Source: a virus | Lineage: Duplodnaviria > Caudoviricetes | IMG/VR virus record: IMGVR_UViG_3300036803_000075 | Location: 43,725 to 107,724 of that record | Direction: 5' to 3' (one strand) | Length of the DNA: 64,000 nucleotides | Shown here: positions 1 through 64,000 of the stretch, in pieces | How positions within the stretch are numbered: position 1 is the stretch's first letter | How the letters are laid out: every line of letters starts with the position of its first letter | Position numbers and translations under genes: made by a program | The notes under the pieces: model-generated | Database searches by the model: none | What the model was told of the DNA's origin: nothing | What the model saw: the letters and a program-made list of their open reading frames with translations, nothing else

Positions 1-7
1 GTGCCCT

Positions 8-1654
8 TTGAGGTTCGCTGGGAATTGGCCGTTGGCCAGCAGCCCATCGCAGCCTGAGGACTGGCCCGAGGGGGCGATTTATCATTCGCGCCTCGGGCTG
101 TTCGCATTTCAAAACGAAGGTGTAGCCCAGGCGTATCTGCGCCGGCAGGCCATGGTGATTTTCGACCAGGGCCTAGGAAAAACTCACATCGCCATGAGAC
201 TAGCCGCCCTCCTGCGGGAGGATGACGAGCTGTCCACCTGCATGGTGGTCTGCGAACGCAACACTCTGCGGCAGTGGCGAGACTTCTTCGGCCAGTTCAC
301 CAGGCTGGACCCGCTGATCATCCATGGGCCCAAACGCCAGGAGCGACTGGCCAGGTACGTCGCCAGCCAAGGTCGGCTACCGGACGTGCTTATCAGTACG
401 TACGAGACTCTCCGACTCGACACCACGGTCGCCACTGTCGGCAAGAGCAAACGGACCTCGCGTACGGACGGCTGGCTGCTGGAACGACTACTCCCGGCGG
501 CCGGCAAGATGCTCCTGGTCTACGACGAAGTTTCCAAGCTTAAGAACCGAAACTCCGCCACCTACAAGGCTCACGAGCGCACGCTGGTCAGGCTACGGCG
601 GGCGAACAAAGACCTGCGGGTACTGGGGCTGACCGCGACCCCGATCTCCAAGGACCGGGATGACGCCTTCAACGAGTACCGGCTGGTCTGCCCCGGCTCC
701 ATGCCGCCCATCGGGCATTACCAGACCTACTTCCACAAGGGCTACGACCGGTACGGCCGGCCGCGCTGGCATTCCTTCCGACTGGACGAGTTCGACGCTC
801 TGTGTACGCCCTGGACGATCCGCAAGCGCAAGTCCGATGACGATGTACGGGACCAGTTCCCTGAGCTGGTAGAGCAGAGCTGGCAGATCGAGATGAAGGA
901 CGACCAGAAGCGGCTGTACGAGCTTGTGGAGGACTTGGGGCTCAAGCCGGACAGTTGGCCTGCCGACCGGCCCTGGGAGCCTCCTGGTGGTCTCTGGACG
1001 GTACTACGGCAGGTCGTGGCCCATCCGGCCTCGCTGACACTCTCCGATGGCATCATCTCCCGGCTGATCGTCGAGGAGCTGGGCGCCGACTACCTGCGGA
1101 GCATCTCCTCCACCAAGACCGAGGCCCTGGTGGAGTACCTACGGCCCATCGTGCTCGGCCAGGGCGCCAAGGCGGTGGTCTTTTCCTTCTTCGGACAGTC
1201 GGTTCTGCCCCTGTTGGCCGAGGCGCTGCGCACGGCCAGGATGCTGGTCTTCACCTACCACGGCGGCATGACCGACACAGAGCGTAACCAGGCCATCGCG
1301 GCATTCCGCTCTTCAGCTGAGCCGTGCGTCTTCCTCTCATCCGACGCCGGAGCCAGGGGGATCAACCTCCCCGAGGGCGAGTACGTGATCGAGTACGAGT
1401 CGGCCGGCACCCATGAGATTCGGGAGCAGCGGATCAACCGCTGTAGCCGGATCGACGGCACCAAGAAGCTGCTCACCGCCATGACGTTCGTGGTGGACGG
1501 GACGGTCGAGGTGCCCATCATCAAGAAGATGATCGAGCGCAACCAGGCCCATGACAGTGTCCGGGGAGACCAGGACGCCGAGGGTACGTTCATGTCTGCC
1601 GAAGAGCGGGCCGAGGTACTCAGACTTTCCTTGATGAGTAGGAGAAAAAGATGA
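8..1654 (+). CDS. SNF2-family (SF2) helicase/ATPase; true start may lie upstream of the window
   Basis: Walker A-like DQGLGKT, DExx (YDEVS), motif III LTATP, and C-terminal motifs SDAGARGINL and QRINRCSR. Confidence 0.85.
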   Translation: MRFAGNWPLASSPSQPEDWPEGAIYHSRLGLFAFQNEGVAQAYLRRQAMVIFDQGLGKTHIAMRLAALLREDDELSTCMVVCERNTLRQWRDFFGQFTRLDPLIIHGPKRQERLARYVASQGRLPDVLISTYETLRLDTTVATVGKSKRTSRTDGWLLERLLPAAGKMLLVYDEVSKLKNRNSATYKAHERTLVRLRRANKDLRVLGLTATPISKDRDDAFNEYRLVCPGSMPPIGHYQTYFHKGYDRYGRPRWHSFRLDEFDALCTPWTIRKRKSDDDVRDQFPELVEQSWQIEMKDDQKRLYELVEDLGLKPDSWPADRPWEPPGGLWTVLRQVVAHPASLTLSDGIISRLIVEELGADYLRSISSTKTEALVEYLRPIVLGQGAKAVVFSFFGQSVLPLLAEALRTARMLVFTYHGGMTDTERNQAIAAFRSSAEPCVFLSSDAGARGINLPEGEYVIEYESAGTHEIREQRINRCSRIDGTKKLLTAMTFVVDGTVEVPIIKKMIERNQAHDSVRGDQDAEGTFMSAEERAEVLRLSLMSRRKR

Positions 1655-1863
1655 GCCCGACCGTACACTCAGCCGACGACGGTTACTACGACCCCTTCGC
1701 CGAGATGGACGCCACCAGCGAGCGAAACTGGGTAGCCGATCATCCCGGATACAGCATCCAGACGCCGCCCGGGTTCCTGAAGATCAACCGGTTTCCGGTC
1801 TGCGACCGCTGTGGCTCGCTCGTCGTGAACACGACCAAGCATGACGAGCGCTGCCCTCTCTAG
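1651..1863 (+). CDS. Small hypothetical protein with a CxxC motif
   Basis: ATGA overlap with the helicase stop, AGGAG RBS, CDRC and a C-terminal HxxxC. Confidence 0.6.
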   Translation: MSPTVHSADDGYYDPFAEMDATSERNWVADHPGYSIQTPPGFLKINRFPVCDRCGSLVVNTTKHDERCPL

Positions 1864-1921
1864 GCATACTGCCCAACATTTTTAGAGGATTGGCTAGACC
1901 TGCATCGTTTGAAGTGGTTCA

Positions 1922-3280
1922 ATGGCCGACGTGAGCCACTCTTACGATCAAACTCCGGTAGCCGAGATCGAGCAGGTTACCCGCATGTTCCACAAGGGTG
2001 CGACCATTCGCGTCTTCGTCATAGGCGGAAAGTACTGGTACGCGGCCGTCGACATCGGCAAGGTGCTAGGCATCGGGCGTAACGGGCCAGAAGTCCGAAG
2101 GTACCTGGAGACCGGCTTCATGACCGTCAACCTGACCGGGTTCGCCGAGGCCAACCCGGGTCTGGTGGACCTGGCCCAGACCAAAAACGGTCTGCTGGTC
2201 CTGGTGAACGACCCAGCGGTCGACACCCTCACCCGCTACGGCATGCAAATGGGCCGGTGTGTGGAGAAAGAGGGCTGGTACATGATGGCGAAAGAGGAGC
2301 CTCAACAGCAGGTCATCCAGACCGCAGCCAAGCCGTTGTCGCAGACGCCGGTCACCGAACTCATCGAGCAGGAGGAGACCACAGAAGAGATCCTCAAAGC
2401 TTTCGAACAAGCAGAGAAGGTACACGTGACCATCAGGCCAAAACCGAGACCGCCAAGGAAGGACACCCGCATGCCCAACAGCCCCATCAGCATCCGTCCG
2501 GAGAGGATTAGCCCGGACCAGGCCCGTCGATACCTGGCGGCCAACACCAGCAACCGCAACATCCGCCGTGAGCTGGTCAAGGTTTATGCCCGCGATATGG
2601 CCGAAGGCCGTTGGAAGGACAACGGCGAGACGATCAAGTTCTCCAAGGACGGCGTCCTGATAGACGGCCAGCACCGGCTGGAGGCCGTCGTCCAGGCCAA
2701 CGTGACCATCTCCATGGTGGTGGTGCGAGGGCTCAACGCCGACGTACAGGCCACCATCGACGCCGGAGCCAAGCGGACCGCAGGCGACGCTCTCAAGCTG
2801 CGCGGTGAGATGTACGGGCGCACCCTCGCTGCCGTCGCCCGACGCTGCCTGATCTGGGAGGCCAGCGACCGCAAGGACATGGACCCGTCCCATCGGTCGG
2901 TTTCCCACCAGGAGGTCATCGATTACGTGGCCGCCCACCCCGACCTGCAGAACGCCACCGACTTCGCCCAGCACATCACCGGAAGCCGGCCGGCTCCGTT
3001 GTCGGTCATGGGCTTCAGCTACTGGGCGCTCGCACAGATCTCCCAGGATGATGCCGACCTGTTCTTCGAGGGCCTGACCACAGGCGTTAACCTGACGCCG
3101 GGCAATCCCGTACTGGCGCTGCGGAATCGGCTGCTGGATGTCCGCTACCGCAGGTACTCAGCTCAGGATGACCGAGAGAAGGTCGCGCTGATCTTCAAGG
3201 GCTGGAACTTCTTCCGGGCCGGTCGCCCTGTCCAGATCCTGAAGTTCATGAAGTCCGAGTCCTTCCCCATCCCGAAGTAA
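1922..3280 (+). CDS. Bro-N-like domain plus DGQHR/ParB-like domain protein
   Basis: N-terminal IRVFVIGGKYWYAAVDIGKVLG resembles Bro-N. NRNIR...LIDGQHRLEAV is the DGQHR motif. A possible internal start lies at 2471 after AAGGAAGGA. Confidence 0.6.
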   Translation: MADVSHSYDQTPVAEIEQVTRMFHKGATIRVFVIGGKYWYAAVDIGKVLGIGRNGPEVRRYLETGFMTVNLTGFAEANPGLVDLAQTKNGLLVLVNDPAVDTLTRYGMQMGRCVEKEGWYMMAKEEPQQQVIQTAAKPLSQTPVTELIEQEETTEEILKAFEQAEKVHVTIRPKPRPPRKDTRMPNSPISIRPERISPDQARRYLAANTSNRNIRRELVKVYARDMAEGRWKDNGETIKFSKDGVLIDGQHRLEAVVQANVTISMVVVRGLNADVQATIDAGAKRTAGDALKLRGEMYGRTLAAVARRCLIWEASDRKDMDPSHRSVSHQEVIDYVAAHPDLQNATDFAQHITGSRPAPLSVMGFSYWALAQISQDDADLFFEGLTTGVNLTPGNPVLALRNRLLDVRYRRYSAQDDREKVALIFKGWNFFRAGRPVQILKFMKSESFPIPK

Positions 3281-3326
3281 GCCCCCTCTACCCACCGTCC
3301 CTTTTCTGCCAGGAAGGCAAACCCTC

Positions 3327-3962
3327 ATGCAGATCACTCGTAAGAAGGTGGCCATCGCGGTCACTGCGGCCGTCATTGCCGCCATCGGAATCCTGGCCGG
3401 CTGTACCAGCCTGCCGTCAGCCCAGCAGGCCGCCGTCAACCGGTCCCAGACCCGGGCGAACTACGTCCCCAAGAACGACGTGGAGGGGCGCAACTACAAC
3501 GCCCGCCAGCGTCTGGCCGACGACCCCACCGCGATCGTCTGGTGCTCGGTCTACCCGAACAACCAGACGGTCAAGCCCTACACCGTCCCGATCGCCGGCA
3601 AGCTCACCTCGGGCAACAAGCGGCCCTACCCGACGAGCCAGTTCAGCAATGGGACCAACGACAACACCAATAGCCCCGAGCTGCCCGGCACCGACGGCTT
3701 CTACGGCAGCTCCAGTGACTACTCCTACGGCTTCGACCCGGCCGGTGTTTACTGGGAGTTCCACAACGCCGATTTCACCTGTACGTCCTCGCCGACCTTG
3801 ATCCAGAAGAACAGCACCACCTTCTCGGTCACCACCGCACCGGACCAGCTCACGTCAGCGGACCTCCGCGCCGAGGCGGCCCTCAAGGCCTGCCGGGCGA
3901 CCAACCCGGACCCGTCCGCTCCGTGCCCGGCCGCCGCACAGATTCTGGGGATCAAGCCGTGA
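3327..3962 (+). CDS. Putative lipoprotein
   Basis: Basic N-terminus, hydrophobic stretch and LAGC lipobox; AGGAAGG RBS. Confidence 0.75.
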   Translation: MQITRKKVAIAVTAAVIAAIGILAGCTSLPSAQQAAVNRSQTRANYVPKNDVEGRNYNARQRLADDPTAIVWCSVYPNNQTVKPYTVPIAGKLTSGNKRPYPTSQFSNGTNDNTNSPELPGTDGFYGSSSDYSYGFDPAGVYWEFHNADFTCTSSPTLIQKNSTTFSVTTAPDQLTSADLRAEAALKACRATNPDPSAPCPAAAQILGIKP

Positions 3963-4375
3963 GTACTGCCAAAGCGATCTTCACCGCGATTGTCAGTCTG
4001 CTGGGCATAGCACTCATCCTGGTCGTGTTCGGTTTCTTCGCCGGCTGGTTCCGGGCTGGAGTCGAGGTCATCAGCCCTGAGAACGTCAAGGCTCAGTACC
4101 AGTTCGGCTACAGCTACGACCGTGGCATGGTCGCGCTGGCCGGCACCTGGTGTTCGGCGAAGCAGGCTGAAACGACCGAGACGAACCCCGATTACAAGGC
4201 CCAGCGGGCCAGCCAGACACTGGCGTACGGCAATCAGTACAGGTCCGTCGAGGCTCAGTACGACGCGGCGATGGCCAACGCCTTCCAGGCAAAGCACGTC
4301 AAGCCCGCAGATCTGCCGCTGGTCGCTCCGACGTTGCCCGAGAGGGTGGCGAGCTTGGGGCTGACCTGCGGATAG
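3959..4375 (+). CDS. Membrane-anchored hypothetical protein
   Basis: GTGA overlap with the upstream stop; N-terminal TM segment AIFTAIVSLLGIALILVVFGFFAGWF. Confidence 0.7.
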   Translation: MSTAKAIFTAIVSLLGIALILVVFGFFAGWFRAGVEVISPENVKAQYQFGYSYDRGMVALAGTWCSAKQAETTETNPDYKAQRASQTLAYGNQYRSVEAQYDAAMANAFQAKHVKPADLPLVAPTLPERVASLGLTCG

Positions 4376-4382
4376 TAAGACC

Positions 4383-4456
4383 GGGACGGTAGCTCAGTCG
4401 GTTAGAGCGGCGCTCTGATAAGGCGCAGGCCGGAGGTTCGATTCCTCCTCGTCCCA
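4383..4456 (+). tRNA. tRNA-Ile(GAT), CCA not encoded
   Basis: Full cloverleaf: acceptor GGGACGG/TCGTCCC, D arm GCTC/GAGC, anticodon stem GCGCT/GGCGC with loop CTGATAA (GAT at 4417-4419), T arm GGAGG-TTCGATT-CCTCC, discriminator A4456. Confidence 0.92.
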
Positions 4457-4954
4457 CGGCTACTCAGGTAGCTCGTGGCGCGGTTGGGCATGGCACGGCC
4501 AGGCGAGGCACGGCCTGGTTTGGCGCGGCGGGGCATGGCTTGGGATTTACCAGGACGACCGGCAGTCTCTGGGGTTCGAGACCTCAGCGTCCACGCCCAC
4601 TTTGGTGGGTCATGGTGCGGTCGGGCGTGGCATGGCGTGGCACGGCGTGATGCGGCAAGGCTTGGGATCTACGGGGTGACTGGCAGCCATCAGGGTTCGA
4701 GGCCCTGACATCCACGCTCGCTTTGGGCGGGTCAGGGCATGGCCGGACGCGGTTCGGCACGGTGGGGTGCGGCATGGCGTGGTGCGGCATGGCTAGGCCT
4801 GGCGTGGGATCTACAGCGGCAGTGGCACACGTCCTGGTTCGAGTCCAGGAGCCGCACGCACGGCTCGGCTGGGTCAGGTGTGGCAGGGCGACGTGTGGCA
4901 TGGCTGGGAATATACAGCGGCAGATGCGTCCTGGTTCGAATCCGGGAGTCTGCA
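4457..4954 (+). ncRNA. Array A: four GGY-NN pentamer tracts separated by mini tRNA-like elements (putative guide RNA array)
   Basis: Tracts at 4477-4541 (13 pentamers), 4614-4663 (10), 4736-4805 (14) and 4862-4906 (9). Mini-tRNA elements at 4553-4593, 4674-4714, 4816-4856 and 4920-4954. The structure is seen directly; RNA function is inferred. Confidence 0.8.
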
Positions 4955-4973
4955 CGCACTACGAAGCTGAGTA

Positions 4974-4990
4974 GGTTGGCTAAGCCAACC
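4974..4990 (+). terminator. Hairpin after array A (possible terminator or 3' stabiliser)
   Basis: Perfect inverted repeat GGTTGGC-TAA-GCCAACC; no U-tract. Confidence 0.35.
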
Positions 4991-5084
4991 CCTATCAGCC
5001 TAACCACTACTTGACGCAGAGTCGAAAAGGTGATTCCATTCCTCTCGTCATAACCGCCAGAGATCAGGGAGAGGAACCCCAAAA

Positions 5085-5690
5085 GTGGCGATCAACGATA
5101 TGAAGCTAAAACTGACCGGGACGACCCCGGTGCTGTTTCACAACAGCCAGCTCGTCAACCCGTTCAACCCGATCAACCGGGAGAAGAAGAAGCTCACGGA
5201 CAAGCGCACCAAGCAGACCGACGAGGACCGCATCCAGGTCGCTCGGCTGGAATGGACAGGCGGCTGGTACTGGAACGACGAGCACGGACCCATCCTGCCG
5301 ATGATCAACGTCTACGCGGCGCTGCTGAAGGCGGCCAAGAGCACGCGCAACGGTCCTCTGGTCGACAAGGGCGTCAACTTCTTGCGCCTGACCGAGCCCC
5401 TGCAGTACGACGGCCCCCGTGACCTGGACGGCCTGTGGGGCAACGGCATCGGCGAGGGTGGCGACCACCCCTCTCCGTACGTCGATTACCAGGCCGTCGG
5501 CCAGCAGGCGGTCAAGATCATGCGCTGCCGGCCGAAGCTGAGCGAGTGGGAGCTTGACACCGTCTTCGGAGTGGACGACACGGTCATCGATCCCGAGGCG
5601 TTCCTCGGATTCATGGCCTACGCTGGCAAGTACATCGGTGTTGGGGACTTCCGTGCTATGTACGGTAAGTTCAGCGTCAAGGAGGTCTGA
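5085..5690 (+). CDS. Small RAMP/Cas7-like RNA-binding protein, putative effector of the GGY-NN arrays
   Basis: Beta1 MKLKLTGTTPVLFHN; GPILPMINVYAALLKAA in the position of the RAMP PxIPGSSxKGxxR motif; C-terminal G-rich loop GKYIGVGDFRAMYGKFSV; lies between the two arrays; RBS AGGGAGAGGA. Confidence 0.65.
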   Translation: MAINDMKLKLTGTTPVLFHNSQLVNPFNPINREKKKLTDKRTKQTDEDRIQVARLEWTGGWYWNDEHGPILPMINVYAALLKAAKSTRNGPLVDKGVNFLRLTEPLQYDGPRDLDGLWGNGIGEGGDHPSPYVDYQAVGQQAVKIMRCRPKLSEWELDTVFGVDDTVIDPEAFLGFMAYAGKYIGVGDFRAMYGKFSVKEV

Positions 5691-5691
5691 G

Positions 5692-6246
5692 TTGACTGCT
5701 ATCTTCGACTCCGAAAACCCGCAGTGGCGGCCGATCTACGACGGTCTTAAGAAGGCCGGTCTCGAATTCGATCGTCTTTTCAGCTGGGACACACTGAAAG
5801 CCATCGCAGGATACGACATCCGGCTGAATCGCAGTGCCTTCTACGCGGCAGTAAAGCAGCTGGAAGAGCACGACAAGCGTACGTTGGTCAGTGTGTGGGG
5901 CAAGGGATATCGCGTGGCTCCAGCGCCCGAGCATCATAAGCTCGGGCTCAAGCACCAGCTCAAGGCCAAGCGTGCCGTACGGCGCGGCGCGCGCAAGGTC
6001 AAGGCGGCTGACACGTCTCATCTCACTGCCGAGCAGATCCACGCCAACGAGCAGCTGATCTTCCGACTCCATCGTCACGAAACTCAGCTGATCAACCACG
6101 AGACCCGGATCAGCGCACTGGAGAGGGAGACTGGGAAAACTCGCCGTGAGCTGGACGAGTTGAACAAGCAGTCTGAGCTGGCACGCCGGCTCAAGGCGCT
6201 GGGTATCAATGTCCCCAAGAGTGCCCCTGACACCGTCGAGGGGTAA
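5692..6246 (+). CDS. Array-associated accessory protein (winged-helix-like N-terminus, basic helix, coiled-coil C-terminus)
   Basis: TTG start at 5692 behind an AAGGAGG RBS inside the upstream gene's end. RTLVSVWGKGYRVA resembles a wHTH wing. Heptad-rich LINHETRISALERETGKTRRELDELNK. Confidence 0.65.
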   Translation: MTAIFDSENPQWRPIYDGLKKAGLEFDRLFSWDTLKAIAGYDIRLNRSAFYAAVKQLEEHDKRTLVSVWGKGYRVAPAPEHHKLGLKHQLKAKRAVRRGARKVKAADTSHLTAEQIHANEQLIFRLHRHETQLINHETRISALERETGKTRRELDELNKQSELARRLKALGINVPKSAPDTVEG

Positions 6247-7746
6247 CAGGGCCTGGCCTGGCCGGGTGAGGCGGGACGAGGCTAGGTGAGGCGAGGTTCG
6301 GCAACGTCGGGCCGGGTAGGGCGAGACTGGGCGCGGCGAGGTCAGGCTGGGTTGGACAAGGAAGCACAAAATGGGTGACTGGCAGTCTCCGAGGTTCGAG
6401 GCCTCGGCACCCACGCTCCTTTCGGGAGTCAAGACGGGGCAGGGCGCGGTGAGGTGTGGCCTGGTGGGGTGAGGCTTGGCGTGGTGAGGCTTGGGATTTT
6501 AAAATGGACGACCGGCAGCCACTAGGGTTCAAGGCCCTAGCGTTCACGCTCACTACGGTGAGTTGAGGCCCGGTTTGGTACGGCAAGGCGTGACAGGGCA
6601 TGGCTCGGCCCGGCGAGGTCCGGCGCGGCAGGGCGCGGCATGATTGGGCGCCGTATGCCATGGCAAGGTGAGGCATGGCAAGGAATTACAGAGCGAGCGG
6701 CACACTTCCGGGTTCGAGTCCTGGACGCTCGCGGCCGTCCTCGGGCGGCTCGTGGCAAGCCTAGGTTGGGTTTGGCATGGCAATGTTAGGTAGGGCTCGG
6801 CTTGGTCCGGTGCGGCAAAGCGCGGTTAGGTTTGGCATGGCAACAAACTGGGTGAGCGGCACACTCTTCGGTCCGAGTCCGAAGCACCCACGGCTACTCC
6901 GGTAGCTCGTGGCTTGGTGCGGCGCGGCAGCGCATGGTTGGGCCTGGCATGGCAGGGAATTTACTGAGCGGATGGTCGTACGGGAGGTTCGACTCCTCTT
7001 GCGTTCACGCCCTCTTTGGGGGTCAGGGCACGGCTAGGCTGGGCGCGGTAGGGCTGGGTACGATTCGGTCTGGCGGGGCAAGGCTTGGGATATACCAGTG
7101 CGAATGGCATACCTCTCGGTTCGAGTCTGAGACGCTCACGCTCTCTTCGAGAGTCAGGGCAGGGCGACGCCAGGCATGGTTAAGTTGGGTGCGGCTGGAC
7201 GCGGTGCGGCAAGGTTTGACTTGACGTGGCAAGGCGAGGCAGAGCTGGGTCAGGCAGGGCAGCAACAACACTGTGTCGACGGTCTTCGAGAGGGTTCGAC
7301 TCCCTCTGACACGCGCTCTCTTCGAGAGTCAGGGCGGGGCTAGGCAGGGCAACGTATGGCCCGGCGCGGTAAGGCTTGGCTAGGTTGGGTTGGGTCCGGT
7401 GGAGTGTGGCTAGGTATGGAGTGCCGACGGTCTGCGAGGAGGTTCGACTCCTTCTGGCACACGCTCTCTTCGGAGAGGCGGGGCTAGGTGCGGCGTGGCT
7501 TGGTGGGGCACGGTGCGGTCAGGCCGGGCATGACAAGGATCAAAAATCTGGACGAGCAGCACACTTCTGGGTGCGAGTCCCAGACGCCCACGCTCACTCC
7601 AGTGAGTACGTGGCCAGGCGTGGCATGGTAGGGCACGGTCCGGCTGGGTCGGGCGCGGTAGGGCTAGGCACTGGGCATGGTTTGGTACGCCTAGGTGAGA
7701 TGTGGCATGGCTTGGTATGGCAGGGATCTGTTAAAATCCCTGCCAT
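6247..7746 (+). ncRNA. Array B: ten GGY-NN pentamer tracts separated by nine mini tRNA-like elements
   Basis: Tracts: 6250-6359 (22), 6433-6492 (12), 6567-6681 (23), 6754-6843 (18), 6911-6955 (9), 7027-7086 (12), 7158-7262 (21), 7333-7417 (17), 7477-7536 (12), 7612-7723 (22). Mini-tRNAs: 6373-6413, 6506-6546, 6691-6731, 6850-6890, 6966-7007, 7098-7138, 7273-7313, 7421-7461, 7550-7590. Ends in an 11-bp hairpin at 7717-7746. Confidence 0.8.
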
Positions 7747-8095
7747 GAGCACCTGAAGAGATCGAAAGCCAGCGCTGTCCGTCACCAAGGACGATTGTGA
7801 ATGGCAGTATTTTCGAGCCGGCGGCCCTGGCGGTCAGCATCAAAACAAGACCTCGTCCGGGGCTCGGGTGATCCACCATCCGTCCGGCGCCCGTGGCGAG
7901 TCCCGGGAGGAGCGCAGTCAGCTCCAAAACCGTAAGGCTGCCTGGCGCCGGATGGTGGCCGATCCGAAGTTCAAGATCTGGATCAACACCCAGCTTTATG
8001 GTCTCGAGCTGGCGGAATCCAAGGTCGCCAGGGACATGGCGGAGAAGAACATCCGGGTCGAAGTCAAGAAAGACGGGAAATGGATATGCCAGTAG
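7745..8095 (+). CDS. GGQ peptide-chain-release-factor-like (RF-1 domain/ArfB-like) protein with an in-frame TGA at codon 4
   Basis: The frame reads MST*RDRKPALSVTKDDCEWQYFRAGGPGGQHQNKTSSGARVIHHPSG...ERSQLQNRKAA. GGQ is at 7829-7837. The ORF track (7868 start) misses the GGQ. Confidence 0.75.
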
Positions 8096-8283
8096 AAGTG
8101 CAAGGCTGCCGAACCGAAGACGACCCCGAGGGGATGTTGCACTTCAAGGATGGCAATGACCCCAACTTGTATGCGTACTGTGGCGTTCGGGTCCAAATCA
8201 TGACCAGCAATTGGCTTCTAGCCAATTGCTGTCCTATTTGCGAGGCGAAACGTCTTACGGTCTATAAGGAGCAGAAGATCTAG
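8086..8283 (+). CDS. Small Cys-rich hypothetical protein
   Basis: Overlaps the upstream stop; H...YCG...CPIC pattern. Confidence 0.5.
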   Translation: MPVEVQGCRTEDDPEGMLHFKDGNDPNLYAYCGVRVQIMTSNWLLANCCPICEAKRLTVYKEQKI

Positions 8284-8636
8284 TCTCCGTTCTCCCGCTC
8301 CTTGCGCTGTTCCAGCTCCTGGTCGCTCTCGTCCTCGGCCGTCATCAGGTCGTCGCCGTCGTCCACACCCAGTCGGCGGAGGATCTCGTCGAGCTTGAGA
8401 TTGAGAGCGAGATTGTCCCGGTTCTGGGTGTTCTGAATGATGAACACCATCAAAAAAGTGATGATCGTCGTGCTGGTGTTGATCACCAACTGCCAGGTGT
8501 CTGAGAAGCCCAACAGCGGCCCGCTGGCGCCCCATACGAGCAGAGCGCCCAGCGCGGCCACAAACACCCAGCCCCGGCCGAGAATGGCCGAGATCTTGCT
8601 GGTGAACCTGGTGAAGACCCCACCCTTTTTACTCAT
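8280..8636 (-). CDS. Low-affinity iron permease family (Fet4-like domain) membrane protein
   Basis: Characteristic WGASGPLLGFSDTWQLVINTSTTIITFLMVFIIQNTQNRD..ALNLKLDEI; ATG at 8636 overlaps the upstream TGA. Confidence 0.8.
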   Translation of the reverse strand: MSKKGGVFTRFTSKISAILGRGWVFVAALGALLVWGASGPLLGFSDTWQLVINTSTTIITFLMVFIIQNTQNRDNLALNLKLDEILRRLGVDDGDDLMTAEDESDQELEQRKERENGD

Positions 8637-10711
8637 GCTGTCGGAGTCACCCAAGTAGTTCCATTCCACACCTTAACGGGCGCCTGTACCCATGAGGTTC
8701 CATTCCAAATCTTTACTGGCGCATGCACCCAAGTAGTTCCATTCCACACCTTCATCGCGCCGCCGGAGGGGGCCGTGTACGTCTTCGTCAGCGTGATGTG
8801 GCTGGCACCCGAGGAGTCATAGCCGGTGCCCGTGACGGTGATCTGCTGGCCATTATCGACAACATCGAACCAGCCATATTGCTGGCTGTAGACCGAGCTG
8901 CTCTGGGGCACCGGGTAGATCCCAGCGGAGTACGTACCGTTGCCGGCATAGGTTGTCTGGTCCAGCGGTGAGGCACAGAAGATCTGCAGACCGCTCGGGG
9001 AGTGGGTCCCGTCATCCGCCGCCAGCACATGCAGGTCACCATGGATCATCATCACCCGGACACCGTTGGCGTTGATGAAGTTGCCGATCTCCGTACGCTC
9101 GGTGTTGTAAGCCGACCAGGTGTCGTCGCCGACGTACGTGGTGCCGTTGTTCCACGCGTCCTCATGGAACCAGATCTTGACCGGCTCGGGCTGCAGCAGC
9201 TGAGCCTTCAGCCAGTCCTTCTGGGTGCTCCCGAGCTTGGTCTTGCTGGAGTTGTCCGTCTGGGCGATCGGACTCATGTACGACCGGCCGTCGGTGCAGA
9301 TATAGCGCACCCGGCCGGCCACGAAGGTGAAGTACGTTCCCGCGTTGTCCGCCGCCGGCAGCGTATAGCTCGGCACCCGGTTCCGGTAGACGGACTGGGC
9401 AGCCGCGTGGGCGACCGCAGTACCGTCGTTGTTCGAGCCGCCGCCGGAGTCGTGGTCAGACCAGATGTAACTGATGCTGGTGCTGGAGAAGAGCGACTGC
9501 TGCCGCTGGCAGCTCATCACCTCGTCCCACGCCCGGTTGAACAACGTCGTGTCATTGGCCACGATGTCTCGGTAGTTCAGGTCTCCCAGGTGCTGGAAGA
9601 ACAACGCCGTCCGAGATCCCGCCCCCACCGAGCCGGTGCGTGTGCGGATCTGGTCGAAGTTGATGTCATTACTGAAGGTCTTGGCACATGAGGCAGCAGC
9701 GAAGGAATAGCTAGCGGGGCTGCCTGCTACCGGGAACGTCCGCACCGTACCGACAGACTGGGTGTCGATCGTTCCGTCCAGCTCCAGACCGTAGTAGTAC
9801 GTGGTGTTCGCAGTCAGCCCTGAAATAGCGAACTTAGCCAATCCATTGGCGTCAGGCGTGGCCGCGCTGGAAAAGACTGGGCTCGTCAGCAGATCGCTAG
9901 TGGTAGAGACCTTCACCCTCGCGGACGCCGTGTTAACCGTTCGAGAGGAGACATTGAATCCAGTAGCGGTCGCTCCACCGGCCCAACGGGAAAGGCAGGT
10001 CTGGTACATCGCTGGGTATCCGACATCGGAAAATCCCGCATTCGCTGCGTAATAAGCGATAGCGGCAGTGGCGTTAACCGTCCCTACCACGCCGCAGTAC
10101 ATAGCCGTGCCGGTGTTGAATGTAGCCGTGCTGGTGATGGTCTGGGCAGGTGAGCCAAAGGCTGCAGTCGGGAAGGATCGAACCTCCAGCTGCCCGACCG
10201 TGGCAGAGAAAGTCACCTTCCATTCAATGCGACCCCAGGTATTCGCCGTCAAGGCACCCGTGGTGGTCGTGGCGGCAGACGCTCCTGTCGAATCCCGAGC
10301 TGAGATCAGACCACTAGAAAGCACTCGCAGAGTAGCCATGATAGCGCCCGAAGTATTCAAGATCGCCATGACGGCTTGGGAGCTGCCTGGAAGCGAGGGA
10401 AAGTTAACGTCGATCCAGCCATAAATGGTGGTCGCGCTCGTCTGGAACATCCCCGCTGGACTAGCGGCGCCAGTGTTCCACCGGGTATACGCCTGGGCGT
10501 CGGTGGCATTCGCTACTACGTGAAGGGTATTGACTCCGGTCGACCGTACGACCGTATTGCTGTAGGCCAATGCTGCCGTACCACCGATCGTGGGCAAGAA
10601 GTCAAAGGCCCATCCAGGCCCACCACCAGAGTTGCCGGCAGTGGTAGGCATGTTAGGCACCACCAGCGCCGCACCATTGGGGCCATTCAGGCTATTGAAA
10701 ACTCGCGTCAT
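8633..10711 (-). CDS. PhoD-like metallophosphoesterase fused to virion-type domains
   Basis: Motifs AASCA, HLGDLNY, WSDHD, TDGRSY, LGSTQKDWL and IHGDLH; FN3-like segment GLTANTTYYY; C-terminal triple KxWNGxxW repeat. Confidence 0.75.
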   Translation of the reverse strand: MTRVFNSLNGPNGAALVVPNMPTTAGNSGGGPGWAFDFLPTIGGTAALAYSNTVVRSTGVNTLHVVANATDAQAYTRWNTGAASPAGMFQTSATTIYGWIDVNFPSLPGSSQAVMAILNTSGAIMATLRVLSSGLISARDSTGASAATTTTGALTANTWGRIEWKVTFSATVGQLEVRSFPTAAFGSPAQTITSTATFNTGTAMYCGVVGTVNATAAIAYYAANAGFSDVGYPAMYQTCLSRWAGGATATGFNVSSRTVNTASARVKVSTTSDLLTSPVFSSAATPDANGLAKFAISGLTANTTYYYGLELDGTIDTQSVGTVRTFPVAGSPASYSFAAASCAKTFSNDINFDQIRTRTGSVGAGSRTALFFQHLGDLNYRDIVANDTTLFNRAWDEVMSCQRQQSLFSSTSISYIWSDHDSGGGSNNDGTAVAHAAAQSVYRNRVPSYTLPAADNAGTYFTFVAGRVRYICTDGRSYMSPIAQTDNSSKTKLGSTQKDWLKAQLLQPEPVKIWFHEDAWNNGTTYVGDDTWSAYNTERTEIGNFINANGVRVMMIHGDLHVLAADDGTHSPSGLQIFCASPLDQTTYAGNGTYSAGIYPVPQSSSVYSQQYGWFDVVDNGQQITVTGTGYDSSGASHITLTKTYTAPSGGAMKVWNGTTWVHAPVKIWNGTSWVQAPVKVWNGTTWVTPTA

Positions 10712-10721
10712 CTTTTATCTC

Positions 10722-12206
10722 CTACGCGGCCGTGTTGAGAGTCCAGCTGGTGTCGTCGTTCTTGAGCAGGTTCGCGGCCGACTGCTGGAGGATCTTGTTG
10801 CCGCTGTTGGGCGCGATAAGCCCAGAAACCTTGCAGGTGGCCGTGGTGTACACCGCCGGCCGGGTGAGTGGGGTGTTGGAGGTCTGAGCGGCACCACCCA
10901 GGAACGTGCAGCCCTGAACCAAATGGTCCGCCCCGCCCTGGATCTGGATGATTCCCTTGGTGCCAGCGCCGGCCACGGCGGTGTTGAAGAAGATGCAACC
11001 AATCATGGCCACACCCGCACCGCCCGTGATGTTGATGGCGGGAGCCTGCTGCCAGGTCGTCGAGGTGTTCCGCCCCGTACCGTCGAACCTCGTTCGCAAG
11101 AAATAAAGATCTCCGTACGATCCCTCGACCTTGATCCCGCCGCAGACCTGCGGGGTGATGTAGACCGACCCCACCGTGGTCCGGGACATGTGAGCGAGGC
11201 GCATGTACCAGGACGCGGCGGGGATGTTCACGGCCGAAAGGAAGGACTGCCCCTCCAGCCAGTAATTGTTGTCCGAGCCCGCCAGGTAGAACTGCGTGTC
11301 CGTACCGGCGTTGGTGTACATCCGCTCGATGGAGACCCGCAGATGCCGGGACTGCATGACAGTTTTAAATCCCACCCAGCCGCCATCCCGGAAGCTGGCG
11401 TCCACCAGGATCGGGCCGTTGGACAGATCCGAGGTCGGGGTGAGGAAGTAGTTACTCCCGGTACCGGTGAAGCAGATCCCGTGGATATAGAAGTCCTTGG
11501 CTCCCGTGCTGGGACCGCCGGCCGGGTCCACCGAGAAGAGGCCGGTGCCGGTGACGTGCACGACGCACTGCCGGCTGAACTCCCGCTCCATACCGCCCAG
11601 CGGACCGGAGATCCGCAGTCCGGAGATGGTCAGCGGGTAGGTGTTCGCGAAGGTGTGCGTGCGGTTGGCCAGCACCAGGGTCGGCTTGTACGTCTGAGCC
11701 CCGATGTAGCTCATGGCGTTGGCCATCTTGATGTCGTCAGAGGCCCCTGAGAAGCTGTCCAGGGCCACGATACCGAGCTGGGCTAGGTTGGCTGACCCTC
11801 CGCCTCCGCCACCGCCAGGCTGGTTCTCAAGCACCGTTACGCGGTTGCCCAGGCTGGTCACGCTGGTCTGCAGTGTGACGATGTTGCCCTCGTTGGTCGT
11901 GACCCGAGTGCCCAGCGCGTTGATGTCGTCCGCCACCGGGACGAGTACGTCCACGTCCTCCACGAAGACCTCGTTGGAGGCGCCGACCGTGATGCCGATC
12001 CGCACCCGCAGTGAGGCTTCGGTGTAGAAGGAAATGTTCCCCGTCAGTGAGGTGAAGGGGTTGGACATCGTGGAGGCGGTCACCGCGTTCGGGTAGATCG
12101 GCACCGTGATCGGTGTCGTCGTACTCGGCTGCAGAAGGCGTACCTGTGCCCCAGCCACCACATTGCCCTGGCTGTCGACGATCTTGGTCTGGTAATGGGC
12201 TCTCAC
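10722..12206 (-). CDS. Tail fibre/tailspike with probable beta-helix (depolymerase-like) C-terminus
   Basis: Anchor N-terminus shared with 12351-12710, coiled coil LGTRVTTNE..LGNRVTVLE, poly-Gly linker, then a beta-rich domain. Confidence 0.65.
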   Translation of the reverse strand: MRAHYQTKIVDSQGNVVAGAQVRLLQPSTTTPITVPIYPNAVTASTMSNPFTSLTGNISFYTEASLRVRIGITVGASNEVFVEDVDVLVPVADDINALGTRVTTNEGNIVTLQTSVTSLGNRVTVLENQPGGGGGGGSANLAQLGIVALDSFSGASDDIKMANAMSYIGAQTYKPTLVLANRTHTFANTYPLTISGLRISGPLGGMEREFSRQCVVHVTGTGLFSVDPAGGPSTGAKDFYIHGICFTGTGSNYFLTPTSDLSNGPILVDASFRDGGWVGFKTVMQSRHLRVSIERMYTNAGTDTQFYLAGSDNNYWLEGQSFLSAVNIPAASWYMRLAHMSRTTVGSVYITPQVCGGIKVEGSYGDLYFLRTRFDGTGRNTSTTWQQAPAINITGGAGVAMIGCIFFNTAVAGAGTKGIIQIQGGADHLVQGCTFLGGAAQTSNTPLTRPAVYTTATCKVSGLIAPNSGNKILQQSAANLLKNDDTSWTLNTAA

Positions 12207-12214
12207 GTTGCCTC

Positions 12215-12251
12215 CTCTACTCCTTCGGTGTGCTGACTACGAGTAGGGAAG
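12215..12251 (-). promoter_or_regulatory. Putative late promoter copy (CTTCCC-N19-GAAGGAGTAGAG)
   Basis: One of 10 copies of a bipartite motif with an exact 19-bp spacer upstream of virion/late genes. Confidence 0.55.
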
Positions 12252-12351
12252 TGACGCCATACTCAGGCGGCTGCTCGACGATCACCGTCGCGTTCGACAG
12301 ACTCACGTCAGCGACGACGAGAATCGGCTCCAGATAGATCACGGCGTCCAT
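12217..12351 (-). CDS. Small hypothetical protein, 44 aa (not in the ORF track)
   Basis: MDAVIYLEPILVVADVSLSNATVIVEQPPEYGVTSLLVVSTPKE*; TGATG coupling to the upstream gene. Confidence 0.45.
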   Translation of the reverse strand: MDAVIYLEPILVVADVSLSNATVIVEQPPEYGVTSLLVVSTPKE

Positions 12352-12710
12352 CACAGCCCCGTGGTATCCACCCAAATTGTCGTGTAGGAAACGGGGCTCG
12401 ACGGAGCGGTGTTCTGCACGAACAGGGCCTGACTGGACGGCGGCAGCAGCAGGTCCACGTCCTCAATAAAATACTCCGGATTGGCGCCTACGGTGACTCC
12501 GAAGCGGACCCGCAACGGAGAGTCGCAGTACACGCTCACCGAACCGTCCGCTGAGGTGAACGGGTTGGCCAGCGGAGTACCAGAATCGGCACTGCCGTAG
12601 ATCGTCTGGGAGATCAGCGTCGTGGTGCCCGGGTTGAGCAACCGAACCGAGGCGCCCGTCAGGACGTTGCCCTGGTTGTCGACGACTGTCGTCTGGAAAT
12701 GGGCTCGCAT
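12351..12710 (-). CDS. Short tail-fibre anchor-domain protein
   Basis: Paralogous to the N-terminus of 10722-12206 (MRAH[FY]QT..VD.QGNV..GA.VRLL.P.TTT); AGGAG RBS. Confidence 0.7.
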   Translation of the reverse strand: MRAHFQTTVVDNQGNVLTGASVRLLNPGTTTLISQTIYGSADSGTPLANPFTSADGSVSVYCDSPLRVRFGVTVGANPEYFIEDVDLLLPPSSQALFVQNTAPSSPVSYTTIWVDTTGL

Positions 12711-12719
12711 TGGTTACTC

Positions 12720-15700
12720 CTAAACCACGATACTGTCGGTGAGATAAACGGTGGAGGTCGTCGGCACCACGAAGGCCCCCGACAGGTAGAACGGTTTCGT
12801 CGGTGGAAGGGCCTCCACCTCGCGCAGGATGCCCTGAGCCAGCCACTGCCGGTACGCGAACCACCAGCTCTGCGGAATGGGCTTGTGCCAGGCCTTGAAG
12901 CGGGGATCCTGCTCGACCGGATTGAGCTGGTCCTGCGGTGTGACGTTGGGTCCCTGCGGCTGAATGGTCTCGGAGTGCGGAATGCCCCGGGTCAATGAGT
13001 CGTACCAGGGCCTGATAGTGATCGAGGAGACCGCCAGGCCCGGCCGGAATCCCTTCACCCGCCACATCAATGACCGGCCCACATCCGGGTTGGTGCTCGT
13101 AGACGTGGGAAAGATCAGCACGCCGTTGGGATCGTTCCGGATGTCAAAGGCCGGCCACCAGGAAGCGCCCGCGTCATTGGAGAACTCCCACCGGATAGGG
13201 TCCTCGAAGACCGCGATGTTGTCTACGTACCAGGTGTCCAACGAGGATCCCCGCTGGAGCAGCCGAGCGTAAACCGCACCCACATCGGTATTGGCCACAT
13301 TGTCGATCTGGTCCCAGGTTCCGGCCGCCTCCATCGCGGTCCAGGTCGGATATGTGGTTTCGATCTGATCCCAGGTGAACTCGACGACATCCGGAGGCAG
13401 CTCGCCGTACGTGTACCCGACGAACCATTCCGAGATCTGACCTGGCTGCGCTTCCACTTCCTGCTCGGCCAGCACCTGCCCGCCCGCGTCCACCACCTGA
13501 ACGAACAGCGGCTGAGTGAGGGCCTTGGGAGTGAATACCCGCGCGGCCACATACAGCCGGCCGGACTGCGATCCGGTGACGCCCTGATTGCTGGCGATGC
13601 CTCCTTCGGGCAGGCTCTGATTCCCCTGGCTCTCCAGGTCATCCCAGACCGGCTTGTAGGGGCTCGGGTCGTCCGCCTCGATGTCATCCCAGGATGCGTA
13701 CCGCAGCTCCAGGTTCGCCCAGAAGTTCTCCGAGACACCACGGGTGATCTGAACCGTAGAGCCGATATCCGTGGTGAAGTCAGTGCTGGACGTAATGGAG
13801 GCGTCACCGTAGGGCACCCACCGTGACAACGTCTGATCCACGAAGTCCGGGTCGGTGAGCAGCTGCACAGCCTCGGACTGCGTGGTGGCGAACTGAATTC
13901 CACGTACCCGCCGCAGAGATCGAAAGATCTGACTCTGCATGGCCGCTATATCCAGCTCCAGATACGGCGGCGTGGTCAGCCCACCCGGAGCAAAGTCCCA
14001 GACGATGCCATTGCTAGCCGCCGCCGCCGCCTGGTCCAGATGAGAGTTGTCGTGGAATACCTCGAGGTACTGATCCGTGTCATCGTCAGTGAGGTAATCC
14101 ACCCGGTACATCGCCAGACCCTTGAGCCCGGCGAAGTAGCCGACCTTGTTGGTGTTGGTGACCTCGACCGTCTCGTAGTAATGCTTCCCTGTCTGGGAAA
14201 ACCCAGGCGTCCAGGTCGTGGGCTGCCAGGTCTGGAAGTTGAGCAGATTGCTCTGCTGGGAGATTGTCGCGGCCACCGACGGGTTCGGTGCGTAGAGCGC
14301 CTGCGTGGGAGTATAGGTGGGATATTTATTTCCCGACAGGTCCGTGCTCAGGCGGGTGCTGTCCGCATAGGCGATAGTGGTGGCCGCATCCTTGTTGACC
14401 GTGACTCCGGAACCGCCAGTGTTGTTGCTGTAACTGGTCGTGCGCGGAACGGCGTTACTCATCACCTCTGAGGTGAATGTCCGCACGGTCCTGCTGATCG
14501 GCCGGGTACTGGTGTAGGGCTGCGGGTTCAAGTCGGTGAATTCGAACTTGAAGAACCGAGCCTTGACCGCGTCGAAGGCCATGATTCCCTTGTTGGCCTT
14601 GAAGTCCCGGTTGATCGGATGCCAGACCAGGTCTTCGTACTGCAGGCCGGGACCGCCGAGCATCCCGTAGGGATTGACGCTGCTCTCACCCTGTGTTTGG
14701 AAGCTCGGGTCATACCTCAACAGGGAGTTCATGGTCGTGCCGGTGTCGTCGCCCCAGTAGGTCGCCTTGGTGACATAGCCGGTGGGATCTGACACGTAGA
14801 GGTCCAGCTCGCCGTCCGGCAGCATGCTCTGCTTGATCACCAGACCTTTGAGCCGGTAATTGCCAGGAGCTGGCGTGACGTTGTCCGGAGACAGCGACGC
14901 GCCCAGCCGGATGGTCGAGGGCGGGGTGAGGTCTCCGGTGACGTTGGTGGAGATCTCCTGGCCGGCCGCCTGCATGATCAGCTGGCCATTCTGATACCCG
15001 AGCAGAATGGGAATCTGATCATTAAAAATGAAGCTCAAGGGCAGCGAGAGCACCGCCGCGCCCAGCCGGGCGTACAGAAGCCCTTGCGTTACCCAGATCG
15101 ATACTGAGCTGGAGTCCATCACCACATAGGTGGTGGCATCGCTCATCTCATACTGGGGCTGGAAAATCATCGCCAACCACCAGGGCTGGCGGGTATCCCA
15201 CTGGATCCTGGAGTTGTCCAGCTGGACGAACCCGACCGGAAGTGGGAACAGCAGCCCCTGGCTGTTCTGGGTCAGCGCGACACCCTGCCCCCGGCTGGCC
15301 GGAAAGGCGAGGACATCATCTGAAGCCTCGAAGGTACTCGGATCCGGAGTGTCATCGGACCAGTACAGGTTCAGGTGCGTCCCCGAGTAGAGCGGGTCGA
15401 TCTCAAAGCGATCAATGACCTGAGCCGCGCCCGAGGAGTCCCGCGCGTCCACATAGAAGTTGACCACCGCGTAATTGACCGGCTGGGCCTCCGACCTCCA
15501 GACGTACCCATTCAGGAGGTCCATGGCCCGGTTCTTCCGGATGGCGAACTCTACCGATGACCCCAGGATGTCAGTGCTGGAAGCGAAGGTCCCGTTCTCG
15601 GTAACGATGTTGCCGTCCCGAGGCGTACGCGGGACATCGGTCAGGACATCAGCTCGATACCCGCACAGGAATCCCCGGACCCCCAGCGAGTACTGAAAGG

Positions 15701-16274
15701 CCACCCCAGTGGAGTCGCGGGGGAACTTGTCCGACCGGACTCGCTGAAGGCACAATCGGATCTGGCTGGTGGTGACCGCTTGGCAGCGCACCTCAAAGGC
15801 CAGCCAGTGTCCGGCGCCGTAATGCTGGGGGTGCTCTCCAGGCTTGAGGTCATTTGCTGGCAGCAAAGTACTGGGCATCGAGTCGGTGATCCAGATCAGA
15901 CTCGGATGCGTCGCTGGATTCCGGGTAGTGGAGTCCGACAGGTACTCCATGCATGGCTTCCACGACTTCGTCTTGGAGTCCCACCATTCCGTCCACACAC
16001 GGTGGGGAAAGTGAGCCAGCTCGAAGGCGATGATGTTGATCGGCTTAGGGGTCGACAGGTTCACCTGGAAGATCTCCAGGGTGCCGTCCTCCTGCCAGCG
16101 CCGGCTGGAGGCCCAGAAGCGAAAGTCGCTGGAGGCCCGCTGGTCGATCGGAGTCTCATTGACTCGAATGGCATCAGCCAGAATCTCCACCGGCATGCCA
16201 TCGACGTAAACCGGCGCGACCGCACTCTGGGTCCAGGACCCGGGAGGCTGGAAGGTCGAAGAGGGAGTCGTCAC
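12720..16274 (-). CDS. Large baseplate/minor tail protein
   Basis: 1184 aa, downstream of baseplate genes, beta-rich, with WDxxE repeats. Confidence 0.65.
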   Translation of the reverse strand: MTTPSSTFQPPGSWTQSAVAPVYVDGMPVEILADAIRVNETPIDQRASSDFRFWASSRRWQEDGTLEIFQVNLSTPKPINIIAFELAHFPHRVWTEWWDSKTKSWKPCMEYLSDSTTRNPATHPSLIWITDSMPSTLLPANDLKPGEHPQHYGAGHWLAFEVRCQAVTTSQIRLCLQRVRSDKFPRDSTGVAFQYSLGVRGFLCGYRADVLTDVPRTPRDGNIVTENGTFASSTDILGSSVEFAIRKNRAMDLLNGYVWRSEAQPVNYAVVNFYVDARDSSGAAQVIDRFEIDPLYSGTHLNLYWSDDTPDPSTFEASDDVLAFPASRGQGVALTQNSQGLLFPLPVGFVQLDNSRIQWDTRQPWWLAMIFQPQYEMSDATTYVVMDSSSVSIWVTQGLLYARLGAAVLSLPLSFIFNDQIPILLGYQNGQLIMQAAGQEISTNVTGDLTPPSTIRLGASLSPDNVTPAPGNYRLKGLVIKQSMLPDGELDLYVSDPTGYVTKATYWGDDTGTTMNSLLRYDPSFQTQGESSVNPYGMLGGPGLQYEDLVWHPINRDFKANKGIMAFDAVKARFFKFEFTDLNPQPYTSTRPISRTVRTFTSEVMSNAVPRTTSYSNNTGGSGVTVNKDAATTIAYADSTRLSTDLSGNKYPTYTPTQALYAPNPSVAATISQQSNLLNFQTWQPTTWTPGFSQTGKHYYETVEVTNTNKVGYFAGLKGLAMYRVDYLTDDDTDQYLEVFHDNSHLDQAAAAASNGIVWDFAPGGLTTPPYLELDIAAMQSQIFRSLRRVRGIQFATTQSEAVQLLTDPDFVDQTLSRWVPYGDASITSSTDFTTDIGSTVQITRGVSENFWANLELRYASWDDIEADDPSPYKPVWDDLESQGNQSLPEGGIASNQGVTGSQSGRLYVAARVFTPKALTQPLFVQVVDAGGQVLAEQEVEAQPGQISEWFVGYTYGELPPDVVEFTWDQIETTYPTWTAMEAAGTWDQIDNVANTDVGAVYARLLQRGSSLDTWYVDNIAVFEDPIRWEFSNDAGASWWPAFDIRNDPNGVLIFPTSTSTNPDVGRSLMWRVKGFRPGLAVSSITIRPWYDSLTRGIPHSETIQPQGPNVTPQDQLNPVEQDPRFKAWHKPIPQSWWFAYRQWLAQGILREVEALPPTKPFYLSGAFVVPTTSTVYLTDSIVV

Positions 16275-17566
16275 GTAGCGCTCACCGCCGGCTGCCGATT
16301 ACCGACGTATGGCGCCGCCACCAAAATGCCGTCCGAGGCGTAACGGACCGCAGCCGCCTGCTTGGCATCCATTACACCTTTATCGGGGGTATAGACAGTC
16401 CGGGTGCCATTGGCCGCGACAGCGATGTCATTGGAGCTGGTCGCCTGCGGATACCAGACCCCCAAAGAGCCGTCCGCCGGCCAGTGAGCGTCACGTAGAG
16501 CCGATGCGGACCGTACTGAGGTGATGTTCTGGTTGTAGGTCCAGGACGTGCCCTGGGAGCCACTCAGAGGCGGCGTGGGGGTCGCCTGGCCTGAGACTCC
16601 GGTGTAGGGAGACCCGGTCAGCCCCGGCGCCGGCTTGATCTTGGTGACGACCTCCCAGTACTCCGAGTCAGCCTCTACCGAAGCGATGGGCACCGCCACA
16701 TGCATCGGTACGCCGTCAGAGTTGACTGTCAGCAAGGCGCCGGCAGGCTTGAGCACCGAAAGCACCCGAACGACAGCGATCTCATCCTCTACCCGCAAAG
16801 CCTGCTCGTCCGTGCCGTACGTCTTCTTCGGCCGGATGATCACCTCGCCTCGGGTATCCGAGCCCGACCGGCCGTACTGAACCGCGCCCTCAATGGACTG
16901 CCAGGTGGAATTCTCCATCGGGTCCCAGGTGGCGAAGGTCGCCTCCATGTCATCCCAGGTACGCCCAGCACCCGGTGAGGCGCCCGTGGAGTCCAGCAGC
17001 GCCCAGGTCTCATAGATCTCACAGGGCACACCGGTCAGAGCCTCAGCGGCTGCCCTGAGGCCGGGGATGGTGGCACCCAGCGTGATGGCCTTGGCCAGCG
17101 CTATGAGTCGCTCGCGGTAACGGGCATCTGAGGCCGCCACCGCGTCCCAGCTGTCCGGCGTGGCCAGATCCGTCAGAGGGTCGACATCGAGAGTCTCATC
17201 CGACCGACGCTGAGCGCCGAACAGTGCTCCATAGAACCGGTCCAGGTCATAAAAATGAGTGCCGGACAGAATCGATTGGAACTGGCTCTGCATGTACCGC
17301 TTGCGAAGCTGGCCGACCCCAGAATCTCCGGAGAGTGCTTTGATAAACCGCACCAGGTGACTGGTCGGTCGCAGGTCGTACAGCTCGTCCGGCATGTGCC
17401 GCAGTCGGTACTGCAGCGACGTGTCCGGCAGGATCATGCCCGTCGCGGTGGACAGCCCAGATACGTTCGGACTGGACGTAGAGGTCTGCTGCGGCAGGAT
17501 GCCGGTGGTGTTCTTGTCGCTCGTATCAAAAATTGACTGGCTCTGGTGCACTACATCGACTGCCAT
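16271..17566 (-). CDS. Baseplate wedge protein (P2 gpI-like position)
   Basis: Follows baseplate J; DARYRERL..GATIPGLRAAAEALTG and VLKPAG motifs. Confidence 0.65.
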   Translation of the reverse strand: MAVDVVHQSQSIFDTSDKNTTGILPQQTSTSSPNVSGLSTATGMILPDTSLQYRLRHMPDELYDLRPTSHLVRFIKALSGDSGVGQLRKRYMQSQFQSILSGTHFYDLDRFYGALFGAQRRSDETLDVDPLTDLATPDSWDAVAASDARYRERLIALAKAITLGATIPGLRAAAEALTGVPCEIYETWALLDSTGASPGAGRTWDDMEATFATWDPMENSTWQSIEGAVQYGRSGSDTRGEVIIRPKKTYGTDEQALRVEDEIAVVRVLSVLKPAGALLTVNSDGVPMHVAVPIASVEADSEYWEVVTKIKPAPGLTGSPYTGVSGQATPTPPLSGSQGTSWTYNQNITSVRSASALRDAHWPADGSLGVWYPQATSSNDIAVAANGTRTVYTPDKGVMDAKQAAAVRYASDGILVAAPYVGNRQPAVSAT

Positions 17567-17577
17567 TTCTCCACCTC

Positions 17578-19413
17578 CTAGTTGTTGAACGTATTCTGGG
17601 CCTTGGCTACCTTGACCGCGCTGTTGAAGATCGGTAGCTCGTTATCACCGAACAGCACGTCCTTGGCGTACCCGCCCGGTGAGTCCACATAGGAGTTGAC
17701 GACCGCGCCGGCCACCACCTGCTGAATGCCCACGGCGTACGCGTTGGGAGTAGCCGGGTTGTAACCGCTGTAGTCCGAGCCATGGAGGAACCGCACCGCG
17801 TCCACTCCGGACACGTTGTGGACGGCCTGAATCACATCGGACACCTGGACTACCGAGTCGAATCCGACCTTGGACAGGTAGGACGCCAGGGCGTCGTCGA
17901 TACTGGCGTTGACGACCGTCTGGCTGGCCGAGCGATCATAAATAATCGCGAAGGAGAAGCGGAGACCGAAGGCCTTGGCCTGATGTGCTTTCGCATCGAC
18001 TCCAGCCAGCCGCCATTTGTCGATGGAGTCCTGGATCGAGGCGATGAGCTGGTTGTAGGTGTAATCCTCACTGAGCGCGAAGACCGAGTTGTTCGGCGGC
18101 AGGTAGCCGCTCGCCACCGACCATTCGACGCCGAAGAGACCATCGGCTGTATAGCCGGTCGCACTGTCGTCATGAACGATCTGATACGCGTACTTGGTCG
18201 AGCCGACCGTGGTGCCCATAGGGTTGGCTGCTGTAGCCAGGGCATAGGTGACACCACCGATGACGATCGTGGCCGGAATCGTAATGATGGGACCAAAAGC
18301 CAACGGCACGAAGACATTCCCGGAGACCGGATGAGTGCCATCCGGACGTACGTACTTGCCGGTGTAGAACTTCGAGCTGGTGGAGTTGGTGAACACCACG
18401 CTGGTATTGAAGACCACCGACTGGCTAGCCTCTACCGCCCGAGCGCCACCAACCCATACGTCCACCCGGTTGGTGATTCCGTTGAGGGGGTCATTACGGG
18501 AGGCCTGGGGGCTGTACTCGAAGTCCAGATCCACCAGGGTCCCGTTGGGCATCGCGGTGGCGTTCAGGACATTCACCACGGGCGGGACCGAGGTCGTCCA
18601 GGACCAGTCGAAGTCCCGGAGGAAAACGACGCCGTTGTCAATGTCCGGCCCCACCGCGACCGGGGAGTCGTAAATAAAGACCGCGTCCTGCACCTGGCTG
18701 GTGGCCGCGCCGGAAGAGATCTGGATCTGCTCTCGGCGGCGCTTAGAGGCACCCAGGACGACCGCAGACGTGCAGTCGGGGTCATCCAGCGCGACTCCGG
18801 TGTACATCTGCTCAGTGCCCGCCATAGAGCGAAAGACGGTCCTTTTAAACCGGTCCCTCAGCTCGGTGTCAGTCTCCTGGCCGACGCCACCGGTAATCGG
18901 GTCGATATTGGTGACAGTCCCAATGCCCTCGATGGGGGTGGCGATAACCGTCAAGGTGTTCGCGGCCAGATTGCTGTTCGGGCCGGCGTCAATGGCCTGT
19001 ACGGGCACCGTGACCGAGGTAATGCCCGGCAGCATGATGGCCGGAGTGACCGTCTGTACCGACACGGCCGGATCCACATCGGTCGTGCGGACCTCGGTGT
19101 TCACCGGCACCAGCGCGGTGGTGGTCAGCGAGGCGCCCATCGTACGAGTGAAGACGACCGTACCGGTGGCCCGCTTGGCAGCCAGTCGGGCGAGCCCGAA
19201 GAGTTGGCAAAAGCTGTCCAGATCCGCGTCGGACTTGGAATCGACATCGTACTGATACGTCAGCAGATGCTGTTCGTAATAGGCCTCGGAGATCTGTTCG
19301 GCTACCGCGTCGATGATCTTGCGAGTGGGCGAGCCGATCGAGGTGTCCAGCTCTGGGTCAGTGATAGCCAGCTCGGAGCGAATCCGAGAGGCGACAACAT
19401 CAGCTGAGATCAC
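17578..19413 (-). CDS. Baseplate J-like protein
   Basis: DLDSFCQLFGLARLAAKRATGTVVF and ITGGVGQETDTELRDRF signature segments. Confidence 0.88.
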   Translation of the reverse strand: MISADVVASRIRSELAITDPELDTSIGSPTRKIIDAVAEQISEAYYEQHLLTYQYDVDSKSDADLDSFCQLFGLARLAAKRATGTVVFTRTMGASLTTTALVPVNTEVRTTDVDPAVSVQTVTPAIMLPGITSVTVPVQAIDAGPNSNLAANTLTVIATPIEGIGTVTNIDPITGGVGQETDTELRDRFKRTVFRSMAGTEQMYTGVALDDPDCTSAVVLGASKRRREQIQISSGAATSQVQDAVFIYDSPVAVGPDIDNGVVFLRDFDWSWTTSVPPVVNVLNATAMPNGTLVDLDFEYSPQASRNDPLNGITNRVDVWVGGARAVEASQSVVFNTSVVFTNSTSSKFYTGKYVRPDGTHPVSGNVFVPLAFGPIITIPATIVIGGVTYALATAANPMGTTVGSTKYAYQIVHDDSATGYTADGLFGVEWSVASGYLPPNNSVFALSEDYTYNQLIASIQDSIDKWRLAGVDAKAHQAKAFGLRFSFAIIYDRSASQTVVNASIDDALASYLSKVGFDSVVQVSDVIQAVHNVSGVDAVRFLHGSDYSGYNPATPNAYAVGIQQVVAGAVVNSYVDSPGGYAKDVLFGDNELPIFNSAVKVAKAQNTFNN

Positions 19414-19414
19414 G

Positions 19415-19843
19415 TCAGACCGCCACGGTGCGCGAGAGGGTAACGGTCTGATTCGCCTGGGTAGTCAAGCTCACCTTGACGTAGATGGTATCCACTCCCA
19501 GAGTGGCATCTACACCGTTGACCTGCTTCACCACGTCGGTCGTGTCATACCGGCTCATGCTGGAGGACAGTGCGTCCTTCTGGATCTCAGCGGCCTGGCC
19601 GTCTACATAGGCCTGGATCACCCGTGCGGCTTCAGAGATCACCAAGGACTGCAGCTCCGGCCCCACCTGTTCGCCGATGTAGTTGGGAAGCAGCGATCCC
19701 CACTCAGGATGGAAGCGATCGTCGGAGTAAGGCTCTCCCAAGGCCAAGGCAAGATCCTGACGGATCTTCTTGGTACCGGAGATCGTGGCGTGGCCAGCGG
19801 GCCCAACCACGAGGTCGCCGTTCTTTAGGGCCAGCGTTTTCAC
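19415..19843 (-). CDS. gp25/gpW-like baseplate (sheath initiator) protein
   Basis: KIRQDLALALGEP...FHPEWGSLL; lies just upstream of baseplate J. Confidence 0.78.
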   Translation of the reverse strand: MKTLALKNGDLVVGPAGHATISGTKKIRQDLALALGEPYSDDRFHPEWGSLLPNYIGEQVGPELQSLVISEAARVIQAYVDGQAAEIQKDALSSSMSRYDTTDVVKQVNGVDATLGVDTIYVKVSLTTQANQTVTLSRTVAV

Positions 19844-19851
19844 CGCACCTC

Positions 19852-19888
19852 CTCTACCTCTTCGATGCCCTCACGAATGAGCGGACAG
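19852..19888 (-). promoter_or_regulatory. Putative late promoter copy (CTGTCC-N19-GAAGAGGTAGAG)
   Basis: Matches the bipartite motif; intergenic. Confidence 0.65.
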
Positions 19889-19890
19889 GT

Positions 19891-20244
19891 CTACGCCGTC
19901 GTACCGTCTAGAACGATGCCCTGGCTCACCAGGGCCGCCAGCAGGGACAATGTCACCGGGTCCGCAGCCGCTCGGGAGCCGGTCACCTCAGGAGGCGGTA
20001 CGGCACTCAAGATCGCCTCAAAGGTCCAGCCGCCCATGATCGACTTGGCGATAATCCAGTGCTCACCTTCTCGCGGCCAGCTGGCCAGGTTGCGCCGGAC
20101 GCTCATCGGAACCTGGGTCTCCTGGTTGAACTCATCTCGGCACAGCGCGATGCCAGTAGTCGGGTTCACCTGTTCGACCTTGACCTGCTTGGAGAAGATC
20201 CCCACCGAGGCGGTGCTGGCCCCTACAACTTGCACAGATCCCAT
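19891..20244 (-). CDS. Small baseplate protein (possible spike OB-fold)
   Basis: Follows the hub gene; WPREGEHWII motif. Confidence 0.5.
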   Translation of the reverse strand: MGSVQVVGASTASVGIFSKQVKVEQVNPTTGIALCRDEFNQETQVPMSVRRNLASWPREGEHWIIAKSIMGGWTFEAILSAVPPPEVTGSRAAADPVTLSLLAALVSQGIVLDGTTA

Positions 20245-20250
20245 GGCCTC

Positions 20251-22944
20251 TTACCCCTTTGTCTTCGACGGCTCAGTGGTCGACTGGATGACCTTGGCGA
20301 TATCCACCACGTAATCCGCCGTCGAATCTCCCGTCACGGTCGGTGCGTAGCCACCTGCCATCGGCAGGCCGATCAGCACGTTGTTCTTGTCCGTCTTGGA
20401 CTTGGGCAGCCGGGCGGGAGCCGCGATGTTCGCCGACGTAGTGAAGCTTCCGCCATCTCCGAAGCGGAAGTTGTGCGTCACGGTGGTGACGTACGCCTGG
20501 AAGTCAAAATCGGGGATCTGGATGAGCATCCCCGGAAACAGCTCCGGCATAAACGTCATGGGGACGTTTGCGTTGTACTGGTAGGCCCAGTTCTGCATGA
20601 ACTTGTAGAGCGCATAGAAAAATCCCGCTCGTAGCCCCTGCAGATGATTGGCCTGGTCCAGATTGGGCCGAGCGCCGAAGCGCTTCAGGACCCAGTGGCT
20701 GAAGTTCGAGGCCGCCTGCGCGGTGGTGCTGACACCCAACAGCGCGTACAACACCGAGGGGATCTCCACTGTCACAATGCCCATCGTGGTAGCCGCCGCC
20801 AGCGGAATGGAACTTCCTGTGACGTTTCCGGTAGCAAGATCTACCTGTGGAGGAGCCTGATCCGGGCCGGCCGTCGCGTACTGATGGGTGACCAGATAGT
20901 CGTCCGACCAGGTGACAGTGAAGTTCTGCAGCTCGACCGGCTCCAGCACCATCACGGCGGCCGTGCCCCAGAGCCCGTAATAGTCGGGGAACCAGGCGAT
21001 CAGATCACCATTGGGAGCACTGCAGAACGAGCGCATGGTCGAGGTCAGCAGAGTTTTGAGATAGGGCAGCAAAGGCTGGTCATTCAGAAGAGCGCGAACA
21101 CCACTGAGCGAGTTGGCCAGGATGGCGTCCGGATCCGAAGAGGAAGATGGAGTGGCAACCCAGGGCAGAGAACCGAACAGGGAATCGAACCTGTCGTTGG
21201 GGTCGTACTGCGGCGACTGGTCGTAAGTCGACACCTGGTATCCCGGGTTGATCACACCCGCGCCGTTAGACAGACCGTCGATGGATCCACCAGTAATCGC
21301 TCCGGACGGGATGACGTTCGGCAGGATGCATGCCGCGTTCCAGTAGCTCTGTGAGGTGGTGGCATTTCCGTTACGGATACCTGTGCCGTGCGACCCTGTG
21401 GTGGTCTTGTTATCTCCCACTGTCAGCTCGACGTGCTCTCCCAGAACGAACACACAAGCGCCTGGGATTTTATAAGCTTCGGCCACCGAGATCTTCTTGC
21501 CACCGTTGGCGATCGCCCAGTAGTACTGAGCCGTCGCTGTCCTGGGAATGTCCGACTTCCCCGTGGTGTGGTAGTAGCACCATTTGATGAACAGCGAGCA
21601 GTCCAGCGCTGTCGGGTTGTTCGTCTTGTAATCCTGGGCGGCCTGGCTGTAAGCGATATTAGGGTGTGCTGCCCAAAGTGCCTGACCGACCGCCAGCAGG
21701 TCTGCTGTGGTCTTGCCTTTGGGGGCTGTACCTGCGGCCGATGCAGCCGTAGCCGGACCGTTCACACGCTTGCCCGTCAGCGGGTCGATGTGAGTGGTCT
21801 GGGCAATGGACTGAGTAGACGCGGATGGTGCGCTGACCTGACTTTTGGACATGGCCGCCACTGCCGCCACTGCCATTGGCCAGTACCTCGTATAGCGAGA
21901 GACCAGGTCCGACCGATACACCTGGATCTTGAGCGACATGGCGCCCGGATCGACCGTTTGCCTGGCAGCAGTGTTGGGGTACTTCCCTTTCATAGCCCGG
22001 AAGAAGATCCGAGCTGAGGTAAGCGGGTTCATCCGCTCAGCCAGTGAGCCCCAACCGGATCGCTGTTGGAAGATGCCCCGGGAGTCCGGGCCGGCCGCAT
22101 CTCCAGAGCTGGTGTTGTGCAAGCTCGATTCCTGTCGAGCGGTCATAATGCCTACCGCGATGTCTCGGAGGGTCATTCCCTCCATGACGCCGGCCTGATA
22201 GATCTGCTCACAGATCGTGCATTGATCACCCGAGATCGAATAGCCGCCGTACGTCCCAGCCGGCAGCCGAACGCTGGTACCCGACGCAGCGCCCCCTAGC
22301 GAGTCTGTGGAAGACCCCGCGACCTGACCGCCACCCCCGAGCTTGGTGTAGTACTGCGCGGCCAGCTGATTGGCTGTGGCAGCCAGGCCGTCCACCGAGG
22401 TGGCGATCTGGAAGGCGATGTCGAACCAGCTCTTGGGAATCTGGCTGATGTGCACTTTGGACTCCGGCCACCCGACGACCTCACGCAGAATGGCCAGCAC
22501 CACGTTGGTGATGTTGCCGTCGTCGGTAGCGGACTGGCCGGCATTGGGACCGGTCTGCACACGGGCGTTCAGAGCCTTCTGGATCAGGTTCTGGGTGTAG
22601 GTGACGTAGGAGTCCCAATACCAGTACTGAAGCCGTTTGAGAGCGCATGAGGCGGTAATGGGGACCGCCTGGGGCCACGCTGTGGCCAGCGGTACCGAGT
22701 TGAGATACCCAGTGAAGGTTCGCAGCCAGGTCAGCCGCTTCATCACTACCGCGATGCGGTCGTTCGGAGCAAAGACCCCGTCGTACTTCCGCCGAGTGTT
22801 CTGCAACGTGAAAGAGAACGAGGAGACCCCGTCCGAACGCAACTCCATGGACCCCTCGACGAGGTCATCGGATACGTCCAACGTCCCGTTGTTCTCGGTA
22901 GAGATATAAACCTTGATACCTGGTTGATACACAAACGTGCCCAA
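20251..22944 (-). CDS. Baseplate hub fused to peptidoglycan hydrolase domains (lysozyme-like plus NlpC/P60)
   Basis: TARQESSL..DSRGIFQQR..WG (lysozyme-like); LDCSLFIKW..HVEL (NlpC/P60 Cys-His); C-terminal FMPELFPGMLI hub segment. Confidence 0.75.
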   Translation of the reverse strand: MGTFVYQPGIKVYISTENNGTLDVSDDLVEGSMELRSDGVSSFSFTLQNTRRKYDGVFAPNDRIAVVMKRLTWLRTFTGYLNSVPLATAWPQAVPITASCALKRLQYWYWDSYVTYTQNLIQKALNARVQTGPNAGQSATDDGNITNVVLAILREVVGWPESKVHISQIPKSWFDIAFQIATSVDGLAATANQLAAQYYTKLGGGGQVAGSSTDSLGGAASGTSVRLPAGTYGGYSISGDQCTICEQIYQAGVMEGMTLRDIAVGIMTARQESSLHNTSSGDAAGPDSRGIFQQRSGWGSLAERMNPLTSARIFFRAMKGKYPNTAARQTVDPGAMSLKIQVYRSDLVSRYTRYWPMAVAAVAAMSKSQVSAPSASTQSIAQTTHIDPLTGKRVNGPATAASAAGTAPKGKTTADLLAVGQALWAAHPNIAYSQAAQDYKTNNPTALDCSLFIKWCYYHTTGKSDIPRTATAQYYWAIANGGKKISVAEAYKIPGACVFVLGEHVELTVGDNKTTTGSHGTGIRNGNATTSQSYWNAACILPNVIPSGAITGGSIDGLSNGAGVINPGYQVSTYDQSPQYDPNDRFDSLFGSLPWVATPSSSSDPDAILANSLSGVRALLNDQPLLPYLKTLLTSTMRSFCSAPNGDLIAWFPDYYGLWGTAAVMVLEPVELQNFTVTWSDDYLVTHQYATAGPDQAPPQVDLATGNVTGSSIPLAAATTMGIVTVEIPSVLYALLGVSTTAQAASNFSHWVLKRFGARPNLDQANHLQGLRAGFFYALYKFMQNWAYQYNANVPMTFMPELFPGMLIQIPDFDFQAYVTTVTHNFRFGDGGSFTTSANIAAPARLPKSKTDKNNVLIGLPMAGGYAPTVTGDSTADYVVDIAKVIQSTTEPSKTKG

Positions 22945-22948
22945 TGTC

Positions 22949-23560
22949 CTAATTCCCTCCGATAGGCGCGGTCACCGGAGAGGTGTCCGACGCGTACTGG
23001 ACCGTCGTATAGCTGCCCGACGGAGGTGTGTCCTCACCAGAGAGTTGCGTACCGGACGGATAGAAGTACTGCACGTCCTTGGCCACGTCGGCCGATACGT
23101 TCAAGGTGAACTTGCTCGGGCTGTAAGCGTCTGGGTCTGCCGGATCCTGCAGAGAGACAAACATCAACATCTGCTGGAAGAGCATCGATCCCACATGATC
23201 TCCGAACTCGATGCCCTGAGTGACAATCCCCTTACGAGTGAAGTTTCGGCTCGGCACTGACACAGCCATAAAAATGTCTGCCGTAGTCGTCAGACCAGGA
23301 TCCAGAATCCAGGCAGCGTATGTGGCCAACCACGAATTCAGATGGTTGTACTCCGCCGCACCCTTGGTGGCCACCAGCAACCCAAAAGGATTCGGAGCCA
23401 GCCGGTGCGGGTAGTAAGCCTTCCTCGTCCGGGCCTGGGATTCCTCGGCCAACATGGAAAAGCCATGAGAGACACCCAGTGCCCGAAGCCTGTAGCCGTA
23501 CGTGTTGCCGTTACGACTAAAGGTGAGGGTGCAGTTGAGGCCCTGACGTGTCTCCGGCAT
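22949..23560 (-). CDS. Tail/baseplate protein
   Basis: Translationally coupled within the tail operon. Confidence 0.55.
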   Translation of the reverse strand: MPETRQGLNCTLTFSRNGNTYGYRLRALGVSHGFSMLAEESQARTRKAYYPHRLAPNPFGLLVATKGAAEYNHLNSWLATYAAWILDPGLTTTADIFMAVSVPSRNFTRKGIVTQGIEFGDHVGSMLFQQMLMFVSLQDPADPDAYSPSKFTLNVSADVAKDVQYFYPSGTQLSGEDTPPSGSYTTVQYASDTSPVTAPIGGN

Positions 23561-23793
23561 CAGATGAATTCCCGCTCTGGATCGAGGTCCACGTCTCCCC
23601 AGATGACCTGGCTCATCGGCGGCTGCGGGGCAAATGTCGGCCGGGAGAGAGTTTCATGTTGGGCATCGGTGATGTCATGGCCCAGCCCGTTCTCGGTGAA
23701 GGCGAAGCCAAACATCGGCACGCTCAGTACCGCCCCGCTCGGAGGCTGAGGCAGCGATACCCGTACGTCCGAGCCATAGTAGACGCCGTCCAT
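23560..23793 (-). CDS. Small hypothetical tail-operon protein
   Basis: Coupled to neighbouring genes. Confidence 0.55.
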   Translation of the reverse strand: MDGVYYGSDVRVSLPQPPSGAVLSVPMFGFAFTENGLGHDITDAQHETLSRPTFAPQPPMSQVIWGDVDLDPEREFI

Positions 23794-23795
23794 GG

Positions 23796-24467
23796 CTACC
23801 CCTTGTTCTTCACGATGTCATTGTTGGCGATGTTCGCGGCGGTAAGAGCGTTCGGCCCGTTGAAGGCACTTGCGGTCCACCCGATACCGTCACTGATCCG
23901 AGCGATGTAAGCCTCGATGGCCTGCTGCTTTTTCGTGTCAATGACACCGTTGCTCGTGCCAGCCCGCACTAACTGACCAGAGGCATCCTGCTCAACGAAG
24001 AGCGCTAGCTGATATTGATAGGAGAACTTCCCCTGCGTATGTGAGATCGCATTGTTTCCGGCTGTCGGGTCAGTGATCGACTTGATATAGACCGAAAACC
24101 GCCAGCCCTTGGGCGGGTAATGGAAGATGGCCGGCGCAGCCGTCTTGCGACGCACAGGGGTCAGAAGGGAGTAATCCACCTGGTGCTGCTGCATGTCCCT
24201 GATCTTGGCCACGAAGGCCTCAGCGAGCCTCCAAGACCGGCCGGGGTGGTCAACAATTCCCGGAGCCGCCTTGCCCTTGGAGTGATCCTCTCCGTACGAG
24301 CCACTGATGGTGATGTCTGACAGGGTGGCTCCTACGACCTGCACCACACGACCACCCAGGGTGTTGGTCACCGAGGTGTTGATCTGGAAGTTCCATGAGA
24401 TCTCATTGGGGTCTACGCGGAAGGCAATTTGAGGTCCGCCCGCGAATCCCAGCGTCGCTACTCCCAT
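23796..24467 (-). CDS. Tail tube initiator-like baseplate protein
   Basis: FRVDPNEIS...TLGGRVVQ...ITISGS pattern; follows the tape measure gene. Confidence 0.55.
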   Translation of the reverse strand: MGVATLGFAGGPQIAFRVDPNEISWNFQINTSVTNTLGGRVVQVVGATLSDITISGSYGEDHSKGKAAPGIVDHPGRSWRLAEAFVAKIRDMQQHQVDYSLLTPVRRKTAAPAIFHYPPKGWRFSVYIKSITDPTAGNNAISHTQGKFSYQYQLALFVEQDASGQLVRAGTSNGVIDTKKQQAIEAYIARISDGIGWTASAFNGPNALTAANIANNDIVKNKG

Positions 24468-26743
24468 TAGTTGAACAACCTCCCCGTGATCACATCGGTG
24501 GGATTAGGCGGAGTAGTCGTCGTGCCGGAGTCCGAGTTAGCGCCGCTGATCAGTCCCGCCGGCCAGGTGACGATCTTGAAGATCTTCTTGGCCTCGTCGG
24601 AAAGGTCGACAATGACGTTGCTCTTGCCGTCCGAGGTCGGCAGCGATCCCGAGTAAGCGCTACCCACTCCCGCCTTGCCCTTGTCCTGGGCCTCCTTGGA
24701 CCAGTCCGCACCAGTGTCCGTAACGCCAGCGACATCACCACTAGTCTGGCCTTTGAGGTTGCCAGTGGAGAAGGTCACCTGACCGGCAGCTACCTCGTTC
24801 GGGAAGTTCTTAATGGCATCCGCCAGGCTCATCTCCCGCTTACCCCCGTATGCGGACACGACCACTTTCAGGGAGTCAATATCGACCCCCTTCTGCTTCA
24901 GGCTGGTCAGCAGCTGCTCAATAGCCCCGTACTGCTTCCCACCCGTCTTGGCCAGATCGACATACGCCTGCTCCGCTTTGCTCGTGGCGCCGCCGCCAGC
25001 ACCCGCTCCGGATCCAACATCCGGCAACCCCAAGGCCTTACTGATGCCGGGGCTCAAGCCCAGTGGGGAACCCAGCCCGGAGATACCACTACCCAGCTTC
25101 TGCCAGACCGAGGTGTTCGCACCTTGCGTCTTAGTGAACTTGTCCAGACCAGCCTGAGTGGTGGCGTGCTGCCCTGCCAGCGCCTGGTCCTGGGCCGCCT
25201 GGGCACCTTCGGTATTGCCAATCATCTGCTGAATGGCCCACTGAATGGCAGTCGACCGGTCCAAAGTGCCACCGGAGTACATCGCCAACTGCTGGGCGTC
25301 AGCATCCATATTGGGGTGTGAGCCAGCGAACTGCCGGTAGAAGTCCTGGGCGATCTTGGCGACCAGGTTAGGGTCTTTCTTGACCGCTGCCGCGCCGCCG
25401 TACTTCTGAGCTTGTGCCTTGACCCAAGCCTGTTCCTGCGCAGTGAACAGCTGATTGACAATGCTCAAGTCCTGCGTCGTACGCAGCTGGGCTGCTGCCG
25501 TCGGGTTGCTGCTCTGCAGGTTGACGTACTGGGTCTGGCTCATTCCAGCTCGGCCGGCCACCATGTACTCGTACTGAGCCGACGTACGGCCGGTGAAGTC
25601 GGTGTTCTCGAAGGAACGTCCATAGCTCGCCTGAGTCTCGGTGGTGCTCCGAGCAAATGCCACGGCACCTGAGCCATACCCACGAGTGGTTGCTACCGCG
25701 AGAGTGTTGACGAGCGCCTTGCGCATCATCTCGGCGTTGACGCCGGCCTTACCAGCGGTGTCCGAGACATCCTTGAGGGCCTTGGAAAGCTCGCCCAGGC
25801 TGATGCGACTATCCCGGCTGGCTACCTCTAGCGTGCCCAGACTTTCCTCAACGCTGGCACCGTAGTTCATCTTTCCAGAGGAGAGGAAGTTCAAGGCACC
25901 AGCCCGGCTGTTGTTGTACTGATCCCCCGCCTTGGAGTTGTAGCCGATCCGAGTAACACCCTTGTACGCCTGCCGAGCCTCCTCCTCGTTGTAGATGCCC
26001 ATGGTCTGCCAGCGGTATCCCTCTTCACGGATACGCTCACCGAAGCCGGCAAAATTCGAGCCACCTTCGATGTTCTGGTAATACGCATTTTTGTTTCTCT
26101 GGCTGCGAACCTCAGCGATGATGTCGTTGACCGTCCCCACAAAGGGGATGTTCTTGGTGATCGAGTCCATGATGCCGCTAGAAGCGCCCTGGCCACCTGG
26201 AGCTGGACCACCTGAGGGCCCGCCAGCCGGACCACCTGGCTGACCAGGTCCAGGGGGAGGCCTATTGCCGCCGCCGCTACCGCCACCAGTTCCTCCAGGA
26301 GGAGGTGTGCCATTGCCGCCGAGGGAACCAGGACCAGAAGACCCTCCTACGCCCCCTGAGCCGCTCCCTCCGCCACCACCGCCTCCACCCCCACCAGAAC
26401 CAGGCGGAGTCGACCTCGTCTGTCCTGCGAGCAGTGAGGCGGCATTCTGGGTCACCCCCTGCTGGATACCGCCCAACGTGCCGATCGTCCGGCCATCGCT
26501 ACCACCCTTGGGGGCAGCCTTGGTCTGGCCGGCGGTGAAGTCGCGGGTGGTCTGACTGACCGCCCGACGTGCGTCGGAGACGGATCCAATCGACCCGTCT
26601 CCAAAACGCTGCTGCATGTCGACAGCGGCGACGAAGTTCTTGCCCGTCTGCTCCATCGCCTGGGTATAGGCACCGAGCTTGGTAATGGCAGCGTTCAGTC
26701 CCTGAGCGACATCCTGCTGGCCTGCAATCGCGGTGTCAGGCAT
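24467..26743 (-). CDS. Tape measure protein
   Basis: 758 aa, Ala/Gly-rich and helical, directly after the tail assembly chaperones. Confidence 0.7.
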   Translation of the reverse strand: MPDTAIAGQQDVAQGLNAAITKLGAYTQAMEQTGKNFVAAVDMQQRFGDGSIGSVSDARRAVSQTTRDFTAGQTKAAPKGGSDGRTIGTLGGIQQGVTQNAASLLAGQTRSTPPGSGGGGGGGGGGSGSGGVGGSSGPGSLGGNGTPPPGGTGGGSGGGNRPPPGPGQPGGPAGGPSGGPAPGGQGASSGIMDSITKNIPFVGTVNDIIAEVRSQRNKNAYYQNIEGGSNFAGFGERIREEGYRWQTMGIYNEEEARQAYKGVTRIGYNSKAGDQYNNSRAGALNFLSSGKMNYGASVEESLGTLEVASRDSRISLGELSKALKDVSDTAGKAGVNAEMMRKALVNTLAVATTRGYGSGAVAFARSTTETQASYGRSFENTDFTGRTSAQYEYMVAGRAGMSQTQYVNLQSSNPTAAAQLRTTQDLSIVNQLFTAQEQAWVKAQAQKYGGAAAVKKDPNLVAKIAQDFYRQFAGSHPNMDADAQQLAMYSGGTLDRSTAIQWAIQQMIGNTEGAQAAQDQALAGQHATTQAGLDKFTKTQGANTSVWQKLGSGISGLGSPLGLSPGISKALGLPDVGSGAGAGGGATSKAEQAYVDLAKTGGKQYGAIEQLLTSLKQKGVDIDSLKVVVSAYGGKREMSLADAIKNFPNEVAAGQVTFSTGNLKGQTSGDVAGVTDTGADWSKEAQDKGKAGVGSAYSGSLPTSDGKSNVIVDLSDEAKKIFKIVTWPAGLISGANSDSGTTTTPPNPTDVITGRLFN

Positions 26744-26746
26744 CTC

Positions 26747-27741
26747 CTACACCCATTCTCTGTCACTGTCGGCCGAGGCCATCGCCCCTTCCGATTCCTC
26801 CGGTACGCCCACCCTCTGGTTGTTCACCATCGCCATCAGCAGGCGCTGTGTCTCCTCGAACTCCTCTACCGTGCTGCCCTCCGTCGGACTGACCCAGTCC
26901 ACTCCGGAGTAGTCCATTCGATCTTCAACGTCGTCGTCGCTGAGGTATCGATCCGGGAAGGCCTGGGACACCGGTACGCCCTGGGAGACCAGGGAAAGCC
27001 GGATGTCGAAGTCCTCACGCTGCTCTCTATCGAACACCCGCTGGTCGGACTCTTGCTTGGCTTTCGCCTCGTCCATGGCCAACAGCAGCTCGACCGCCAA
27101 GACCTGCACGGCGGAGAGGGAAAGACCTGTTAGAAGTCCTCGTCGTTCGGCGAGCCGGAGCTGGCGTTCGAGCCAGGGGTCGACACCGGCTCGCCCGATG
27201 CTTTTCCCATCGCGTCGATCACCTGCTGGACCTGCTGCTCCAGGTCAAGGAACTCTTCGTACGCCTTGTCGATGGTGTACGGGAACCAGCGCGTCCGAAC
27301 GTATTCGAACCTCTGATACGCCCAGCCAAACCGGTTGTCCGGTTCCTCGAACGGAATAGACAGTTCCTTGCCATCTACCGTCACGATCGCCATCGCTACC
27401 ACCGCCGTGGTGTATGCCTTCATCTCACCTGCGGTGCCCTGCCAGTCCTTTATCAGAGTCGCTGTCGTCAGATGTTCGTCCTGCCGGAGTGTCCGGATGA
27501 CGAACTCGTGACCCAGGAAACGAAAGGTTTTGGTGAGGGCTCCGAGATAAAGGAGGCCACTGAGCGGCTCTACATATCGCGGGTCGAACGGTACGACGAG
27601 ATCCTCTGCGTCGGCACCCGGTTGTGGCTCCTGATCGCCCCCCGGAGCTGTGCTCAACGGGGGCGGGCCTGAGAATGTGGGGCGAACGCTGTCTGGATCG
27701 TATGAGGACAGAAGGCTTCCATCCCCAGGCGTCACCGGCAT
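26747..27741 (-). CDS. Tail assembly chaperone pair (G and G-T) with programmed -1 frameshift
   Basis: ORF 27130-27741 contains G GGA AAA at 27208-27202. The -1 frame stays open (KSIGRAGVDPWLERQLRLAERRGLL...) into ORF 26747-27109. Confidence 0.85.
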
Positions 27742-27762
27742 ATGTGTGCTCCTTTCCTGGCT

Positions 27763-28281
27763 TTACGCCTGCTTGAGCGCCTGGCTGTGGGTGTACGCCA
27801 CAGTGATTCCCTTGGTCACGGCCAAACTGCCCACCGTGATGGTGTCACCGTCATTGATATCCACCACCACGCAGTTCAAGTACGTCTTGCCGCGCCACTT
27901 GCCGGGGGTGTTCTGGGTCCCCGGCGGCTTGATGATCGTTTGACAGGTCACATAGTTCGGGTCCTGAGCCAGAAACTGAAAGATGTCGACGATGTTCTGA
28001 GCGGTCGCCAGACCGTCCAACTGCTGCCAAACCGGAGCGTTCCACAGCTCACGAATGGTGAGCTGTAGCGTGCCGCCCTGCAGTACTCGGCTGGTCGCGA
28101 TCTCCACCGGGTGGGAGTACCCCAAGGGGTGGATGAACTGGTACGGCTGCCCGAGATCAGAGAAAGCGCGTTGGCCGCTGTCCTCCACACCCTCACAGAA
28201 GGCGATGGGCTTACCACGGTAATTAAATGTGGTAAATCCGCTACCGACGACACGGACTTGCGTTTGCGGCAAGATCAACAT
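27763..28281 (-). CDS. Tail tube protein (start possibly TTG at 28272)
   Basis: About 170 aa, located between the sheath and chaperone genes. Confidence 0.75.
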   Translation of the reverse strand: MLILPQTQVRVVGSGFTTFNYRGKPIAFCEGVEDSGQRAFSDLGQPYQFIHPLGYSHPVEIATSRVLQGGTLQLTIRELWNAPVWQQLDGLATAQNIVDIFQFLAQDPNYVTCQTIIKPPGTQNTPGKWRGKTYLNCVVVDINDGDTITVGSLAVTKGITVAYTHSQALKQA

Positions 28282-28358
28282 CTCCCTTCATACAGGTCAG
28301 GGGCCTGATAAAGAGTTGTGAAGTCGCCCCAGTTTTTACCGTGGTAGAGTCGGTCTCC

Positions 28359-29045
28359 ATGATGACTGAAGAAGAACTCCGCAGACTCGTTTCCATGAGC
28401 GCTCTGGAGCACCGGTTCTGGGCCAAGGTCCAGATCGTGGACGATGACAACTCCTGCTGGGAGTGGACTGCCGCCAGACATCCTGATGGATATGGCCACT
28501 TCCAGATGACCCCTCCAGGAGAAGAAGTCAACCGGGCCGTCAATGCCTCTCGGGTCGTCCTGATGTTTCAGACCGGAGCTATGCCTGTTGTCGCCTGCCA
28601 TACCTGCGATAACCCGCCATGTGTCCGGCCTAGTCATCTCTACGACGGGAATTGGGCCACTAACGGTGCGGACAAAGCTGCCAGAGGACGAGCCCGAGGG
28701 AAGACCAACCAGCGTGGTGAATCCAACGACTCCGCCGTCCTCACTGATGCCATCGTGATCGAGGCCCGCCAGCGCGCCCGTGCGGGCGAAGGAGTCAAGG
28801 CCATCGCCCAAGCGCTCAGTGTCGGAAGAGCCACTATCAACTACGCCATCATCGGGACGACCTGGAGTCACCTCGACCCCATCGAACCAGCCGTCGCGAT
28901 CAGCAATCGCAAAGGCCGAGGCAAGCTCACTAATGCCCAGATCGCCGAGATCAAGGCCCTCAAAGGCAAGCGTCTGGGTATCGAGGTAGCTGCCGAGTAC
29001 GGGATCTCCCCCTCGGCGGTCACTTACCACTGGCGTCGTCATTAG
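28359..29045 (+). CDS. HNH homing endonuclease
   Basis: RFWAKV..CWEWT..GYG..ACHTCDNPPCVRPSHL..N; C-terminal HTH repeats; antisense insertion between sheath and tube. Confidence 0.88.
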   Translation: MMTEEELRRLVSMSALEHRFWAKVQIVDDDNSCWEWTAARHPDGYGHFQMTPPGEEVNRAVNASRVVLMFQTGAMPVVACHTCDNPPCVRPSHLYDGNWATNGADKAARGRARGKTNQRGESNDSAVLTDAIVIEARQRARAGEGVKAIAQALSVGRATINYAIIGTTWSHLDPIEPAVAISNRKGRGKLTNAQIAEIKALKGKRLGIEVAAEYGISPSAVTYHWRRH

Positions 29046-30595
29046 GTCACAGCCGAGGTGGCGTTGCCGAGATCAGAAGCGCCCGTGGACAGGTCGATCG
29101 AGAAGGCCACGGTGATGTAGTTCAACGGCACCGCCGGCAGGTACTGGAAGCGGCATTCGATAATCGTCGGGTCACCTGAGGGGACGGTCTGCTGGCGCAC
29201 CGCGACATTGGCGTAGTCGACGATGACGTTGGTCAGCTTGGCGGTCTCCAGGATGCCCACCAGAGCCGACTTCACCCTCGTGGTCATGTCCGCCGTGATC
29301 GGCTCGCCGATCAGTCCGGAGTTGTCCATGCCGGCGAAGATGTCAGCGAAGAGCGTGTCGCCCTGCCGGGTGAGACTGATCTCCCGGGTGTTCAGGGCGG
29401 TCATGTCGGTAGCCACGCCATGCCGGCACTGAAGGTTGGTACTGCGATTCAGCTCGAAGACACAGACGCCATTCCGGGACAGGTTGTCCTTGTACGACTT
29501 GGCCATCTTCTGGAAAACGCTGGACGGCAGCCCCGAGAAGCCATTCACCGACAGCTTGGTCAGGCCACGCTGTACCGCGCCGGCCGCTAGGAGCCCCGTA
29601 GCCGCCGCCGCCAGGTAGTGCCCATCGGTATCCACCACCCGGTTAACCGCGCCGTTGTAGTAGCTCACACGCGCGGGATAGGTCAGCACAACCCGCTTGC
29701 TTGCTACCGCTGTCGAGACCAGAGAGAAGTCCGTAGTGGACTCGTACTCCTTCGGCGCTCCCACAAAAGCGATGCGGCCATAGCCGTCGTTCGAGGAGTT
29801 GACACAATGCGATTTCAGATCGTTGATGAAGCTCGCCAGCGTCGGGGCGTTGGTCACCGAACCGGTCTCGGTGACCCCCACGAACAGCGGGACGAGCATC
29901 GTGACCCGGTAGTCCGCCTCTAGCTTGACGTAGGCGTTCTTGAACTGATCCCGCAAGGTGATGGTGTTGTTGGTCTGGTCGACCGGTACGCAGAGCACCG
30001 AGTTGGCACCGTTGGTAAACGCCATCTGAGCCGCCAGCGTCATGGGGCTCAGAATGGTGCCCGCAGTATCGATGTCGGTCGAGACGGCGTCTCCGTACCG
30101 CTGACCCACCAGATCCGGGTCGTCCATCTCGGTGGGCGTGTAATACGAGCTGTCCGCGTAGGTGTAGGTAATGACGATCGGGTCGCCGTCAGCCAGCCCC
30201 CCAGGGCTCGCCTGTGCCGGGTTCTGGGGGTTGCTGATGTCTGAGGACAGCCGGCGGATCAGAGTCTTGGCATTCGACGGGCCGCCGCCGTCAGTTGTGT
30301 CCACTGTGAAGGCATAGTCAACATCGGCCGTCAGCAGCGTGCCATCGGTCTTGGTGACCACCGGGACAGGTGCGTTGACGGGGTTGGAGCCGCTGACAAA
30401 GACGCCCCGGTTCAGCAGCACGGTGTTGGTCTGTGAGAAGAGCTGGAAGCTCTCCGTAGCGTTCTGGTAACCGCGCGATGGACCAACAATGGTCACCGTT
30501 GACGTGGGGATCCCAGTCGCCACCACGATCGGCTGGCTGGTGTCCTCTACGTATACGCCCGGCGGAACGTAGCGCGTGAAATCCGCGATGGCCAC
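29042..30595 (-). CDS. Contractile tail sheath protein
   Basis: N-terminal YVPPGVYVED; AFTNGA; C-terminal YLPAVPLNYITVAF. Confidence 0.9.
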   Translation of the reverse strand: MAIADFTRYVPPGVYVEDTSQPIVVATGIPTSTVTIVGPSRGYQNATESFQLFSQTNTVLLNRGVFVSGSNPVNAPVPVVTKTDGTLLTADVDYAFTVDTTDGGGPSNAKTLIRRLSSDISNPQNPAQASPGGLADGDPIVITYTYADSSYYTPTEMDDPDLVGQRYGDAVSTDIDTAGTILSPMTLAAQMAFTNGANSVLCVPVDQTNNTITLRDQFKNAYVKLEADYRVTMLVPLFVGVTETGSVTNAPTLASFINDLKSHCVNSSNDGYGRIAFVGAPKEYESTTDFSLVSTAVASKRVVLTYPARVSYYNGAVNRVVDTDGHYLAAAATGLLAAGAVQRGLTKLSVNGFSGLPSSVFQKMAKSYKDNLSRNGVCVFELNRSTNLQCRHGVATDMTALNTREISLTRQGDTLFADIFAGMDNSGLIGEPITADMTTRVKSALVGILETAKLTNVIVDYANVAVRQQTVPSGDPTIIECRFQYLPAVPLNYITVAFSIDLSTGASDLGNATSAVT

Positions 30596-30626
30596 TCGGT
30601 CACTCCTCCCGCCCTGGACTGCCGCT

Positions 30627-30663
30627 CTCTACCCCTTCGTCGTGCTAGGCAGGAGAGGAACAG
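30627..30663 (-). promoter_or_regulatory. Putative late promoter copy (CTGTTC-N19-GAAGGGGTAGAG)
   Basis: Bipartite motif upstream of the sheath gene. Confidence 0.65.
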
Positions 30664-30679
30664 GGAGAGAGGCTGGCGC

Positions 30680-31324
30680 CTAGTGCCAGTCGGAAGGACC
30701 GCCTGGACCCACGATCGGGACCTCCACCAGTGGGCCTTCATCGACCTCCGTGGCGGTAAAGGTGACCCCACTCAATGGCAGCAGGGCGCCGGTCGCATCG
30801 TCCACCACGATCTCGCCGATGACCTCCATATTGAGACCACGCTCGTAGATCAGCTCGTCCGTGCCCCACGGCGTGCCCGGGGCCGCCACTGACCCCTTGG
30901 GCTCGATCTGGTCGAAGTCGAAGTTGCACGCGATGAAGTCGTTGTTCTCTATGTAGGTACGGAACTGCGCAGTGGCCGGGCTCTGCCGGCCGAAAGCCAT
31001 GACGCGCACGACCTCGTCATAAAGATCATCTCGCTCCTGGCTGGTGAGGGCCACCAGGGTCAACGAGATATACCCCTGGAACCGCCACCGGGTACTCGGA
31101 ACAAAGCCGCCATGGCCGTCCGGGTTGAACTCGGTGTGGTCGATACCGGCGATAGCCAAGCTCGCCGAGTCTTCGTAGTCCACCCAGATCGACGGGTACT
31201 CCTGAACATCGATCGGGTACTCCACTGAGCAGTGGACATTCCTGAACCGGGTATTGGGATATTCACCGTCGAAGGTCTGCTCAAGCGCTTCCTTGACCGT
31301 CGTCTTAAGGAATCGGAGGTACAT
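30680..31324 (-). CDS. Neck/tail terminator-like protein
   Basis: Lies upstream of the sheath; EYP..YPSIWV motif. Confidence 0.6.
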   Translation of the reverse strand: MYLRFLKTTVKEALEQTFDGEYPNTRFRNVHCSVEYPIDVQEYPSIWVDYEDSASLAIAGIDHTEFNPDGHGGFVPSTRWRFQGYISLTLVALTSQERDDLYDEVVRVMAFGRQSPATAQFRTYIENNDFIACNFDFDQIEPKGSVAAPGTPWGTDELIYERGLNMEVIGEIVVDDATGALLPLSGVTFTATEVDEGPLVEVPIVGPGGPSDWH

Positions 31325-32043
31325 CAGGCGCTCCTCATGGCAGCTCGCCAGCGGTTATCGCACAGATAGATCCGTACGGGCAGGATCCCATGCCACTGGG
31401 CGGCCAACGTGATCGCGTTGTTGATGAACAGCCGGGGGGAGATCCCCGGGTGACGCCAGCGCACACCCACATTCCCCCGAGCTATAGCCCCGCCACGCTT
31501 TCCGGGTGTGGTGAGTGGTGCGCCGGCCTGACGAACGTTGATGCGACCTGGAGCGCCCGGATAGGAGGCGGGTACGTCAGAGACGATCCTGGCAATTTTA
31601 GTTTTTGGGTCAATCCTTGTCTTCTGGATCCGCTGACCCTGCTTGGCGGCCTTGCGAAAGATCAGCACCTGAGTCTTACCGGACATGGTGATCCGAGTCT
31701 TCGCCTTGGGATTGCGTACGCGCTCTTGGCCCGTAGGGTCATCAATCCACATGGGAACGACCTTGCCGGCCAGCCTGTTCATCGTAAAGGCCCGGATGCC
31801 GTGGTCCTGATACCACACATACGAGTCCATCCACCGCACGCCGAAATAGCCGCGACCCCACACCGGCTGGAGTCGGTTGGAGCTGGCTCCGGTCGCCTTA
31901 GGCATTTTTTTCTTGGCCTCACGGGTGGCCGCCAGGGCGCACATCCGGGCACGTGCAGGATCCAGTCCCTTGACGACCATGATGGCTCGGTCTGGATTGG
32001 TGGTTAAGGCCAGCTCAGCGGTTTCGAGTAAGATTTTGTACAC
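31324..32043 (-). CDS. Basic neck/tail completion protein
   Basis: MPKATG..YQDHGIRAF..WRHPGISPRLF pattern; synteny. Confidence 0.55.
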   Translation of the reverse strand: MYKILLETAELALTTNPDRAIMVVKGLDPARARMCALAATREAKKKMPKATGASSNRLQPVWGRGYFGVRWMDSYVWYQDHGIRAFTMNRLAGKVVPMWIDDPTGQERVRNPKAKTRITMSGKTQVLIFRKAAKQGQRIQKTRIDPKTKIARIVSDVPASYPGAPGRINVRQAGAPLTTPGKRGGAIARGNVGVRWRHPGISPRLFINNAITLAAQWHGILPVRIYLCDNRWRAAMRSA

Positions 32044-32063
32044 CCCCTCCGGTCAAATAGAAT

Positions 32064-32792
32064 CTAGTCATCCCCCACCGGCACGAGCGGACTCCGAATG
32101 TCCTCGTACGCCGCGAAGTCCTGTGGGGTCTTACCGGCCAATGAGAGCAACGTCAGCAGCGTCTGGTTGGGCGGCGGTATGTCGTAGGCCACAGACGCGC
32201 TGGGGTCCTCCAGAGACGCTCTGGCGTGGTTATAACCGATAGCGGTGGTCGACTGATGCGGGTGACCGAAACCCGACCGCAGAGTCACCCTGGCGGGCAC
32301 GCGCAGAAAGTATCGATCTCCACTGGTGCGGAACACATAGTCGCCTGAGCGAATACGGAAGTCTGGCGTGGACTCCACCGACAGGTCGCTGGGATGCACC
32401 ACACCGCGAGCCTGGACCTGCTCGGACTCATCTGTGTCCCCAAAAATGGCCGGCCGTACGATGAGCGCCTTGTAGCCGCCCTCAAATGTCGTCCCAAAGC
32501 AAATGGGACAACGGTTCTGCTGCGGCTGGCCGTACGCCTCGGAGATCCGACGCTCTTTGTCGTCAGCGCCCCAGCAGCGCGAGCATCGTGTCACCAGCCC
32601 GGCGGTGAAGTCCTGGATGTGCCACATCAGCGCGAACATCGCCCACTCTCCGAGCGAATACAGTGCCTCGGAATGCCGCAGGTGCTCTTGCTGGACGGCC
32701 CAGTCCTGCTGCTCCCGTACGTAATAGGGCTGGTAGGTGATCTTGTCGCCGGGCCCCGGGACCTCTTGGGGGATGGGAATAGGAATTGCCAT
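32064..32792 (-). CDS. Head-to-tail joining protein with Cys motifs
   Basis: RCSRC..CPICFGT..GGY; synteny. Confidence 0.55.
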   Translation of the reverse strand: MAIPIPIPQEVPGPGDKITYQPYYVREQQDWAVQQEHLRHSEALYSLGEWAMFALMWHIQDFTAGLVTRCSRCWGADDKERRISEAYGQPQQNRCPICFGTTFEGGYKALIVRPAIFGDTDESEQVQARGVVHPSDLSVESTPDFRIRSGDYVFRTSGDRYFLRVPARVTLRSGFGHPHQSTTAIGYNHARASLEDPSASVAYDIPPPNQTLLTLLSLAGKTPQDFAAYEDIRSPLVPVGDD

Positions 32793-33178
32793 CAGACCCA
32801 CACCCCTCCTCTAGCCGCGTACGTCGTGGTGGAAACCCACACTCCACCCACGAGCTTGTAGACATTGAAATATCCTTGGCTAAGCGACGGCACCACCAAT
32901 GCCGCGTACTGCACCTGAATTCGTGCCGTTGAGACAAAGGTAGTCGGTAGCGTCAGGACCCCATAGTGAACCTGCAGAAAACCCGAGGGGACCGCAACGC
33001 CCAGGTCCGCCCAGTGCACCTGAATGGTGGCGCTGGAGGGTGCACTGGGAATGGGCGTACGCAGCCAGGAGAAATAGGGGATCTTGGCTATCGGACGCAG
33101 CACCGTACGCAGAAAGGCAAACCTGACCGGCCGAGTAGTCGACAGGTTCGCATAGTGGACTTGTACGGTGACGGCCAT
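32792..33178 (-). CDS. Hypothetical virion protein with QVH[YW]A repeats
   Basis: Four imperfect xQV[HQ][YW] repeats; coupled to neighbours. Confidence 0.55.
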   Translation of the reverse strand: MAVTVQVHYANLSTTRPVRFAFLRTVLRPIAKIPYFSWLRTPIPSAPSSATIQVHWADLGVAVPSGFLQVHYGVLTLPTTFVSTARIQVQYAALVVPSLSQGYFNVYKLVGGVWVSTTTYAARGGVWV

Positions 33179-33181
33179 GGG

Positions 33182-34246
33182 TCAGCTCGCCGTGGCGGTA
33201 AAGCGCAGCCGCAGCGCGGTGTAGTCCGTAATGGACGCACACTGTGGGTCGGTCAGGGTGTGGGTGTAAAGCGTTCCCAGGCCTCCGCTCAGGGCCGGAA
33301 TCGTCGTCTCCGTCCAGGTCGCTCGAACGGTGGTGTTTTCCATCAGGTCGACCACCACCGTCGAGGTGGTGGCACCACCGGCCGTGGAAAGTACGTACTG
33401 AACCTGATAGCCGGTGTGGTTGGTCGGACCCGGGTCCGCCACCGTACTCAGGCCCACATTCAGGACCGAGCTGGTGGGCGCCGAGCCGGACTGGATGTAG
33501 GTGCTGTCATCCCGCGAGGACTCGCCGATATCCAGTGCCGCCGGACTCACCACTGGGACCGGAGTCCAGCCCGACGTGGCGACATCCGTATTCGGACGGG
33601 CGTACTGGCGCAGCACCTTGGGGGAAAGCGCCACCGTGTACATCACGGCCTGCGACGAGGTGTCCGTGGTCGTATAGGCGTGGTTTCCGTACGTACCGGT
33701 GACCTGATCGGCACCTATCCCCGCGATGACCGCCGAAGCCGCACCAGTCCCCGTGCCATAGGTGTCCACTCGCTTCGTCACCGCTCCTGGAACCGTCCAG
33801 GCGGTGTTGGTGGAACCCTTTTCGGTCAGCAGCTCGACAATCCAGCAGTTGTCCTGGGTCGTGGCCACATTGGGAGTGGTGTGCGTCGTTCCGGATACCG
33901 TCTCAGACACCTTGCTGAAGGCGTTGACAGCCTCGTTCAGGTCAGTCCCGGAATAGGCCACCATGACGATGCTGGACTTGATGTTGGTGGACCAGGTCAG
34001 GGTGATAGTGGCACCCGCGTCAGCGGACGTGGCGATCTTCTTGAGCAGGCCATGGTTGGACGAGGACAGCGTGGTGGCCGATACCAACGTCCAGCCGCTT
34101 GGGGCGGTAATCGCATCCGTGGGGGTGCCATTGTTGGCGATCACCATCAGAAGGGCATCCCCCTGCACGATGGTGGACGGAAGCACTATCGAGACGGGCG
34201 TGCCGCTCGACGAAACCGCTGCCGAGTCACGAAAGGCAATAGCCAC
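33182..34246 (-). CDS. Virion-associated beta-rich protein
   Basis: Thr/Ser-rich; MAIAFR..GDALL..APSGWT pattern seen in actinophage minor structural proteins. Confidence 0.6.
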   Translation of the reverse strand: MAIAFRDSAAVSSSGTPVSIVLPSTIVQGDALLMVIANNGTPTDAITAPSGWTLVSATTLSSSNHGLLKKIATSADAGATITLTWSTNIKSSIVMVAYSGTDLNEAVNAFSKVSETVSGTTHTTPNVATTQDNCWIVELLTEKGSTNTAWTVPGAVTKRVDTYGTGTGAASAVIAGIGADQVTGTYGNHAYTTTDTSSQAVMYTVALSPKVLRQYARPNTDVATSGWTPVPVVSPAALDIGESSRDDSTYIQSGSAPTSSVLNVGLSTVADPGPTNHTGYQVQYVLSTAGGATTSTVVVDLMENTTVRATWTETTIPALSGGLGTLYTHTLTDPQCASITDYTALRLRFTATAS

Positions 34247-34255
34247 TAGGCACTC

Positions 34256-35179
34256 CTATCCTTGATACAAAGCGGCCAGAGCCGCGAACTTGGCCACCGT
34301 GTTGGCGTACGGCCGAAGCCACCAGCCTCCATCAGGGTCACCGACATCGGAATCAAAATAAGCCTGGAAGACCGCATGGTTGGTGTTGCCGTAATCCGCC
34401 GCCGCTTGCAACCAGTTGGCGCGCCGCAACGGTTGGGTAGGGTCTTCATGGCAGCCGTACTCAGCGATCGCCCACTGGACGTTCTTCGCTTGAGCAAAAG
34501 CCAGTAGCGGCGCTGCTAGTACGGGGAACTCAGTCCAGGGCTTTCCGTTGGTGGGACTCCAGAAGTTGTACGTGTCCGGGGCGAAGACATCTACGACGTT
34601 GCCGACCGGCCACATGTCATTGGCGGTAAATCCGTACGTAGCAATGGCCTGAGGATTAAAAATGTAGTCCACCAGACACAGGTACGTACGAACGTTCGGC
34701 CGCTTCGCTGACTTGACGACCTGGCAAAACCTCGTAAAGGCGGCCTTCCAGTCCGACAACGTGTACAAGCCCTGTCGGATCTTCGAGTCAGGCTCGTGAT
34801 AGAGCGTGATGTACATGGTGTGGTCGAGTGGTACCGAATAAACAAAACTCAGGATGGCCGTGTCCATCGACCCGGCGGCCAGCCCCGCCATGTCTGCGGG
34901 ATGCGCTGAATAGACAGACGTTCGGTGACCGTAATCCCACGCCGCTGCTGAGGAGTTGAAGTCCGCCGGCAGCTCGGTGTCGTACGAACGTCGTACCGCT
35001 AGCGGACCCACCGCTGTTTCCAAATCAGCCCAGGACTGCTGGTACGTCTGCCCGATCGGTGGCGTATTGGCAGCGCCAATAGCCATGGGCAGCACAGGAG
35101 GCGGGACGATGGGGCGCTCTGGAGCGAATTCGAATTCCACCCACGTCCCATTCCTGGCGTACAGCAGCTCGACCGGCAT
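34256..35179 (-). CDS. GH26-like (clan GH-A) glycoside hydrolase
   Basis: ITLYHEPD (acid/base), WP..VVDVFAPDTYN and WAIAEYG (nucleophile); ATG at 35179 coupled to the upstream TGA. Confidence 0.72.
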   Translation of the reverse strand: MPVELLYARNGTWVEFEFAPERPIVPPPVLPMAIGAANTPPIGQTYQQSWADLETAVGPLAVRRSYDTELPADFNSSAAAWDYGHRTSVYSAHPADMAGLAAGSMDTAILSFVYSVPLDHTMYITLYHEPDSKIRQGLYTLSDWKAAFTRFCQVVKSAKRPNVRTYLCLVDYIFNPQAIATYGFTANDMWPVGNVVDVFAPDTYNFWSPTNGKPWTEFPVLAAPLLAFAQAKNVQWAIAEYGCHEDPTQPLRRANWLQAAADYGNTNHAVFQAYFDSDVGDPDGGWWLRPYANTVAKFAALAALYQG

Positions 35180-36924
35180 CAGGGAGTCTTCCTCCAGAAG
35201 TCCAGTCCATCGGTAGCGCCAATGCCACCGATCAACGGGGCCACGGGGCCGACCCACATCACTGGGGTCGCCAGGACGGGCCGGGCCGGGTAGGAGGAGC
35301 TGCCGGTGTCGTAGTAGATCACGGGCTCACTTGCGATGGAGGCCCACCGCAGACCCGTGCCCTGGGCGGAGTCCGCGATCAGGAACTGGCCGTCCGTACC
35401 GACCGGCACCCGGGCGGGAGTCGAGGTGCCAGAGGCACCAATCAGGTCGCCCTTGGTGGTGGTGAGCGTCTTTGGGACGTACTTGGTAGCGGCATCTGAC
35501 GCTGCCGCCGTAGTGGCGTTGGACTGAGCGGTGTTCGCCTTGGTGGTGGCGTCTGTCGCCGCCGCCGCGATGGCCGCCGCCTGGGCCGCTGTGGCTGCTC
35601 CTGACGCGTCATAAGGCAGCGTCGGGATCTGGACGGTGGGTACCTTCGAGCCACTGTCGAGCGTGGCAAGACCACTGGCGGCGCCCTTCTGGGTAAGGGG
35701 CAGATACTTCGTCGCGGCGTCCGCGATAGCCGCTGCCTGGGCGGCTGCCGCCGAGCCGGTGCCGTCGTACGGGAGGCTCGGAATCTGGGCGGTGGGGACC
35801 TTGGTGCTGCCATCCAGCGACGCGATGCCGGAGGCCGCACCCTTCTGGGTGGTCGGGATGTACTTGGTGGCCGCATCGGCGATAGCAGCCGCCTGGGCGG
35901 TCGTGGCCTTGGTCTGGGCACCCGTAGGTGTCTCAGCCCCTATGGAGGCCGGAGAGACCGGATCAGCGCCGGCAGAGGCATGCTGAGCGGCGTGGGTCTT
36001 GGCCGCGTAGACCCCAGAGAGCACCACCACGCCGGTCTGGCCGTCTACCGACAGCACCGAGCCCGATCCGGAGCCGGCGATCTCTAGCCAGTTGCCCAAG
36101 GTCGAGGCCGGGTCACTCTGCAGGATGTAGCTCTTGGACTGGTCGGTCCGGATGGCGATGTCCCCGCGCTGGGCGGTGAGCGCCAGCATGGCCGCCTGGC
36201 TGGACACCACAAAGGTGTCCTTGATCGCCAGCGGGGGCAGCTGGGAGTTGGGGATCAGCCCGTTGGAGTCCAGGGTGGCGACCCCGCTGGGCGCACCCTT
36301 CTGAGTCACCGGAATCGAGGCGGCCTTGGCCGCGTTGGCCTTGTTGGTCGCATCCGTAGCCGACGCGGCGATAGCTGCTGCCTGGGCGGCGTTGGCCGCC
36401 GTCACAGCTGCTCCGACAGCGTCGTAAAGGCTACTCAGACTAGGGATGTTGCTGGCCTGGAGAGTCGCCACCAGCCTGGGCTTGCCGGCGGTGGCATCCC
36501 ACACCATGACGGTGCCGTCATTACGCGGCGCGTTGGGCATGTGGATGACATCGGTGGAGTAGCCGGAGTCGTACAGGGCCTGCAGGATCGGCCCGAACTC
36601 GGCTTCCAGCGGATAGGTCACGGTGGCGCCGAACGGCTTGCCGTACAGCCGTTTGATGCCCACCGCGCCGTAGAACTCAGGGATCAGGCCGTCCGTACCG
36701 ACCAGCACCGTGGAGTCGACCAGGATGGTGCCGTCAGCCAGGTGCAGATCCGGAGCCAGCGTGGTAGCCGCCTGGTCCGAGTAGATCACAATCGGCACCT
36801 GAGGGGGCATCAGGATCGGGTCACCCGCGCGGCTGTAGTAGAACGTCAGCCGATCTTGCGGGAACAGAAACCTCCCCACGGGATCCCAGCCCGGTGGTGC
36901 GTCCTGCATGATCGGTACGGGCAT
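35179..36924 (-). CDS. Fibre protein with Ala-rich repeats
   Basis: Repeated TQKGAASG[IL]A[ST]LD..KVP..QIP and AAQAAAIADAATKY; TTKGDLI..RVPVGTDGQ. Confidence 0.75.
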   Translation of the reverse strand: MPVPIMQDAPPGWDPVGRFLFPQDRLTFYYSRAGDPILMPPQVPIVIYSDQAATTLAPDLHLADGTILVDSTVLVGTDGLIPEFYGAVGIKRLYGKPFGATVTYPLEAEFGPILQALYDSGYSTDVIHMPNAPRNDGTVMVWDATAGKPRLVATLQASNIPSLSSLYDAVGAAVTAANAAQAAAIAASATDATNKANAAKAASIPVTQKGAPSGVATLDSNGLIPNSQLPPLAIKDTFVVSSQAAMLALTAQRGDIAIRTDQSKSYILQSDPASTLGNWLEIAGSGSGSVLSVDGQTGVVVLSGVYAAKTHAAQHASAGADPVSPASIGAETPTGAQTKATTAQAAAIADAATKYIPTTQKGAASGIASLDGSTKVPTAQIPSLPYDGTGSAAAAQAAAIADAATKYLPLTQKGAASGLATLDSGSKVPTVQIPTLPYDASGAATAAQAAAIAAAATDATTKANTAQSNATTAAASDAATKYVPKTLTTTKGDLIGASGTSTPARVPVGTDGQFLIADSAQGTGLRWASIASEPVIYYDTGSSSYPARPVLATPVMWVGPVAPLIGGIGATDGLDFWRKTP

Positions 36925-36935
36925 GAGCGGACCTC

Positions 36936-36972
36936 CTCTACCTCTTCGTCGTTCTCTGAGAGGCGCGGGCAG
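36936..36972 (-). promoter_or_regulatory. Putative late promoter copy (CTGCCC-N19-GAAGAGGTAGAG)
   Basis: Bipartite motif; intergenic. Confidence 0.62.
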
Positions 36973-37035
36973 GAGGCCGGAGCTGGGACGACAGAACGAC
37001 GAAGCCTCGGATTAGGTCACTTGGAGCGGTTCGCC

Positions 37036-37245
37036 CTACGGAGTAGGCGGTACGTAATGAGGCTGCCAAGCCTCAATGATCAAGTAAGGCGCATGGGTGT
37101 CTTCGGGAGCGCCACTGGTGTTGTTCTGGATAGCGGACCAAGCCGCTTCTTCGAAGGTATCGAACACGGAGCCACTGGCGAACATGTTGTTGCGCGAAGT
37201 GACGATCCAAACTTTCTTCATCTCGAACTTCGGCTGCTCTTCCAT
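37036..37245 (-). CDS. Small hypothetical protein
   Basis: ATG at 37245 overlaps the upstream TAA. Confidence 0.45.
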   Translation of the reverse strand: MEEQPKFEMKKVWIVTSRNNMFASGSVFDTFEEAAWSAIQNNTSGAPEDTHAPYLIIEAWQPHYVPPTP

Positions 37246-37922
37246 TAGTTCATACCTACCCAGTAATTGAGCGGACCTGTGGTGACGCTCGCCATGGTGA
37301 TCGAAGTGGGAAGAGAAGTCTGGCCGGTCAGAATGCTGCCACATCTAAAGTTGGCCGACGCGGCGGTGCCGCCCACGTTGTAAACCGGGCTAGAGCCAAA
37401 GGTGCCACCACTACGCGAAAAGGTGGGAACCGTCGTAGCCCCTCCTACGACAATGCCGATGTAATAACGACCTGGTGTGATGGCATATGTGGAAGAGAGT
37501 GGAAGTGTACTAAGGCCAATGCTTTGCCAGGGGGTCGAGACATTGTTGGTCACGGCCAGTCTAGTGCCAGCTGTGCTGTAGATACCGGCGAAAGAGTTAG
37601 TCAAGCCAGCGGGGGTGGTCTGGCTGTTCAGCGCCGTATACAAATTGGTGACTGTAGCAGCGACCGGCACGACTATCGCCATAAGGTAGACGACGCCAGC
37701 AGTAATGGCGTTCGTGGTGTTGTTGAAGACAATTAGAGGGTCATGTGTCCAAGCTATGAGCCCTTGATCTCCTGGTTGGAATTGACCTGCCTGGCCGGAG
37801 GCTACAACAAGTTCGGTGCCATCCTGGTCCTTGGTGTAAATCCGACGGTCCGTCTTGGCGTAGAGGTCCACGTAGCCAGCAGACGGAGTGCTGGGGGTAG
37901 ACATCTGAGGCAGGACCGGCAT
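37245..37922 (-). CDS. Virion protein (start MPVLPQ at 37922)
   Basis: GAGGAGG RBS; STPSAGYVDLYAK motif; beta-rich. Confidence 0.6.
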   Translation of the reverse strand: MPVLPQMSTPSTPSAGYVDLYAKTDRRIYTKDQDGTELVVASGQAGQFQPGDQGLIAWTHDPLIVFNNTTNAITAGVVYLMAIVVPVAATVTNLYTALNSQTTPAGLTNSFAGIYSTAGTRLAVTNNVSTPWQSIGLSTLPLSSTYAITPGRYYIGIVVGGATTVPTFSRSGGTFGSSPVYNVGGTAASANFRCGSILTGQTSLPTSITMASVTTGPLNYWVGMN

Positions 37923-38086
37923 TACCCCTCCTCGGCGCTCTTGAGCTGAGACAGCTCGGCGGTCAGCTTGGCGATGGTCTGCTCGTACTGGATCACCTGG
38001 GCCATAAGCAGGACGCGATCGTCCATCAGGCGCGCCAGCTCCTGCTTCTGGGCCATGACGATGGCCGCCTGTTCCAGGTCGATCAT
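37922..38086 (-). CDS. Small coiled-coil protein, 54 aa (not in the ORF track)
   Basis: MIDLEQAAIVMAQKQELARL...LSQLKSAEEG*; coupled at both ends. Confidence 0.5.
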   Translation of the reverse strand: MIDLEQAAIVMAQKQELARLMDDRVLLMAQVIQYEQTIAKLTAELSQLKSAEEG

Positions 38087-39576
38087 CCCACCACACAGAC
38101 CCTGATGGCGTTGGTAGTCGGAGCCGTGGCAAAGCTCAAGGTGACGTTGTTGGCGTCGGTAGCAACGGGGTTAGCCAGGATCTGTTCATTGGAGGTGTTG
38201 TCGTAGACGAACACTCCCGGCGCCGTGTTGTTCAGCGCATGGTTGACCGTGATGGTGGTCAAGCTGCCATTGCCGAAGTTGGTCGGTCCGTACACACCCG
38301 CCGCGACCAGGGCTGTGCGTGCGCCTGCGGCTGTCGTAGCGCCCGTACCGCCCTTATTCAGGGCAACGGTGGTGGCGGACCAGGTGCCGGTAGCGATCGT
38401 GCCCAGGGTTGTGATGGAAGTCTGGCCGACGTACGCGGCGTCGATATCGATCCCCGAGCCCGAGACCGCGATCCTGCTGGCCGTACCCACGGCCGACATG
38501 ACCGAGCCGACCTTCTGAAGACCGTTGCCAGCCGTCACGGTGGCCGAGGAGCTGAACTGCGAGAAAACCAATGCGGTACCTGAGGAACCACCGATGGTGA
38601 TGCTGTTGTTGGTGCTCAATACCCAACCGGTGTCGGCGTTGACGGTACCCTCTTCGATGAACATAAAGGCGCCGCCGGTCACCTCGGAGTCAGCGTCAAA
38701 GTCCGTCGCCCGATCCCACACACCATTGGCGCCTGTACCCAACGTGGTGACTACATAGATGCCATTCTGGGCGCCCGCAGTCTGGTCCTTGAGCAGGATC
38801 CTGTTGCCCTGGACCAAGGTGACGCTGTCGAGGGAGTTGGGGGCGGCAGTAATCTGACCTCGAGCTGACGTACCGCCGGTCGCGGTATAGGTCACCGAAA
38901 CGTTGGCCGTGCTCGCCAGCCGTACCGAGGCCTTCACGTCCAGGCCGGCGGCCAGGTTGTCGACGTAGTTCTTAGTGGCCAGGTGGGTCGACTGAGTCGG
39001 GTCAGACGCGGTGATCGGACTGGTCGCGGCGGCGAACTGATCGAGCCTGTAGGCCTGCACGACCGAAGACAGGTCCGAGATCGTCGAGGCCGTCTGCGTG
39101 CTGGTGTGATTCGCCCGGCTCAGGTAATAGCTCGCCGCCTGGCTGTTCAGGTTCGTGGCATTAGAGGCCGTACCTGTCAGCGATGCGGTAATCACGCCCG
39201 CAGCGAAGTTGCCGCTGCCGTCTCGCTTCACAATGGTACTGGCGGTATTGGTATCGATAGCAGCGTGCAACGTGGTGTAGTCGGCCGCGCTCATCGTTCC
39301 GGGCACCGAGCCGCTGGAGGCCGCGATAGAGATGGCCTGAGACTTGCTGGTGACACTGCCGACTGAGATGGCTCCCACCCCGGACACTGACTCCAGAATG
39401 GTGGTCAGAGAGTCCGCTGCGGTGCCATTCCACGTCTTGGCTGTGCCGCTCGTGGTGTTGAACCATGTGAGCCCTTTGTCGGTGCTCCCCAGCCCTCCTG
39501 GATCTGATGCCAGGTTCTGTAACTTTGCGTTCTGCAGCTCGGTCTTGCGAAAGTCGATGGGGTTACTGAGCCACAT
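38083..39576 (-). CDS. Fibre/decoration-type virion protein
   Basis: ATKNYVD..GLDVKASVR..RILLKDQT..QNGIYVV..WDRATD motif, common in phage fibres. Confidence 0.7.
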   Translation of the reverse strand: MWLSNPIDFRKTELQNAKLQNLASDPGGLGSTDKGLTWFNTTSGTAKTWNGTAADSLTTILESVSGVGAISVGSVTSKSQAISIAASSGSVPGTMSAADYTTLHAAIDTNTASTIVKRDGSGNFAAGVITASLTGTASNATNLNSQAASYYLSRANHTSTQTASTISDLSSVVQAYRLDQFAAATSPITASDPTQSTHLATKNYVDNLAAGLDVKASVRLASTANVSVTYTATGGTSARGQITAAPNSLDSVTLVQGNRILLKDQTAGAQNGIYVVTTLGTGANGVWDRATDFDADSEVTGGAFMFIEEGTVNADTGWVLSTNNSITIGGSSGTALVFSQFSSSATVTAGNGLQKVGSVMSAVGTASRIAVSGSGIDIDAAYVGQTSITTLGTIATGTWSATTVALNKGGTGATTAAGARTALVAAGVYGPTNFGNGSLTTITVNHALNNTAPGVFVYDNTSNEQILANPVATDANNVTLSFATAPTTNAIRVCVVG

Positions 39577-39585
39577 GTGCACTCC

Positions 39586-40110
39586 TCATGACAGGTACGC
39601 CTTGCCTGAGAATGCAAGACCGAATTGAAGGGTAAGAGTGTTGTCGTCGACATAGTCAATCGTGGGAGCGAACACCTGCGTGCCAGCGGTATCTAGCACC
39701 GTGACTCCGCCGGGCATGAACCCCAGGTTATGGATGATGGTCCAGGTAGCCGCGTCGGTGTTTTGGGCAAACACAAAATACCCGGGCCGACCGACCGCGC
39801 CCTCTAGGACATCCAGTCGTTGGGCGGCCTCCGCGTAGACCGCATAGCCGCCGGCCGCTCCGGGAGACTTAACGTACAGAGTGGAGGTCCCGTCGGCTGG
39901 CCCCAAGAACTCCGGAAGCAGGCCGTCGGAGTCGATATGAATGATGGAGCCGGCGAGCGCGACGTTGTTCAAACCGGTGATATTCGCCAGCTGCGTGCAG
40001 TTGGCGTCCAGGTAGACAGTCAAGGCCACCGGGCCTGGCATCAACAGAGGCTGACCTGGCCCGGCATACACGTACGCCGAGCGATCGTCTGGAAACTTTA
40101 GCCTAGCCAT
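39586..40110 (-). CDS. Virion protein sharing an N-terminal module with 35179-36924
   Basis: FPxDR..GL[LI]PEF.G shared module; WTIIHNLGFMP C-terminal module. Confidence 0.6.
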   Translation of the reverse strand: MARLKFPDDRSAYVYAGPGQPLLMPGPVALTVYLDANCTQLANITGLNNVALAGSIIHIDSDGLLPEFLGPADGTSTLYVKSPGAAGGYAVYAEAAQRLDVLEGAVGRPGYFVFAQNTDAATWTIIHNLGFMPGGVTVLDTAGTQVFAPTIDYVDDNTLTLQFGLAFSGKAYLS

Positions 40111-40985
40111 TAGTAAAAACGTCCGTAGTAACGAGGTCGAGCAGCCATGTAGCCGACACGGGTCGGGCCGTACCGACCGAAGACGCCACCAGAAACCAGC
40201 ACACGTGGCCGGCCAAGACCCATATGGCGGATCTTGAAGACCTCGAATTCCTTCAGCAGCAGCGCTTCCTCGGACTGCAGCATCTGCCGCCAGCGGTCCA
40301 TGTAGTCACGTCGGTCCAACCGGGTGATCGTCCCACCCGTGATCACGTTCGGCTGTTCGGTATACGAGCGCACCAGATGCTTGAGGGCCTCAACATAGAG
40401 GCACATCTCCAGCAGCGCGCCCCATTGGGCGAAAGGAAACTCCGATCCGCCAACGCCATCAACGGTATAGCTCTGGAAGGGCTGGGCGGAGGTGTTCATC
40501 CGACCCACCGCGATCTTGAGCAGCTGCGCAAGCCGCCCACGGTCATAGTGGCTCTGGAAATAGGTTTGGAGGTTCGGGCCACCATGCGGTGAATCGAAGC
40601 AGTCGGCGAACCGAATCCAGACCGAGTCGACTACGTCCTTCATCTCCGGCGGCAGATTGTCGTACGGAGGAGTGACATCGCCGATGACGTAATACTGCTC
40701 GTATCGATCGGCCTGGGCGGCGATCGCGTACTGCCAGACGAGGGTGAAATTCCCGGTGTCCTGCAGATCCGCACCAGCGAGGGTGACTTGGTAGTCGCCC
40801 GTGTCGATCCGGACCGCCATCCGCTGGAATACCTGAACCGGTGGAATGGCCTCATTAAAAAATCCCACGTCCACCTGACTGGAGTCAGGATCCGTGAGCA
40901 CTCCGGCGGAATAAATCTTCAGGCCGATGATCTCCCGGCCGTACCGAGAGAGGTAGGCCCTGTTACGGAAGTCGATCTCGACCAT
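40110..40985 (-). CDS. Head-to-tail adaptor-like protein
   Basis: Synteny; helical C-terminal half. Confidence 0.5.
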   Translation of the reverse strand: MVEIDFRNRAYLSRYGREIIGLKIYSAGVLTDPDSSQVDVGFFNEAIPPVQVFQRMAVRIDTGDYQVTLAGADLQDTGNFTLVWQYAIAAQADRYEQYYVIGDVTPPYDNLPPEMKDVVDSVWIRFADCFDSPHGGPNLQTYFQSHYDRGRLAQLLKIAVGRMNTSAQPFQSYTVDGVGGSEFPFAQWGALLEMCLYVEALKHLVRSYTEQPNVITGGTITRLDRRDYMDRWRQMLQSEEALLLKEFEVFKIRHMGLGRPRVLVSGGVFGRYGPTRVGYMAARPRYYGRFY

Positions 40986-40997
40986 GGCCCTTCTTCT

Positions 40998-41627
40998 CTA
41001 CGTGCGGGCGAGGAAAGCCATCCCGCGAGCGGCTCCGACGAAGATGGAGTTTGGATAACCACTAACGGAAACTCGGGCGCCAACAGTATGGGTGCCAGCG
41101 GAGATGGGGGCTAGGGCAAAGATAGGAATTTCTCGGTGGTCGAAGTAGCCGGTGTTGTCACGGGAGACGAACTGAACGTACAGCTGGCCGGCCAGGCCGA
41201 CGGGAGCGTTGTCCACGATCACAGACACGGCACTCGCGCCGATGGTGTTATCCGCACAGGCGAGCCGAACAGCTCCGCTGATGAACAGATATCCCGGCTT
41301 GGGGGCGGTCAAGGTGATGAAGTTGTAGTTGGCGTTCGCGTTCGGGCTGAGCGTCGCGCCAATGTTCAAGCCGCCAGCCCACGACAGCGGAGTCTCGGTC
41401 AGCGGGTTGAAGGCCGTACCGCTCCAAATGTAAATGCTGCCGGTGTCGGTCTCCAAAATGGCCCGGCCCGCCTGCGATCCGGCCCAGGTCGGCCGTGACG
41501 AGGACGTGCACACGTGCATCCCGGGTGTGGCATCAAGCCTATTATTATTGTCGACGAAGTCTTGACGCTTGAACGGGTCGGACCCGTCGTTATTTTTCAG
41601 CCCCAGCCGGGGTGTGTACGTTGCCAC
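40998..41627 (-). CDS. Minor virion protein
   Basis: MATYTPRLGL..NNNRLD; CTSSSRP..GRAILETDTG..W motif. Confidence 0.6.
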   Translation of the reverse strand: MATYTPRLGLKNNDGSDPFKRQDFVDNNNRLDATPGMHVCTSSSRPTWAGSQAGRAILETDTGSIYIWSGTAFNPLTETPLSWAGGLNIGATLSPNANANYNFITLTAPKPGYLFISGAVRLACADNTIGASAVSVIVDNAPVGLAGQLYVQFVSRDNTGYFDHREIPIFALAPISAGTHTVGARVSVSGYPNSIFVGAARGMAFLART

Positions 41628-41644
41628 CTGGTTGCCCTCCCGTC

Positions 41645-41681
41645 CTCTACCCCTTCGCCGCCCTCAGCAGAACGGGGACAG
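41645..41681 (-). promoter_or_regulatory. Putative late promoter copy (CTGTCC-N19-GAAGGGGTAGAG)
   Basis: Bipartite motif; intergenic. Confidence 0.65.
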
Positions 41682-41706
41682 GGCAGCGGGACTACCACTC
41701 AAAGCG

Positions 41707-41741
41707 GTCAGCCCCAGCCTCACGAGGAGGCTGGGGCTGAC
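41707..41741. terminator. GC-rich hairpin, putative terminator
   Basis: GTCAGCCCCAGCCTC...GAGGCTGGGGCTGAC inverted repeat. Confidence 0.6.
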
Positions 41742-41799
41742 GTGACGCTCGGCCACACATTGGGCATCGCGAGTCTTGTGGAGCGCTACCGAGATCTTA

Positions 41800-42894
41800 C
41801 TAGGCCGGCGTAATGCTGTTGCTCGCGGCAGAGGTCACGGTTCCCCGAGCGTTGGTCGCGGTGACAGTGAACGTAACCGGCGTACCGGTCGTCAGACCAG
41901 TGACAACCGCCGTCAGAGTGGACCCCGAGACTGATGTCTGCTGGCCGGTCGAAGCCTTGGCCACATAGCCGGAGAACGGTGCCCCGAAGGTGGGAGCGGT
42001 CCAGGTGACCGTCGCCGACGTAGCGGACGCGATGGCCGCGACCGGTGTGCCGGGATTGGTGGCGTATCCGCCCGTACCCGCGACCACGGTGCCATCTGGC
42101 CGGTAGATCGGGTTCAGCCTGTTGTCCGTGGTGATGCCGGCCGGCTTGTTCACGTCGCTCTCATCTGGGTTCCACGGCGCCACCGTCGCGGACAGCGCCG
42201 AGAACACCCCGATGCCGTTGTAGTTCCGGGCCGCCACCTTGAACTTGTAAAGCTGGTTCGGCTTGAGGTTGTAGACCCGGACGCTCGTGTCCGCCGCTCC
42301 GGCGAAGGCCACACCGCCCGTGTCGCCCTCGATCCGATAGCCGAGCGTGGGGGCTCCAGAGACGGGCGTCGGAGCCACCCAGGTCACCACGACGTACCGA
42401 GGTCCAGCGGCCACCGTGGGGGTGGTCGGGGCCGGCGGGGTGTTGTGGTTGGCCGGAGCGGGATAGGCGCCGATCTGGTACGTCTCCGTGGTGCCCAGGA
42501 CGTTGACCGAGGTCGGTACCGGCGGCGTACCGGTGCCGCTGGAAACAGGCTGATCGGTGCGGGTGGTGTCAGCGGTCTGCGCCGGAGCCAGCAGAAGGTT
42601 GGCCGCCCGGTAGACCGGGTTGGCGTCCCGCAGCTGCGTCGCATACTGCGAGTCCCGGGTGCCGGTGACCGGCGGAGACAGGCTGTCCGGCTGATGGATG
42701 TTGTACGGAGTGTTGCCGTACGCGCCCTCGGTGTCCAGGTTGACACCCGGTGGAGTGGCGGGAGCGGCTGTGGTACTGCCGCCCGCGCCCGGCGTCTCGG
42801 TGTCGGCAGTACTGCCCCGACCAGCAGTACCCGAGGAAGCCGGCCCAGGCTGGCCGGTCGTCCCCGTAGTGTCGGTGGTTCCCGGTGTCGTCAT
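41800..42894 (-). CDS. Fibronectin type III domain protein (two FN3 domains; capsid decoration-like)
   Basis: VVVTWVAP..GYRI..NLKPNQLYKFKVAARN and ATVTWTAP..GLTTGTPVTFTVTATN. Confidence 0.78.
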   Translation of the reverse strand: MTTPGTTDTTGTTGQPGPASSGTAGRGSTADTETPGAGGSTTAAPATPPGVNLDTEGAYGNTPYNIHQPDSLSPPVTGTRDSQYATQLRDANPVYRAANLLLAPAQTADTTRTDQPVSSGTGTPPVPTSVNVLGTTETYQIGAYPAPANHNTPPAPTTPTVAAGPRYVVVTWVAPTPVSGAPTLGYRIEGDTGGVAFAGAADTSVRVYNLKPNQLYKFKVAARNYNGIGVFSALSATVAPWNPDESDVNKPAGITTDNRLNPIYRPDGTVVAGTGGYATNPGTPVAAIASATSATVTWTAPTFGAPFSGYVAKASTGQQTSVSGSTLTAVVTGLTTGTPVTFTVTATNARGTVTSAASNSITPA

Positions 42895-42922
42895 ATTGTG
42901 GCTCCCTCGGTTCTACTCTCGG

Positions 42923-43582
42923 CTATTCGCCGACAACGCCCTTGCGATTTTTGTCAGCGCGCTCGGCCTCCAGGACACGGTTGGCCTCCTCGTCGGAGGT
43001 GCTCCCGTCGGTCAGGTAGGCATTGACCTCTTCGACCGTATGATCAGAGGGGTTGAACGGCCCCTCTGCCTCTACCGCCGCCGGCTCGACACCCGATTCA
43101 GGTGCCGGCTCTGAGACGGGCTCAGACGGTCCGTCCGGTCCGTCGAGCGTCTGTGTACCCGAGACCGCTGCGCCGCCCTTGTACGCGTTGTCAGGCACGT
43201 CGTAGCCCTGCTCCTGCGCCTTCAGCACCAGCGGGTCAGGGCTGTCCGGGTCAAGCCGCTGTGCCTGCTCCTGCGGAGTCAGCACCTCGTCAATGTGCAG
43301 GGTGCCCTCGGGGATCGGGTTCGGCACGATCAGCTGGCCGGTCGTGGCCGAGCGCTCCTGAGCCTTCTCCTGTTCCGCCGCGAGCTTCTCCCGGTCGGCG
43401 TCGGAGTAGGTGTCCTCGTCGCTGAAGTCCGCGCCGGCCAGATCGGCATCGCGGGCGGCATCCCACACACCCGAGACCTTGCTGGCGTCGCCATGGTCAC
43501 CCCCAAAGACTCCGGTGGTGTCCAGCGTTCCGTAGTGCGCGGTGGGGTCCGGGACGTGGTCCGGGTTCTCCTGGTAAGCCAT
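42923..43582 (-). CDS. Acidic hypothetical protein
   Basis: GAGGGAG RBS; C-terminal TVEEVNAYL..VLEAERADKNRKGV small helical module. Confidence 0.65.
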   Translation of the reverse strand: MAYQENPDHVPDPTAHYGTLDTTGVFGGDHGDASKVSGVWDAARDADLAGADFSDEDTYSDADREKLAAEQEKAQERSATTGQLIVPNPIPEGTLHIDEVLTPQEQAQRLDPDSPDPLVLKAQEQGYDVPDNAYKGGAAVSGTQTLDGPDGPSEPVSEPAPESGVEPAAVEAEGPFNPSDHTVEEVNAYLTDGSTSDEEANRVLEAERADKNRKGVVGE

Positions 43583-43603
43583 GACTAACTTCTCCCTCAG
43601 CTC

Positions 43604-44113
43604 TTAGCGCCGTTCCCAGCGCCATACGGTCTTGCCCTCGGCGTCGCGCCCTTCCTGACGAGTGAAGTCAGGCGCCTGGTAGGCGTGCAGGTCGCATAGC
43701 GGGGGTTCCACCTCGGAGCGCTCTTCACGCATCATCAAGGTAGATCCACATGCTTTGCCGCCCTGTTGAGCGACACATTCCAGGGTGATCAGCTCGGACT
43801 TGGGCGTGTGGGCGATCGTCTTTTCAATCGCCTCGGTGGCCTTGTCCTGCTGATCGAACCAGGCCGTAGTCTGGCGGTCCATCGCCTCGTCGACGGTGGC
43901 CTCATCGCCCACAACCGCCACGATGCGGCGCTTAAGGGCCTGCTGGAACTCCGGCGTACCGGCGGCATCCTCAGAGATGAACTTGATGTCATTACCCTTG
44001 GGGTCGCCTGCGGCTTCCCAGAAGATGTAATTCTTCACGTTGTTGGGATCCAACGACATGACCGTTGGGCCCTTCATGAGGTTGCGAACCGCGATACGCT
44101 GCGCCACCGGCAT
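43604..44113 (-). CDS. Hypothetical late protein with Cys/His motif
   Basis: AGGAG RBS; preceded by the late promoter motif. Confidence 0.65.
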   Translation of the reverse strand: MPVAQRIAVRNLMKGPTVMSLDPNNVKNYIFWEAAGDPKGNDIKFISEDAAGTPEFQQALKRRIVAVVGDEATVDEAMDRQTTAWFDQQDKATEAIEKTIAHTPKSELITLECVAQQGGKACGSTLMMREERSEVEPPLCDLHAYQAPDFTRQEGRDAEGKTVWRWERR

Positions 44114-44144
44114 GGTCTTACTCCTGTTCGGTTTGGTCTTTCTG

Positions 44145-44181
44145 CTCTAACCCTTCCGGGCAGAAAAAGACCTCCGAACAG
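44145..44181 (-). promoter_or_regulatory. Putative late promoter copy (CTGTTC-N19-GAAGGGTTAGAG)
   Basis: Bipartite motif; intergenic. Confidence 0.62.
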
Positions 44182-44233
44182 GACGAAGCCCCGCCTGCCG
44201 AGATGGCTGGCGGGGCTGGGCCAAGGGAGCCGA

Positions 44234-44467
44234 CTATCCGACGATCAGGGCGTGGCAGTCCATGCAGACTATACGAGCGGGAGCCTCGAATGGACCCTGC
44301 GTGGCGAGCTTGTTCTTGTGCTTGCAGATCTGCTGCAGTGCATGCTGGGCCTCATCCTGAGCGGAACAGTTACAGGACGAGCCATAGTCCATGCTGCAGG
44401 CACAGCCACTCTGCATGATCTTCGTCAGAGCGACGACCGCGATTTCCAGTCGCTCGTCCTTGGTCAT
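44234..44467 (-). CDS. Small Cys-rich hypothetical protein
   Basis: TGATG coupling; several Cys pairs. Confidence 0.55.
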   Translation of the reverse strand: MTKDERLEIAVVALTKIMQSGCACSMDYGSSCNCSAQDEAQHALQQICKHKNKLATQGPFEAPARIVCMDCHALIVG

Positions 44468-44703
44468 CAGTTCACGCCCCACTCATCCGGCGAGGGAGGA
44501 GCCCAGTCGATGAGCTTTCTTTCGACAACTCCCGAGGGGACTCGGACACCATAGATGTGCGGTCCGAAGATCGTGTACGGCACGTTGTCATCCAGCTCAG
44601 CCCGGATCCGGATTGCGTCTCGGGGATCCACCTCATCGATCAGATGGGTCACCATCTCGTCGAGCTTGCGTCTCGCCCAGGCCAGGATCTCGTCCGGGGT
44701 CAT
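44467..44703 (-). CDS. Small hypothetical protein
   Basis: ATGA coupling with the upstream gene. Confidence 0.55.
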   Translation of the reverse strand: MTPDEILAWARRKLDEMVTHLIDEVDPRDAIRIRAELDDNVPYTIFGPHIYGVRVPSGVVERKLIDWAPPSPDEWGVN

Positions 44704-45272
44704 GCCTCGTTGTCCTCCTTGGACTCCAGCGCCTCACAGAAGGCTTCCTTGGAGGGAAGCTCATCCAACGGCCAGCTGGCGAGCAGCTTAATCGGGTAGT
44801 AACCCCTATCCGGTTCGGTGGTCGGCGAAGCGAACCGTCCTGCCGTGTGAGGCTGCTCCTGGAAACCTTTGTAAGCCTCAAGCACGTTGGCATCCAAGTC
44901 GACAACGTAGCCCCACTCGCAGAACAGCGAGTCGTACGGGAAGTCGCTGCCGTCCTCGACATAGCCGGCCTCCAGGGTCTTGGCCGGATCGCCCTGAGTC
45001 TGGTGGAGTAAGACGTACCAGTCCTTCAGGGAGCGAGTGCTGACGTTCGTGTTGGCGTACTGCTTCAGCTTCTCGATCTGCTCCGGGGTGGGCTCGGCCT
45101 CCGAGTCGACAAGCGTCAGATCACGAGCCTGCTGTTTGATCTTGTCCAACTCAGCTGTCCGGAGGAACTCCAGAATGTCGACTCCCAGCCCGGTTGGGTA
45201 CGAGTCGAAGTGGTTGTAAGCGATCTTCAGCTCGCCATCGATGGCGAACCCCATCGCGCCGCGTGTGCCCAT
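44700..45272 (-). CDS. Conserved phage hypothetical protein (MGTR...YNHFDSYP type)
   Basis: MGTRG, YNHFDSYPTGLG and EWGYVVDLD motifs; RBS. Confidence 0.7.
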   Translation of the reverse strand: MGTRGAMGFAIDGELKIAYNHFDSYPTGLGVDILEFLRTAELDKIKQQARDLTLVDSEAEPTPEQIEKLKQYANTNVSTRSLKDWYVLLHQTQGDPAKTLEAGYVEDGSDFPYDSLFCEWGYVVDLDANVLEAYKGFQEQPHTAGRFASPTTEPDRGYYPIKLLASWPLDELPSKEAFCEALESKEDNEA

Positions 45273-45297
45273 GTTCTTACCCCTTCTCAGAGAAGAA

Positions 45298-45325
45298 GGG
45301 CCGGGGAGCTGATCTCCCCGGCCCG
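45298..45325. terminator. Hairpin, putative terminator
   Basis: GGGCCGGGGAG...CTCCCCGGCCC inverted repeat. Confidence 0.5.
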
Positions 45326-45331
45326 GTGTGA

Positions 45332-45655
45332 CTACCAGCGGAAGCTGCCGCCGTCCATGCCGACTACGTCAAAGCCCGCGCGGAGGAAGTTCCCCGCCTC
45401 GTACCGGTCTTCGGCGTAACGCCATCCCTCGCGCTCCTGGGCCTCCAGCGTGACGTGCTCGTGGCCGGCTTCGCACTCCCAGCCGCGCGGGGTCTCATAA
45501 CCGCCAGCGCCACATTCCAGGATGACCTTGCCGCCGTCTTCGTCGTAGCCCCGATCCTCCAGCCAGCTGCACGGGAACACGAGACCCTGCGAGCAAAGCA
45601 AAACGGTGGCGACGGCGTAGTGGGTCTGGTGGCAGTGTGCGCACTTGATGGTCAT
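45332..45655 (-). CDS. Zn-finger-like hypothetical protein
   Basis: CAHC..H..C and CEAGH motifs; CAGGAGG RBS and GCCAGAGATC leader. Confidence 0.7.
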   Translation of the reverse strand: MTIKCAHCHQTHYAVATVLLCSQGLVFPCSWLEDRGYDEDGGKVILECGAGGYETPRGWECEAGHEHVTLEAQEREGWRYAEDRYEAGNFLRAGFDVVGMDGGSFRW

Positions 45656-45727
45656 GATGTCCTCCTGAAGGGCTGATCTCTGGCTGTCTCCAGTTTGACA
45701 TATAAAAATCTCTGGCACAAGACCCAG

Positions 45728-46489
45728 TTAGCTGTCGAAACAGAAAATGACCCGGACCTGGTCGGTGCTGGGCTCGATCGTCTTCTCGATCTTCTTGCGC
45801 ATCGCGCCCGAGCCCTCCCACCGAGCGACCTTCTTGAGCTGGGGAAGCGAGAGCAGGTCCCGCAGGGCCGGCAGAGTCTCGGTGTAGAAGCTGCCCACCC
45901 GCTCGCGGATCGGCTGACTCCACTCGATCTCGATGCCCGAGACAGCCTCCTGCTCGGCCGGCGTCATAGCTTCGTACTGGGCCTCCGTCACGTCGAGGTT
46001 GTTGCCGCCAGTGCGCCAGCTCCAGCCCATCTCTGGAAGCTCGCCGGTCTCCTTGTAGGTGAGGTAGTCGGCCTTCTCCACGTACATGCAGGAGGTCTTC
46101 TGCATCTCCCAGTTAGCCGCCAGCAGCTCGGTGAGCGTCAGGTACGAATGGCTGTGGTAGTTGCCGTCGTCCTTGCCGTTGCCGTGCCGGTCGCGGAAGG
46201 CCGACCAGCAGTTGTCCGGCCAGCCCCGGCAGTCCGACAGCGGCATGATCGGCTCGCCGGTCTTGTGGCCGGCAAAGCCCAAACCGTTGCGTACGTTCCC
46301 CAGGAAGCCGAACAGGTCGTAGTTACGGCCGGTGTAGGGCTCTTCGGTGAACTGCTCCCACGGGAAGTCGCGCTCGGCGTCGTAATAGCCGTACTTGAAG
46401 ATCGGACCGACGGGATACCAGTAGTCATTGCGGCTGTCCAGCGAGTTGGCCTTCAGTACCTCGACGGACATGTGGATGTCTGCACCCAT
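45728..46489 (-). CDS. Conserved phage hypothetical protein (MGxDIH..RNYxLF..HSHSYLTLxEL..RVIFxFDS)
   Basis: Recognisable phage motif set; AAGGAG RBS. Confidence 0.72.
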   Translation of the reverse strand: MGADIHMSVEVLKANSLDSRNDYWYPVGPIFKYGYYDAERDFPWEQFTEEPYTGRNYDLFGFLGNVRNGLGFAGHKTGEPIMPLSDCRGWPDNCWSAFRDRHGNGKDDGNYHSHSYLTLTELLAANWEMQKTSCMYVEKADYLTYKETGELPEMGWSWRTGGNNLDVTEAQYEAMTPAEQEAVSGIEIEWSQPIRERVGSFYTETLPALRDLLSLPQLKKVARWEGSGAMRKKIEKTIEPSTDQVRVIFCFDS

Positions 46490-46592
46490 GAGGGCGTCTC
46501 CTTCTGGCAGGGGGGTTGGGTAGTTCGCACTGTAACATCGAACCGGCACCTAGGAAACCAGGTGTTCTGACTCACTTCAATCGACTAGGTAC

Positions 46593-46656
46593 TTGACGAG
46601 TACTCGTAGAGATATGTAGCTTAAGCGGGCCTTCAGCAGTTCTGCTGAGAGTACTC
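46593..46656 (+). promoter_or_regulatory. Sigma70-type promoter with palindromic GAGTACTC boxes
   Basis: TTGACG-N18-TAGCTT; ACGAGTACTCGT at 46596-46607 and GAGTACTC at 46649-46656. Confidence 0.5.
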
Positions 46657-46679
46657 AACACCAAGTAAGGAGATAGCCC

Positions 46680-47105
46680 GTGGCATATGTGTCTGTTCCC
46701 ATCCCCGAGGAGCGAGTGGCGGAGGTCTACGCCCTACTCTCTGGGAAGCTCGAAACGATCCCCACCGGTCAGGCGTACGAGGAAGAGCCCCTCCCCATCG
46801 AGCCCAAGCTCGCCCGCGCTCCCTGGGGAATGGGTCCTGGTCTGGTCAAGAAGGCCTTTCTGGGCGGCGCCTCCGAGTACTGGAAGCCTTTTCTGACCTA
46901 CCTGCACGACTACCCCGACGAATGGATCAACCAGGACGACGTTATCGTCCTTTTGGAAATGGAGCCCACCAGCTTCCCCGGTTTCCTCGGCGCGGCGGAG
47001 CGTCGGTGCAAGAAGCGCCCTCCGTACGTCAAGAAGCGCATCAACGATCGGGTCCACTTCATGATGCCTCGTTCAGTCGCCGAGGTTATCGAGGGTTTGC
47101 TCTAG
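46680..47105 (+). CDS. Hypothetical protein (possible winged-helix)
   Basis: AAGGAG RBS; has its own promoter. Confidence 0.65.
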   Translation: MAYVSVPIPEERVAEVYALLSGKLETIPTGQAYEEEPLPIEPKLARAPWGMGPGLVKKAFLGGASEYWKPFLTYLHDYPDEWINQDDVIVLLEMEPTSFPGFLGAAERRCKKRPPYVKKRINDRVHFMMPRSVAEVIEGLL

Positions 47106-47167
47106 GCGGATTTAAAGATCTCTGGTAGGTTGACTCCCGCCAGAGATCTTTGTCTAAGGAGGACACC

Positions 47168-47407
47168 ATGCCTTTCGCCCGTACGATCCAGCCCGTCGCC
47201 ATCGACCCACCGCACTGCGGCTGCACCGAGTGCCTGACCGGCGAGTACGTACCGCTGGAGCTGGCGACCCACGAGCAGGTGGTCCTGATGCTGATGGGCA
47301 AGATCCGCGACAACACCAGCGTCGATTTCCGCATCTGCGTCAGGTCCGAGGACTTCGCGAAGACCTGGGACGTAACCGACGAGGCGCAGCTCGCGCCGCT
47401 CGACTGA
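47168..47407 (+). CDS. Small hypothetical protein (CGCTECLTGEYVPL)
   Basis: AAGGAGG RBS; GCCAGAGATC leader. Confidence 0.7.
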   Translation: MPFARTIQPVAIDPPHCGCTECLTGEYVPLELATHEQVVLMLMGKIRDNTSVDFRICVRSEDFAKTWDVTDEAQLAPLD

Positions 47408-47460
47408 CCGTCACCGACCACTACGCCAACGGTACCCAGGATGCTCGCGTCGGTGACCAA

Positions 47461-47489
47461 GAGGACCCCGTCTCGGGGGCGGGGTCCTC
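47461..47489 (+). terminator. Hairpin, putative terminator
   Basis: GAGGACCCCG...CGGGGTCCTC followed by GCTTT. Confidence 0.55.
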
Positions 47490-47535
47490 GCTTTACGCTC
47501 TACTAAGGCCAGAGATCAAAACAGGAGGGAACATC

Positions 47536-47973
47536 ATGGTGCGGATCCACGCCGCAGTCGTCGCCGCCATCGGAGCGGGGCTACTCGCCTTAGGCCTCGT
47601 CGGTGGCATCCTGATCGGCTGGAGTGCGGCGCCGCACCTGAGCCCGACTCCCAAGGCCTCGGTCAAGATCACTACGGTGGAGCTGATTTACAGCTACCGG
47701 GATCTGTCAAGTGATGCCAGTCAGGGCTGCCCGACCAAGCGGATCTCAACGATCTTGGACCCCAGTGGTCAGCTCATGGCCTTCAGGGACGTAGAGGCCA
47801 CCTCTCTGTCCGGCTACTGCACCTACGAGCTGGTCGAGCCCCTCTTTCCCGTCGGCTACGACTTCCACATCGACGTGGCCAACACCGACAACGTGGGGCA
47901 TGTCGAGGTGTCGTACTACCAGCGGTGGGCCAACCTCCACGGCAACTACCACATCACCTTCAACAATAAGTAG
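47536..47973 (+). CDS. Membrane-anchored hypothetical protein
   Basis: AGGAGG RBS; N-terminal TM helix. Confidence 0.65.
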   Translation: MVRIHAAVVAAIGAGLLALGLVGGILIGWSAAPHLSPTPKASVKITTVELIYSYRDLSSDASQGCPTKRISTILDPSGQLMAFRDVEATSLSGYCTYELVEPLFPVGYDFHIDVANTDNVGHVEVSYYQRWANLHGNYHITFNNK

Positions 47974-47978
47974 GGGTC

Positions 47979-48335
47979 ATGGCCAACGAGCACTTCCCGC
48001 TGCGGTCGAAGATCATCCTGACAGTCGGGGGACTGCTGTTCCTGGGGCTCATCAGCATCACTGCGTGGGCTGGCTACCAGTACCAGGGACAGACCCGGTC
48101 CAATACCGACTTCGTCAACCAGGTCCACGCCCAGCATCTCGGCAACGGGATTTCCGATCCCGAGCTGATCCAGGCCGGCATGTGGGTCTGTGTTGAGGCG
48201 GACCAGCCGACCACCACGGCGGCATTGGTCGCCGGCCTGGGAAAGCGGTCCAACTTCCCAGCCGCCACGGCGAAGGCGGTGATCAAGCCAGCTCTGCAGA
48301 ACTACTGTCCCGTCAATGAATCACACGTGAAATGA
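47979..48335 (+). CDS. Membrane-anchored DUF732-like protein
   Basis: TM helix, then DFV..LIQAGMWVC..ALQNYCP pattern. Confidence 0.55.
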   Translation: MANEHFPLRSKIILTVGGLLFLGLISITAWAGYQYQGQTRSNTDFVNQVHAQHLGNGISDPELIQAGMWVCVEADQPTTTAALVAGLGKRSNFPAATAKAVIKPALQNYCPVNESHVK

Positions 48336-48355
48336 TCACAACGAAAGGTAGCTAC

Positions 48356-49432
48356 ATGAAGCGGAAGCTTCTCAGCCTGCTGGGCGCGGTCGCACTCACC
48401 GCAGGACTGATCACGATTGGAGCGACGCCGGCTCAGGCGCTGCCCACGTGGCAGGTAAACCAGGCCATCATCAGTTCACCGGACGATGGCAGCACCCCGT
48501 GGGCGAGGGACTCCTTCACCCGCAAGACGACCATCAAGCAGACCGGCACCGGCACCTACCGGTTGGACGTGACCGACACCGGCACCTTCAAGACCGGAAC
48601 TGCTGGACCGCACCTCGGCGGTTCCAACGGCGGTGACATAGTCAACCCCGACGTGGTGGGCACCTTCAGCGGTAATCTTCACTTCAACGTGACGGGCACC
48701 CTGCTGAACAGTGCCGCGTTGGCCGCGCTGCAGACCTCGTACGACTACACGGGGGTGGCGGACAAGAACAGCGTTCCGGCCGATCTTCCGACCACGGGAA
48801 CTTGGTACAAACACTTCTTCTCAGCCACGACTACCGCTGACTTCTTTGGCTGGACGTGGACCTATCAGACTCCGTGCGAAAAGATGATCCAGTCTGAGGC
48901 TGATGGCGTCGATGGCAATGTCGTCGGATACAACTGCGTCACTCCGGGCATCCCGACGTATACCAACGCCACCTGCTCCAACCCGTACGCGATCTTGCAC
49001 ATCCCAGCTACCGTGGGTGTCACGTACAACTACGCAGACGGTCGCGGTGTGGTCGCCGGCTCGGACGTGGTCATCAATGCCACGGCCGCCACTGGCTACA
49101 AGATCACTACTGGGGCCACCGCGAGCTGGGAGTATGCCACCCAGCAGGCCCCGCAGCCGTCTGACTGCCACCCGCCGGTCAACCGCTACCCGGGCAACCC
49201 CCGGCCGACCGGTACCAAGGCATACTACGTTTCCACCGCCGGCCAGACCTGGCAGACAGTCCTGAACAACCTGCACTACAGCGGCACCAACATCGCCGCC
49301 TTGCAGCAGTGGAACAAGACCCACTCCGCCTCATACGCCGGCAAGACCTCCAGTCCGGTGTACTCCAGCTGGTGGAACCTCAACAAAGCCTCGGTCATCG
49401 CGGTCCCAACCAGCTCTCCGGGCGTTCTGTAG
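48356..49432 (+). CDS. Secreted protein with possible LysM-like C-terminus
   Basis: Signal peptide MKRKLL...PAQA; C-terminal YYVSTAGQTW..IAALQQWN. Confidence 0.65.
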   Translation: MKRKLLSLLGAVALTAGLITIGATPAQALPTWQVNQAIISSPDDGSTPWARDSFTRKTTIKQTGTGTYRLDVTDTGTFKTGTAGPHLGGSNGGDIVNPDVVGTFSGNLHFNVTGTLLNSAALAALQTSYDYTGVADKNSVPADLPTTGTWYKHFFSATTTADFFGWTWTYQTPCEKMIQSEADGVDGNVVGYNCVTPGIPTYTNATCSNPYAILHIPATVGVTYNYADGRGVVAGSDVVINATAATGYKITTGATASWEYATQQAPQPSDCHPPVNRYPGNPRPTGTKAYYVSTAGQTWQTVLNNLHYSGTNIAALQQWNKTHSASYAGKTSSPVYSSWWNLNKASVIAVPTSSPGVL

Positions 49433-49448
49433 CTCGGAACACGAAACT

Positions 49449-49513
49449 CGCACGGCGTGGTTGGGCCAGGTGTGGCGCGGCTGGGTGCGGCGGGGCACGG
49501 CACGGCTAGGTAA
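49449..49513 (+). ncRNA. Orphan GGY-NN tract (12 pentamers)
   Basis: CGCAC then GGCGT GGTTG GGCCA GGTGT GGCGC GGCTG GGTGC GGCGG GGCAC GGCAC GGCTA GGTAA; intergenic; same strand and grammar as arrays A and B. Confidence 0.7.
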
Positions 49514-49520
49514 AACACGC

Positions 49521-49553
49521 AACAGCCCCGGAGAGCGAATCTCCGGGGCTGTT
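49521..49553. terminator. Bidirectional terminator-like hairpin
   Basis: AACAGCCCCGGAGA-GCGAA-TCTCCGGGGCTGTT between convergent genes. Confidence 0.7.
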
Positions 49554-49749
49554 GGCTATCTGGAGCTACTTGCCGTCTCGCTTGGTGTTCTGGACGCCTG
49601 TGTTCGGCCTGGGCCTGCCTCCGGTGCCCTGACGCTGCGGCAGTACCGGCGGATCGTGCTTGGGCTGATAGTTAGCCGGCCGCTTGGGATTGACCTGACC
49701 TGACGAGTCAGAGTGCTTGGCCACGGGGAAGAATCCTCCTAGGAAACGG

Positions 49750-49974
49750 TCAACGGGGATGAATCTCTACCGTAGCAGGACTTACCGAAGTGATCTTGCG
49801 GGCTACCTGGATACCCAGCCAGCCGGCGCCCGCTACGGACACAGTGATGGCACCGAGTACTCCCAGCCCCAACAAGGCCGCCGTACGCGGGCAGGACTGC
49901 TTGGGCGGCTGCTGGGACCTCTCACGGGTTTTCTTGACGTACTCGCCCCAGGACTCCCCCTTACGGCGGGCCAT
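49750..49974 (-). CDS. Small membrane protein
   Basis: TAATG coupling; hydrophobic segment. Confidence 0.5.
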   Translation of the reverse strand: MARRKGESWGEYVKKTRERSQQPPKQSCPRTAALLGLGVLGAITVSVAGAGWLGIQVARKITSVSPATVEIHPR

Positions 49975-50147
49975 TACAGGGCGATCTTCCGGTCGCCCAG
50001 CTTCGGCCCGGGCAGCTTGCCGGACTCGTCCAGGTAGATCACCAGCTTCTGAGCGGCAGTGGTGACCACCACGCCGACGACCGCCAGGATGGCAGTGTCG
50101 ACCATCTTGCGCGGGAGGGTCTTCTCGGGCTTGGTCTTGATCTTCAT
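49974..50147 (-). CDS. Small membrane protein
   Basis: AAGGAG RBS; hydrophobic segment. Confidence 0.55.
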   Translation of the reverse strand: MKIKTKPEKTLPRKMVDTAILAVVGVVVTTAAQKLVIYLDESGKLPGPKLGDRKIAL

Positions 50148-50346
50148 CAGATCTCCTTGACGACGTGACGAACTTGAGCGTTCCGAATGGTGCGGTCGGT
50201 CAACCAGACCGCACCGACTGATGCGGCACTGATCATCGCGAGAGCGCCAAGCCCCACGAGGGCAACCATCCGGCAGCATCCCCAAACCCATCTATCGGGC
50301 CTGTCACTCATGATCCTCCTATAAAAATCTCTGGACCAGATCTACC

Positions 50347-50979
50347 TTACGGCCCGGAGTCAGAGGCGGGGACTCCGGGTGACTCGGGTCCGGAAGGAGC
50401 GGCGCTGACAGGCGGTACCTCGGAAGGCGAAGGGGTCAAGGTCAGAGAGGGAGATGGAGTCAGGATCAGGGACGGCGAAGGAATTGAGGTCGGTGACAGC
50501 GATGGCGTCGGTCGGTAGGAGCGCCTGATCGAGGGAGAGGGCGTAGAGGTCGGGCGGGAGGGGGCTGGCGCTCCGCCGCCGACGCTGGTGCCGCCGTCAG
50601 GCCTGCCATGCAGCAGGGACGACAGCGAGCCGCCACCGGTCACCTCAACGCCGAAGACGACTCCCATGCCCAGAGCGAACACCAGGGCACTGACCGCCGC
50701 GACGGCCGGCCAGCGTACGCGCCGGAGCAACGTCGACAGCGGCACAGCCTGTCGCAGTCTCTCGTTGGTGGACCGCAGCGACACCTCGTAGATCGCGGTC
50801 CCGACGGTGATGATGATCGATCCGAGGCCTGCTCCGACCAGCGTTCCGGCGATACCGAAGAAAGATGCCGCGACAGCCGCTGTCACCGCCGCCAGGGCGC
50901 CGCCGATCAGCTTGTGGTAGTTCAGACCGAGCTGGTCCTTGATGGAGGGCTTGGGCTTAGTTGGCAGTGGGGAAGACAT
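50347..50979 (-). CDS. Membrane protein with Pro/Ser-rich C-terminus
   Basis: GGALAAVTAAVAASFFGIAGTLVGAGLGS hydrophobic block; TPSPS repeats; start at 50979 behind TAAGGA. Confidence 0.65.
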   Translation of the reverse strand: MSSPLPTKPKPSIKDQLGLNYHKLIGGALAAVTAAVAASFFGIAGTLVGAGLGSIIITVGTAIYEVSLRSTNERLRQAVPLSTLLRRVRWPAVAAVSALVFALGMGVVFGVEVTGGGSLSSLLHGRPDGGTSVGGGAPAPSRPTSTPSPSIRRSYRPTPSLSPTSIPSPSLILTPSPSLTLTPSPSEVPPVSAAPSGPESPGVPASDSGP

Positions 50980-51068
50980 GATCCTTACGAGGGGGTCGAG
51001 ATCGGCAGGGGGTCCCCGGAGCATAACGCGGCCAGAGCAGCGTGATCCGTACTGGCCTAATGTCCGGC

Positions 51069-51115
51069 TTGACATTTTAAAATCCCTGGGCGTACTCTGA
51101 GCGGTGCCAGAGATC
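51069..51115 (+). promoter_or_regulatory. Sigma70-type early promoter plus GCCAGAGATC leader
   Basis: TTGACA-TTTTAAAATCCCTGGGCG-TACTCT-N7-GCCAGAGATC; a near twin lies on the minus strand at 61620-61665. Confidence 0.7.
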
Positions 51116-51135
51116 CGTTCGTTCAGGAGGTCCAC

Positions 51136-51528
51136 ATGCCCACTGTCGCGCTCTTCCGCAACAAGTCCGATGGCTGGTCCACGCTCTCCAACCTGGTCCG
51201 GGAGCGTCGTCCGTTCACCAACTCCACCCGTCACTTCCGGGGAGTCACCTCGGTCGAGCTTGGCTGGGATATCTCCGGCCGGCTGTCCGAGCCAGACCGG
51301 AGTGCCTTCGAGACCGCAGCGGCCATGCGGACACTCGACTACGCGATTTACTCGTACGGCACCCCCATCGCCTGGCACACGCCGACCGGCTGGACAGTCC
51401 CGGACACCAAGTACTCCGCTACCACCACCGGCCACCAGGCCCTCGTACAGGCCGCGATCGAGCTGGACCGGCCGGCCGCTGGCTACCTTGGCGAGGGTGA
51501 GATCTGTCAGGCCATGGGCTTGGCGTAA
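51136..51528 (+). CDS. Conserved actinophage hypothetical protein (YSYGTPIAW..KYSATT..HQ)
   Basis: CAGGAGG RBS, promoter and a recognisable motif. Confidence 0.75.
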   Translation: MPTVALFRNKSDGWSTLSNLVRERRPFTNSTRHFRGVTSVELGWDISGRLSEPDRSAFETAAAMRTLDYAIYSYGTPIAWHTPTGWTVPDTKYSATTTGHQALVQAAIELDRPAAGYLGEGEICQAMGLA

Positions 51529-51723
51529 AGGAGGACATCATGGCCAGAGCCAACTTCGAGCTGATCAAAGAGGTCATCGCGGCGATCGCAGGGTGCGCCT
51601 GCCGGGTCCGCTATGACTACGACGGAGAGCGCATCTGGACTCACTGTGACGAGCACTGCCCCCGAGTGATCTCAGGCGACTGGGACCACTGCAACGGCTG
51701 CTGACACCGAAAGGACCCCGATT

Positions 51724-51987
51724 ATGTCCAGCACCTTCATCCGCGTCGACGACTGTTCAGACGACGAGCGCGTCCACCTCGTCAACCTCGACCACGTGAT
51801 CGATGCCCTCCTCGAATGGCACCTCGCATCCGCCCGGCTGCAAAAGGGATGGGCCATTCGGATCACCTGCAGTGACCAGAGCAGCATCCTGATCGAGCAC
51901 CCTCGATTCAGTGGCTTCAGTACGTCCCGAGAGGCACTCTTCGGCCTGAAGGATCTACTTGACGGAGCTGTCACCTTTAACGGCTGA
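51724..51987 (+). CDS. Small hypothetical protein
   Basis: AAAGGA RBS; VNLDHV resembles LNLAHV in the next gene. Confidence 0.55.
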   Translation: MSSTFIRVDDCSDDERVHLVNLDHVIDALLEWHLASARLQKGWAIRITCSDQSSILIEHPRFSGFSTSREALFGLKDLLDGAVTFNG

Positions 51988-52034
51988 CATGTTAAAATCT
52001 CAGGTATCCCTAGCCTCCAAAGGAAACCACCCCC

Positions 52035-52265
52035 ATGCACTTCGTGCCCATCTCCAGAGACGAGCGGGACTACCATCAGGACACCGCCGAGGACACCTCG
52101 GTCTGGTTGAATCTCGCTCACGTCGTCACCGCAGAGGTCATCAAGAGCGGAGACGAGTTTCGGCTGCAGGCCCGGCTCGCCGAGGGCGGTCTCGTCTTCT
52201 TCGGTCAGCGTTACCTGTCGAACACCACCGCGCACATCGCACTGACGAACTACCTGCGCGGCTAA
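52035..52265 (+). CDS. Small hypothetical protein
   Basis: AAAGGA RBS. Confidence 0.55.
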   Translation: MHFVPISRDERDYHQDTAEDTSVWLNLAHVVTAEVIKSGDEFRLQARLAEGGLVFFGQRYLSNTTAHIALTNYLRG

Positions 52266-52538
52266 GATCTGTCTGGCCATGCTGCCGCCGATGCCCAAAA
52301 GGCAAGCGCCGGACACCAGAAAGCCCCCGACCTGGTACGAACAGGCCAGGGGGTTTCGTGCATCAAGCCTTAGATCGAAGAGTGCAATTCTCTTTGGGCT
52401 CATCCCAGTTCCGACCTGGGCAGAACGCCGCCTCTGCGGTCGACTTGTGCATGTCACAGGTGCAGAACTGCCTTGGGGTAATAAGTGCAGTGTTCACAGT
52501 GTTCGTCATGTCTTGGACTATACCTCAGCCTGTGTAAC

Positions 52539-53054
52539 ATGCCTCGCATGACCGAGGAAGAATGGCGCCCTGTCGCCGAGCCCGACTTCGAAGACCTTTA
52601 CGAGGCGTCCTCCTGGGGTCGACTCCGCCGGAAAGCCACGGGGTACATCCTGAAGCCTTGCAAGCACCCCAGAGGCTATCGTCTCGCCATCTTTTCTGGG
52701 AGAGGCATCCGCAGGACCATCCTCATCCACAGGGTTGTCCTGATGACCTTCGCTGGGCTTCCTGGACTTGATCAAGAGACCAGGCATTTGAATGGCGATC
52801 GCACGGACAACCGGCTGGAGAATCTAGCTTGGGGGACTTCCGTCGAAAACGAGGTGGACAAGAAACACCACGGAACCGTATTGAACGGAGCCAAAAATCC
52901 CATGACCAAACTAGAGGAGCAGCAGGTCCGAGAGATCATCCGTAGATACGCCAACGGCGAGAGCCAAAGGACTCTCGCCGCCGCGTATGGAGTTGCCCAG
53001 CCTCAGATCTCTCGGATCGTCACCAAAAAGAGATGGCAGCACCTACCGGACTGA
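52539..53054 (+). CDS. NUMOD4-HNH homing endonuclease
   Basis: EEWRPV..LYEASSWGRLR (NUMOD4); IHRVV..TRHLNGDRTDNRLENLAW..N (HNH); C-terminal HTH. Confidence 0.88.
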   Translation: MPRMTEEEWRPVAEPDFEDLYEASSWGRLRRKATGYILKPCKHPRGYRLAIFSGRGIRRTILIHRVVLMTFAGLPGLDQETRHLNGDRTDNRLENLAWGTSVENEVDKKHHGTVLNGAKNPMTKLEEQQVREIIRRYANGESQRTLAAAYGVAQPQISRIVTKKRWQHLPD

Positions 53055-53068
53055 TTCGGACATTCCGC

Positions 53069-54052
53069 TCATACCTTCGTAATTGTCGCAATTCCCCTGG
53101 GATTAAGAATGGCGAAGGTCACCATTTCGTCGAACACCCACCCCTTCCAGAAGGCGGCGACGTTGTGGTTTTCCTCGACATCCAGGGAATACAGGACCGG
53201 GAACACACCCAGGAAGTTTGGCTCCGGGGTCAAAAAGATCTTCCCCTGGGGAACCATGATCGACCGCTGGATCTGGAACTCGCCAAAGCTGGTGATGGTC
53301 TCACCCGCGACGACTCGGTCCTTGAAAGCCCAACCAGTCTGGTTAATGTCCCACCGATACATGTCCCGGTAGTCGAACGGGTTGATCAGGATCCGGGCCG
53401 ACTGGATTTCGTGCATGTCGGTCATTGCCACGGCCGAGTACAGCGAGCCGGGAGTCAGGTAGCCGGAGGCCTCAGTAATATTGTGGTTTGGCGTAACCAC
53501 GTGATCCGGGCGGGTGGCGTAGTCGGTGACCGCAGCCTGCAGCATGGTCAGCAGCCGGCTGTCCTCCTGCTTGAGGATGGCCTGCTTGGTCTCGTCCTGC
53601 GCCTGTTCGACCACGTTGATCCGCATATAAAATAGATCTTCTTTGCGGATCGCCGGCTGCGAGGCGATACGGAAGAACCGCACCGGTACCCGCTTGCCTT
53701 CAAACGGAGTCACACGGACTTCGCCCTCAGTGCCGGACTGCAGGTACGCCTGGCCCAGGTCGTCCCACACGTCGTACTCGACCGGGGTGCCCGGGGTGAC
53801 CGGGTCCTCGACCAGCACGTTGCGGGTAATGCCCTGGTAGCGCAGCTTGAGCTGGATCGGGCCGATCATGCCGACGCCCAGACGCCGGATGCCGTTGGCC
53901 TCGTCCTGGAGGATCAGCGCCATCTTCCGGACCTTGGCCTCATGAGAGAGGCTTGAGCCCTTAGCGCGACGCTCCTCGATCAGCTGCACATAATCGTCGC
54001 TCTTCTTCGCGACCTTGCCCCGCAGCCCGGAGGGGGCGAGTGCTGTCGTCAT
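53069..54052 (-). CDS. Major capsid protein
   Basis: 327 aa; GPIQLKLRYQG..AILKQEDSRL..AILNPRGI; resembles large actinophage HK97-fold capsids; synteny. Confidence 0.85.
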   Translation of the reverse strand: MTTALAPSGLRGKVAKKSDDYVQLIEERRAKGSSLSHEAKVRKMALILQDEANGIRRLGVGMIGPIQLKLRYQGITRNVLVEDPVTPGTPVEYDVWDDLGQAYLQSGTEGEVRVTPFEGKRVPVRFFRIASQPAIRKEDLFYMRINVVEQAQDETKQAILKQEDSRLLTMLQAAVTDYATRPDHVVTPNHNITEASGYLTPGSLYSAVAMTDMHEIQSARILINPFDYRDMYRWDINQTGWAFKDRVVAGETITSFGEFQIQRSIMVPQGKIFLTPEPNFLGVFPVLYSLDVEENHNVAAFWKGWVFDEMVTFAILNPRGIATITKV

Positions 54053-54084
54053 GTGTCTACTTCCCTTCAGGTTCCGGGCCGCGC

Positions 54085-54594
54085 TTAGCGGAGGCCGCCG
54101 ATAGTGAGCTTGGTGGCGCTGTTGACCTTCAGGAGACGAGCCACCGCGTTACCGGAGTTAGCCCCGGCCGAAGTGAGCTTGCCCCGGGCCGCGCCCGTGG
54201 TGACCGCCGTGAGGAGCACCTCAGTGCCGTCGCCGGGGTCGGTGTAGGTGGCCGTGGTGTCGAAGGCCGGCGCCAAGACCTCGGCCTCAGCGTCCCGACC
54301 CATAACCCAGACGGCGAAGACGTTCAAGCCCACGTCGAGCGGCTCGTCAATGCCGTCACCACCGACATACAGGCCGGAGAAGCCGTACGCCACGTTCAGC
54401 GGGCTGGCCCCAAAAAGGGTGACCAGTTCGCCGGCCGTACGCGACATCACCATGCCTGGCCAGATGTTGACCGAGCGATCCCAGGCCGGGTCCAGGAACT
54501 GGGCCTTGGGGGTCATCTGCGTCCAACCGTAAAGTGGACGGAATGTCCGCTTCAGGTAGGCAGTTGCGAGCCGGGTCCGAATCATCGGCTTCAC
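54085..54594 (-). CDS. Capsid decoration/cement protein
   Basis: Immediately upstream of the MCP; IWPGMVM motif. Confidence 0.65.
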   Translation of the reverse strand: MKPMIRTRLATAYLKRTFRPLYGWTQMTPKAQFLDPAWDRSVNIWPGMVMSRTAGELVTLFGASPLNVAYGFSGLYVGGDGIDEPLDVGLNVFAVWVMGRDAEAEVLAPAFDTTATYTDPGDGTEVLLTAVTTGAARGKLTSAGANSGNAVARLLKVNSATKLTIGGLR

Positions 54595-54655
54595 AGTCCT
54601 TTCTAAGAGTGAGCCTGAGCCTTTCGGCTCTCAGGACCGTTTGCCTTCGAGCCTC

Positions 54656-54692
54656 CTCTACCCCTTCCCGGTCCTCGTATGCCTTGGGACAG
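54656..54692 (-). promoter_or_regulatory. Putative late promoter copy (CTGTCC-N19-GAAGGGGTAGAG)
   Basis: Bipartite motif upstream of the capsid operon. Confidence 0.68.
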
Positions 54693-54755
54693 GGCAAAGG
54701 TGTAGGCTGCCGGCCGTCTCCATACGGCTGGCGATACCCAATTTGCGTCCGAGAC

Positions 54756-54792
54756 GGCAAAGGCCCCGCTCGTCATTGAGCGGAGCCTTTGC
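54756..54792. terminator. Hairpin after the scaffold-like gene
   Basis: GCAAAGGCCCCGCTC...GAGCGGAGCCTTTGC imperfect inverted repeat. Confidence 0.5.
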
Positions 54793-54800
54793 TTTGCCGC

Positions 54801-55982
54801 TTATCCGAAGAGATCTGAATCCGCGATGTCGTCGTACGTGGAGGGTGCCGAGAATGCGGACGCCCCACTGGCCAACGAAGGCAGAGAGCGATTCCCCTGA
54901 GCGCTCGCGGACTTGGGGACCAGACCGGCCGGCCGCTGCCGAGAGGCTGCCTTCTGAACCTGGGCGAGAGTCGCGATCTCGTGAGAGATGGCGTCGTCAG
55001 GCATCTTGCTGGCCTCGATCACACCGGCTACCGCCAGATCGTCGCCCTGAGCGATACCCGCCTGCACCCGCAACCGGGCGAGCTTGATGGCGAGGATCGT
55101 ACGGCTGGCGCCAGAGGGCTGCGGCTGCTTGGCCGCTACCTTTTTTGAGCCGTAGTAGCCGCCCTCGTCACCCCGGTGGCCTTCGTGCTCTTCGTACGGC
55201 CTGTAGTTGTCGTTGTCGTGGTGGGGCTGGAAGTAGCTGTTGTAGTGCTCCGGGAAATTGCTCTTGACATAGCTGTGGAAGTTTTCCCGGTCGGCCGGCG
55301 TCGGCTGCGTGCTGCCGGCGTCCGGGTCTATGTCGTTGAGGTGCCGACGGACATCCTCAAAGCTGCGTGCAGTCTTTGCGCCTGCCTTCTGGCCGGCCAT
55401 CTCACCGGAGCCAGGCGCCTGACCATTGGAGTTGTTCGGGCTGATGGTCCACGGAAAGGCCGTGTCCAGATTCATCGGGTCGCCAACGCGAACGTCGGTC
55501 TCGATCCGGGTCTGGTCGTCCGGCACGTGGGTCTCAGTGCCCGCTACCGGAGCTGTCACGTCGACCATGTCACCGTACGGCGAAGTCGGCAGCGACTCAC
55601 CCGGATTCATCGCCAGGTCGGTGGTGTCGGCTGGAACGTCCTGCACGGAGCCCGGAGTCTGGCCTGGGCGGCGCGGGTCGTCCATGGTCTCGGGAGTGAC
55701 CGCCTCTTCGGTAGTCTCGCTCGGACCCTGGCTCGGGGGATCTGGCACCGGCTGGCCGGGGTTGTTCACGTCCGCGAGCTTGAGTTGATCGGCCCGCTTG
55801 CGAATCGCGGTCATCTGCTGGCCAACACCGGCCATGTTGGCGATGTAAGTCAGCTGACCCTTCAGCACCTCGATCTCGTGGCGCTGATTCGCGGCCACCT
55901 GCTTCAGTGCCTCAATGTGCTTCTGCTGGCCCTGTACGGCTGCCAGGATGGGCCGGCTGGCCGGCTGCGGCTTGATTCCCAT
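54801..55982 (-). CDS. Scaffold-like head protein
   Basis: Coiled-coil N-terminus, acidic Pro-rich middle; lies between the maturation protein and capsid genes. Confidence 0.6.
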   Translation of the reverse strand: MGIKPQPASRPILAAVQGQQKHIEALKQVAANQRHEIEVLKGQLTYIANMAGVGQQMTAIRKRADQLKLADVNNPGQPVPDPPSQGPSETTEEAVTPETMDDPRRPGQTPGSVQDVPADTTDLAMNPGESLPTSPYGDMVDVTAPVAGTETHVPDDQTRIETDVRVGDPMNLDTAFPWTISPNNSNGQAPGSGEMAGQKAGAKTARSFEDVRRHLNDIDPDAGSTQPTPADRENFHSYVKSNFPEHYNSYFQPHHDNDNYRPYEEHEGHRGDEGGYYGSKKVAAKQPQPSGASRTILAIKLARLRVQAGIAQGDDLAVAGVIEASKMPDDAISHEIATLAQVQKAASRQRPAGLVPKSASAQGNRSLPSLASGASAFSAPSTYDDIADSDLFG

Positions 55983-56023
55983 CTACGAACCCCTTCGATG
56001 GTTGGCCGACCCCTATTGGTCCG

Positions 56024-56060
56024 CTCTAACCCTTCGCAGGAGAAAGGCGTGACCGGGCAG
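56024..56060 (-). promoter_or_regulatory. Putative late promoter copy (CTGCCC-N19-GAAGGGTTAGAG)
   Basis: Bipartite motif. Confidence 0.62.
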
Positions 56061-56084
56061 GGTCCGGGGTGAAACAATGCCGCC

Positions 56085-56234
56085 ATGCCTACTCACGACG
56101 ACCGCAAGCCACCCTCGATCACCTGCCCGGTCTGCCGGATGACCTCCTACCACCCCAAGGACATCCAGTACGGATACTGCGGGAACTGCCGAGACTTCAC
56201 CGCCATTCCGCAGCAGCGCCCACCGTCCTCCTAA
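56085..56234 (+). CDS. 49-aa Zn-ribbon protein (not in the ORF track)
   Basis: MPTHDDRKPPSITCPVCRMTSYHPKDIQYGYCGNCRDF...; two CxxC pairs; GC3-rich codons. Confidence 0.55.
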   Translation: MPTHDDRKPPSITCPVCRMTSYHPKDIQYGYCGNCRDFTAIPQQRPPSS

Positions 56235-56400
56235 GCCGGCTGCTTCTGGACGGCCGCCCGATCATCCAGAAGCCTGTCGATCATCAGCTCCACGACCTCG
56301 ATCTCATCTTGGTGCTTGGCCTTCTTGGCCTGATTGAGCTGGATGACCCGCTTACGCAAGGCATCGTCGATCCAGTCGATATCCCTCACTGTCACTCCTC

Positions 56401-59400
56401 TCAGCGAGCTACCGGCACACCCTCTTGCTCTAGGTCGGAGATCGACATCAGCTGGGCCTGTCCACAGTTCGGGCAGGCATCGCCCTCCAGAGCACCCTCA
56501 CCAGTAGCGTCCGGACTCATCGGGTCGTCCATGTCGGTCGTCGTCGGCTGTGCCGCATCGGCGGTGTAACCGCAGTTCGGGCATTCCAGATCCGCCGCAC
56601 CGTCCTGCGGAGTTCCCGGCGGCTCGTCGCCGAGGGTCTGGACGTCCACCGGCACCTCGCCGCTGGTGTCATCCTCGCCAATGCCCGCTCCGGGGACCAT
56701 GTCCTCTGGCTGCTCGCCCTGCTCTGCCTCTTCCGGATCACCTGGTTCGCCGGGAACGTTCGGACCCGGAGTGAACGGCTCGCCGCCCTGGTTGACATGT
56801 CCTTCGGCCGCCGCCGGGTCGATAGGCATGCCGTTCTCGTCCAGCTGGCTGGCGTCGACCTGATCGGGGTCGACATCGGCATTGACGTTACCGTCCTCGT
56901 CCACCATCGCGGGATCCATCGGAACCTCGCCAGAGTCGTCCACAACAGCCCCTGAGCCGTCCGCTGCCGGCACGGTGGGCTCGGTGCCACCGTCCACTGC
57001 CCCGGGCAGCTCTCCGGCCCCCTGAGCCACGTCCTTGCGCAGGTCCATCTGCTTGGCCAGGTCCAGATCGGGGTCCTGCAGGAACTTCGGCGGTGCGACA
57101 AAGCCACACTCCTGGCACTGATCACCGGAGTACTCGGTCGAGCCGCAGACCGGGCACTCCTCGTCCCGCAGGGTGTCCACGTCCATGGGCGCGATGGTCT
57201 CGCCGTACGCAAGCTTGACAGCCATCTGCTTGCGATAGGGCTCCTTGGCCATCGGATCGTCGTGCGGATTGGAGGACGGCGCAGAGGTCTCGATGTTCGG
57301 CCGGACCTCCTTCATGTGCATGTTCTGCTCGTTGATGTCGTAGTGCTCGCGAGCGTGACCCATCCAGACGGTCTGGGCCTTTTCGAAGGCGTTGACGCGC
57401 CCCTTGCCCATCGCAGTGCCAGAGTCCTTGTCGGCCTGCTGATTCACCCGCTGCCGTACGAGCCAGGTGGCAGCTTGGACATGGTGCGGCTGGACCTTGT
57501 CCGCCCCGGTCAGGTTGTCCCGCTTGTTGATGTGGTCGGCCGCGTCCTTGTACTGCTTGACCACGTGGTTGTAGTAGTGCTCGTTGCTGATGGCATTGGA
57601 CATCGGCTTCATGTCCTCGTCGGACAGCCGCTTACCGGCGGCCACCGAGGCGGCATGCCGATCGATGACGACCTTGGGGTTGTTGTCGTCCTCGTTTCCG
57701 CCATGGTGAATCAGATGAGCAAACGCCTTAATCTTGTTGCTGCCCTTGGCAAACACGTCGTTGTAATGCTCGCCGTTCATGACCCGCTGGGCGGCGTCCT
57801 TCATCGCACCCGTGGCCATTACGCCCGAGCCCTTGCCACCAATAGCCTGTCCCGTCCGCAGAGACCGGGAGGCGTTCATCATGTTGACCGGCCAGGCCGT
57901 CTGGGGACTGTACGCGGCCAGGACGCCGGCACCCTTCTGGGCATCACCACCAGCGATCGCCTTCGCGATGTGATGGGCATCCTCGTACCAGTTCCGGCCC
58001 TGACCCTTCTCCTCATCCGAAGCCTGGTCCCAGTGCGCCACGATGTTGCTGGGATGGACCGGATGCAGCTTGAAGGCCGGGTGCTGGCTTGCGTCCTCGA
58101 ACTTCGGCTTGGCCTCGGTGCTCAGTCCACCGTGATAGTGCATCGAGCCGGCTGTCTTGGCCTCCGGGAAGTCCTGGCCGCCGCCGTCCGGAGTGTGCTC
58201 GAAGTTGTGGATGGCCTGGATCTCCGCGACCGAGTACGGCCGGCTGACACCTGCCTCGTGGCTGTCCAATGCCGGGTGCGGGTCGTTCGGGAACTGGTGG
58301 AAGTCGTCCTTGCCCCAGCCATGGGTCTCCATCAGGTGTCTGGCGAGCTTGCGCGGGTCGTCGAGGTCCACTGCCTGAGTACGGTGAGCGTCGTCCTCCG
58401 CCACCTGCTGCTGAAGGTCGAAGGCGATCTTGGCTTCCTTTGAGTCCTCGGTACGGTGCTTGATCTCTCCGCAATAGGCGTCCGGCCGGTCCTTATCGGA
58501 ATTTTTCTTTTCGCAGTCCTCAAAGTCTTCATAGCCGGCGAAGGGAGCACCCTTGCGCATGCTGGTGAGATCCATGCCCTCGTCTGCCGTGCTCTGGTTC
58601 GGCGGATTACCAGTGGCCGGGTCATAGCCGGAGTCCGGCGGCTGAGCCTGATGCGGCATCCCCGCGCCCGCCTCGTCATTGTGGATCCAGCCCGAGGTGG
58701 GCCCGGCCGGATTCTGGATCAAAAAGATCCCTCCGCCACAAGTTTGGCAGTACGACGTGGTCCGATGTGAGTTATCCGAATCGTGCTTTTTCTTCGGCAC
58801 GGGACCCAACGCGGTACGGCCTTCCTGAGCTACCGCACGCAACGACGCCACTCGATCCAGCTCCTGCCGCCGCTTACGAGCGTCCGTGCGCTTGGGAGTA
58901 GGACGGCCCTTGGGTGCCTGGGGATCGACCTTGGTGGCCGACGACCTCAGCCCTCGGTCGTCCACTCCGGTGAAGACCGCCGTCGGATCGGCTGGTTCCT
59001 CGACCAGCAAGCTGTTCTCGAAGAAGCGCAGTCCGTAGCACTTTTCCCTGACCAGCACGCCCACGCGCTTACCGAACTGGTCGGTACGGTAGATCCGCTG
59101 GCCCTTCATTTTAGGAATGTGGCTGCAGTACTCCGCTGGTGTGGTGGCCTTGTTGGCACAAATGGAACAAATGCTGTGGGCGACATCGGTCCCCATGCTC
59201 GTCCGGTCTACGTGGCCAGCGAGCACAGCCTGAGCCAGCTTAGGGAACTTCATGGCGTCGATCTCCATGAGGCACTCAGCCCAGGTGTCCGGCGAGCCGT
59301 CTGGATTCCAGTCCTCATGAAGTGCGGCATCGATGACCACACCACGAGCGCGGCGGTGATCTTCGTTGGCATGATTGACAAATACCGGTTTTCCGATGAA

Positions 59401-59604
59401 CGACTTATACGCCGTTTTGATTTCCTCAGCCGGAAATTCATCGTAGTTGTCATTGCACCGCGAGCTGATAGCCCGACTACGGACGTACAGATACCCAGGA
59501 CGCGGTGTGTAGTCGAAGTGGGCTCGGTGAGCCTGCCGGCGCAGGACACGCCGGTCGCCCATCTCCGCAGACAGCACCGCCGCCTCGGCAAATTTCATCA
59601 GCAC
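56401..59604 (-). CDS. Multidomain capsid maturation protease-like protein with inserted domains
   Basis: N-terminal RAISSRCNDNYD.F..FIGKPVFVNH..TSMG..FFENS..PAD protease-like domain; central helical domain with VVIDRHA and QAATW; C-terminal Zn ribbons and acidic region. Confidence 0.65.
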   Translation of the reverse strand: MLMKFAEAAVLSAEMGDRRVLRRQAHRAHFDYTPRPGYLYVRSRAISSRCNDNYDEFPAEEIKTAYKSFIGKPVFVNHANEDHRRARGVVIDAALHEDWNPDGSPDTWAECLMEIDAMKFPKLAQAVLAGHVDRTSMGTDVAHSICSICANKATTPAEYCSHIPKMKGQRIYRTDQFGKRVGVLVREKCYGLRFFENSLLVEEPADPTAVFTGVDDRGLRSSATKVDPQAPKGRPTPKRTDARKRRQELDRVASLRAVAQEGRTALGPVPKKKHDSDNSHRTTSYCQTCGGGIFLIQNPAGPTSGWIHNDEAGAGMPHQAQPPDSGYDPATGNPPNQSTADEGMDLTSMRKGAPFAGYEDFEDCEKKNSDKDRPDAYCGEIKHRTEDSKEAKIAFDLQQQVAEDDAHRTQAVDLDDPRKLARHLMETHGWGKDDFHQFPNDPHPALDSHEAGVSRPYSVAEIQAIHNFEHTPDGGGQDFPEAKTAGSMHYHGGLSTEAKPKFEDASQHPAFKLHPVHPSNIVAHWDQASDEEKGQGRNWYEDAHHIAKAIAGGDAQKGAGVLAAYSPQTAWPVNMMNASRSLRTGQAIGGKGSGVMATGAMKDAAQRVMNGEHYNDVFAKGSNKIKAFAHLIHHGGNEDDNNPKVVIDRHAASVAAGKRLSDEDMKPMSNAISNEHYYNHVVKQYKDAADHINKRDNLTGADKVQPHHVQAATWLVRQRVNQQADKDSGTAMGKGRVNAFEKAQTVWMGHAREHYDINEQNMHMKEVRPNIETSAPSSNPHDDPMAKEPYRKQMAVKLAYGETIAPMDVDTLRDEECPVCGSTEYSGDQCQECGFVAPPKFLQDPDLDLAKQMDLRKDVAQGAGELPGAVDGGTEPTVPAADGSGAVVDDSGEVPMDPAMVDEDGNVNADVDPDQVDASQLDENGMPIDPAAAEGHVNQGGEPFTPGPNVPGEPGDPEEAEQGEQPEDMVPGAGIGEDDTSGEVPVDVQTLGDEPPGTPQDGAADLECPNCGYTADAAQPTTTDMDDPMSPDATGEGALEGDACPNCGQAQLMSISDLEQEGVPVAR

Positions 59605-59623
59605 TCTTGACCACCCCTATCGC

Positions 59624-59660
59624 CTCTACCCCTTCGTGCGTCTCGAAGAGGCAGAAACAG
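59624..59660 (-). promoter_or_regulatory. Putative late promoter copy (CTGTTT-N19-GAAGGGGTAGAG)
   Basis: Bipartite motif. Confidence 0.62.
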
Positions 59661-59737
59661 TGCGAGGTGATATCTTTAAATCACGACCGGCGGCCAAGGT
59701 CGTTTCGATACCCATTGCCGATGCGCCGCCGGTCGGT

Positions 59738-59947
59738 TTACTCCCGCCAGTGCCGGCGGCGGCCGTACCCGGTGTCCCTTACGCGGTACCCGTCCTCGTC
59801 TACCCGGATGACCTTGTCCCCCGACTCGACGTTGCGCCGAAGGTAGGTCTCCAGGACCGCCTCAGGCGCGTCAGTCAGCTTGGTCGTCCGGTCCTGGGAC
59901 AGCTGGAACCGGCCTGGCTCCGTTTCGGTAATGGTCCAGATGGCCAT
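59738..59947 (-). CDS. Small hypothetical protein
   Basis: Abuts the upstream stop; GGAG RBS. Confidence 0.55.
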   Translation of the reverse strand: MAIWTITETEPGRFQLSQDRTTKLTDAPEAVLETYLRRNVESGDKVIRVDEDGYRVRDTGYGRRRHWRE

Positions 59948-60898
59948 CTAGCTCCGATCGTGCTTCTGCTCTAGCGCGTCCAGGTAGGCCGAGTACGCGC
60001 TACCAGGCCACAGTGGCCCCTCAGCCTCCTCAGGACTGGAGAACCAGTCGTAGTAGTCCCAACGCTCGTCCGCCCTGATCACGATCACAGGGAGGCCGTC
60101 CTGGAGCCTCTGCCAGTTCATGAGCATCCGGCCGGTACGGCCATTGCCGTCGGCGAACGGGTGGATGTGCTCGAACTTGACATGAGCCTCCTGCCAGTCC
60201 AGGTCCAGCCACTCGTCCAACCAGTCATCCATCAGAGGCCTCACGTCGAAGAAGGGCGGGCAGCTCCGGCCGCCGACGGACACGTTGATCCGAGGCTCGT
60301 CCCGATAGACGCCCTTATAGCGTGCGGGCATCTCCTCCTGGTGATCGGTGATCAGGCGCTGCAGGTACTGGATGCCCTGGTGGGTGATGCGATCCTGCTG
60401 CCGCAGCCACATCCATGCTTCAAAGCAGTCCTTGTCCGCCTTGGCGCTGTCGATGCCCTCGATCAGGTTGGACTCACGCACGAAAGTCTTGGCCAGCAGA
60501 CGCTCACGGCGCTCTTCCCGCTGGACCTCACGAGCCTCCTCCTGACTGCGTTCCTCCGGAGTGAGGCCGTCCAGGTTTTCTTGATCGTCCTTAGCCACGT
60601 AGGGCTCCAATGCGTGAAAGAGATCCCAGTTGATCTTCATGTACTTGTCATCCGGGTGCCGGTCCATCCAGCATTCCAGCTTGATACCCGGCGATATCTC
60701 CCCTAGCAGCCGGACGGGGGTCGCCGTTCCCACCGGGTTGGTCCCGTCGTTGAAGTACTCGGTGAACAGATACTCTTCGCCGAACTTCTCCCGGATACCA
60801 ACGAAACCTCGCCGGCCGTCATAGACCGCCACTCCGAAGTTTCGGGCGCGGACCTTGTAGACCTTGCCCTTCTCACACTGACCGAGTGCTACCGCCAT
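59948..60898 (-). CDS. Fic-domain protein with an extra N-terminal domain
   Basis: Canonical HPFADGNGRTGR motif; ESNLIEG helix; AAGGAGG RBS. Confidence 0.88.
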   Translation of the reverse strand: MAVALGQCEKGKVYKVRARNFGVAVYDGRRGFVGIREKFGEEYLFTEYFNDGTNPVGTATPVRLLGEISPGIKLECWMDRHPDDKYMKINWDLFHALEPYVAKDDQENLDGLTPEERSQEEAREVQREERRERLLAKTFVRESNLIEGIDSAKADKDCFEAWMWLRQQDRITHQGIQYLQRLITDHQEEMPARYKGVYRDEPRINVSVGGRSCPPFFDVRPLMDDWLDEWLDLDWQEAHVKFEHIHPFADGNGRTGRMLMNWQRLQDGLPVIVIRADERWDYYDWFSSPEEAEGPLWPGSAYSAYLDALEQKHDRS

Positions 60899-60976
60899 CT
60901 TTCCTCCTTGGGGGAATCGCGCCAAAGAGCACCCCTCCTACGAGGAGTGCTCCGAGGATGACGAGGGGCCAGCTCA

Positions 60977-61600
60977 TCACATCGCCGCTACTTTGCTCGC
61001 GCATTCAGGGCCGAGACCAGCGTGGATACTGGTCGGTACGGTCAGCGTCCGGTTGCAGCGGTAGCACCGGCTGGCCTGCTCGGCGTATGCCAGACCAGCG
61101 GCGGCGGGGTCTTGGAACAGCACCCGTACAGCCTCGGCCAGATCCGGACGGTCCTGGTGCCGACGCCAGATCTTCGGTCGCCGGGCCGGCACGTTGGACT
61201 TCTCGTCCTGGTAGACCTCGACGTTGCCCACGCGGGTGTAGTCGGAGTCGTTGTCCGATCCGGTCAGCACCGAGATGATCTGCTCGCCGGGCTTAAAGCT
61301 CGCGGACGCGGGCTGAGTCCGCAGCCGCAGCGTCTTGTGGGAGCCGTCCTCGAAGGAAACGGTGTACAGGCCGTCCGAGACAGCCTTGCGAGCGGTGATC
61401 TTCACGCTCACGGTCTGGTTGACGACGGCCGGCTGGGCCTTGACCTCTACGGGCAGTGGGCACTGACCGTAGTGGATGACCTCCCAGGAGCCGTTCGCTC
61501 CGCGCTCCAGCATCCCTCGACCAGCCTCGACACGCTGGTGGCACTCAGTGCAGGTGCCCGGGTAGCGATTGAACTTCGGGTCGTTGCGGTTGATGGTCAT
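60977..61600 (-). CDS. DUF6011-like Zn-finger protein
   Basis: N-terminal YPGTCTEC..H..C; C-terminal RCYRCNRTLT.P.SI..GLGPECA. Confidence 0.72.
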   Translation of the reverse strand: MTINRNDPKFNRYPGTCTECHQRVEAGRGMLERGANGSWEVIHYGQCPLPVEVKAQPAVVNQTVSVKITARKAVSDGLYTVSFEDGSHKTLRLRTQPASASFKPGEQIISVLTGSDNDSDYTRVGNVEVYQDEKSNVPARRPKIWRRHQDRPDLAEAVRVLFQDPAAAGLAYAEQASRCYRCNRTLTVPTSIHAGLGPECASKVAAM

Positions 61601-61619
61601 GATGTCCTCCTGGTACCTA

Positions 61620-61665
61620 GATCTCTGGCGAAACCCAGAGTACCAGTCGGATTTTAAAATCTCAA
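61620..61665 (-). promoter_or_regulatory. Sigma70-type early promoter plus GCCAGAGATC leader
   Basis: TTGAGA-TTTTAAAATCCGACTGG-TACTCT-N7-GCCAGAGATC on the minus strand. Confidence 0.7.
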
Positions 61666-61668
61666 CCC

Positions 61669-62127
61669 TCAGTATTTCGTGCAGTCCAGCAGCTTGATGT
61701 TGGACAGGGCCTGGTTGTACGCCGCGATCCGCGTCTGCTTGATCGAGATGTTCGACCCACTGGTGGAGGGGATCTGCTGCTCGGCGGAGATCAGAGACTG
61801 ATAGAGCGCCCGCTGGCTCCGCAGCTGCTCATTGATCGCGTTGCAGTCAGCTATCGCGTTCTGACGCTGGTTGGAGGCACTGACCTGCTGGACGATGATC
61901 GCTCCGGCCATCACCGAGAGGATGATGATCAAGGCGAAAATACGCGCGAGGTAATCTCTCTTGAGCGAGTTTTTCTTTACCTCTTCTTGTAAATCTCGAA
62001 CCAGCTTGGCCAGACTGGTGAACTGCTCTCCCAAATGCAGGGCATCCTGAGAGGGCCCGACCTGGATCTTGGTTGTCGGACTGTCATCCGGCGGCGGGGT
62101 AGGCCCACCGCCCCATGGCTCGGTCAT
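61669..62127 (-). CDS. Single-pass membrane protein (possible lysis module)
   Basis: One TM helix flanked by coiled coils. Confidence 0.6.
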   Translation of the reverse strand: MTEPWGGGPTPPPDDSPTTKIQVGPSQDALHLGEQFTSLAKLVRDLQEEVKKNSLKRDYLARIFALIIILSVMAGAIIVQQVSASNQRQNAIADCNAINEQLRSQRALYQSLISAEQQIPSTSGSNISIKQTRIAAYNQALSNIKLLDCTKY

Positions 62128-62136
62128 CTGTCTCCC

Positions 62137-62760
62137 CTAGCACAAAAGGTCGTTCACGATGGGCAGCGTGCAGACCACACCGACAATCCCTCCAGGCCCA
62201 TGCGGCGGCTGCACAGGTGGGGGTTCTACGGGTGGAGGCTGAACCGGTGGAGGCTTGGTCGGCGGTGGCGTAGTCGATCCGCCGCCGCCGCTACCCCCGC
62301 TGTGCCCGCCGGAACTTCCCCCAGAACCTCCGGACGAGTGTGAACCACCCGAGCTACTGCTGCCACTGGAGCCTGACGTACCCCCAGACGTACTAGGGGA
62401 CGAATTGGTTGTGCCAGCTACGGGGGTGATGCCAGCGTTCTGCAGCTGCTGCTGGAGGGCCCGAATGAGCTGCTCTTGCTGAGCCAACTGGGCCTGGAGT
62501 TGAGTCAACTGCTGGCCGTTCGCCCGAGATTGCGCCGCAGCAGCTGCTGCCTGACTCTGATACGCGGAGATGGTGGCGTCTCGACGCTCAACAGTGCGCA
62601 CGGTGTCCCGCCGCGCCCGGATATTGTCGATGACGAAGATCAAGACCGTAAAAGAAATGACCAGAGCCAGCAGGATGGACAGTGTCTTGCGGTCAAAGAC
62701 GTACTTCACACCTTTGATCACGTACTGCCCGACCTGCCGGCCGGCCGTCCGCAACATCAT
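62137..62760 (-). CDS. Membrane protein with coiled coil and Gly/Ser/Pro-rich tail
   Basis: TM helix, Q-rich coil and PPPV repeats; ATGA overlap. Confidence 0.6.
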   Translation of the reverse strand: MMLRTAGRQVGQYVIKGVKYVFDRKTLSILLALVISFTVLIFVIDNIRARRDTVRTVERRDATISAYQSQAAAAAAQSRANGQQLTQLQAQLAQQEQLIRALQQQLQNAGITPVAGTTNSSPSTSGGTSGSSGSSSSGGSHSSGGSGGSSGGHSGGSGGGGSTTPPPTKPPPVQPPPVEPPPVQPPHGPGGIVGVVCTLPIVNDLLC

Positions 62761-63038
62761 CCACCGCTGGTGAGCTTGCTCGCGGCAATCACCAGCCCAA
62801 GTACGGCGGCGATGATGATGCCGCCGACCGTTCTGACGATCCATTCTGACCGGTTCTCCAGCTTCGACAGTCGAATATCAAGCTGGCCACGCTCGGTCTC
62901 GGACAGTTGCTTGGTGGCTTCGAAGAGGTCGATGCGCACATAGCCGGACTCGATCCGAGCGGCCAGCTTCTCAAGCCGCTCGGCGATCTCATCCAGACGA
63001 CGCGTTACGTCATGGAGTGAGGGGCCGCTGATGGTCAT
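62757..63038 (-). CDS. Coiled-coil plus C-terminal TM protein (XhlA/holin-like)
   Basis: RLSKLE..WIVRTVGGIIIAAVLGLVI; GGAGG RBS. Confidence 0.55.
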   Translation of the reverse strand: MTISGPSLHDVTRRLDEIAERLEKLAARIESGYVRIDLFEATKQLSETERGQLDIRLSKLENRSEWIVRTVGGIIIAAVLGLVIAASKLTSGG

Positions 63039-63087
63039 CCCCTCCTACCTCCTGCCGTCGTACCGGTTGCGATCAGCCCGACTCCGC

Positions 63088-63279
63088 TCACTTGCCCAGT
63101 AAGGGTGACACGCCAAACAGCAGCAGGTCGATAATCACGAGCAAGACCGCGATGCTCAACAGCATCCCCACGCGCCAGGTCCGAACATTCCCGGCAGCCA
63201 CGTGGCCACTACCCAGCACCAGGTCAAGAATGACCAGAATGCCCGCCACGATGAGCAAGATCAGACTGATGGTTCCCAC
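63088..63279 (-). CDS. Two-TM small membrane protein (holin-like)
   Basis: Two hydrophobic helices; preceded by the late promoter motif. Confidence 0.55.
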   Translation of the reverse strand: MGTISLILLIVAGILVILDLVLGSGHVAAGNVRTWRVGMLLSIAVLLVIIDLLLFGVSPLLGK

Positions 63280-63328
63280 GGTGTACCCCCTCGGGAGAGG
63301 TTGAGAAAACGATCGCTGATGACCGCCC

Positions 63329-63365
63329 TCCTACCTCTTCCGCGCGCTCAGCTGAGTGCCGACAG
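63329..63365 (-). promoter_or_regulatory. Putative late promoter copy (CTGTCG-N19-GAAGAGGTAGGA)
   Basis: Bipartite motif. Confidence 0.55.
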
Positions 63366-63375
63366 GTGGCCCGTA

Positions 63376-63891
63376 CTACCCCAGCTTAAGGGCGATGATC
63401 TTGAGAGCCTTGGCTACTTCATCGTTGGAAAGGTCGCCGCCGTCGAGGATTTTCTCCCGCAGCGGGCTCCACTCGGCCATTACGTCATCCACCGCGTGGT
63501 GCTCATTGGCGGTGTGATTGGAGATGACCGTACGGACCATGTCCTCGTCCATTTTGGGACTGAGGTAGAGCACGCCCTGATTGGTAGTGCTGCACACCAC
63601 CACCGCACCCGGCTGGTCACTGGGATTGGATACCGCGATAGAGGCCTGGATGTCCTTGGCGTCTGTGCCAGACGCCGTCGCGATCTCCTGAATCAGCTGA
63701 GCGATCTGAATGGGCCGCTTGATCTGGTTAATCCGGGTGGTCTGACCGTCGAAGGGATCGACGAACTGAACGCCCTCGGTGACCTCAAGAGCAGGCGGCG
63801 CCTCGTTAACGTCATCCTTGGTTTTACCCTCGGTCTTGGGAGTCACCTGGTCCGCAATCGGTACCGGCTGTACGTCCGTCACGCCATCCAC
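63376..63891 (-). CDS. Hypothetical protein
   Basis: 171-aa ORF with coding-like composition. Confidence 0.55.
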   Translation of the reverse strand: MDGVTDVQPVPIADQVTPKTEGKTKDDVNEAPPALEVTEGVQFVDPFDGQTTRINQIKRPIQIAQLIQEIATASGTDAKDIQASIAVSNPSDQPGAVVVCSTTNQGVLYLSPKMDEDMVRTVISNHTANEHHAVDDVMAEWSPLREKILDGGDLSNDEVAKALKIIALKLG

Positions 63892-64000
63892 CCTTCTTCG
63901 TCCAGGTTGTGCTCATCATCTTTTATGTGCTCGTAGTGAGTTCCCTGGATCTGCAGGAGGTCCAGATTACCGGCCCGCGAGCCGGCGCCCTCATTGATCA

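Follow-up and report, generated by a model that had tools for sequence, protein, structure and literature searches.

A large type II VIPR locus with tRNA-like elements behind its guides in an uncultured high-GC phage

The locus described here, carried by an uncultured high-GC phage, is almost certainly a VIPR (Viral Interference Programmable Repeat) system. Such systems are related to CRISPR, silence DNA under RNA guidance and were first published in 2026 (bioRxiv 10.64898/2026.04.26.720920). To our explanation as a whole, a VIPR of the type II kind that probably silences foreign DNA, we assign a probability of about 85%; the separation of its guides by tRNA-processing enzymes, taken alone, is about an even chance. 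The first-pass annotation had correctly pointed to phage systems of this name, and the system is therefore published and not new. The kind is already known, and the locus adds a member to it, and a large example. VIPR is divided into seven types (10.64898/2026.04.26.720920), and most work so far has concerned Escherichia phage SUSP1 and a prophage of Pseudomonas fulva. The present locus adds a large high-GC phage to these, and its set of 15 guides, with up to 23 repeats, ranks among the biggest seen.

The window analysed is a stretch of 64,000 nucleotides (positions 43,725 to 107,724 of the 107.7-kb IMG/VR record IMGVR_UViG_3300036803_000075), to which all coordinates refer. Sheath, baseplate and major head genes were found, and the phage is a myovirus, distantly related to Mycobacterium, Gordonia and Rhodococcus myoviruses. 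Its own large terminase was not located in PHROGs searches of the record, which is 73% complete, and the gene probably lies past its end.

The vipr-vap operon and its guides

A two-gene operon lies between the guide tracts, as the first-pass annotation had proposed:

5085-5690, + strand: vipr, encoding a 201-aa minimal RAMP protein
5692-6246, + strand: vap1-like accessory gene, encoding 184 aa, with an N-terminal winged helix and then a long coiled coil

The first product had been read as RAMP/Cas7-like from its motifs, with a Foldseek/AlphaFold comparison put forward as a check, and both homology and structure prediction bear this out. It matched PDB 36pp_D, 'SUSP1 Vipr protein', along its whole length in a phmmer comparison (E 2.1e-17, residues 6-199 against 4-188, 28% identity), as well as phrog_4652 (E 5e-42). 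The top Foldseek matches of its AF2 model (pLDDT 92.6) were type VII Cas7, Csm3, Cmr4 and Cas6; the G-loop (GVGDFR) and an RCRP motif are kept, and the thumb arginines are conserved. Vipr is thus homologous to the characterised protein and belongs to the minimal RAMPs; its predicted fold is Cas7-like. Its closest relatives (65-69% identity) lie on short Logan contigs, and a search of genome contigs for related loci returned no close ones.

The vap product, with 372 relatives, is homologous to the gene that follows vipr in LittleE, prophiBWHA-1, MakoManhole, Trine and Felixounavirus Z31. The BLASTP comparison with the Z31 gene gave E 1e-4 in a small database, and the relationship is stronger via actinophage homologues. 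Its AF2 model has a pLDDT of 94.3, with weak winged-helix matches. Judged from sequence, the vap1-type gene directly 3′ of vipr places the locus with the type II kind of VIPR.

A register-aware scan of both strands for GGY-NN pentamer tracts found 14 of them (9-23 units) on the + strand within 4477-7723 and none on the − strand, in agreement with the number, length and extent given by the first-pass annotation, which had missed a fifteenth at 49454-49513. The 14 tracts adjoining vipr are tandem YNNGG/GGYNN repeats, for which VIPR loci require at least 4 units. The guides (vrRNAs) are arranged as follows:

4477-4906, + strand: upstream vrRNA array, guides v1-v4
4477-4541, + strand: v1, 13 GGYNN units
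4614-4663, + strand: v2, 10 units
4736-4805, + strand: v3, 14 units
4862-4906, + strand: v4, 9 units
6250-7723, + strand: downstream vrRNA array, guides v5-v14, beginning 3 nt past the vap stop codon
6250-6354, + strand: v5, 21 units
6438-6492, + strand: v6, 11 units
6567-6681, + strand: v7, 23 units
6764-6843, + strand: v8, 16 units
6911-6955, + strand: v9, 9 units
7027-7086, + strand: v10, 12 units
7158-7262, + strand: v11, 21 units
7333-7417, + strand: v12, 17 units
7477-7531, + strand: v13, 11 units
7612-7723, + strand: v14, 12 units and, after a 2-nt phase slip at 7672-7673, 10 more
7719-7744, + strand: plain 9-bp hairpin closing v14, with no tRNA-like tail (RNAfold; no match to covariance model R1)
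49454-49513, + strand: orphan vrRNA-like tract, 12 perfect GGYNN units, 45 kb from vipr

Co-occurrence of vipr homologues with such tracts, another check that had been proposed, was found throughout: tracts adjoin the Vipr homologues in all eight other loci examined, among them LittleE, Trine, prophiBWHA-1, MakoManhole, one IMG/VR phage, a Gordonia MAG and a Kineosporiaceae MAG. The LittleE repeats go unmentioned in the Cluster J phage paper.

No cas1 gene or repeat-spacer array had been visible in the window, and the same holds for the whole record: Cas1 (PF01867), the one cas gene searched for record-wide, was absent, and a repeat search returned no CRISPR-like tandem array. The Pfam and PHROGs matches of the ORFs neighbouring the locus included nothing Cas-like. 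The locus is in these respects minimal, phage-borne and made up of vipr and vap, with neither Cas1 nor CRISPR-like repeats found in the record. Together, the match to SUSP1 Vipr, the RAMP fold, the vap1-like gene and the lack of cas1 and a CRISPR array identify it as a VIPR. Scans of the locus for sigma-70 promoters and intrinsic terminators gave nothing above chance.

The class 1 CRISPR-Cas backbones (Csm3/Cmr4 of type III and Cas7 of type VII) resemble Vipr in having the RAMP fold, with G-loop and thumb, and in polymerising on a guide RNA at a fixed nucleotide interval. However, the adaptation genes, several Cas subunits and repeat-spacer array of class 1 systems were not found here. The locus has a single small RAMP and no cas1, cas2, cas5, cas6 or cas10, and its guides repeat every 5 nt, 2 of them informative, and are hard-wired in the genome instead of being acquired. 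The likeness to the type II VIPRs of SUSP1 and P. fulva covers a Vipr homologue, a vap1-like winged-helix gene directly downstream, GGY-NN genes on both sides, a terminal GG-purine unit, location in a phage and no self-targets. Yet those systems have 4 guides, compared with 14 + 1 here, and their tracts comprise 9-16 units (10.64898/2026.04.26.720920), compared with up to 23. Unlike them, the present locus resides in a high-GC phage whose relatives infect actinobacteria. The SUSP1 tail is a pseudoknot, whereas here an acceptor/T-arm element resembling tRNA is found, with a real tRNA at the array head.

tRNA-like tails and a proposed mode of guide separation

Thirteen tracts are each followed by a 38-42 nt element composed of an acceptor-like stem, a joining loop that contains GG, a T-arm of canonical form and a purine resembling the discriminator base. 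The first-pass annotation had described a short A/T-rich linker at this position; the linker is present, but the conserved element beyond it had gone undescribed. The tRNA gene and the tails are located as follows:

4383-4457, + strand: genuine tRNA-Ile(GAT), heading the upstream array (ARAGORN; Rfam tRNA, 71 bits)
4553-4593, 4674-4714, 4816-4856 and 4917-4954, + strand: tails T1-T4 (covariance model R1, 38-60 bits; pair counts)
6373-6413, 6506-6546 and 6691-6731, + strand: tails T5-T7 (covariance model R1, pair counts)
6850-6890, 6966-7007 and 7098-7138, + strand: tails T8-T10 (covariance model R1, pair counts)
7273-7313, 7421-7461 and 7550-7590, + strand: tails T11-T13 (covariance model R1, pair counts)

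Structurally, each tail is a tRNA-like minihelix, in which the acceptor-like stem stacks on the T-arm, an 11-nt loop replaces the D and anticodon arms, and the T-loop and discriminator are present without a CCA. In a covariation set of 26 elements from 6 loci, 97.6% of cells were paired, compared with 62.6% in shuffles, and compensatory changes occurred in 10 of 11 pairs. The T-loop signature G-T-T-C-R-A..C is invariant over the 26 tails, the joining-loop GG is present in 22-25 of them, and the stem is followed on its 3′ side by a purine and then an invariant C. The 13 tails lack the cloverleaf and anticodon of a tRNA gene, and ARAGORN and Rfam tRNA searches find the tRNA-Ile only; one tRNA-Sec-like match was weak and below threshold. 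The tRNA-Ile fills the tail slot ahead of v1. Tail T8 can be aligned in register with its T-arm and the 3′ strand of its acceptor, and of the 24 nt that follow, 23 are identical.

The pseudoknot tail of the SUSP1 clade was not found at the locus. Conversely, covariance model R1 finds nothing in the Felixounavirus and Pseudomonas clade loci, whose tails differ, those of Felixounavirus in both sequence and fold. Sequence comparison indicates that a whole clade swaps the published pseudoknot tail for a tRNA mimic. This clade includes Mycobacterium and Gordonia phages, the Kineosporiaceae MAG and IMG/VR contigs. The stacked tail helix measures 11 bp in the phage studied here and 12 in Trine, MakoManhole and LittleE; at 11 bp, it is one short of tRNA, which counts against separation by tRNA enzymes.

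In several punctuated precursors, a tRNA or tRNA-like fold beside a small RNA recruits RNase P or RNase Z for release. Examples are the tRNA-like/pre-miRNA units of murine gammaherpesvirus 68, where RNase Z makes the cut; MALAT1-mascRNA; mitochondrial tRNA punctuation; and engineered polycistronic tRNA-gRNA arrays, in which tRNA punctuation serves the multiplexing of CRISPR guides. These precursors use full or near-full cloverleaf mimics, whereas here the D and anticodon arms give way to the 11-nt loop and cleavage is a prediction. We regard it as about an even chance that host tRNA-processing enzymes separate the guides at the tRNA-like tails. Under this proposal, they would cut the long array transcript to single guides, RNase Z after the discriminator and RNase P perhaps also at the 5′ side of the stem, and a plain hairpin or terminator would take the place of the tail at the array's last guide. 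Guide v5 follows the vap stop codon without a separator, and a tRNA-like cut is therefore not strictly needed for guide 5′ ends.

If the tails are true RNase Z/RNase P substrates, the locus would be a naturally occurring counterpart of these engineered arrays, with 14 guide RNAs and tRNA punctuation, and tail processing, which appears common to the whole Actinomycetota-associated VIPR clade, would be a third cutting route for VIPR arrays beside ribozymes and staggering. Maturation by host tRNA enzymes would account for the processing of long VIPR arrays in the absence of an enzyme like Cas6, and would offer a ready design for multiplexed guide expression in mycobacteria. According to the legends of figs S18-S19 of 10.64898/2026.04.26.720920, hammerhead-ribozyme-interspersed and staggered arrays occur in VIPR types I and V; they too have structured RNA between successive guides, presumably setting guide ends. 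In contrast, the separator studied here contains no self-cleaving ribozyme (Rfam) and resembles a host tRNA-enzyme substrate. The available text of the VIPR papers, including 10.64898/2026.04.26.720920 and 10.64898/2026.10.15.759431, nowhere mentions tRNA, and that of the latter mentions an RNase once.

It is also possible, though somewhat less probable than cutting at the tails, that the element is a structural 3′ cap that stays attached to the vrRNA as the counterpart of the SUSP1 pseudoknot, marking the end of the Vipr filament, aiding nucleation and shielding the guide from 3′ exonucleases, while other nucleases or promoters separate the guides. The element occupies the exact position of the SUSP1 tail, a structured 3′ tail that caps the filament and from whose end R-loop formation starts. 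Tails also follow the last guide of upstream arrays, where no guide comes next (T4 here, and LittleE), and T-loops are general RNA building blocks. Yet the element is missing from v14, the orphan tract and the last guide of LittleE, all of which end in plain hairpins; a real tRNA takes its place at the array head; and an acceptor-like stem and a discriminator-like purine without CCA exceed what a cap needs. A tail that is just a stable 3′ cap, as the pseudoknot is, would count against separation by tRNA enzymes, but the two functions can be combined, since a single RNase Z cut leaves the element attached.

Targets of the guides

Biochemistry and cryo-EM of characterised VIPRs have shown that one Vipr subunit binds each GGY and displays the NN, and that the target is dsDNA, with one base skipped per repeat (10.64898/2026.04.26.720920; structures in 10.64898/2026.04.26.720927). 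The first-pass annotation had deduced the same arrangement of subunits, but it had omitted the dsDNA target and the skipped base. By analogy with SUSP1 and P. fulva, Vipr protomers would polymerise along the vrRNA, one per repeat, holding the GGY and presenting the NN, and the filament would bind dsDNA, reading NN-x-NN-x with one base skipped per repeat, and block transcription. On this analogy the system probably silences foreign elements by DNA binding, with rival phages, prophages or satellites as the likely targets.

No self-target was found in the 107.7-kb record under 0-, 1- or 2-nt skip rules, and other VIPRs are likewise described as having none in the available text of bioRxiv 10.64898/2026.04.26.720920. 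External scans covered some of the guides, with few or no mismatches allowed: exact gapped scans were run with six guides, in part or whole, against IMG/VR, with two against JGI metagenomes and with one against 185,579 species genomes. Under 1-nt-skip patterns, v1 (two sub-windows), v7, v12, v13 and the orphan guide had no exact match in IMG/VR; full-length v6 had none in genome contigs, and neither it nor v12 had one in JGI metagenomes. With up to 3 mismatches, v1 had no match in 401 genomes of one actinobacterial order, that of the Gordonia MAG, and tblastn with the peptide reading of v7 returned nothing. Comparison with a related 93-kb VIPR phage (G001) showed no cross-targeting in either direction, nor was any targeting found against the 10-kb loci of other VIPR phages. 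With no natural target found in these scans, both the 1-nt skip rule and the target choice are extrapolated from relatives that are 28% identical.

The complex could instead target RNA, namely rival or host transcripts, in the manner of type III and type VII CRISPR backbones. The best structural matches of Vipr are indeed the RNA-targeting Cas7 proteins of types VII and III, and the scans found no DNA target. We nevertheless consider this improbable: the nearest homologue to have been characterised binds dsDNA and can repress from either strand, the partner is a predicted winged-helix protein of DNA-binding type, and the locus encodes no nuclease partner.

A 9-unit v6 pattern had 10 matches in IMG/VR, three of which fall in large terminase genes of low-GC phages, in the 'QEVLGELV' motif that closes the ATPase domain. 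The remaining v6 units match there at chance level only, and these sites were therefore rejected as v6 targets. Separately, the v6 code reads [S/R]A[D/E]VLG[D/E][F/L]V[D/E][F/L], which is terminase-like and serves as a lead only.

Composition of the tracts and the orphan guide

The composition of the pentamers corresponds closely to what the first-pass annotation had read from the letters. Over 221 units, G occupies position 1 in 95% and position 2 in 94%, the non-GG variants being GA (11), CG (6), AG (4), GC (2) and TG (1). Position 3 is C or T in every unit (221/221), and positions 4 and 5 vary freely, with entropies of 1.93 and 1.99 bits that make the NN near-random. Runs of at least 5 units numbered 16, compared with 0-1 in each of 20 shuffles of the 107.7-kb genome. 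Adjacent identical pentamers were found 4 times, against 6.3 +/- 2.4 expected; with no excess of them, the tracts are not slippage copies, the neutral origin that had been named as a possible refutation. Most tracts end in GG-purine, again as first described: it comes immediately after 10 of 14 (as GGGAT or GGAAT in 8) and, in 2 others, behind a single degenerate unit; the tracts that end at 6843 and 7262 lack it.

That the tracts are non-functional simple repeats, or code for a Gly/Ala/Arg-rich peptide, beside a coincidental RAMP-like neighbour can be dismissed with near certainty, for although open frames span some tracts and the Trine gp40 record translates one of this kind, a period of 5 nt cannot be reconciled with a reading frame, the invariant pyrimidine, near-random NN and lack of excess identical neighbours speak against it, all tracts lie on a single strand, and the layout recurs beside every homologue examined.

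Solo vrRNAs occur in SUSP1-family phages and F5 satellites, where they keep the SUSP1-type tail (bioRxiv 10.64898/2026.10.15.759431). The tract at 49454-49513 resembles them in being vrRNA-like and far from any vipr, but it resides in a phage with its own vipr and is without the tRNA-like tail of its clade. It begins 21 nt past the stop codon of the ORF at 48332-49432 and lies just 5′ of a 15-bp terminator hairpin (49520-49554).

Guide tracts and protein genes of the locus

Direct reading of positions 3800-8400 and a register-aware scan bore out the 14 tracts of GGY-NN pentamers listed in the first-pass annotation, all on the + strand between 4477 and 7723; the scan found none on the - strand. 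The final tract of the locus (guide v14) contains a 2-nt phase slip at 7672-7673. The composition described from the initial reading, a mostly GG start, a pyrimidine at position 3 and free NN positions, holds across the units scored: all 221 have a pyrimidine at position 3, G occupies positions 1 and 2 in 95% and 94%, and the entropies of positions 4 and 5 are 1.93 and 1.99 bits. Pentamer runs numbered 16, compared with 0-1 in shuffled copies of the 107.7-kb genome. Identical neighbouring units are not enriched (4 observed vs 6.3 expected); therefore, the test for slippage copies at the NN positions does not refute the guide reading. The tract ends show a mild constraint: in their two final units, the first variable base is A or T 26 times out of 30, vs 55% across all units. 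Tracts close most often with GGCAT then GGCWN, and those of Felixounavirus likewise mostly have GGTAT last. Repeats at the 3' end may be partly fixed in sequence and not free guide positions.

The two protein genes and a fifteenth tract, which the first-pass annotation had not listed, are as follows.

5085-5690, + strand: vipr ORF, 201 aa, matching PDB chain 36pp_D and phrog_4652, with a RAMP fold
5692-6246, + strand: vap1-like gene, homologous to genes directly after vipr elsewhere
49454-49513, + strand: orphan tract of 12 perfect GGYNN units, 45 kb from vipr, in the 3' region of ORF 48332-49432

The orphan tract is directly followed by a bidirectional-looking terminator hairpin (49520-49554) and has neither a tRNA-like tail nor a self-target in the phage's own record.

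The product of the first gene had been described as RAMP/Cas7-like, and homology and structure agree. It has no Pfam match, but aligns over nearly its full length with the SUSP1 Vipr protein (36pp_D, E 2.1e-17) and matches phrog_4652 (E 5e-42). A Foldseek search of the PDB with its AlphaFold model (pLDDT 92.6, from an alignment of 19 homologues) places type VII Cas7, Csm3, Cmr4 and Cas6 at the top. Felixounavirus, Pseudomonas and actinophage homologues share its C-terminal G-loop (G-V-G-D-F-R...G-K-F) and its R-C-R-P strand. The second gene is homologous to the one right after vipr in LittleE, prophiBWHA-1, MakoManhole and Trine, more weakly to that of Felixounavirus Z31, and has 372 relatives in a representative library. 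In its model (pLDDT 94.3), a winged helix leads into a long coiled coil; the matches to DNA-binding domains of the winged-helix type are weak, though they agree with one another. The reported lack of cas1 extends to the whole record, and no CRISPR-like array was found.

According to the text of three 2026 preprints (bioRxiv 10.64898/2026.04.26.720920, 10.64898/2026.04.26.720927 and 10.64898/2026.10.15.759431), VIPR systems combine the RAMP protein Vipr with an accessory gene, vap, and with vrRNAs in which GGY and NN alternate; the NN dinucleotides read dsDNA with one base skipped per repeat, silencing transcription of rival phages and satellites. All the defining features that sequence can reveal are present here, and on these grounds the locus is identified as a VIPR system of the type II kind (vipr plus a vap1-like gene), which supports the RNA-guided reading and the naming of VIPR in the first-pass annotation. 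Since VIPR is already published, the kind of system is not new; what adds to it is a tRNA-like tail, or separator, which the text of those preprints does not mention.

The tRNA-like element behind the guides

After 13 of the 14 tracts, a GG-purine and a short linker with a conserved TAC lead into a conserved element. We aligned 26 copies, 13 from the window and 13 from LittleE, Trine, prophiBWHA-1, MakoManhole and one IMG/VR phage, and built a covariance model (R1) on this alignment. The outer stem (5-6 bp) starts with G in 23 of the 26 copies. Between it and an inner stem of 6 bp lies a joining loop of 11 nt that contains a conserved GG. The inner stem closes a 7-nt loop bearing the invariant T-loop signature of tRNA (G, T, T, C, purine, A, then the closing C). 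The 3' strand of the outer stem comes immediately after this T-arm, which allows the helices to stack on each other (11-12 bp); next come a purine and an invariant C, without CCA. Standard pairs fill 97.6% of the pair cells, vs 62.6% in shuffles, and 10 of 11 pairs show compensatory double changes, counts that come from a model-fitted alignment and are thus biased towards structure, although a MAFFT alignment gives the same pairs. Pairing falls to 50-58% when partners are slid by one column. ARAGORN and Rfam call the tails neither tRNA nor any known family.

A scan of 185,579 species genomes for the tract and T-loop pattern added a Gordonia MAG and a Kineosporiaceae MAG, each with one locus in which R1-positive tails accompany a vipr homologue. 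VIPR loci of Felixounavirus (the SUSP1 clade) and Pseudomonas, in contrast, carry tails of another kind, in which R1 finds nothing. On this distribution, the element marks a clade, and those of its members that are identified belong to Actinomycetota and their phages.

In Gordonia phage Trine (MH271318.1), annotated gene 40 (267 aa) is likely mis-annotated at its N terminus in the public database entry: its first ~100 residues are translated from vrRNA tracts and tRNA-like tails (locus L002, 5588-5900), which occupy the space between vipr and the point where vap truly starts. At 5786-5854 of that locus, ARAGORN reports a 'tRNA-???'.

In the window phage, a small covarying hairpin with a tetraloop (e.g. 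4458-4476, 4597-4609 and 6891-6907; loops UUUG, UUCG, UCAG, UACG and others) also stands ahead of most tracts, in the interval from the 'ACGC' behind each tail to the following tract. It is absent from the related loci of other phages and may be a protective 5' structure.

Possible processing at the element

Both RNase P and RNase Z depend on the acceptor/T-arm stack and elbow loop of tRNA, and an encoded CCA blocks RNase Z. The tail keeps this stack and loop and lacks an encoded CCA, which argues for tRNA-processing enzymes (RNase Z, and perhaps RNase P) being involved at the tails, a reading to which we give about even odds (0.5). A genuine tRNA-Ile (4383-4457) lies 19 nt ahead of the first guide. 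Tail T8 (6850-6890) can be aligned in register with the T-arm and the acceptor 3' strand of this tRNA, and the next 24 nt, up to the first repeat, are identical at 23 of 24 positions; therefore, the real tRNA and the tail are interchangeable modules of the array. Moreover, v14, the orphan guide and the last LittleE guide end in an ordinary hairpin or terminator without the element, as expected of an element required only when more sequence comes after it.

If the tail were a stable 3' cap, like the SUSP1 pseudoknot, most of these observations would be explained as well. Two observations count against processing: tails also follow the last guide of upstream arrays, although the vipr mRNA may come next there, and v5 starts 3 nt past the vap stop without a separator. 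Processing and capping could also be combined: after a single cut, by RNase Z, the units would come apart and still carry the element as a cap.

Guide targets and phage context

Under 0-, 1- or 2-nt skip rules, the guides match the phage's own 107.7 kb no better than controls whose NN order was shuffled, in agreement with the lack of self-targeting reported for other VIPRs in the text of 10.64898/2026.04.26.720920. No external target was found for exact matches to parts or all of six guides (in IMG/VR; two in JGI metagenomes and one in the 185,579 species genomes), nor for one guide with up to 3 mismatches in 401 genomes of one actinobacterial order; with so few guides and such stringent searches, these results argue only weakly for absence. 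When the skipped base is taken as the wobble position, v6 (6438-6492) spells [S/R]A[D/E]VLG[D/E][F/L]V[D/E][F/L]. This resembles 'QEVLGELV', a conserved motif with which the ATPase domain of large terminases ends, as found in three IMG/VR phages. A search for matches over the full length gave none, and large terminase is only a lead as the target of v6.

The window covers positions 43725-107724 of a 107,724-bp IMG/VR record (61.7% GC, CheckV completeness 73%) encoding a tail sheath, a baseplate wedge and a major head protein. The sheath shares only ~30% identity with its counterparts in myoviruses of Mycobacterium (Myrna, Phabba), Gordonia and Rhodococcus, and the host is probably an actinobacterium.

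Directly after the array, a small ORF (7868-8095) matches the RF-1/GGQ domain (PF00472 below cut-off; phrog_3122, E 3e-23) and resembles ArfB-type peptidyl-tRNA hydrolases. Further on, a 39-nt tandem repeat (2.7 copies, 8648-8752) occupies the 3' end of a minus-strand hydrolase/phosphodiesterase-like ORF (8633-10711). Upstream of the window, at 36390-40887 of the whole record, four further phage tRNA genes (Thr, Leu, Met and Trp) lie 7-12 kb ahead of the VIPR locus, and the same region holds several additional GGTTCGA T-loop motifs on the minus strand.

Follow-up and report, generated by a model that had tools for sequence, protein, structure and literature searches.

Layout of the locus

The window, i.e. 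the whole stretch of 64,000 nucleotides that was analysed, carries between positions 4383 and 7747 a genuine tRNA, two protein-coding genes and a series of units built around tracts of in-phase GGY-NN pentamers, between which lie miniature tRNA-like elements, here called mini-tRNAs. The features are as follows, with bit scores for the mini-tRNAs taken from a covariance model, R1, that is described below.

4383..4456, + strand: genuine tRNA-Ile, anticodon GAT, at the head of the array (ARAGORN; Rfam tRNA, 71 bits)
4457..4552, + strand: unit 1, 5' hairpin (~4457-4475), 14-pentamer GGY-NN tract (4477-4546) and A/U-rich linker
4553..4593, + strand: mini-tRNA m01, 41 nt (52.8 bits)
4594..4673, + strand: unit 2, hairpin (4595-4610), 13-pentamer tract (4604-4668) and linker
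4674..4714, + strand: mini-tRNA m02, 41 nt (53.3 bits)
4715..4815, + strand: unit 3, hairpin (4716-4732), 17-pentamer tract (4726-4810) and linker
4816..4856, + strand: mini-tRNA m03, 41 nt (53.6 bits)
4857..4916, + strand: unit 4, 11-pentamer tract (4857-4911) and linker
4917..4954, + strand: mini-tRNA m04, 38 nt, degenerate, with a shortened linker, between unit 4 and the vipr messenger (16.2 bits; read directly)
5085..5690, + strand: vipr gene, RNA-binding protein of the RAMP superfamily, 201 aa (open reading frame from GTG 5085, likely start ATG 5100)
5692..6246, + strand: vap-like accessory gene, 184 aa, directly behind vipr (phrog_5926)
6247..6372, + strand: unit 5, 23-pentamer tract (6250-6364) directly after the vap stop codon, with neither a 5' tRNA-like element nor a hairpin
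6373..6413, + strand: mini-tRNA m05, 41 nt (55.8 bits)
6414..6505, + strand: unit 6, hairpin (6415-6429), 14-pentamer tract (6428-6497) and linker
6506..6546, + strand: mini-tRNA m06, 41 nt (48.6 bits)
6547..6690, + strand: unit 7, hairpin (6548-6563), 26 in-phase pentamers (6557-6686) and linker
6691..6731, + strand: mini-tRNA m07, 41 nt, discriminator G (56.0 bits)
6732..6849, + strand: unit 8, hairpin (6732-6752), 18-pentamer tract (6754-6843) and linker
6850..6890, + strand: mini-tRNA m08, 41 nt (56.1 bits)
6891..6965, + strand: unit 9, hairpin (6891-6909), 10-pentamer tract (6911-6960) and linker
6966..7007, + strand: mini-tRNA m09, 42 nt, with a 7-bp T stem (17.1 bits; pairing read directly)
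7008..7097, + strand: unit 10, hairpin (7009-7023), 14-pentamer tract (7022-7091) and linker
7098..7138, + strand: mini-tRNA m10, 41 nt, one acceptor mismatch (51.0 bits)
7139..7272, + strand: unit 11, hairpin (7140-7154), 22-pentamer tract (7153-7262) and linker
7273..7313, + strand: mini-tRNA m11, 41 nt, discriminator G (44.8 bits)
7314..7420, + strand: unit 12, hairpin (~7314-7336), 19-pentamer tract (from 7328) and short linker
7421..7461, + strand: mini-tRNA m12, 41 nt (43.6 bits)
7462..7549, + strand: unit 13, hairpin (7462-7480), 14-pentamer tract (7472-7541) and linker
7550..7590, + strand: mini-tRNA m13, 41 nt, one acceptor mismatch (51.0 bits)
7591..7747, + strand: unit 14, the last, hairpin (7592-7607) and two 12-pentamer tracts (7612-7671 and 7674-7733), closing with a 12-bp hairpin (~7716-7747) and not with a mini-tRNA

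All 13 mini-tRNAs of the window belong to the guide array, with none separating two protein genes. Most tracts, 10 of the 14, end in a GGGA- or GGA-type motif followed by an A/U-rich linker of 8-15 nt and then the mini-tRNA.

The array and its genes form a VIPR locus

Positions 4383-7747 make up the locus from which a phage VIPR system takes its guide RNAs, with 14 vrRNA units alongside vipr and a vap-like gene. VIPR is a relative of CRISPR that was first reported in 2026, and GGY-NN pentamer tracts are its guide RNAs, the vrRNAs (bioRxiv 10.64898/2026.04.26.720920). In the window, a pattern of six phased GGY-NN units matches 54 times where none is expected, always on the + strand, and each of the 14 units holds 10-26 in-phase pentamers, with units on both sides of vipr. 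A profile of the vipr family aligns over its full length (residues 1-193) with PDB entry 36pp_D, 'SUSP1 Vipr protein' (E 9.1e-45). Judged by an AF2 model (pLDDT 92.9), for which Foldseek returned Csm3, type VII Cas7 and Cmr4 as the best PDB folds, the protein is predicted to have a Csm3/Cas7-like RAMP fold; its sole match in Pfam and PHROGs is phrog_4652, a PHROG of unknown function. The 184-aa product of the vap-like gene has only weak similarity to gp33 of the Mycobacterium phage LittleE, which in turn resembles wV8 gp94, encoded by the gene that follows vipr in wV8. The link between tracts and protein also holds at large: when 120 IMG/VR loci were picked by the tract pattern alone, 85 of them encoded a Vipr homologue, nearly always adjoining the tracts and on the same strand.

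Guides were decoded by letting the NN dinucleotides specify the DNA target under a 1-nt skip rule. Three decoded guides had no exact match in IMG/VR, a collection from which their targets may be absent, and in 4.6 Mb of sequence, where the targets may be absent too, decoded guides matched no better than shuffled ones.

Other array types were considered and rejected. A CRISPR array processed by Cas6 would have direct repeats of 25-40 nt and unique spacers, and the only repeats found here are the pentamer tracts and the mini-tRNA/hairpin modules, the latter 61-87% identical between copies; a Pfam and PHROGs screen of ten neighbouring open reading frames returned no Cas family. An array interspersed with hammerhead ribozymes was set aside as well, no ribozyme family having matched positions 3000-10000 of the window in Rfam at E up to 1. 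An earlier reading of this DNA, made from the sequence only, had described the mini-tRNAs as 'replacing Cas6', a wording that is too loose, given that published VIPR loci consist of vipr and an accessory gene, with no other cas genes and with hammerhead separators.

Anatomy and covariation of the mini-tRNA

What the sequence-only reading had proposed about the anatomy of the elements was borne out. It had counted 13 anticodon-less tRNA mimics between 4553 and 7590, and all 13 are present on the + strand; the two that it spelled out, at 4553 and 7273, are exact. Their size is nearly constant, at 41 nt in 11 of the 13 copies, the exceptions being those at 4917-4954 (38 nt) and 6966-7007 (42 nt). 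In 11 copies an acceptor stem of 5 bp leads over a linker of 11 nt into a T stem of 6 bp with a T loop of 7 nt, and the 3' acceptor strand (5 nt) and the discriminator complete the element. The T loop is mostly of the TTCGA type (10/13), the linker usually keeps its GG (11/13), and 11 copies have A as their discriminator against two with G, CG following without exception (13/13). Transfer RNA itself (RF00005) was rejected as an identity: there is no cloverleaf, the 11-nt linker standing in for both the D and the anticodon arms, and ARAGORN and Rfam call only the tRNA-Ile at 4383-4456, in line with the proposed absence of an anticodon arm. The covariance model R1 recovers 11 copies strongly and the two odd ones weakly, and it also matches other phages; across the 107.7-kb record it found no further element, its sole other weak match being a 17-nt T-stem fragment.

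The covariation that had been claimed for the stems is strong and exceeds that of shuffled sequences in two alignments, of 13 and 103 copies. The smaller one combines 11 copies from the window with two from other phages; 98.6% of its cells pair, changes on both sides occur at 8 of 11 pairs, and the covariation score is 0.857, against 0.229 +/- 0.043 for shuffled alignments and 0.10-0.16 with the partner columns slid. In the larger one, which holds 103 distinct copies from 20 sources and was fitted to the covariance model, 99.7% of cells pair, double changes occur at 9 of 11 pairs, and double-change cells number 273, against 64 +/- 6 after shuffling. Some positions do not vary at all among the 103 distinct copies: the G-C pair that closes the T stem is invariant (103/103), as are a purine discriminator (103/103) and C at +1 (103/103), and CCA is never encoded (0/103). 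Acceptor sequences, by contrast, vary freely, and no specific tRNA identity is kept. Alignment and covariation together show an acceptor stem that stacks on a T-arm whose loop follows the T-loop consensus of tRNA, as in the t-elements discussed below. The mini-tRNAs are thus true mimics of the acceptor/T-arm, the top half of tRNA.

Spread of the mini-tRNA family

The family is not specific to VIPR. Ten copies occur in the Streptomyces phage Caliburn, all on the gene strand and all in intergenic gaps (10/10), and Caliburn has no Vipr match even at E 10 and no GGY-NN tracts. The Mycobacterium phage Send513, likewise VIPR-less, carries 11 copies, all on the gene strand; all seven that lie in the annotated stretch examined sit in gaps between its protein-coding genes. 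Among 119 IMG/VR stretches that carry a mini-tRNA, Vipr is present in two and absent in 117. Family copies outside the window score 36-61 bits with R1. Conversely, of 121 loci with tracts only five carry mini-tRNAs; few VIPR loci use them, and they are not a general trait of such arrays. Where they do occur in other VIPR loci (LittleE, with four mini-tRNAs, and L039, L222 and L007), they occupy tract-tract and tract-messenger junctions. LittleE is a cultured phage that infects M. smegmatis. A separate observation concerns a low-GC locus in which each tract has a promoter-like site of its own, that is, another route of release.

We found neither an Rfam model for the mini-tRNA family nor a published account of it. 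It is a widespread, uncatalogued phage RNA, and it appears to punctuate operons in the way that tRNAs punctuate mitochondrial transcripts.

How might the guides be released?

The reading that we favour, with a probability of about 0.6, is that host tRNA-trimming enzymes cut the guides apart at the mini-tRNAs and the tRNA-Ile, every cleavage step being predicted from the sequence. In this actinophage-like lineage, the units would be transcribed as long precursors and kept apart by a portable element of 41 nt that imitates the acceptor/T-arm 'elbow' of a tRNA and that the host's tRNA-maturation enzymes would take for one. A cut at the purine discriminator or one base beyond it, by RNase Z or a 3' activity equivalent to it, would free the next unit, whose 5' end would at once be closed by a tight hairpin. 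On the other side, RNase P would cut after an A/U-rich single-stranded leader and thereby set the 3' end of the preceding guide, with the free 41-nt mini-tRNA as a by-product; the tRNA-Ile at the head would be released by the same route.

Several observations are consistent with this scheme. The tRNA-Ile occupies the same slot as the mini-tRNAs, is likewise followed by CG, a hairpin and a tract, and lacks an encoded CCA, as do all 13 mini-tRNAs of the window. A hairpin at, or one base past, the predicted RNase Z site was counted in 14 of 14 units, though unit 5 is listed above without one; over the whole family, 90 of 103 copies have a hairpin that starts no more than 5 nt away, compared with 43% of random 30-mers from the same loci. 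The leaders 5' of the mini-tRNAs are indeed A/U-rich and single-stranded. Two details count against processing by tRNA enzymes, namely a coaxial stack of 11 bp instead of the 12 bp of tRNA, and a base at -1 that pairs with the discriminator in only 6 of the 13 window copies; together they make the site of RNase P cleavage uncertain. If the RNase P cut is real, moreover, the guides of the window would end in an unstructured A/U-rich 3' tail, unlike the guide of SUSP1, which keeps a structured 3' cap, a pseudoknot.

This last point leads to the alternative that survives best, although we consider it unlikely: that the mini-tRNA stays on each vrRNA as its 3' tail, or cap, with RNase Z alone cutting and RNase P either not separating it or being blocked by bound Vipr. 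The element does invariably follow a tract on its 3' side, behind 13 of the 14 in the window, all five in L222 and four of the five in LittleE, and without it the 3' ends of the window guides are unstructured, whereas published vrRNAs have an invariable structured 3' tail, next to which the protomers are best resolved in the cryo-EM classes. Furthermore, no separator stands between the stop codon of vap and the tract that comes next in the window, LittleE and L222, and in L222 even the last tract bears a mini-tRNA; both features are also compatible with the element being part of each guide's 3' end. Against a retained cap, members of the same family with equal model scores lie between protein genes of Vipr-less phages, and the last tract has no element in either the window or LittleE. 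Four of the five LittleE guides already have a small 3' hairpin of their own ahead of the mini-tRNA, which therefore lies outside the guide there. The slot can also be held by a true tRNA-Ile, usable only if cut on both sides, and nothing in the sequence hints at protection from RNase P. Of the natural tRNA-based guide processing that the sequence-only reading had proposed, the acceptor/T-arm mimicry, the guide nature of the tracts and an anatomy that fits RNase P and RNase Z have stood, and excision of the element is the part that a retained cap would overturn.

Could the elements instead work without any tRNA enzyme, by blocking exonucleases, pausing or ending transcription, or insulating the guides against misfolding, their likeness to tRNA being a relic of where they came from? 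Their compact, G+C-rich build and the second hairpin that follows most of them would suit such a role. What is conserved, however, are traits of the tRNA elbow and 3' end (T-loop consensus, linker GG, purine discriminator, invariant +1 C and no CCA) and not those of a generic hairpin; there is no U-run, a terminator scan found none at the element sites, and a real tRNA is interchangeable with the elements. We regard an enzyme-free role as improbable.

That the elements are themselves the products, acceptor-arm decoys that soak up host proteins binding the tRNA 3' end or elbow (e.g. defence toxins) and lie in the array incidentally, is very improbable, for despite many copies per genome and a strongly conserved acceptor/T-arm identity they sit only at junctions, with a single element at each boundary whether in gene operons or in guide arrays, and their freely varying acceptor sequences preserve no specific tRNA.

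Returning to release by host tRNA enzymes, one extension of it would be a dual purpose, which we consider a long shot: the roughly 13 mini-tRNAs freed per transcript could gain CCA and act as effectors in their own right, titrating host tRNA 3'-end or elbow proteins such as abortive-infection toxins that modify the acceptor end. If so, the mini-tRNA cassette would protect the phage wherever it punctuates operons.

Comparison with known systems

Published VIPR systems include type II in Escherichia phage SUSP1 and, in types I and V, arrays interspersed with hammerhead ribozymes (bioRxiv 10.64898/2026.04.26.720920,.720927). The locus described here resembles them in that a Vipr homologue is followed by a vap-like gene and flanked on both sides by same-strand GGY-NN guides, and it shares with the hammerhead arrays a structured RNA between adjacent guides. 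It differs in the nature of that separator, which is not a self-cleaving ribozyme or a pseudoknot tail but a 41-nt tRNA mimic that would need host enzymes, in the 5' hairpin that opens its units, and in the length of several tracts (17-26 in-phase pentamers, against 9-16 repeats in published VIPR). For precursors with multiple VIPR guides, the four preprints describe pseudoknot tails, overlapping units and hammerhead separators; the word 'tRNA' is absent from the text of three of them, as are 'tRNA-like' and 'minihelix' from that of the fourth.

[quoted passage not shown] 2007, PMC1920247). Like these, the mini-tRNAs are non-decoding, conserve the T-arm motif, lie at transcript boundaries and are interchangeable with real tRNAs. 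Unlike them, they belong to a phage in a bacterial host and not to an organelle, measure 41 nt with no D or anticodon arm, and separate guides instead of messengers, and their processing is predicted. An acceptor-like stem and T-arm without a decoding anticodon arm also characterize the tRNA-like domains of tmRNA and of bacterial Y RNA (YrlA; PMC4201824). The window element is far smaller than these, recurs along an array and lacks both the Ro-binding stem and the messenger-like domain; the tmRNA and Y RNA families gave no Rfam match at E up to 1.

The nearest relatives are the other family members in Caliburn, Send513 and IMG/VR, with the same architecture, the same orientation to surrounding genes and, mostly, a following hairpin. 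Copies of the Caliburn and Send513 type follow the stop codon of one protein gene and precede the ribosome-binding site of the next, whereas those of the window lie in a guide array. The finding joins a widespread, uncatalogued phage RNA family with an RNA-guided system.

The principle of release has two further counterparts. In the engineered polycistronic tRNA-guide RNA arrays used for multiplex CRISPR, tRNA units are placed between small RNAs, which cellular RNase P and RNase Z release; the TMERs of murine gammaherpesvirus 68, tRNA-linked microRNA precursors transcribed by polymerase III, follow the same principle. The engineered arrays rely on full tRNAs in eukaryotic cells or are otherwise artificial, and to our knowledge neither they nor the TMERs involve a bacterial phage or a VIPR guide. 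If the mini-tRNAs are indeed cut as proposed, the phage would hand the maturation of its guides to the universal tRNA enzymes of its host, the same trick that genome engineers devised for multiplex CRISPR guides.

Thirteen mini-tRNAs in a VIPR locus

The tracts that lie between the short tRNA-like elements of the window, hereafter mini-tRNAs, keep a strict five-base period (GGY-NN); a pattern of six such units in phase has 54 matches in the window, all on the + strand, where none is expected. Searching IMG/VR for nine such units in phase gave at least 120 stretches, and a profile search placed a homologue of the window's 201-aa protein (5085-5690) in 85 of the 120 matches listed, nearly always on the same strand and a few hundred bases or less from the tracts, in loci with a G+C content of 39% to 70%. 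The predicted fold of this protein (pLDDT 92.9) finds its best solved-structure matches in type III Csm3, type VII Cas7 and Cmr4, and its family aligns over the whole length with a deposited 'SUSP1 Vipr protein' (E 9.1e-45). In VIPR, an RNA-guided system described in 2026, the RAMP protein Vipr oligomerises on a guide (vrRNA) of GGY/NN repeats, the NN dinucleotides of which read double-stranded DNA with a one-base skip (bioRxiv 10.64898/2026.04.26.720920; cryo-EM in.720927). Taken together, the Vipr match, the tract pattern and this published description identify the region as a VIPR locus, in which vap denotes the accessory gene.

Features of the VIPR locus in the window
4383-4456, +: genuine tRNA-Ile (ARAGORN; Rfam, 71 bits)
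Upstream of vipr: four guide units
5085-5690, +: vipr
5692-6246, +: vap-like gene
Downstream of the vap-like gene: ten guide units

VIPR itself is already known. With 13 mini-tRNA copies and a true tRNA in one locus, the window is a large example of an array with such elements. The term 'tRNA' is absent from the running text of three VIPR preprints, as are 'tRNA-like' and 'minihelix' from that of a fourth. Each tract holds 10-26 in-phase pentamers, so that several exceed the 9-16 repeats of the vrRNAs in the preprint (bioRxiv 10.64898/2026.04.26.720920). Three of them (6250-6364, 6557-6686 and 7153-7262) maintain a single phase over 22-26 pentamers, several imperfect, and may each comprise two guides without a separator. 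As to guide targets, three exact patterns with the 1-nt skip had no match in IMG/VR, and a mismatch-tolerant scan of the collected sequence did no better than shuffled guides. Other readings of the tracts (sponge for a ring-shaped RNA-binding protein, two-tier G-quadruplexes, RNase E decoys, replication origin) were abandoned, given that the tracts occur together with Vipr and are explained by the mechanism published for it. That the linkers serve as per-unit promoters was rejected after a consensus promoter scan, which found a single site (6476-6505), the number expected by chance.

Directly after the array lies a gene for an RF-1 domain (GGQ) protein (7716-8095, +; Pfam PF00472, E 3.7e-16) with no obvious in-frame start, the ATG within the last hairpin meeting a TGA at codon 4; a PhoD-like phosphatase/phosphodiesterase gene (8633-10711, -) also adjoins the locus. 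Some 42 kb away, a solitary tract of 13 GGY-NN pentamers (49449-49513, +), without a mini-tRNA, precedes a strong terminator-like hairpin (-36 kcal/mol) extending to about 49563; it resembles the 'solo vrRNAs' of another preprint (bioRxiv 10.64898/2026.10.15.759431).

Anatomy and covariation of the mini-tRNAs

The window belongs to a 107.7-kb IMG/VR virus whose proteins resemble those of actinobacterial phages. Downstream of the tRNA-Ile, on the + strand, stand 13 short elements, and the anatomy ascribed to them in the sequence-only reading holds: the acceptor stem has 5 bp, the linker 11 nt, and the T stem 6 bp around a T loop of 7 nt; then come the 3' acceptor strand, a discriminator and CG. 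Nearly all copies have GG in the linker, and the discriminator preceding CG is a purine. The same reading was right in giving a length of 41 nt for 11 of the 13 (the exceptions being a degenerate 38-nt copy at 4917 and one of 42 nt at 6966) and in noting the absence of an anticodon arm, as there is no space for D and anticodon arms and both ARAGORN and Rfam call no tRNA at these elements. Its claim of covariation also stood: in an alignment of 13 sequences, made up of 11 window copies and 2 from other phages, standard pairs occupy 98.6% of pair cells and both sides change at 8 of 11 pairs, with a covariation score of 0.857 vs 0.229 for column shuffles and 0.10-0.16 for slid partner columns of the same sequences. 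The covariance model that it had proposed as a check (R1, here built on that alignment) gives 44-56 bits to the 11 regular copies and low scores to the other two; in the whole 107.7-kb record it detected no further copy alike, its one weak extra match being a 17-nt T-stem fragment. The covariation statistics and the specificity of R1 thus set the mini-tRNA fold beyond chance. In a wider alignment of 103 distinct copies from 20 sources (A4), 99.7% of cells pair and compensatory change occurs at 9 of 11 pairs, figures that carry a dependence on the covariance model to which A4 was fitted. Rfam searched at E up to 1 returned the true tRNA and chance-level matches only, and one mini-tRNA weakly resembled tRNA-Sec (26 bits, cut-off 47).

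Throughout A4 a C follows the discriminator (103 of 103), and A stands at -1 in 78 of 103; the constancy of this C suggests either a 3' cut one base past the discriminator or mimicry of position 74. Outside the window, on the opposite strand, there are three more tRNA genes (G000:C1:36391-39909, -), accompanied by a 149-nt tRNA match below threshold (24 bits), which may be an interrupted tRNA.

Mini-tRNAs outside VIPR

Are these elements peculiar to VIPR? Mycobacterium phage Send513 and Streptomyces phages of the Caliburn group gave single hits in a similarity search; R1 recognises 11 copies in Send513 and 10 in Caliburn itself, all on the gene strand. All 10 Caliburn copies, and all 7 Send513 copies within the stretch with annotation examined, occupy intergenic gaps. 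Those of Caliburn are spread over ten gaps in the leftward operon gp54-gp72, 9-40 nt past a stop codon and 13-71 nt ahead of the next start, in a genome that lacks tracts and yields no Vipr match up to E 10. At least 119 IMG/VR stretches (G+C 0.43 to 0.71) contain one subfamily pattern of 28 fixed bases, and 2 of the 119 listed have a Vipr gene; a generic minihelix scan detected tract-adjacent elements in 5 of the 121 tract-bearing loci listed vs none in reversed sequence. The last count makes the tRNA-like separator a minority VIPR design. Among the first 80 tract-bearing loci, R1 matches fall in L007, L008 and L039. The mini-tRNA is a portable cassette, not a VIPR part, which phages also use between ordinary genes. 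Phage phiC31, for which early-transcript work exists, has no copy. No description of a phage mini-tRNA family was found in the literature, Rfam has no model of it, and the LittleE elements described below go unmentioned in the cluster J paper.

Layout of loci with mini-tRNAs

In the window, a tRNA or mini-tRNA marks every internal boundary, whether between two tracts or between a tract and the vipr messenger; the exceptions are the tract right after the vap stop codon, which has no upstream element, and the final tract, which ends in a 12-bp hairpin. The same layout recurs in the cultured Mycobacterium phage LittleE, which infects M. smegmatis: a promoter-like site, tract, mini-tRNA, tract, mini-tRNA, vipr (gp34) and vap (gp33), and then tract, mini-tRNA, tract, mini-tRNA, tract, hairpin and terminator. 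A small hairpin separates most LittleE tracts from the next mini-tRNA, which places the latter outside the guide proper. Gene 35 of LittleE (L126, NC_042322; 4563-4952), annotated on the opposite strand, is wholly overlaid by two vrRNA tracts and two mini-tRNAs and is probably a mis-annotated ORF. Locus L039 runs CDS, mini-tRNA, tract, mini-tRNA, tract, mini-tRNA, vipr, and L222 has five tracts past vap, each, the final one included, followed by a mini-tRNA.

Proposed release of guides by host tRNA enzymes

Enzymes that process tRNAs recognise the stacked acceptor/T helix and the elbow; the mini-tRNAs keep that stacked helix, and their T loop and linker GG could form the elbow. In A4 the discriminator is a purine in 103 of 103 copies, always followed by the invariant C, and CCA is encoded in none (0 of 103). 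The tRNA-Ile of the window likewise has a purine discriminator and then C, with no encoded CCA, and a tRNA of this kind needs trimming and extension before use; no phage-encoded CCA-adding enzyme was found. All 14 units open with a tight hairpin, whose loop is often of the UNCG type, at the predicted RNase Z site or one base later, and family-wide a hairpin starts no more than 5 nt after the element in 90 of 103 copies, the rate for random 30-mers drawn from these loci being 43%. Processed 5' ends are classically protected by a terminal hairpin. The 8-15 nt ahead of each element are A/U-rich and unpaired, as expected if they serve as an RNase P leader. A precedent for both cuts is offered by the t-elements of plant mitochondria, at which they have been mapped experimentally (PMC1920247). 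The end features, the hairpins, the A/U-rich leader and this precedent lead us to favour, with a probability of about 0.6, a mechanism in which host RNase P and RNase Z would excise the mini-tRNAs and thereby release the guide units, the 3' cut being better supported than the 5' cut.

Could the mini-tRNA instead stay on the guide as a 3' cap, with the 3' cut alone being made? Published vrRNAs do keep a structured 3' tail as a cap, the Vipr protomers beside it being the best resolved (bioRxiv 10.64898/2026.04.26.720920;.720927), every mini-tRNA sits 3' of a tract, and window guides deprived of it would have an unstructured tail, which together make retention conceivable. It is nonetheless rather unlikely, given that the element family serves Vipr-less operons, that a real tRNA is interchangeable with a mini-tRNA, that the final tracts of both the window and LittleE lack one, and that LittleE guides mostly carry their own 3' hairpin. 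Less likely again are a purely structural role, which we regard as improbable, and a decoy role, which seems more doubtful still.

Guide release in other VIPR lineages

Excision of mini-tRNAs would be one design among several. Escherichia phage wV8 has a Vipr 97.9% identical to the SUSP1 protein, and its tracts terminate in what was published as the pseudoknot tail. A repeat annotated there as 'DR_4' in 2008 (L124, EU877232; 2768-2825 and 4161-4218) matches the last part of a vrRNA tract together with the conserved 3' tail, which has since been described as a pseudoknot in the SUSP1 clade. In an IMG/VR contig of 39% G+C (L120, 3200-5300), an A/T-rich stretch precedes most vrRNA tracts and in several units contains a near-consensus sigma-70 promoter, and most tracts end in GGG-rich pentamers and a U-run; to judge from these signals, the guides appear to be transcribed one by one. 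Further arrays are overlapping or interspersed with hammerheads (bioRxiv 10.64898/2026.04.26.720920), and other VIPR lineages solve guide release differently from the mini-tRNA arrays.

What the first reader, a model, noticed from the sequence alone, without database searches (positions are those of the whole stretch)
5085..5690. Stand-alone 201-aa RAMP/Cas7-like protein
The order of motifs matches a minimal RAMP core: first strand with a T-P turn (LKLTGTTPVLFHN), PILPMINVYAALLKAA helix, thumb-like hairpin (YVDYQAVGQQAVKIMRCRP), and terminal Gly-rich loop (GVGDFRAMYGKF). No other cas genes are in the window. It could be a minimal or ancestral-like effector, or an anti-CRISPR decoy. The assignment rests on motif recognition only.
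Basis: inference. Interest (0 to 1): 0.82.

Follow-up and report, generated by a model that had tools for sequence, protein, structure and literature searches.

The report
Phage Vipr protein of VIPR system
The 201-aa gene encodes Vipr, the CRISPR-like RNA-binding protein of a phage VIPR system described in 2026 preprints; it has an accessory gene beside it and about 15 guide-RNA genes in the same genome, so it is a new, well-equipped example of a known kind.

Summary
The ORF at 5085-5690 (+) is real and encodes a Vipr protein, the minimal RAMP of VIPR systems (bioRxiv 10.64898/2026.04.26.720920). It matches the solved SUSP1 Vipr (PDB 36pp) at E 2e-17. Its AlphaFold model (pLDDT 93) matches Csm3, Cmr4 and Cas7 chains. 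The five residues that read the GGY bases in SUSP1 are conserved.

It is not stand-alone. A translationally coupled vap1-family winged-helix gene follows at 5692-6246. Sixteen GGYNN tracts, forming 4 guide units upstream and 10 downstream, flank the gene pair on the same strand (159 motif hits against 0.67 expected). A solo tract lies at 49454.

The host genome is a 108-kb actinophage-like myovirus contig with no Cas1 and no CRISPR-type RAMP profile hit.

Two features go beyond the VIPR papers I could read. First, the guide tails are tRNA-like minihelices, shared with 9 related loci, and a real tRNA-Ile heads the array. Second, one guide matches 23 of 24 informative bases, with skip bases on wobble positions, in a PD-(D/E)xK-like gene of four actinobacterial genomes, in defence-island or mobile contexts.

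Verdict: a new member of a known kind. This scan has met VIPR loci before on other DNA, and separate notes already cover this genome's array and tRNA-like elements.

The parts
4383..4457 (+). tRNA-Ile (GAT). It sits at the head of the upstream guide array, in the position that tRNA-like modules occupy further down.
   Evidence: ARAGORN. Rfam tRNA 71 bits, E 1e-14. Its 3' trailer (CGGCTAC-TCAG-GTAGC-TCGT) is nearly identical to the trailer after tail 8.
4477..4972 (+). Upstream vrRNA array: 4 units (U1-U4). Each is a GGYNN tract (13, 10-12, 14-16 and 9 repeats) followed by a tRNA-like tail.
   Evidence: Tail model hits at 4543-4613, 4664-4735, 4806-4877 and 4907-4972.
5085..5690 (+). vipr: the 201-aa Vipr protein (minimal RAMP). 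GGY-reading residues are H19, R149, D188, F189 and R190.
   Evidence: PDB 36pp SUSP1 Vipr, E 2e-17 with the single sequence and 2e-86 with the profile. phrog_4652. Model pLDDT 93.1. RAMP fold matches. Residue conservation.
5692..6246 (+). vap (vap1 family): 184-aa accessory protein with an N-terminal winged helix plus a long helical hairpin. TTG start, with AAGGAGG at 5679-5685 inside the end of vipr.
   Evidence: Sequence. The partner gene is found next to vipr in 40 of 84 loci. A profile built without them hits the Felixounavirus and Medea1 partners at E 1.7e-15 and 5e-20. Model pLDDT 92.1. Winged-helix matches at probability 0.9-0.98.
6250..7746 (+). Downstream vrRNA array: 10 units (D1-D10) with 9 tRNA-like tails. 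The last unit ends in an 11-bp hairpin (7717-7746) instead of a tail.
   Evidence: Hairpin z -2.6.
7612..7671 (+). Guide D10a (12 perfect GGYNN repeats), the only guide with a credible natural target.
   Evidence: 23 of 24 informative bases matched in four Actinomycetota contigs. Skip bases fall on codon position 3.
49454..49554 (+). Solo vrRNA-like tract: 12 perfect GGYNN repeats followed by a 15-bp hairpin, with no tRNA-like tail. It lies 42 kb from vipr.
   Evidence: Hairpin z -5.9.

Best explanation
The gene encodes Vipr, the single RNA-binding effector of a type II-like VIPR (Viral Interference Programmable Repeat) system carried by a roughly 108-kb myovirus of an actinobacterial host.

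How it most likely works:
1. Inferred: the flanking arrays are transcribed on the vipr strand and cut into guide RNAs (vrRNAs).
2. Inferred by homology with the SUSP1 cryo-EM structures: Vipr protomers polymerise along each vrRNA, one per GGYNN unit. H19 and D188 hold G1. R149 and F189 hold G2. R190 of the neighbouring protomer holds the pyrimidine. The two variable bases of each unit are left exposed.
3. Inferred by homology: the filament reads double-stranded DNA by the published one-base-skip code (NNxNNx...), forms a gapped R-loop and blocks transcription. No nuclease is encoded. The winged-helix Vap1-like partner assists.

Shown here: the intact gene, its homology and fold, the conserved contact residues, the cognate repeats, the partner gene, the absence of self-targets, and one natural target match.

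Specific to this clade, and inferred: the guides are separated by tRNA-like acceptor/T-arm minihelices headed by a real tRNA-Ile. Host tRNA-processing enzymes (RNase P, RNase Z) therefore probably mature the array.

The confidence of 0.93 is for 'this is a functional Vipr of a VIPR system'. The tRNA-enzyme processing step alone I put at about 0.5.
For: Homology to the experimentally characterised SUSP1 Vipr: PDB 36pp, phmmer E 2.1e-17 over residues 6-199, and profile E 2.3e-86.

Fold: AF2 pLDDT 93.1, pTM 0.86. The top Foldseek hits are all CRISPR RAMPs at probability 1.00 (type VII Cas7 8z4l_F, Csm3 9ash_F and 6ifl_F, Cmr4 6s6b_I). VIA-align without Foldseek gives Csm3 9g9a_G Z 10.2, 6ae2_B 9.6, Cmr4 6s6b_I 9.5 and gRAMP 8d9g_B 9.2.

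Contact residues: those named in the cryo-EM paper (SUSP1 H17, R138, D177, W178, R179) align to H19, R149, D188, F189 and R190. H19, R149, D188 and R190 are invariant in 24 of 24 close homologues, and position 189 is always F or Y.

Repeats: (GGYNN)4GGY with up to 1 mismatch gives 159 hits against 0.67 expected, all on the + strand and flanking the gene pair. My caller found 17 tracts on the + strand and none on the - strand. The same association holds in most of 84 related loci.

Partner gene: vap1-family with a winged-helix model.

Viral context: tail sheath, baseplate and virion proteins. The nearest tail sheaths are from Mycobacterium, Gordonia and Rhodococcus myoviruses.

Targets: no self-target above shuffled guides, as the paper reports for its systems. 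Guide D10a matches 23 of 24 bases in four Actinomycetota genomes; the four targets differ from one another only at skip positions and at the final mismatched base, and the skip bases fall on codon position 3. The backwards-pattern control gave 0 hits in 305 genomes.

tRNA-like tails: 13 copies in the window; 8 of 11 predicted pairs keep pairing through changes on both sides; covariation score 0.617 against 0.200 in shuffles, 0 of 500 shuffles as high. A further 21 copies occur in 9 related loci, with 97.8% of cells paired.
Against: No experiment exists on this protein. RNP assembly, DNA binding and silencing are inferred from relatives at 28% identity.

Only one of about 15 guides has a plausible target. 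That match is statistically a single evolutionary event, and about one chance hit was expected for the 20-base seed.

Type II placement rests on the accessory gene and locus layout, not on the authors' Vipr phylogeny.

The tail differs from the SUSP1 pseudoknot, so details of filament capping may differ.

Single tails do not fold better than shuffles (z -0.1 to -0.5).

The broader covariation count was made on a model-fitted alignment.

No promoter or terminator signals above chance were found.

The contig is only about 73% complete.
Confidence: 0.93

Rival explanations
1. Anti-defence use. The system is a normal VIPR, but at least part of its guide repertoire is aimed at host chromosomal defence-island genes rather than at rival phages or satellites. 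The phage would switch off a host nuclease gene by RNA-guided silencing. This is a variant of the main explanation and differs only in the target class.
For: The D10a target is a roughly 385-aa PD-(D/E)xK-like protein (HWADGD...LLDVKT core). PADLOC gives RTasPDDEXK at E 3e-4. The atlas's nearest named cluster is a PD-(D/E)XK nuclease at 0.87. In a Mycobacteriales MAG the gene lies head-to-head with DISARM DrmD (1344 bits) and DrmMI. In another MAG it lies next to an IrrE/HTH RmrA-like gene and a Tn3-family transposase. In Pseudonocardia sp. KRD291 it lies next to a Mutator transposase. It is sporadic: 1 close and 1 distant match in 301 genomes of the order.
Against: The function of the target gene is unknown. 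It adjoins DISARM in only 1 of 4 genomes. Transposase neighbours fit a mobile element equally well, which would be the published target class. Silencing a pre-made defence protein after infection would come late. Only one guide supports the idea, and four other guides did not hit these genomes.
Confidence: 0.2
2. The tRNA-like modules are not processing signals. They are the retained 3' cap of each vrRNA, the functional equivalent of the SUSP1 pseudoknot, nucleating or terminating the Vipr filament. Guides would be released by another route.
For: In SUSP1 a structured 3' tail stays on the mature vrRNA and caps the filament. The module always follows the tract after a conserved GGGAT(T/C)TAC linker. 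The last unit and the solo tract end in plain hairpins instead, as if any stable 3' structure would do.
Against: A genuine tRNA-Ile occupies the module's position at the head of the array, with the same ACG-plus-hairpin trailer. This is hard to explain by capping. The module keeps the features that RNase P and RNase Z read: an acceptor-like stem stacked on a T-arm with a TTCGAnn loop, and an unpaired A after the stem.
Confidence: 0.35
3. Anti-CRISPR decoy. A RAMP mimic that soaks up host crRNAs or poisons host Cascade or Csm complexes.
For: The protein has a RAMP fold close to Csm3 and Cmr4, and the gene is phage-borne.
Against: The residues conserved across the family are those that read GGY. 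The phage itself supplies about 15 cognate GGYNN RNAs on the same strand. A solved homologue acts with exactly such RNAs. No CRISPR-repeat-like sequence is nearby.
Confidence: 0.02

Closest known systems
Vipr of Escherichia phage SUSP1 (type II VIPR; PDB 36pp; bioRxiv 10.64898/2026.04.26.720920, 10.64898/2026.04.26.720927 and 10.64898/2026.10.15.759431)
   Same: Homologous over the full length (E 2e-17). Same size (201 against 202 aa). Same RAMP elements and GGY-contact residues. Followed by a vap1-family winged-helix gene. vrRNA genes lie both upstream and downstream on the same strand. Phage-borne, with no nuclease.
   Different: Only about 28% identity. W178 is F here. There are 14 guide units plus a solo tract, against 4 in SUSP1. 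Several tracts are long (17-21 repeats) or phase-shifted doubles. The tail is a tRNA-like acceptor/T-arm minihelix plus a small hairpin, not the roughly 40-nt pseudoknot. A real tRNA-Ile heads the array. The host is actinobacterial and high-GC.
Unannotated homologues in Gordonia phage Trine (gp41-gp40) and Mycobacterium phage prophiBWHA-1 (gp43-gp42)
   Same: The closest named relatives (36-39% identity). Same vipr-vap pair. GGYNN tracts and tRNA-like tails are detected by the window's tail model.
   Different: They have 1-2 tracts only. They are siphovirus-type or prophage genomes of 44-56 kb. Both genes are annotated as hypothetical proteins. In Trine the vap annotation runs over the guide region.
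CRISPR backbone RAMPs: Csm3 (type III-A), Cmr4 (III-B), Cas7 of types I, IV and VII
   Same: Shared fold: RRM core, thumb hairpin and glycine-rich loop (Z 8-10). Both polymerise along a guide RNA with a thumb that interrupts pairing periodically (from the papers).
   Different: No sequence-profile membership. No cas partners and no CRISPR array. The guide is itself the repeat, with 5-nt periodicity and 2 read bases per unit. The target is read with one skipped base per two. No catalytic Asp for RNA cleavage is implied.
Synthetic polycistronic tRNA-gRNA arrays
   Same: Guides alternate with tRNA(-like) units, so the cell's RNase P and RNase Z could release each guide.
   Different: This array is natural. 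The units are truncated minihelices without D and anticodon arms. Processing is not shown.

Membership tests
Vipr / VIPR system | Sequence homology to an experimentally characterised Vipr protein | tested here: met
   PDB 36pp SUSP1 Vipr: phmmer E 2.1e-17 over residues 6-199; family profile E 2.3e-86.
Vipr / VIPR system | Minimal RAMP fold: single RRM core, thumb hairpin, glycine-rich loop | tested here: met
   AF2 pLDDT 93.1. Hairpin at 133-152 and loop at 185-195. Csm3, Cmr4 and Cas7 are the top hits by two independent aligners.
Vipr / VIPR system | Residues that read G1, G2 and Y3 (SUSP1 H17, D177, R138, W178, R179) | tested here: met
   H19, D188, R149, F189 and R190. Four are invariant and one is always aromatic in 24 homologues.
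Vipr / VIPR system | vrRNA genes: tandem GGYNN (YNNGG) repeats in the intergenic DNA flanking vipr, on its strand | tested here: met
   159 motif hits against 0.67 expected. Of 17 tracts, 16 flank the gene pair; all are on the + strand.
Vipr / VIPR system | Conserved structured 3' tail after each repeat tract | tested here: met
   13 tails share a covarying two-helix module. The structure differs from the SUSP1 pseudoknot.
Vipr / VIPR system | Adjacent vap accessory gene (type II: vap1, a predicted DNA binder) | tested here: met
   5692-6246, translationally coupled. A profile built without them hits the Felixounavirus partner at 1.7e-15 and the Medea1 partner at 5e-20. Winged-helix model.
Vipr / VIPR system | Natural targets that obey the one-base-skip code, with skip bases on wobble positions | tested here: inconclusive
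   One guide (D10a) matches 23 of 24 bases in four Actinomycetota genomes, with skip bases on codon position 3. No targets were found for the others.
Vipr / VIPR system | Vipr-vrRNA ribonucleoprotein that binds dsDNA and represses transcription | not testable with these tools
   Needs pull-down, small-RNA sequencing and a reporter assay.
VIPR type II | Placement in the type II clade of the authors' Vipr phylogeny | not tested
   No typed reference set was available and no supplementary files are held. The assignment rests on vap1 homology and locus layout.
CRISPR-Cas Cas7/Csm3/Cmr4 (RAMP superfamily, CRISPR-associated) | Match to a CRISPR RAMP sequence profile | tested here: not met
   No Pfam-A hit at E <= 0.01. 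PF03787 (RAMPs) has no match in the contig, and the control genomes rang.
CRISPR-Cas Cas7/Csm3/Cmr4 (RAMP superfamily, CRISPR-associated) | Association with cas genes and a CRISPR array | tested here: not met
   No Cas1 in the contig. The neighbouring genes are an SNF2 helicase, hypothetical proteins and vap. The repeats are GGYNN tracts, not repeat-spacer units.
tRNA-like element (acceptor/T-arm minihelix) | Acceptor-like stem stacked on a 5-6 bp stem with a 7-nt T-loop (TTCRAnn), followed by an unpaired discriminator-like base | tested here: met
   Alignment and consensus fold. Pairs kept through compensatory changes. One copy scores weakly as tRNA-Sec in Rfam (26 bits, E 0.034, below the gathering score).
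tRNA-like element (acceptor/T-arm minihelix) | Cleavage by RNase P or RNase Z | not testable with these tools
   Needs end-mapping of RNAs or in vitro cleavage.

The most novel reading that the evidence does not exclude
In this actinophage clade, VIPR guide arrays are natural tRNA-guide polycistrons matured by host RNase P and RNase Z. At least one guide is aimed not at a rival phage but at a PD-(D/E)xK nuclease-like gene in host defence islands. VIPR would then also serve as a programmable, RNA-guided anti-defence device.
Probability: 0.15. Interest if true: 0.75.

Novelty: new member of a known kind. Interest (0 to 1): 0.4.

Why it matters
The protein itself is already explained. It adds a distant actinophage member (about 28% identity to SUSP1 Vipr) to a family described only months ago, and it confirms that the GGY-reading residues are the conserved core of the family.

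The locus is still useful in three ways:
- It has one of the larger guide repertoires seen (14 units plus a solo tract).
- It shows a tail type, the tRNA-like minihelix with a real tRNA at the head of the array, that none of the three VIPR papers I searched mentions. This suggests how guides are matured without a dedicated nuclease.
- It gives one concrete, testable natural target in Pseudonocardia and Mycobacteriales genomes. That target also points to the likely host range of an uncultivated phage.

If the target proves to be a defence gene, the known roles of VIPR would widen from inter-phage conflict to counter-defence.

Tried and rejected
- Pfam, NCBIfam and PADLOC gave no family for Vipr. 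Only PHROGs (unknown function) and the PDB sequence search named it.
- Megablast of 20 kb of the window against known phages found nothing.
IMG/VR loci were used instead.
- Target hunt: nothing above shuffled guides in the phage's own genome or in 84 VIPR loci. The 18-base seeds of guides U1, D6 and D9 gave 0 hits in IMG/VR. Guides U1, D6, D9 and S1 gave 0 hits at up to 3 mismatches in the four genomes that carry the D10a target.
- The single metagenome hit of guide U1 (L089, 21 of 26) was rejected as chance. The 3' extension matches 1 of 6 positions, the skip bases fall on codon position 1 of the covering 1393-codon frame, and the contig has 52% GC.
- The idea that the solo guide S1 spells rival alleles of its upstream neighbour gene could not be tested, because that gene has no relatives in IMG/VR. 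Its self-match of 16 of 24 is at chance level.
- BLAST and the word-indexed search found no vap relatives. Iterative HMMER on the fetched loci did.
- The sigma-70 promoter and terminator scan was uninformative.
- Single-sequence folding of the tails is not better than shuffles.
- No supplementary tables of the VIPR paper are held, so no type could be taken by proxy.
- My first choice of ORF in L085 was in the wrong frame. It was corrected by tblastn and frame analysis.

Full report
OBSERVATION

The ORF is real. GTG 5085 to the stop at 5688-5690 gives 201 codons on the + strand, preceded by a purine-rich ribosome-binding stretch. It is a conserved gene. It hits phrog_4652 (unknown function) at E 5e-42. 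Full-length relatives occur in 128 deposited phage genomes, all annotated as hypothetical: Felixounaviruses, Mycobacterium and Gordonia phages, and Pseudomonas phage Medea1. There are 23 metagenomic homologues at 33-69% identity and 139 relatives in IMG/VR. Pfam, NCBIfam and PADLOC have no model for it.

WHAT IT IS

A sequence search of the PDB gave one strong match: chain 36pp_D, 'SUSP1 Vipr protein' (E 2.1e-17 with the window protein alone, 2.3e-86 with a five-member profile). Three 2026 preprints describe this family.

- 10.64898/2026.04.26.720920 defines VIPR systems (Viral Interference Programmable Repeat). A VIPR system has a minimal RAMP protein (Vipr), a vipr-accessory gene (vap), and vrRNAs made of 9-16 GGY/NN pentamers followed by a structured 3' tail. 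It recognises dsDNA through a code in which each NN pair is read and one target base is skipped.
- 10.64898/2026.04.26.720927 gives cryo-EM structures and names the residues that hold the GGY bases.
- 10.64898/2026.10.15.759431 shows that SUSP1 needs vipr and vap1 to overcome a satellite.

I tested each defining feature.

Fold. The AlphaFold model built on 24 homologues is confident (pLDDT 93.1, pTM 0.86). Foldseek's significant hits are all CRISPR RAMPs: type VII Cas7, Csm3, Cmr4 and Cas6, at probability 1.00. That library ends before the Vipr entries were released, so this is an independent test. A Foldseek-free search of 48,161 chains puts Csm3, Cmr4, gRAMP and type IV, VII and I-D Cas7 on top (Z 8-10.2).

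Contact residues. SUSP1 H17, R138, D177, W178 and R179 align to H19, R149, D188, F189 and R190. Four are invariant in all 24 close homologues, and position 189 is always F or Y (it is Y in the P. fulva Vipr).

Guide RNAs. (GGYNN)4GGY with at most one mismatch occurs 159 times against 0.67 expected, on the + strand only. A tract caller finds 17 tracts: four at 4477-4906, twelve at 6250-7723 and one at 49454-49513. The reverse strand has none, and there are no more in the other 44 kb of the contig. Grouped by their tails, these form 4 upstream and 10 downstream units. Four ORFs listed inside them (4475-4708, 4739-5014, 6934-7224, 7376-7756) are artefacts of the repeats. GGYNN tracts on the vipr strand occur in most of the 84 related loci fetched.

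Accessory gene. In four unrelated annotated phages the homologue is followed at once by a small gene, and these genes align. In the window the true start is TTG 5692, one base after the vipr stop, with AAGGAGG at 5679-5685. This gives a 184-aa protein that is translationally coupled to vipr. Iterative HMMER over the ORFs of the loci finds this family beside vipr in 40 of 84 loci. A profile built only from first-round hits, without the Felixounavirus and Medea1 partners, still finds them at E 1.7e-15 and 5e-20. The model (pLDDT 92.1) has a winged-helix N-terminal domain, with the conserved GxGYRV forming the wing, followed by a long helical hairpin. Foldseek aligns the first ~70 residues to winged-helix DNA-binding domains at probability 0.9-0.98, though with weak E-values. 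This fits the 'WH-like' Vap proteins of type II systems.

Context. The 'genome' is one 107,724-bp viral contig, about 73% complete by CheckV. It encodes tail sheath, baseplate wedge and virion proteins. The tail sheath is closest, at about 30-33% identity, to myoviruses of Mycobacterium, Gordonia and Rhodococcus. Neither Cas1 nor the Pfam RAMP profile matches anywhere in it.

The gene is therefore a Vipr and the locus is a complete VIPR system, most like type II. It is not a member of a CRISPR Cas7, Csm3 or Cmr4 family by sequence or by context, although it shares their fold.

WHAT IS PARTICULAR HERE

(a) Tails. After each tract come a GGGAT(T/C)TAC linker, a module of a 5-bp stem, an 11-nt linker (conserved CGGCA), a 6-bp stem closing a 7-nt TTCGAnn loop, the return strand, an unpaired A, CG, and then a small hairpin. 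This is the top half of a tRNA: an acceptor-like stem stacked on a T-arm.

- RNAalifold recovers both helices, and 8 of 11 pairs keep pairing through double changes.
- On the MAFFT alignment 86% of cells pair. The covariation score is 0.617 against 0.200 in shuffles (0 of 500 as high) and 0.08-0.20 when partners are slid.
- A covariance model finds all 13 window copies and 21 more in nine related loci, including Gordonia phage Trine and the M. abscessus prophage. It finds none in the Felixounavirus or Medea1 loci. Over the 34 copies 97.8% of cells pair (this alignment was fitted to the model).
- A genuine tRNA-Ile (4383-4457) stands where such a module would stand before tract 1. It has almost the same trailer as tail 8.

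None of the three VIPR papers contains the word tRNA. They describe pseudoknot tails, staggered arrays and hammerhead-interspersed arrays. Against over-reading: single tails do not fold better than shuffled sequence, and no RNA ends are known. Notes of this scan had already flagged these modules on this genome, and a follow-up had reached the same view on another genome.

(b) Targets. No guide matches the phage's own genome or the 84 VIPR loci above shuffled-guide level. Three 18-base seeds found nothing in IMG/VR.

The 20-base seed of guide D10a (7612-7671) hit four contigs in the species-representative genome collection, where about one chance hit is expected. All four are Actinomycetota: Pseudonocardia kunmingensis, Pseudonocardia sp. 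KRD291, a Mycobacteriales MAG and an Actinomycetota MAG. The full guide matches 23 of 24 informative bases in each. The four targets differ from one another only at skip positions and at the final mismatched base. In every locus the skip bases fall on codon position 3 of the same homologous frame. This is the signature the discovery paper reports for coding targets. The backwards-pattern control gave nothing in 305 genomes.

The targeted gene encodes a roughly 385-aa actinobacterial protein without a family. It has a HWADGD...LLDVKT core that reads as a PD-(D/E)xK nuclease motif. Weak support comes from PADLOC (RTasPDDEXK, E 3e-4) and from the protein atlas. Its neighbours are a DISARM DrmD-DrmMI pair in one genome, an IrrE/HTH gene and a Tn3-family transposase in another, and a Mutator transposase in a third. 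The gene is rare in the order.

I rate this as a probable true target. The four hits are homologous, so they count as one event. The target points to a Pseudonocardiaceae or Mycobacteriales host. Whether the gene belongs to a defence island or to a mobile competitor is open. The one metagenome hit of guide U1 is chance-like.

MECHANISM

Shown here:
- an intact gene
- homology to SUSP1 Vipr and a RAMP fold
- conserved GGY-reading residues
- about 15 cognate repeat RNA genes on the same strand
- a coupled winged-helix partner gene
- no self-targets
- one target that obeys the published code

Inferred from the SUSP1 and P. fulva work: one protomer binds per pentamer. G1 is held by H19 and D188, G2 by R149 and F189, and the pyrimidine by R190 of the next protomer. 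The NN bases are presented to dsDNA, a gapped R-loop forms, and transcription is blocked without cleavage, helped by Vap.

Inferred from anatomy only: the array is matured by host tRNA-processing enzymes.

VERDICT

However, the gene is neither stand-alone nor a decoy, and the system has been in the literature since April 2026. This scan has also reported VIPR loci several times on other DNA. It is a new member of a known kind. Two side observations are worth a bench test: the tRNA-like guide tails and a chromosomal actinobacterial target.

Noticed in passing
L002:6582-6860 (Gordonia phage Trine, MH271318.1): The annotated 267-aa 'hypothetical protein' gp40 overlaps two GGYNN tracts and three tRNA-like tail hits. 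Its N-terminal third is probably guide-RNA DNA called as protein. The real vap would start later. Trine gp41 and gp40 are an unannotated vipr-vap pair.
   Followed up: partly
window 4475-4708, 4739-5014, 6934-7224, 7376-7756: ORFs of 77-126 codons on the + strand lie wholly inside GGYNN arrays. They are open only because the G-rich repeats lack stops, and gene callers may annotate them as proteins.
   Followed up: yes
L020-L026 (IMG/VR contigs, GC about 0.49-0.50): Seven near-identical loci carry vipr plus a vap1-family gene, but my caller finds no GGYNN tract within 4 kb. They may use one of the alternative repeat consensus forms that the paper mentions (NNNGG, YNNNG), or they may keep their guides elsewhere.
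   Followed up: no
L086:2104-3222(-) and homologues in L085, L087, L088: A family of roughly 385-aa actinobacterial proteins has no Pfam, NCBIfam or PHROG model. It has a PD-(D/E)xK-like HWADGD...LLDVKT core. It lies beside DISARM (DrmD, DrmMI) in one MAG and beside transposases in two other genomes, so it is a candidate defence or mobile-element gene.
   Followed up: partly
window 8-1654 and 1922-3280: Just upstream of the VIPR locus lie an SNF2-family helicase (548 aa) and a 452-aa protein (phrog_5931). The latter has weak N-terminal anti-repressor (Ant) and central ParB-like matches. Two unannotated ORFs (3327-3962, 3923-4375) separate them from the tRNA-Ile.
   Followed up: no
window 6250-6354, 6557-6681, 6754-6843, 7158-7262, 7333-7417, 7612-7723: Several units are much longer than the 10-12 repeats of SUSP1 guides (17-21 repeats). 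Others consist of two tracts out of phase by 2 or 10 nt (D3a/b, D7a/b, D10a/b). It is not clear whether each gives one long guide or two.
   Followed up: no
window 8633-10711 (-): A 692-aa protein matches phage hydrolase and phosphodiesterase families (phrog_13624 at E 1e-106). It is the first gene of the minus-strand structural block after the VIPR locus.
   Followed up: no
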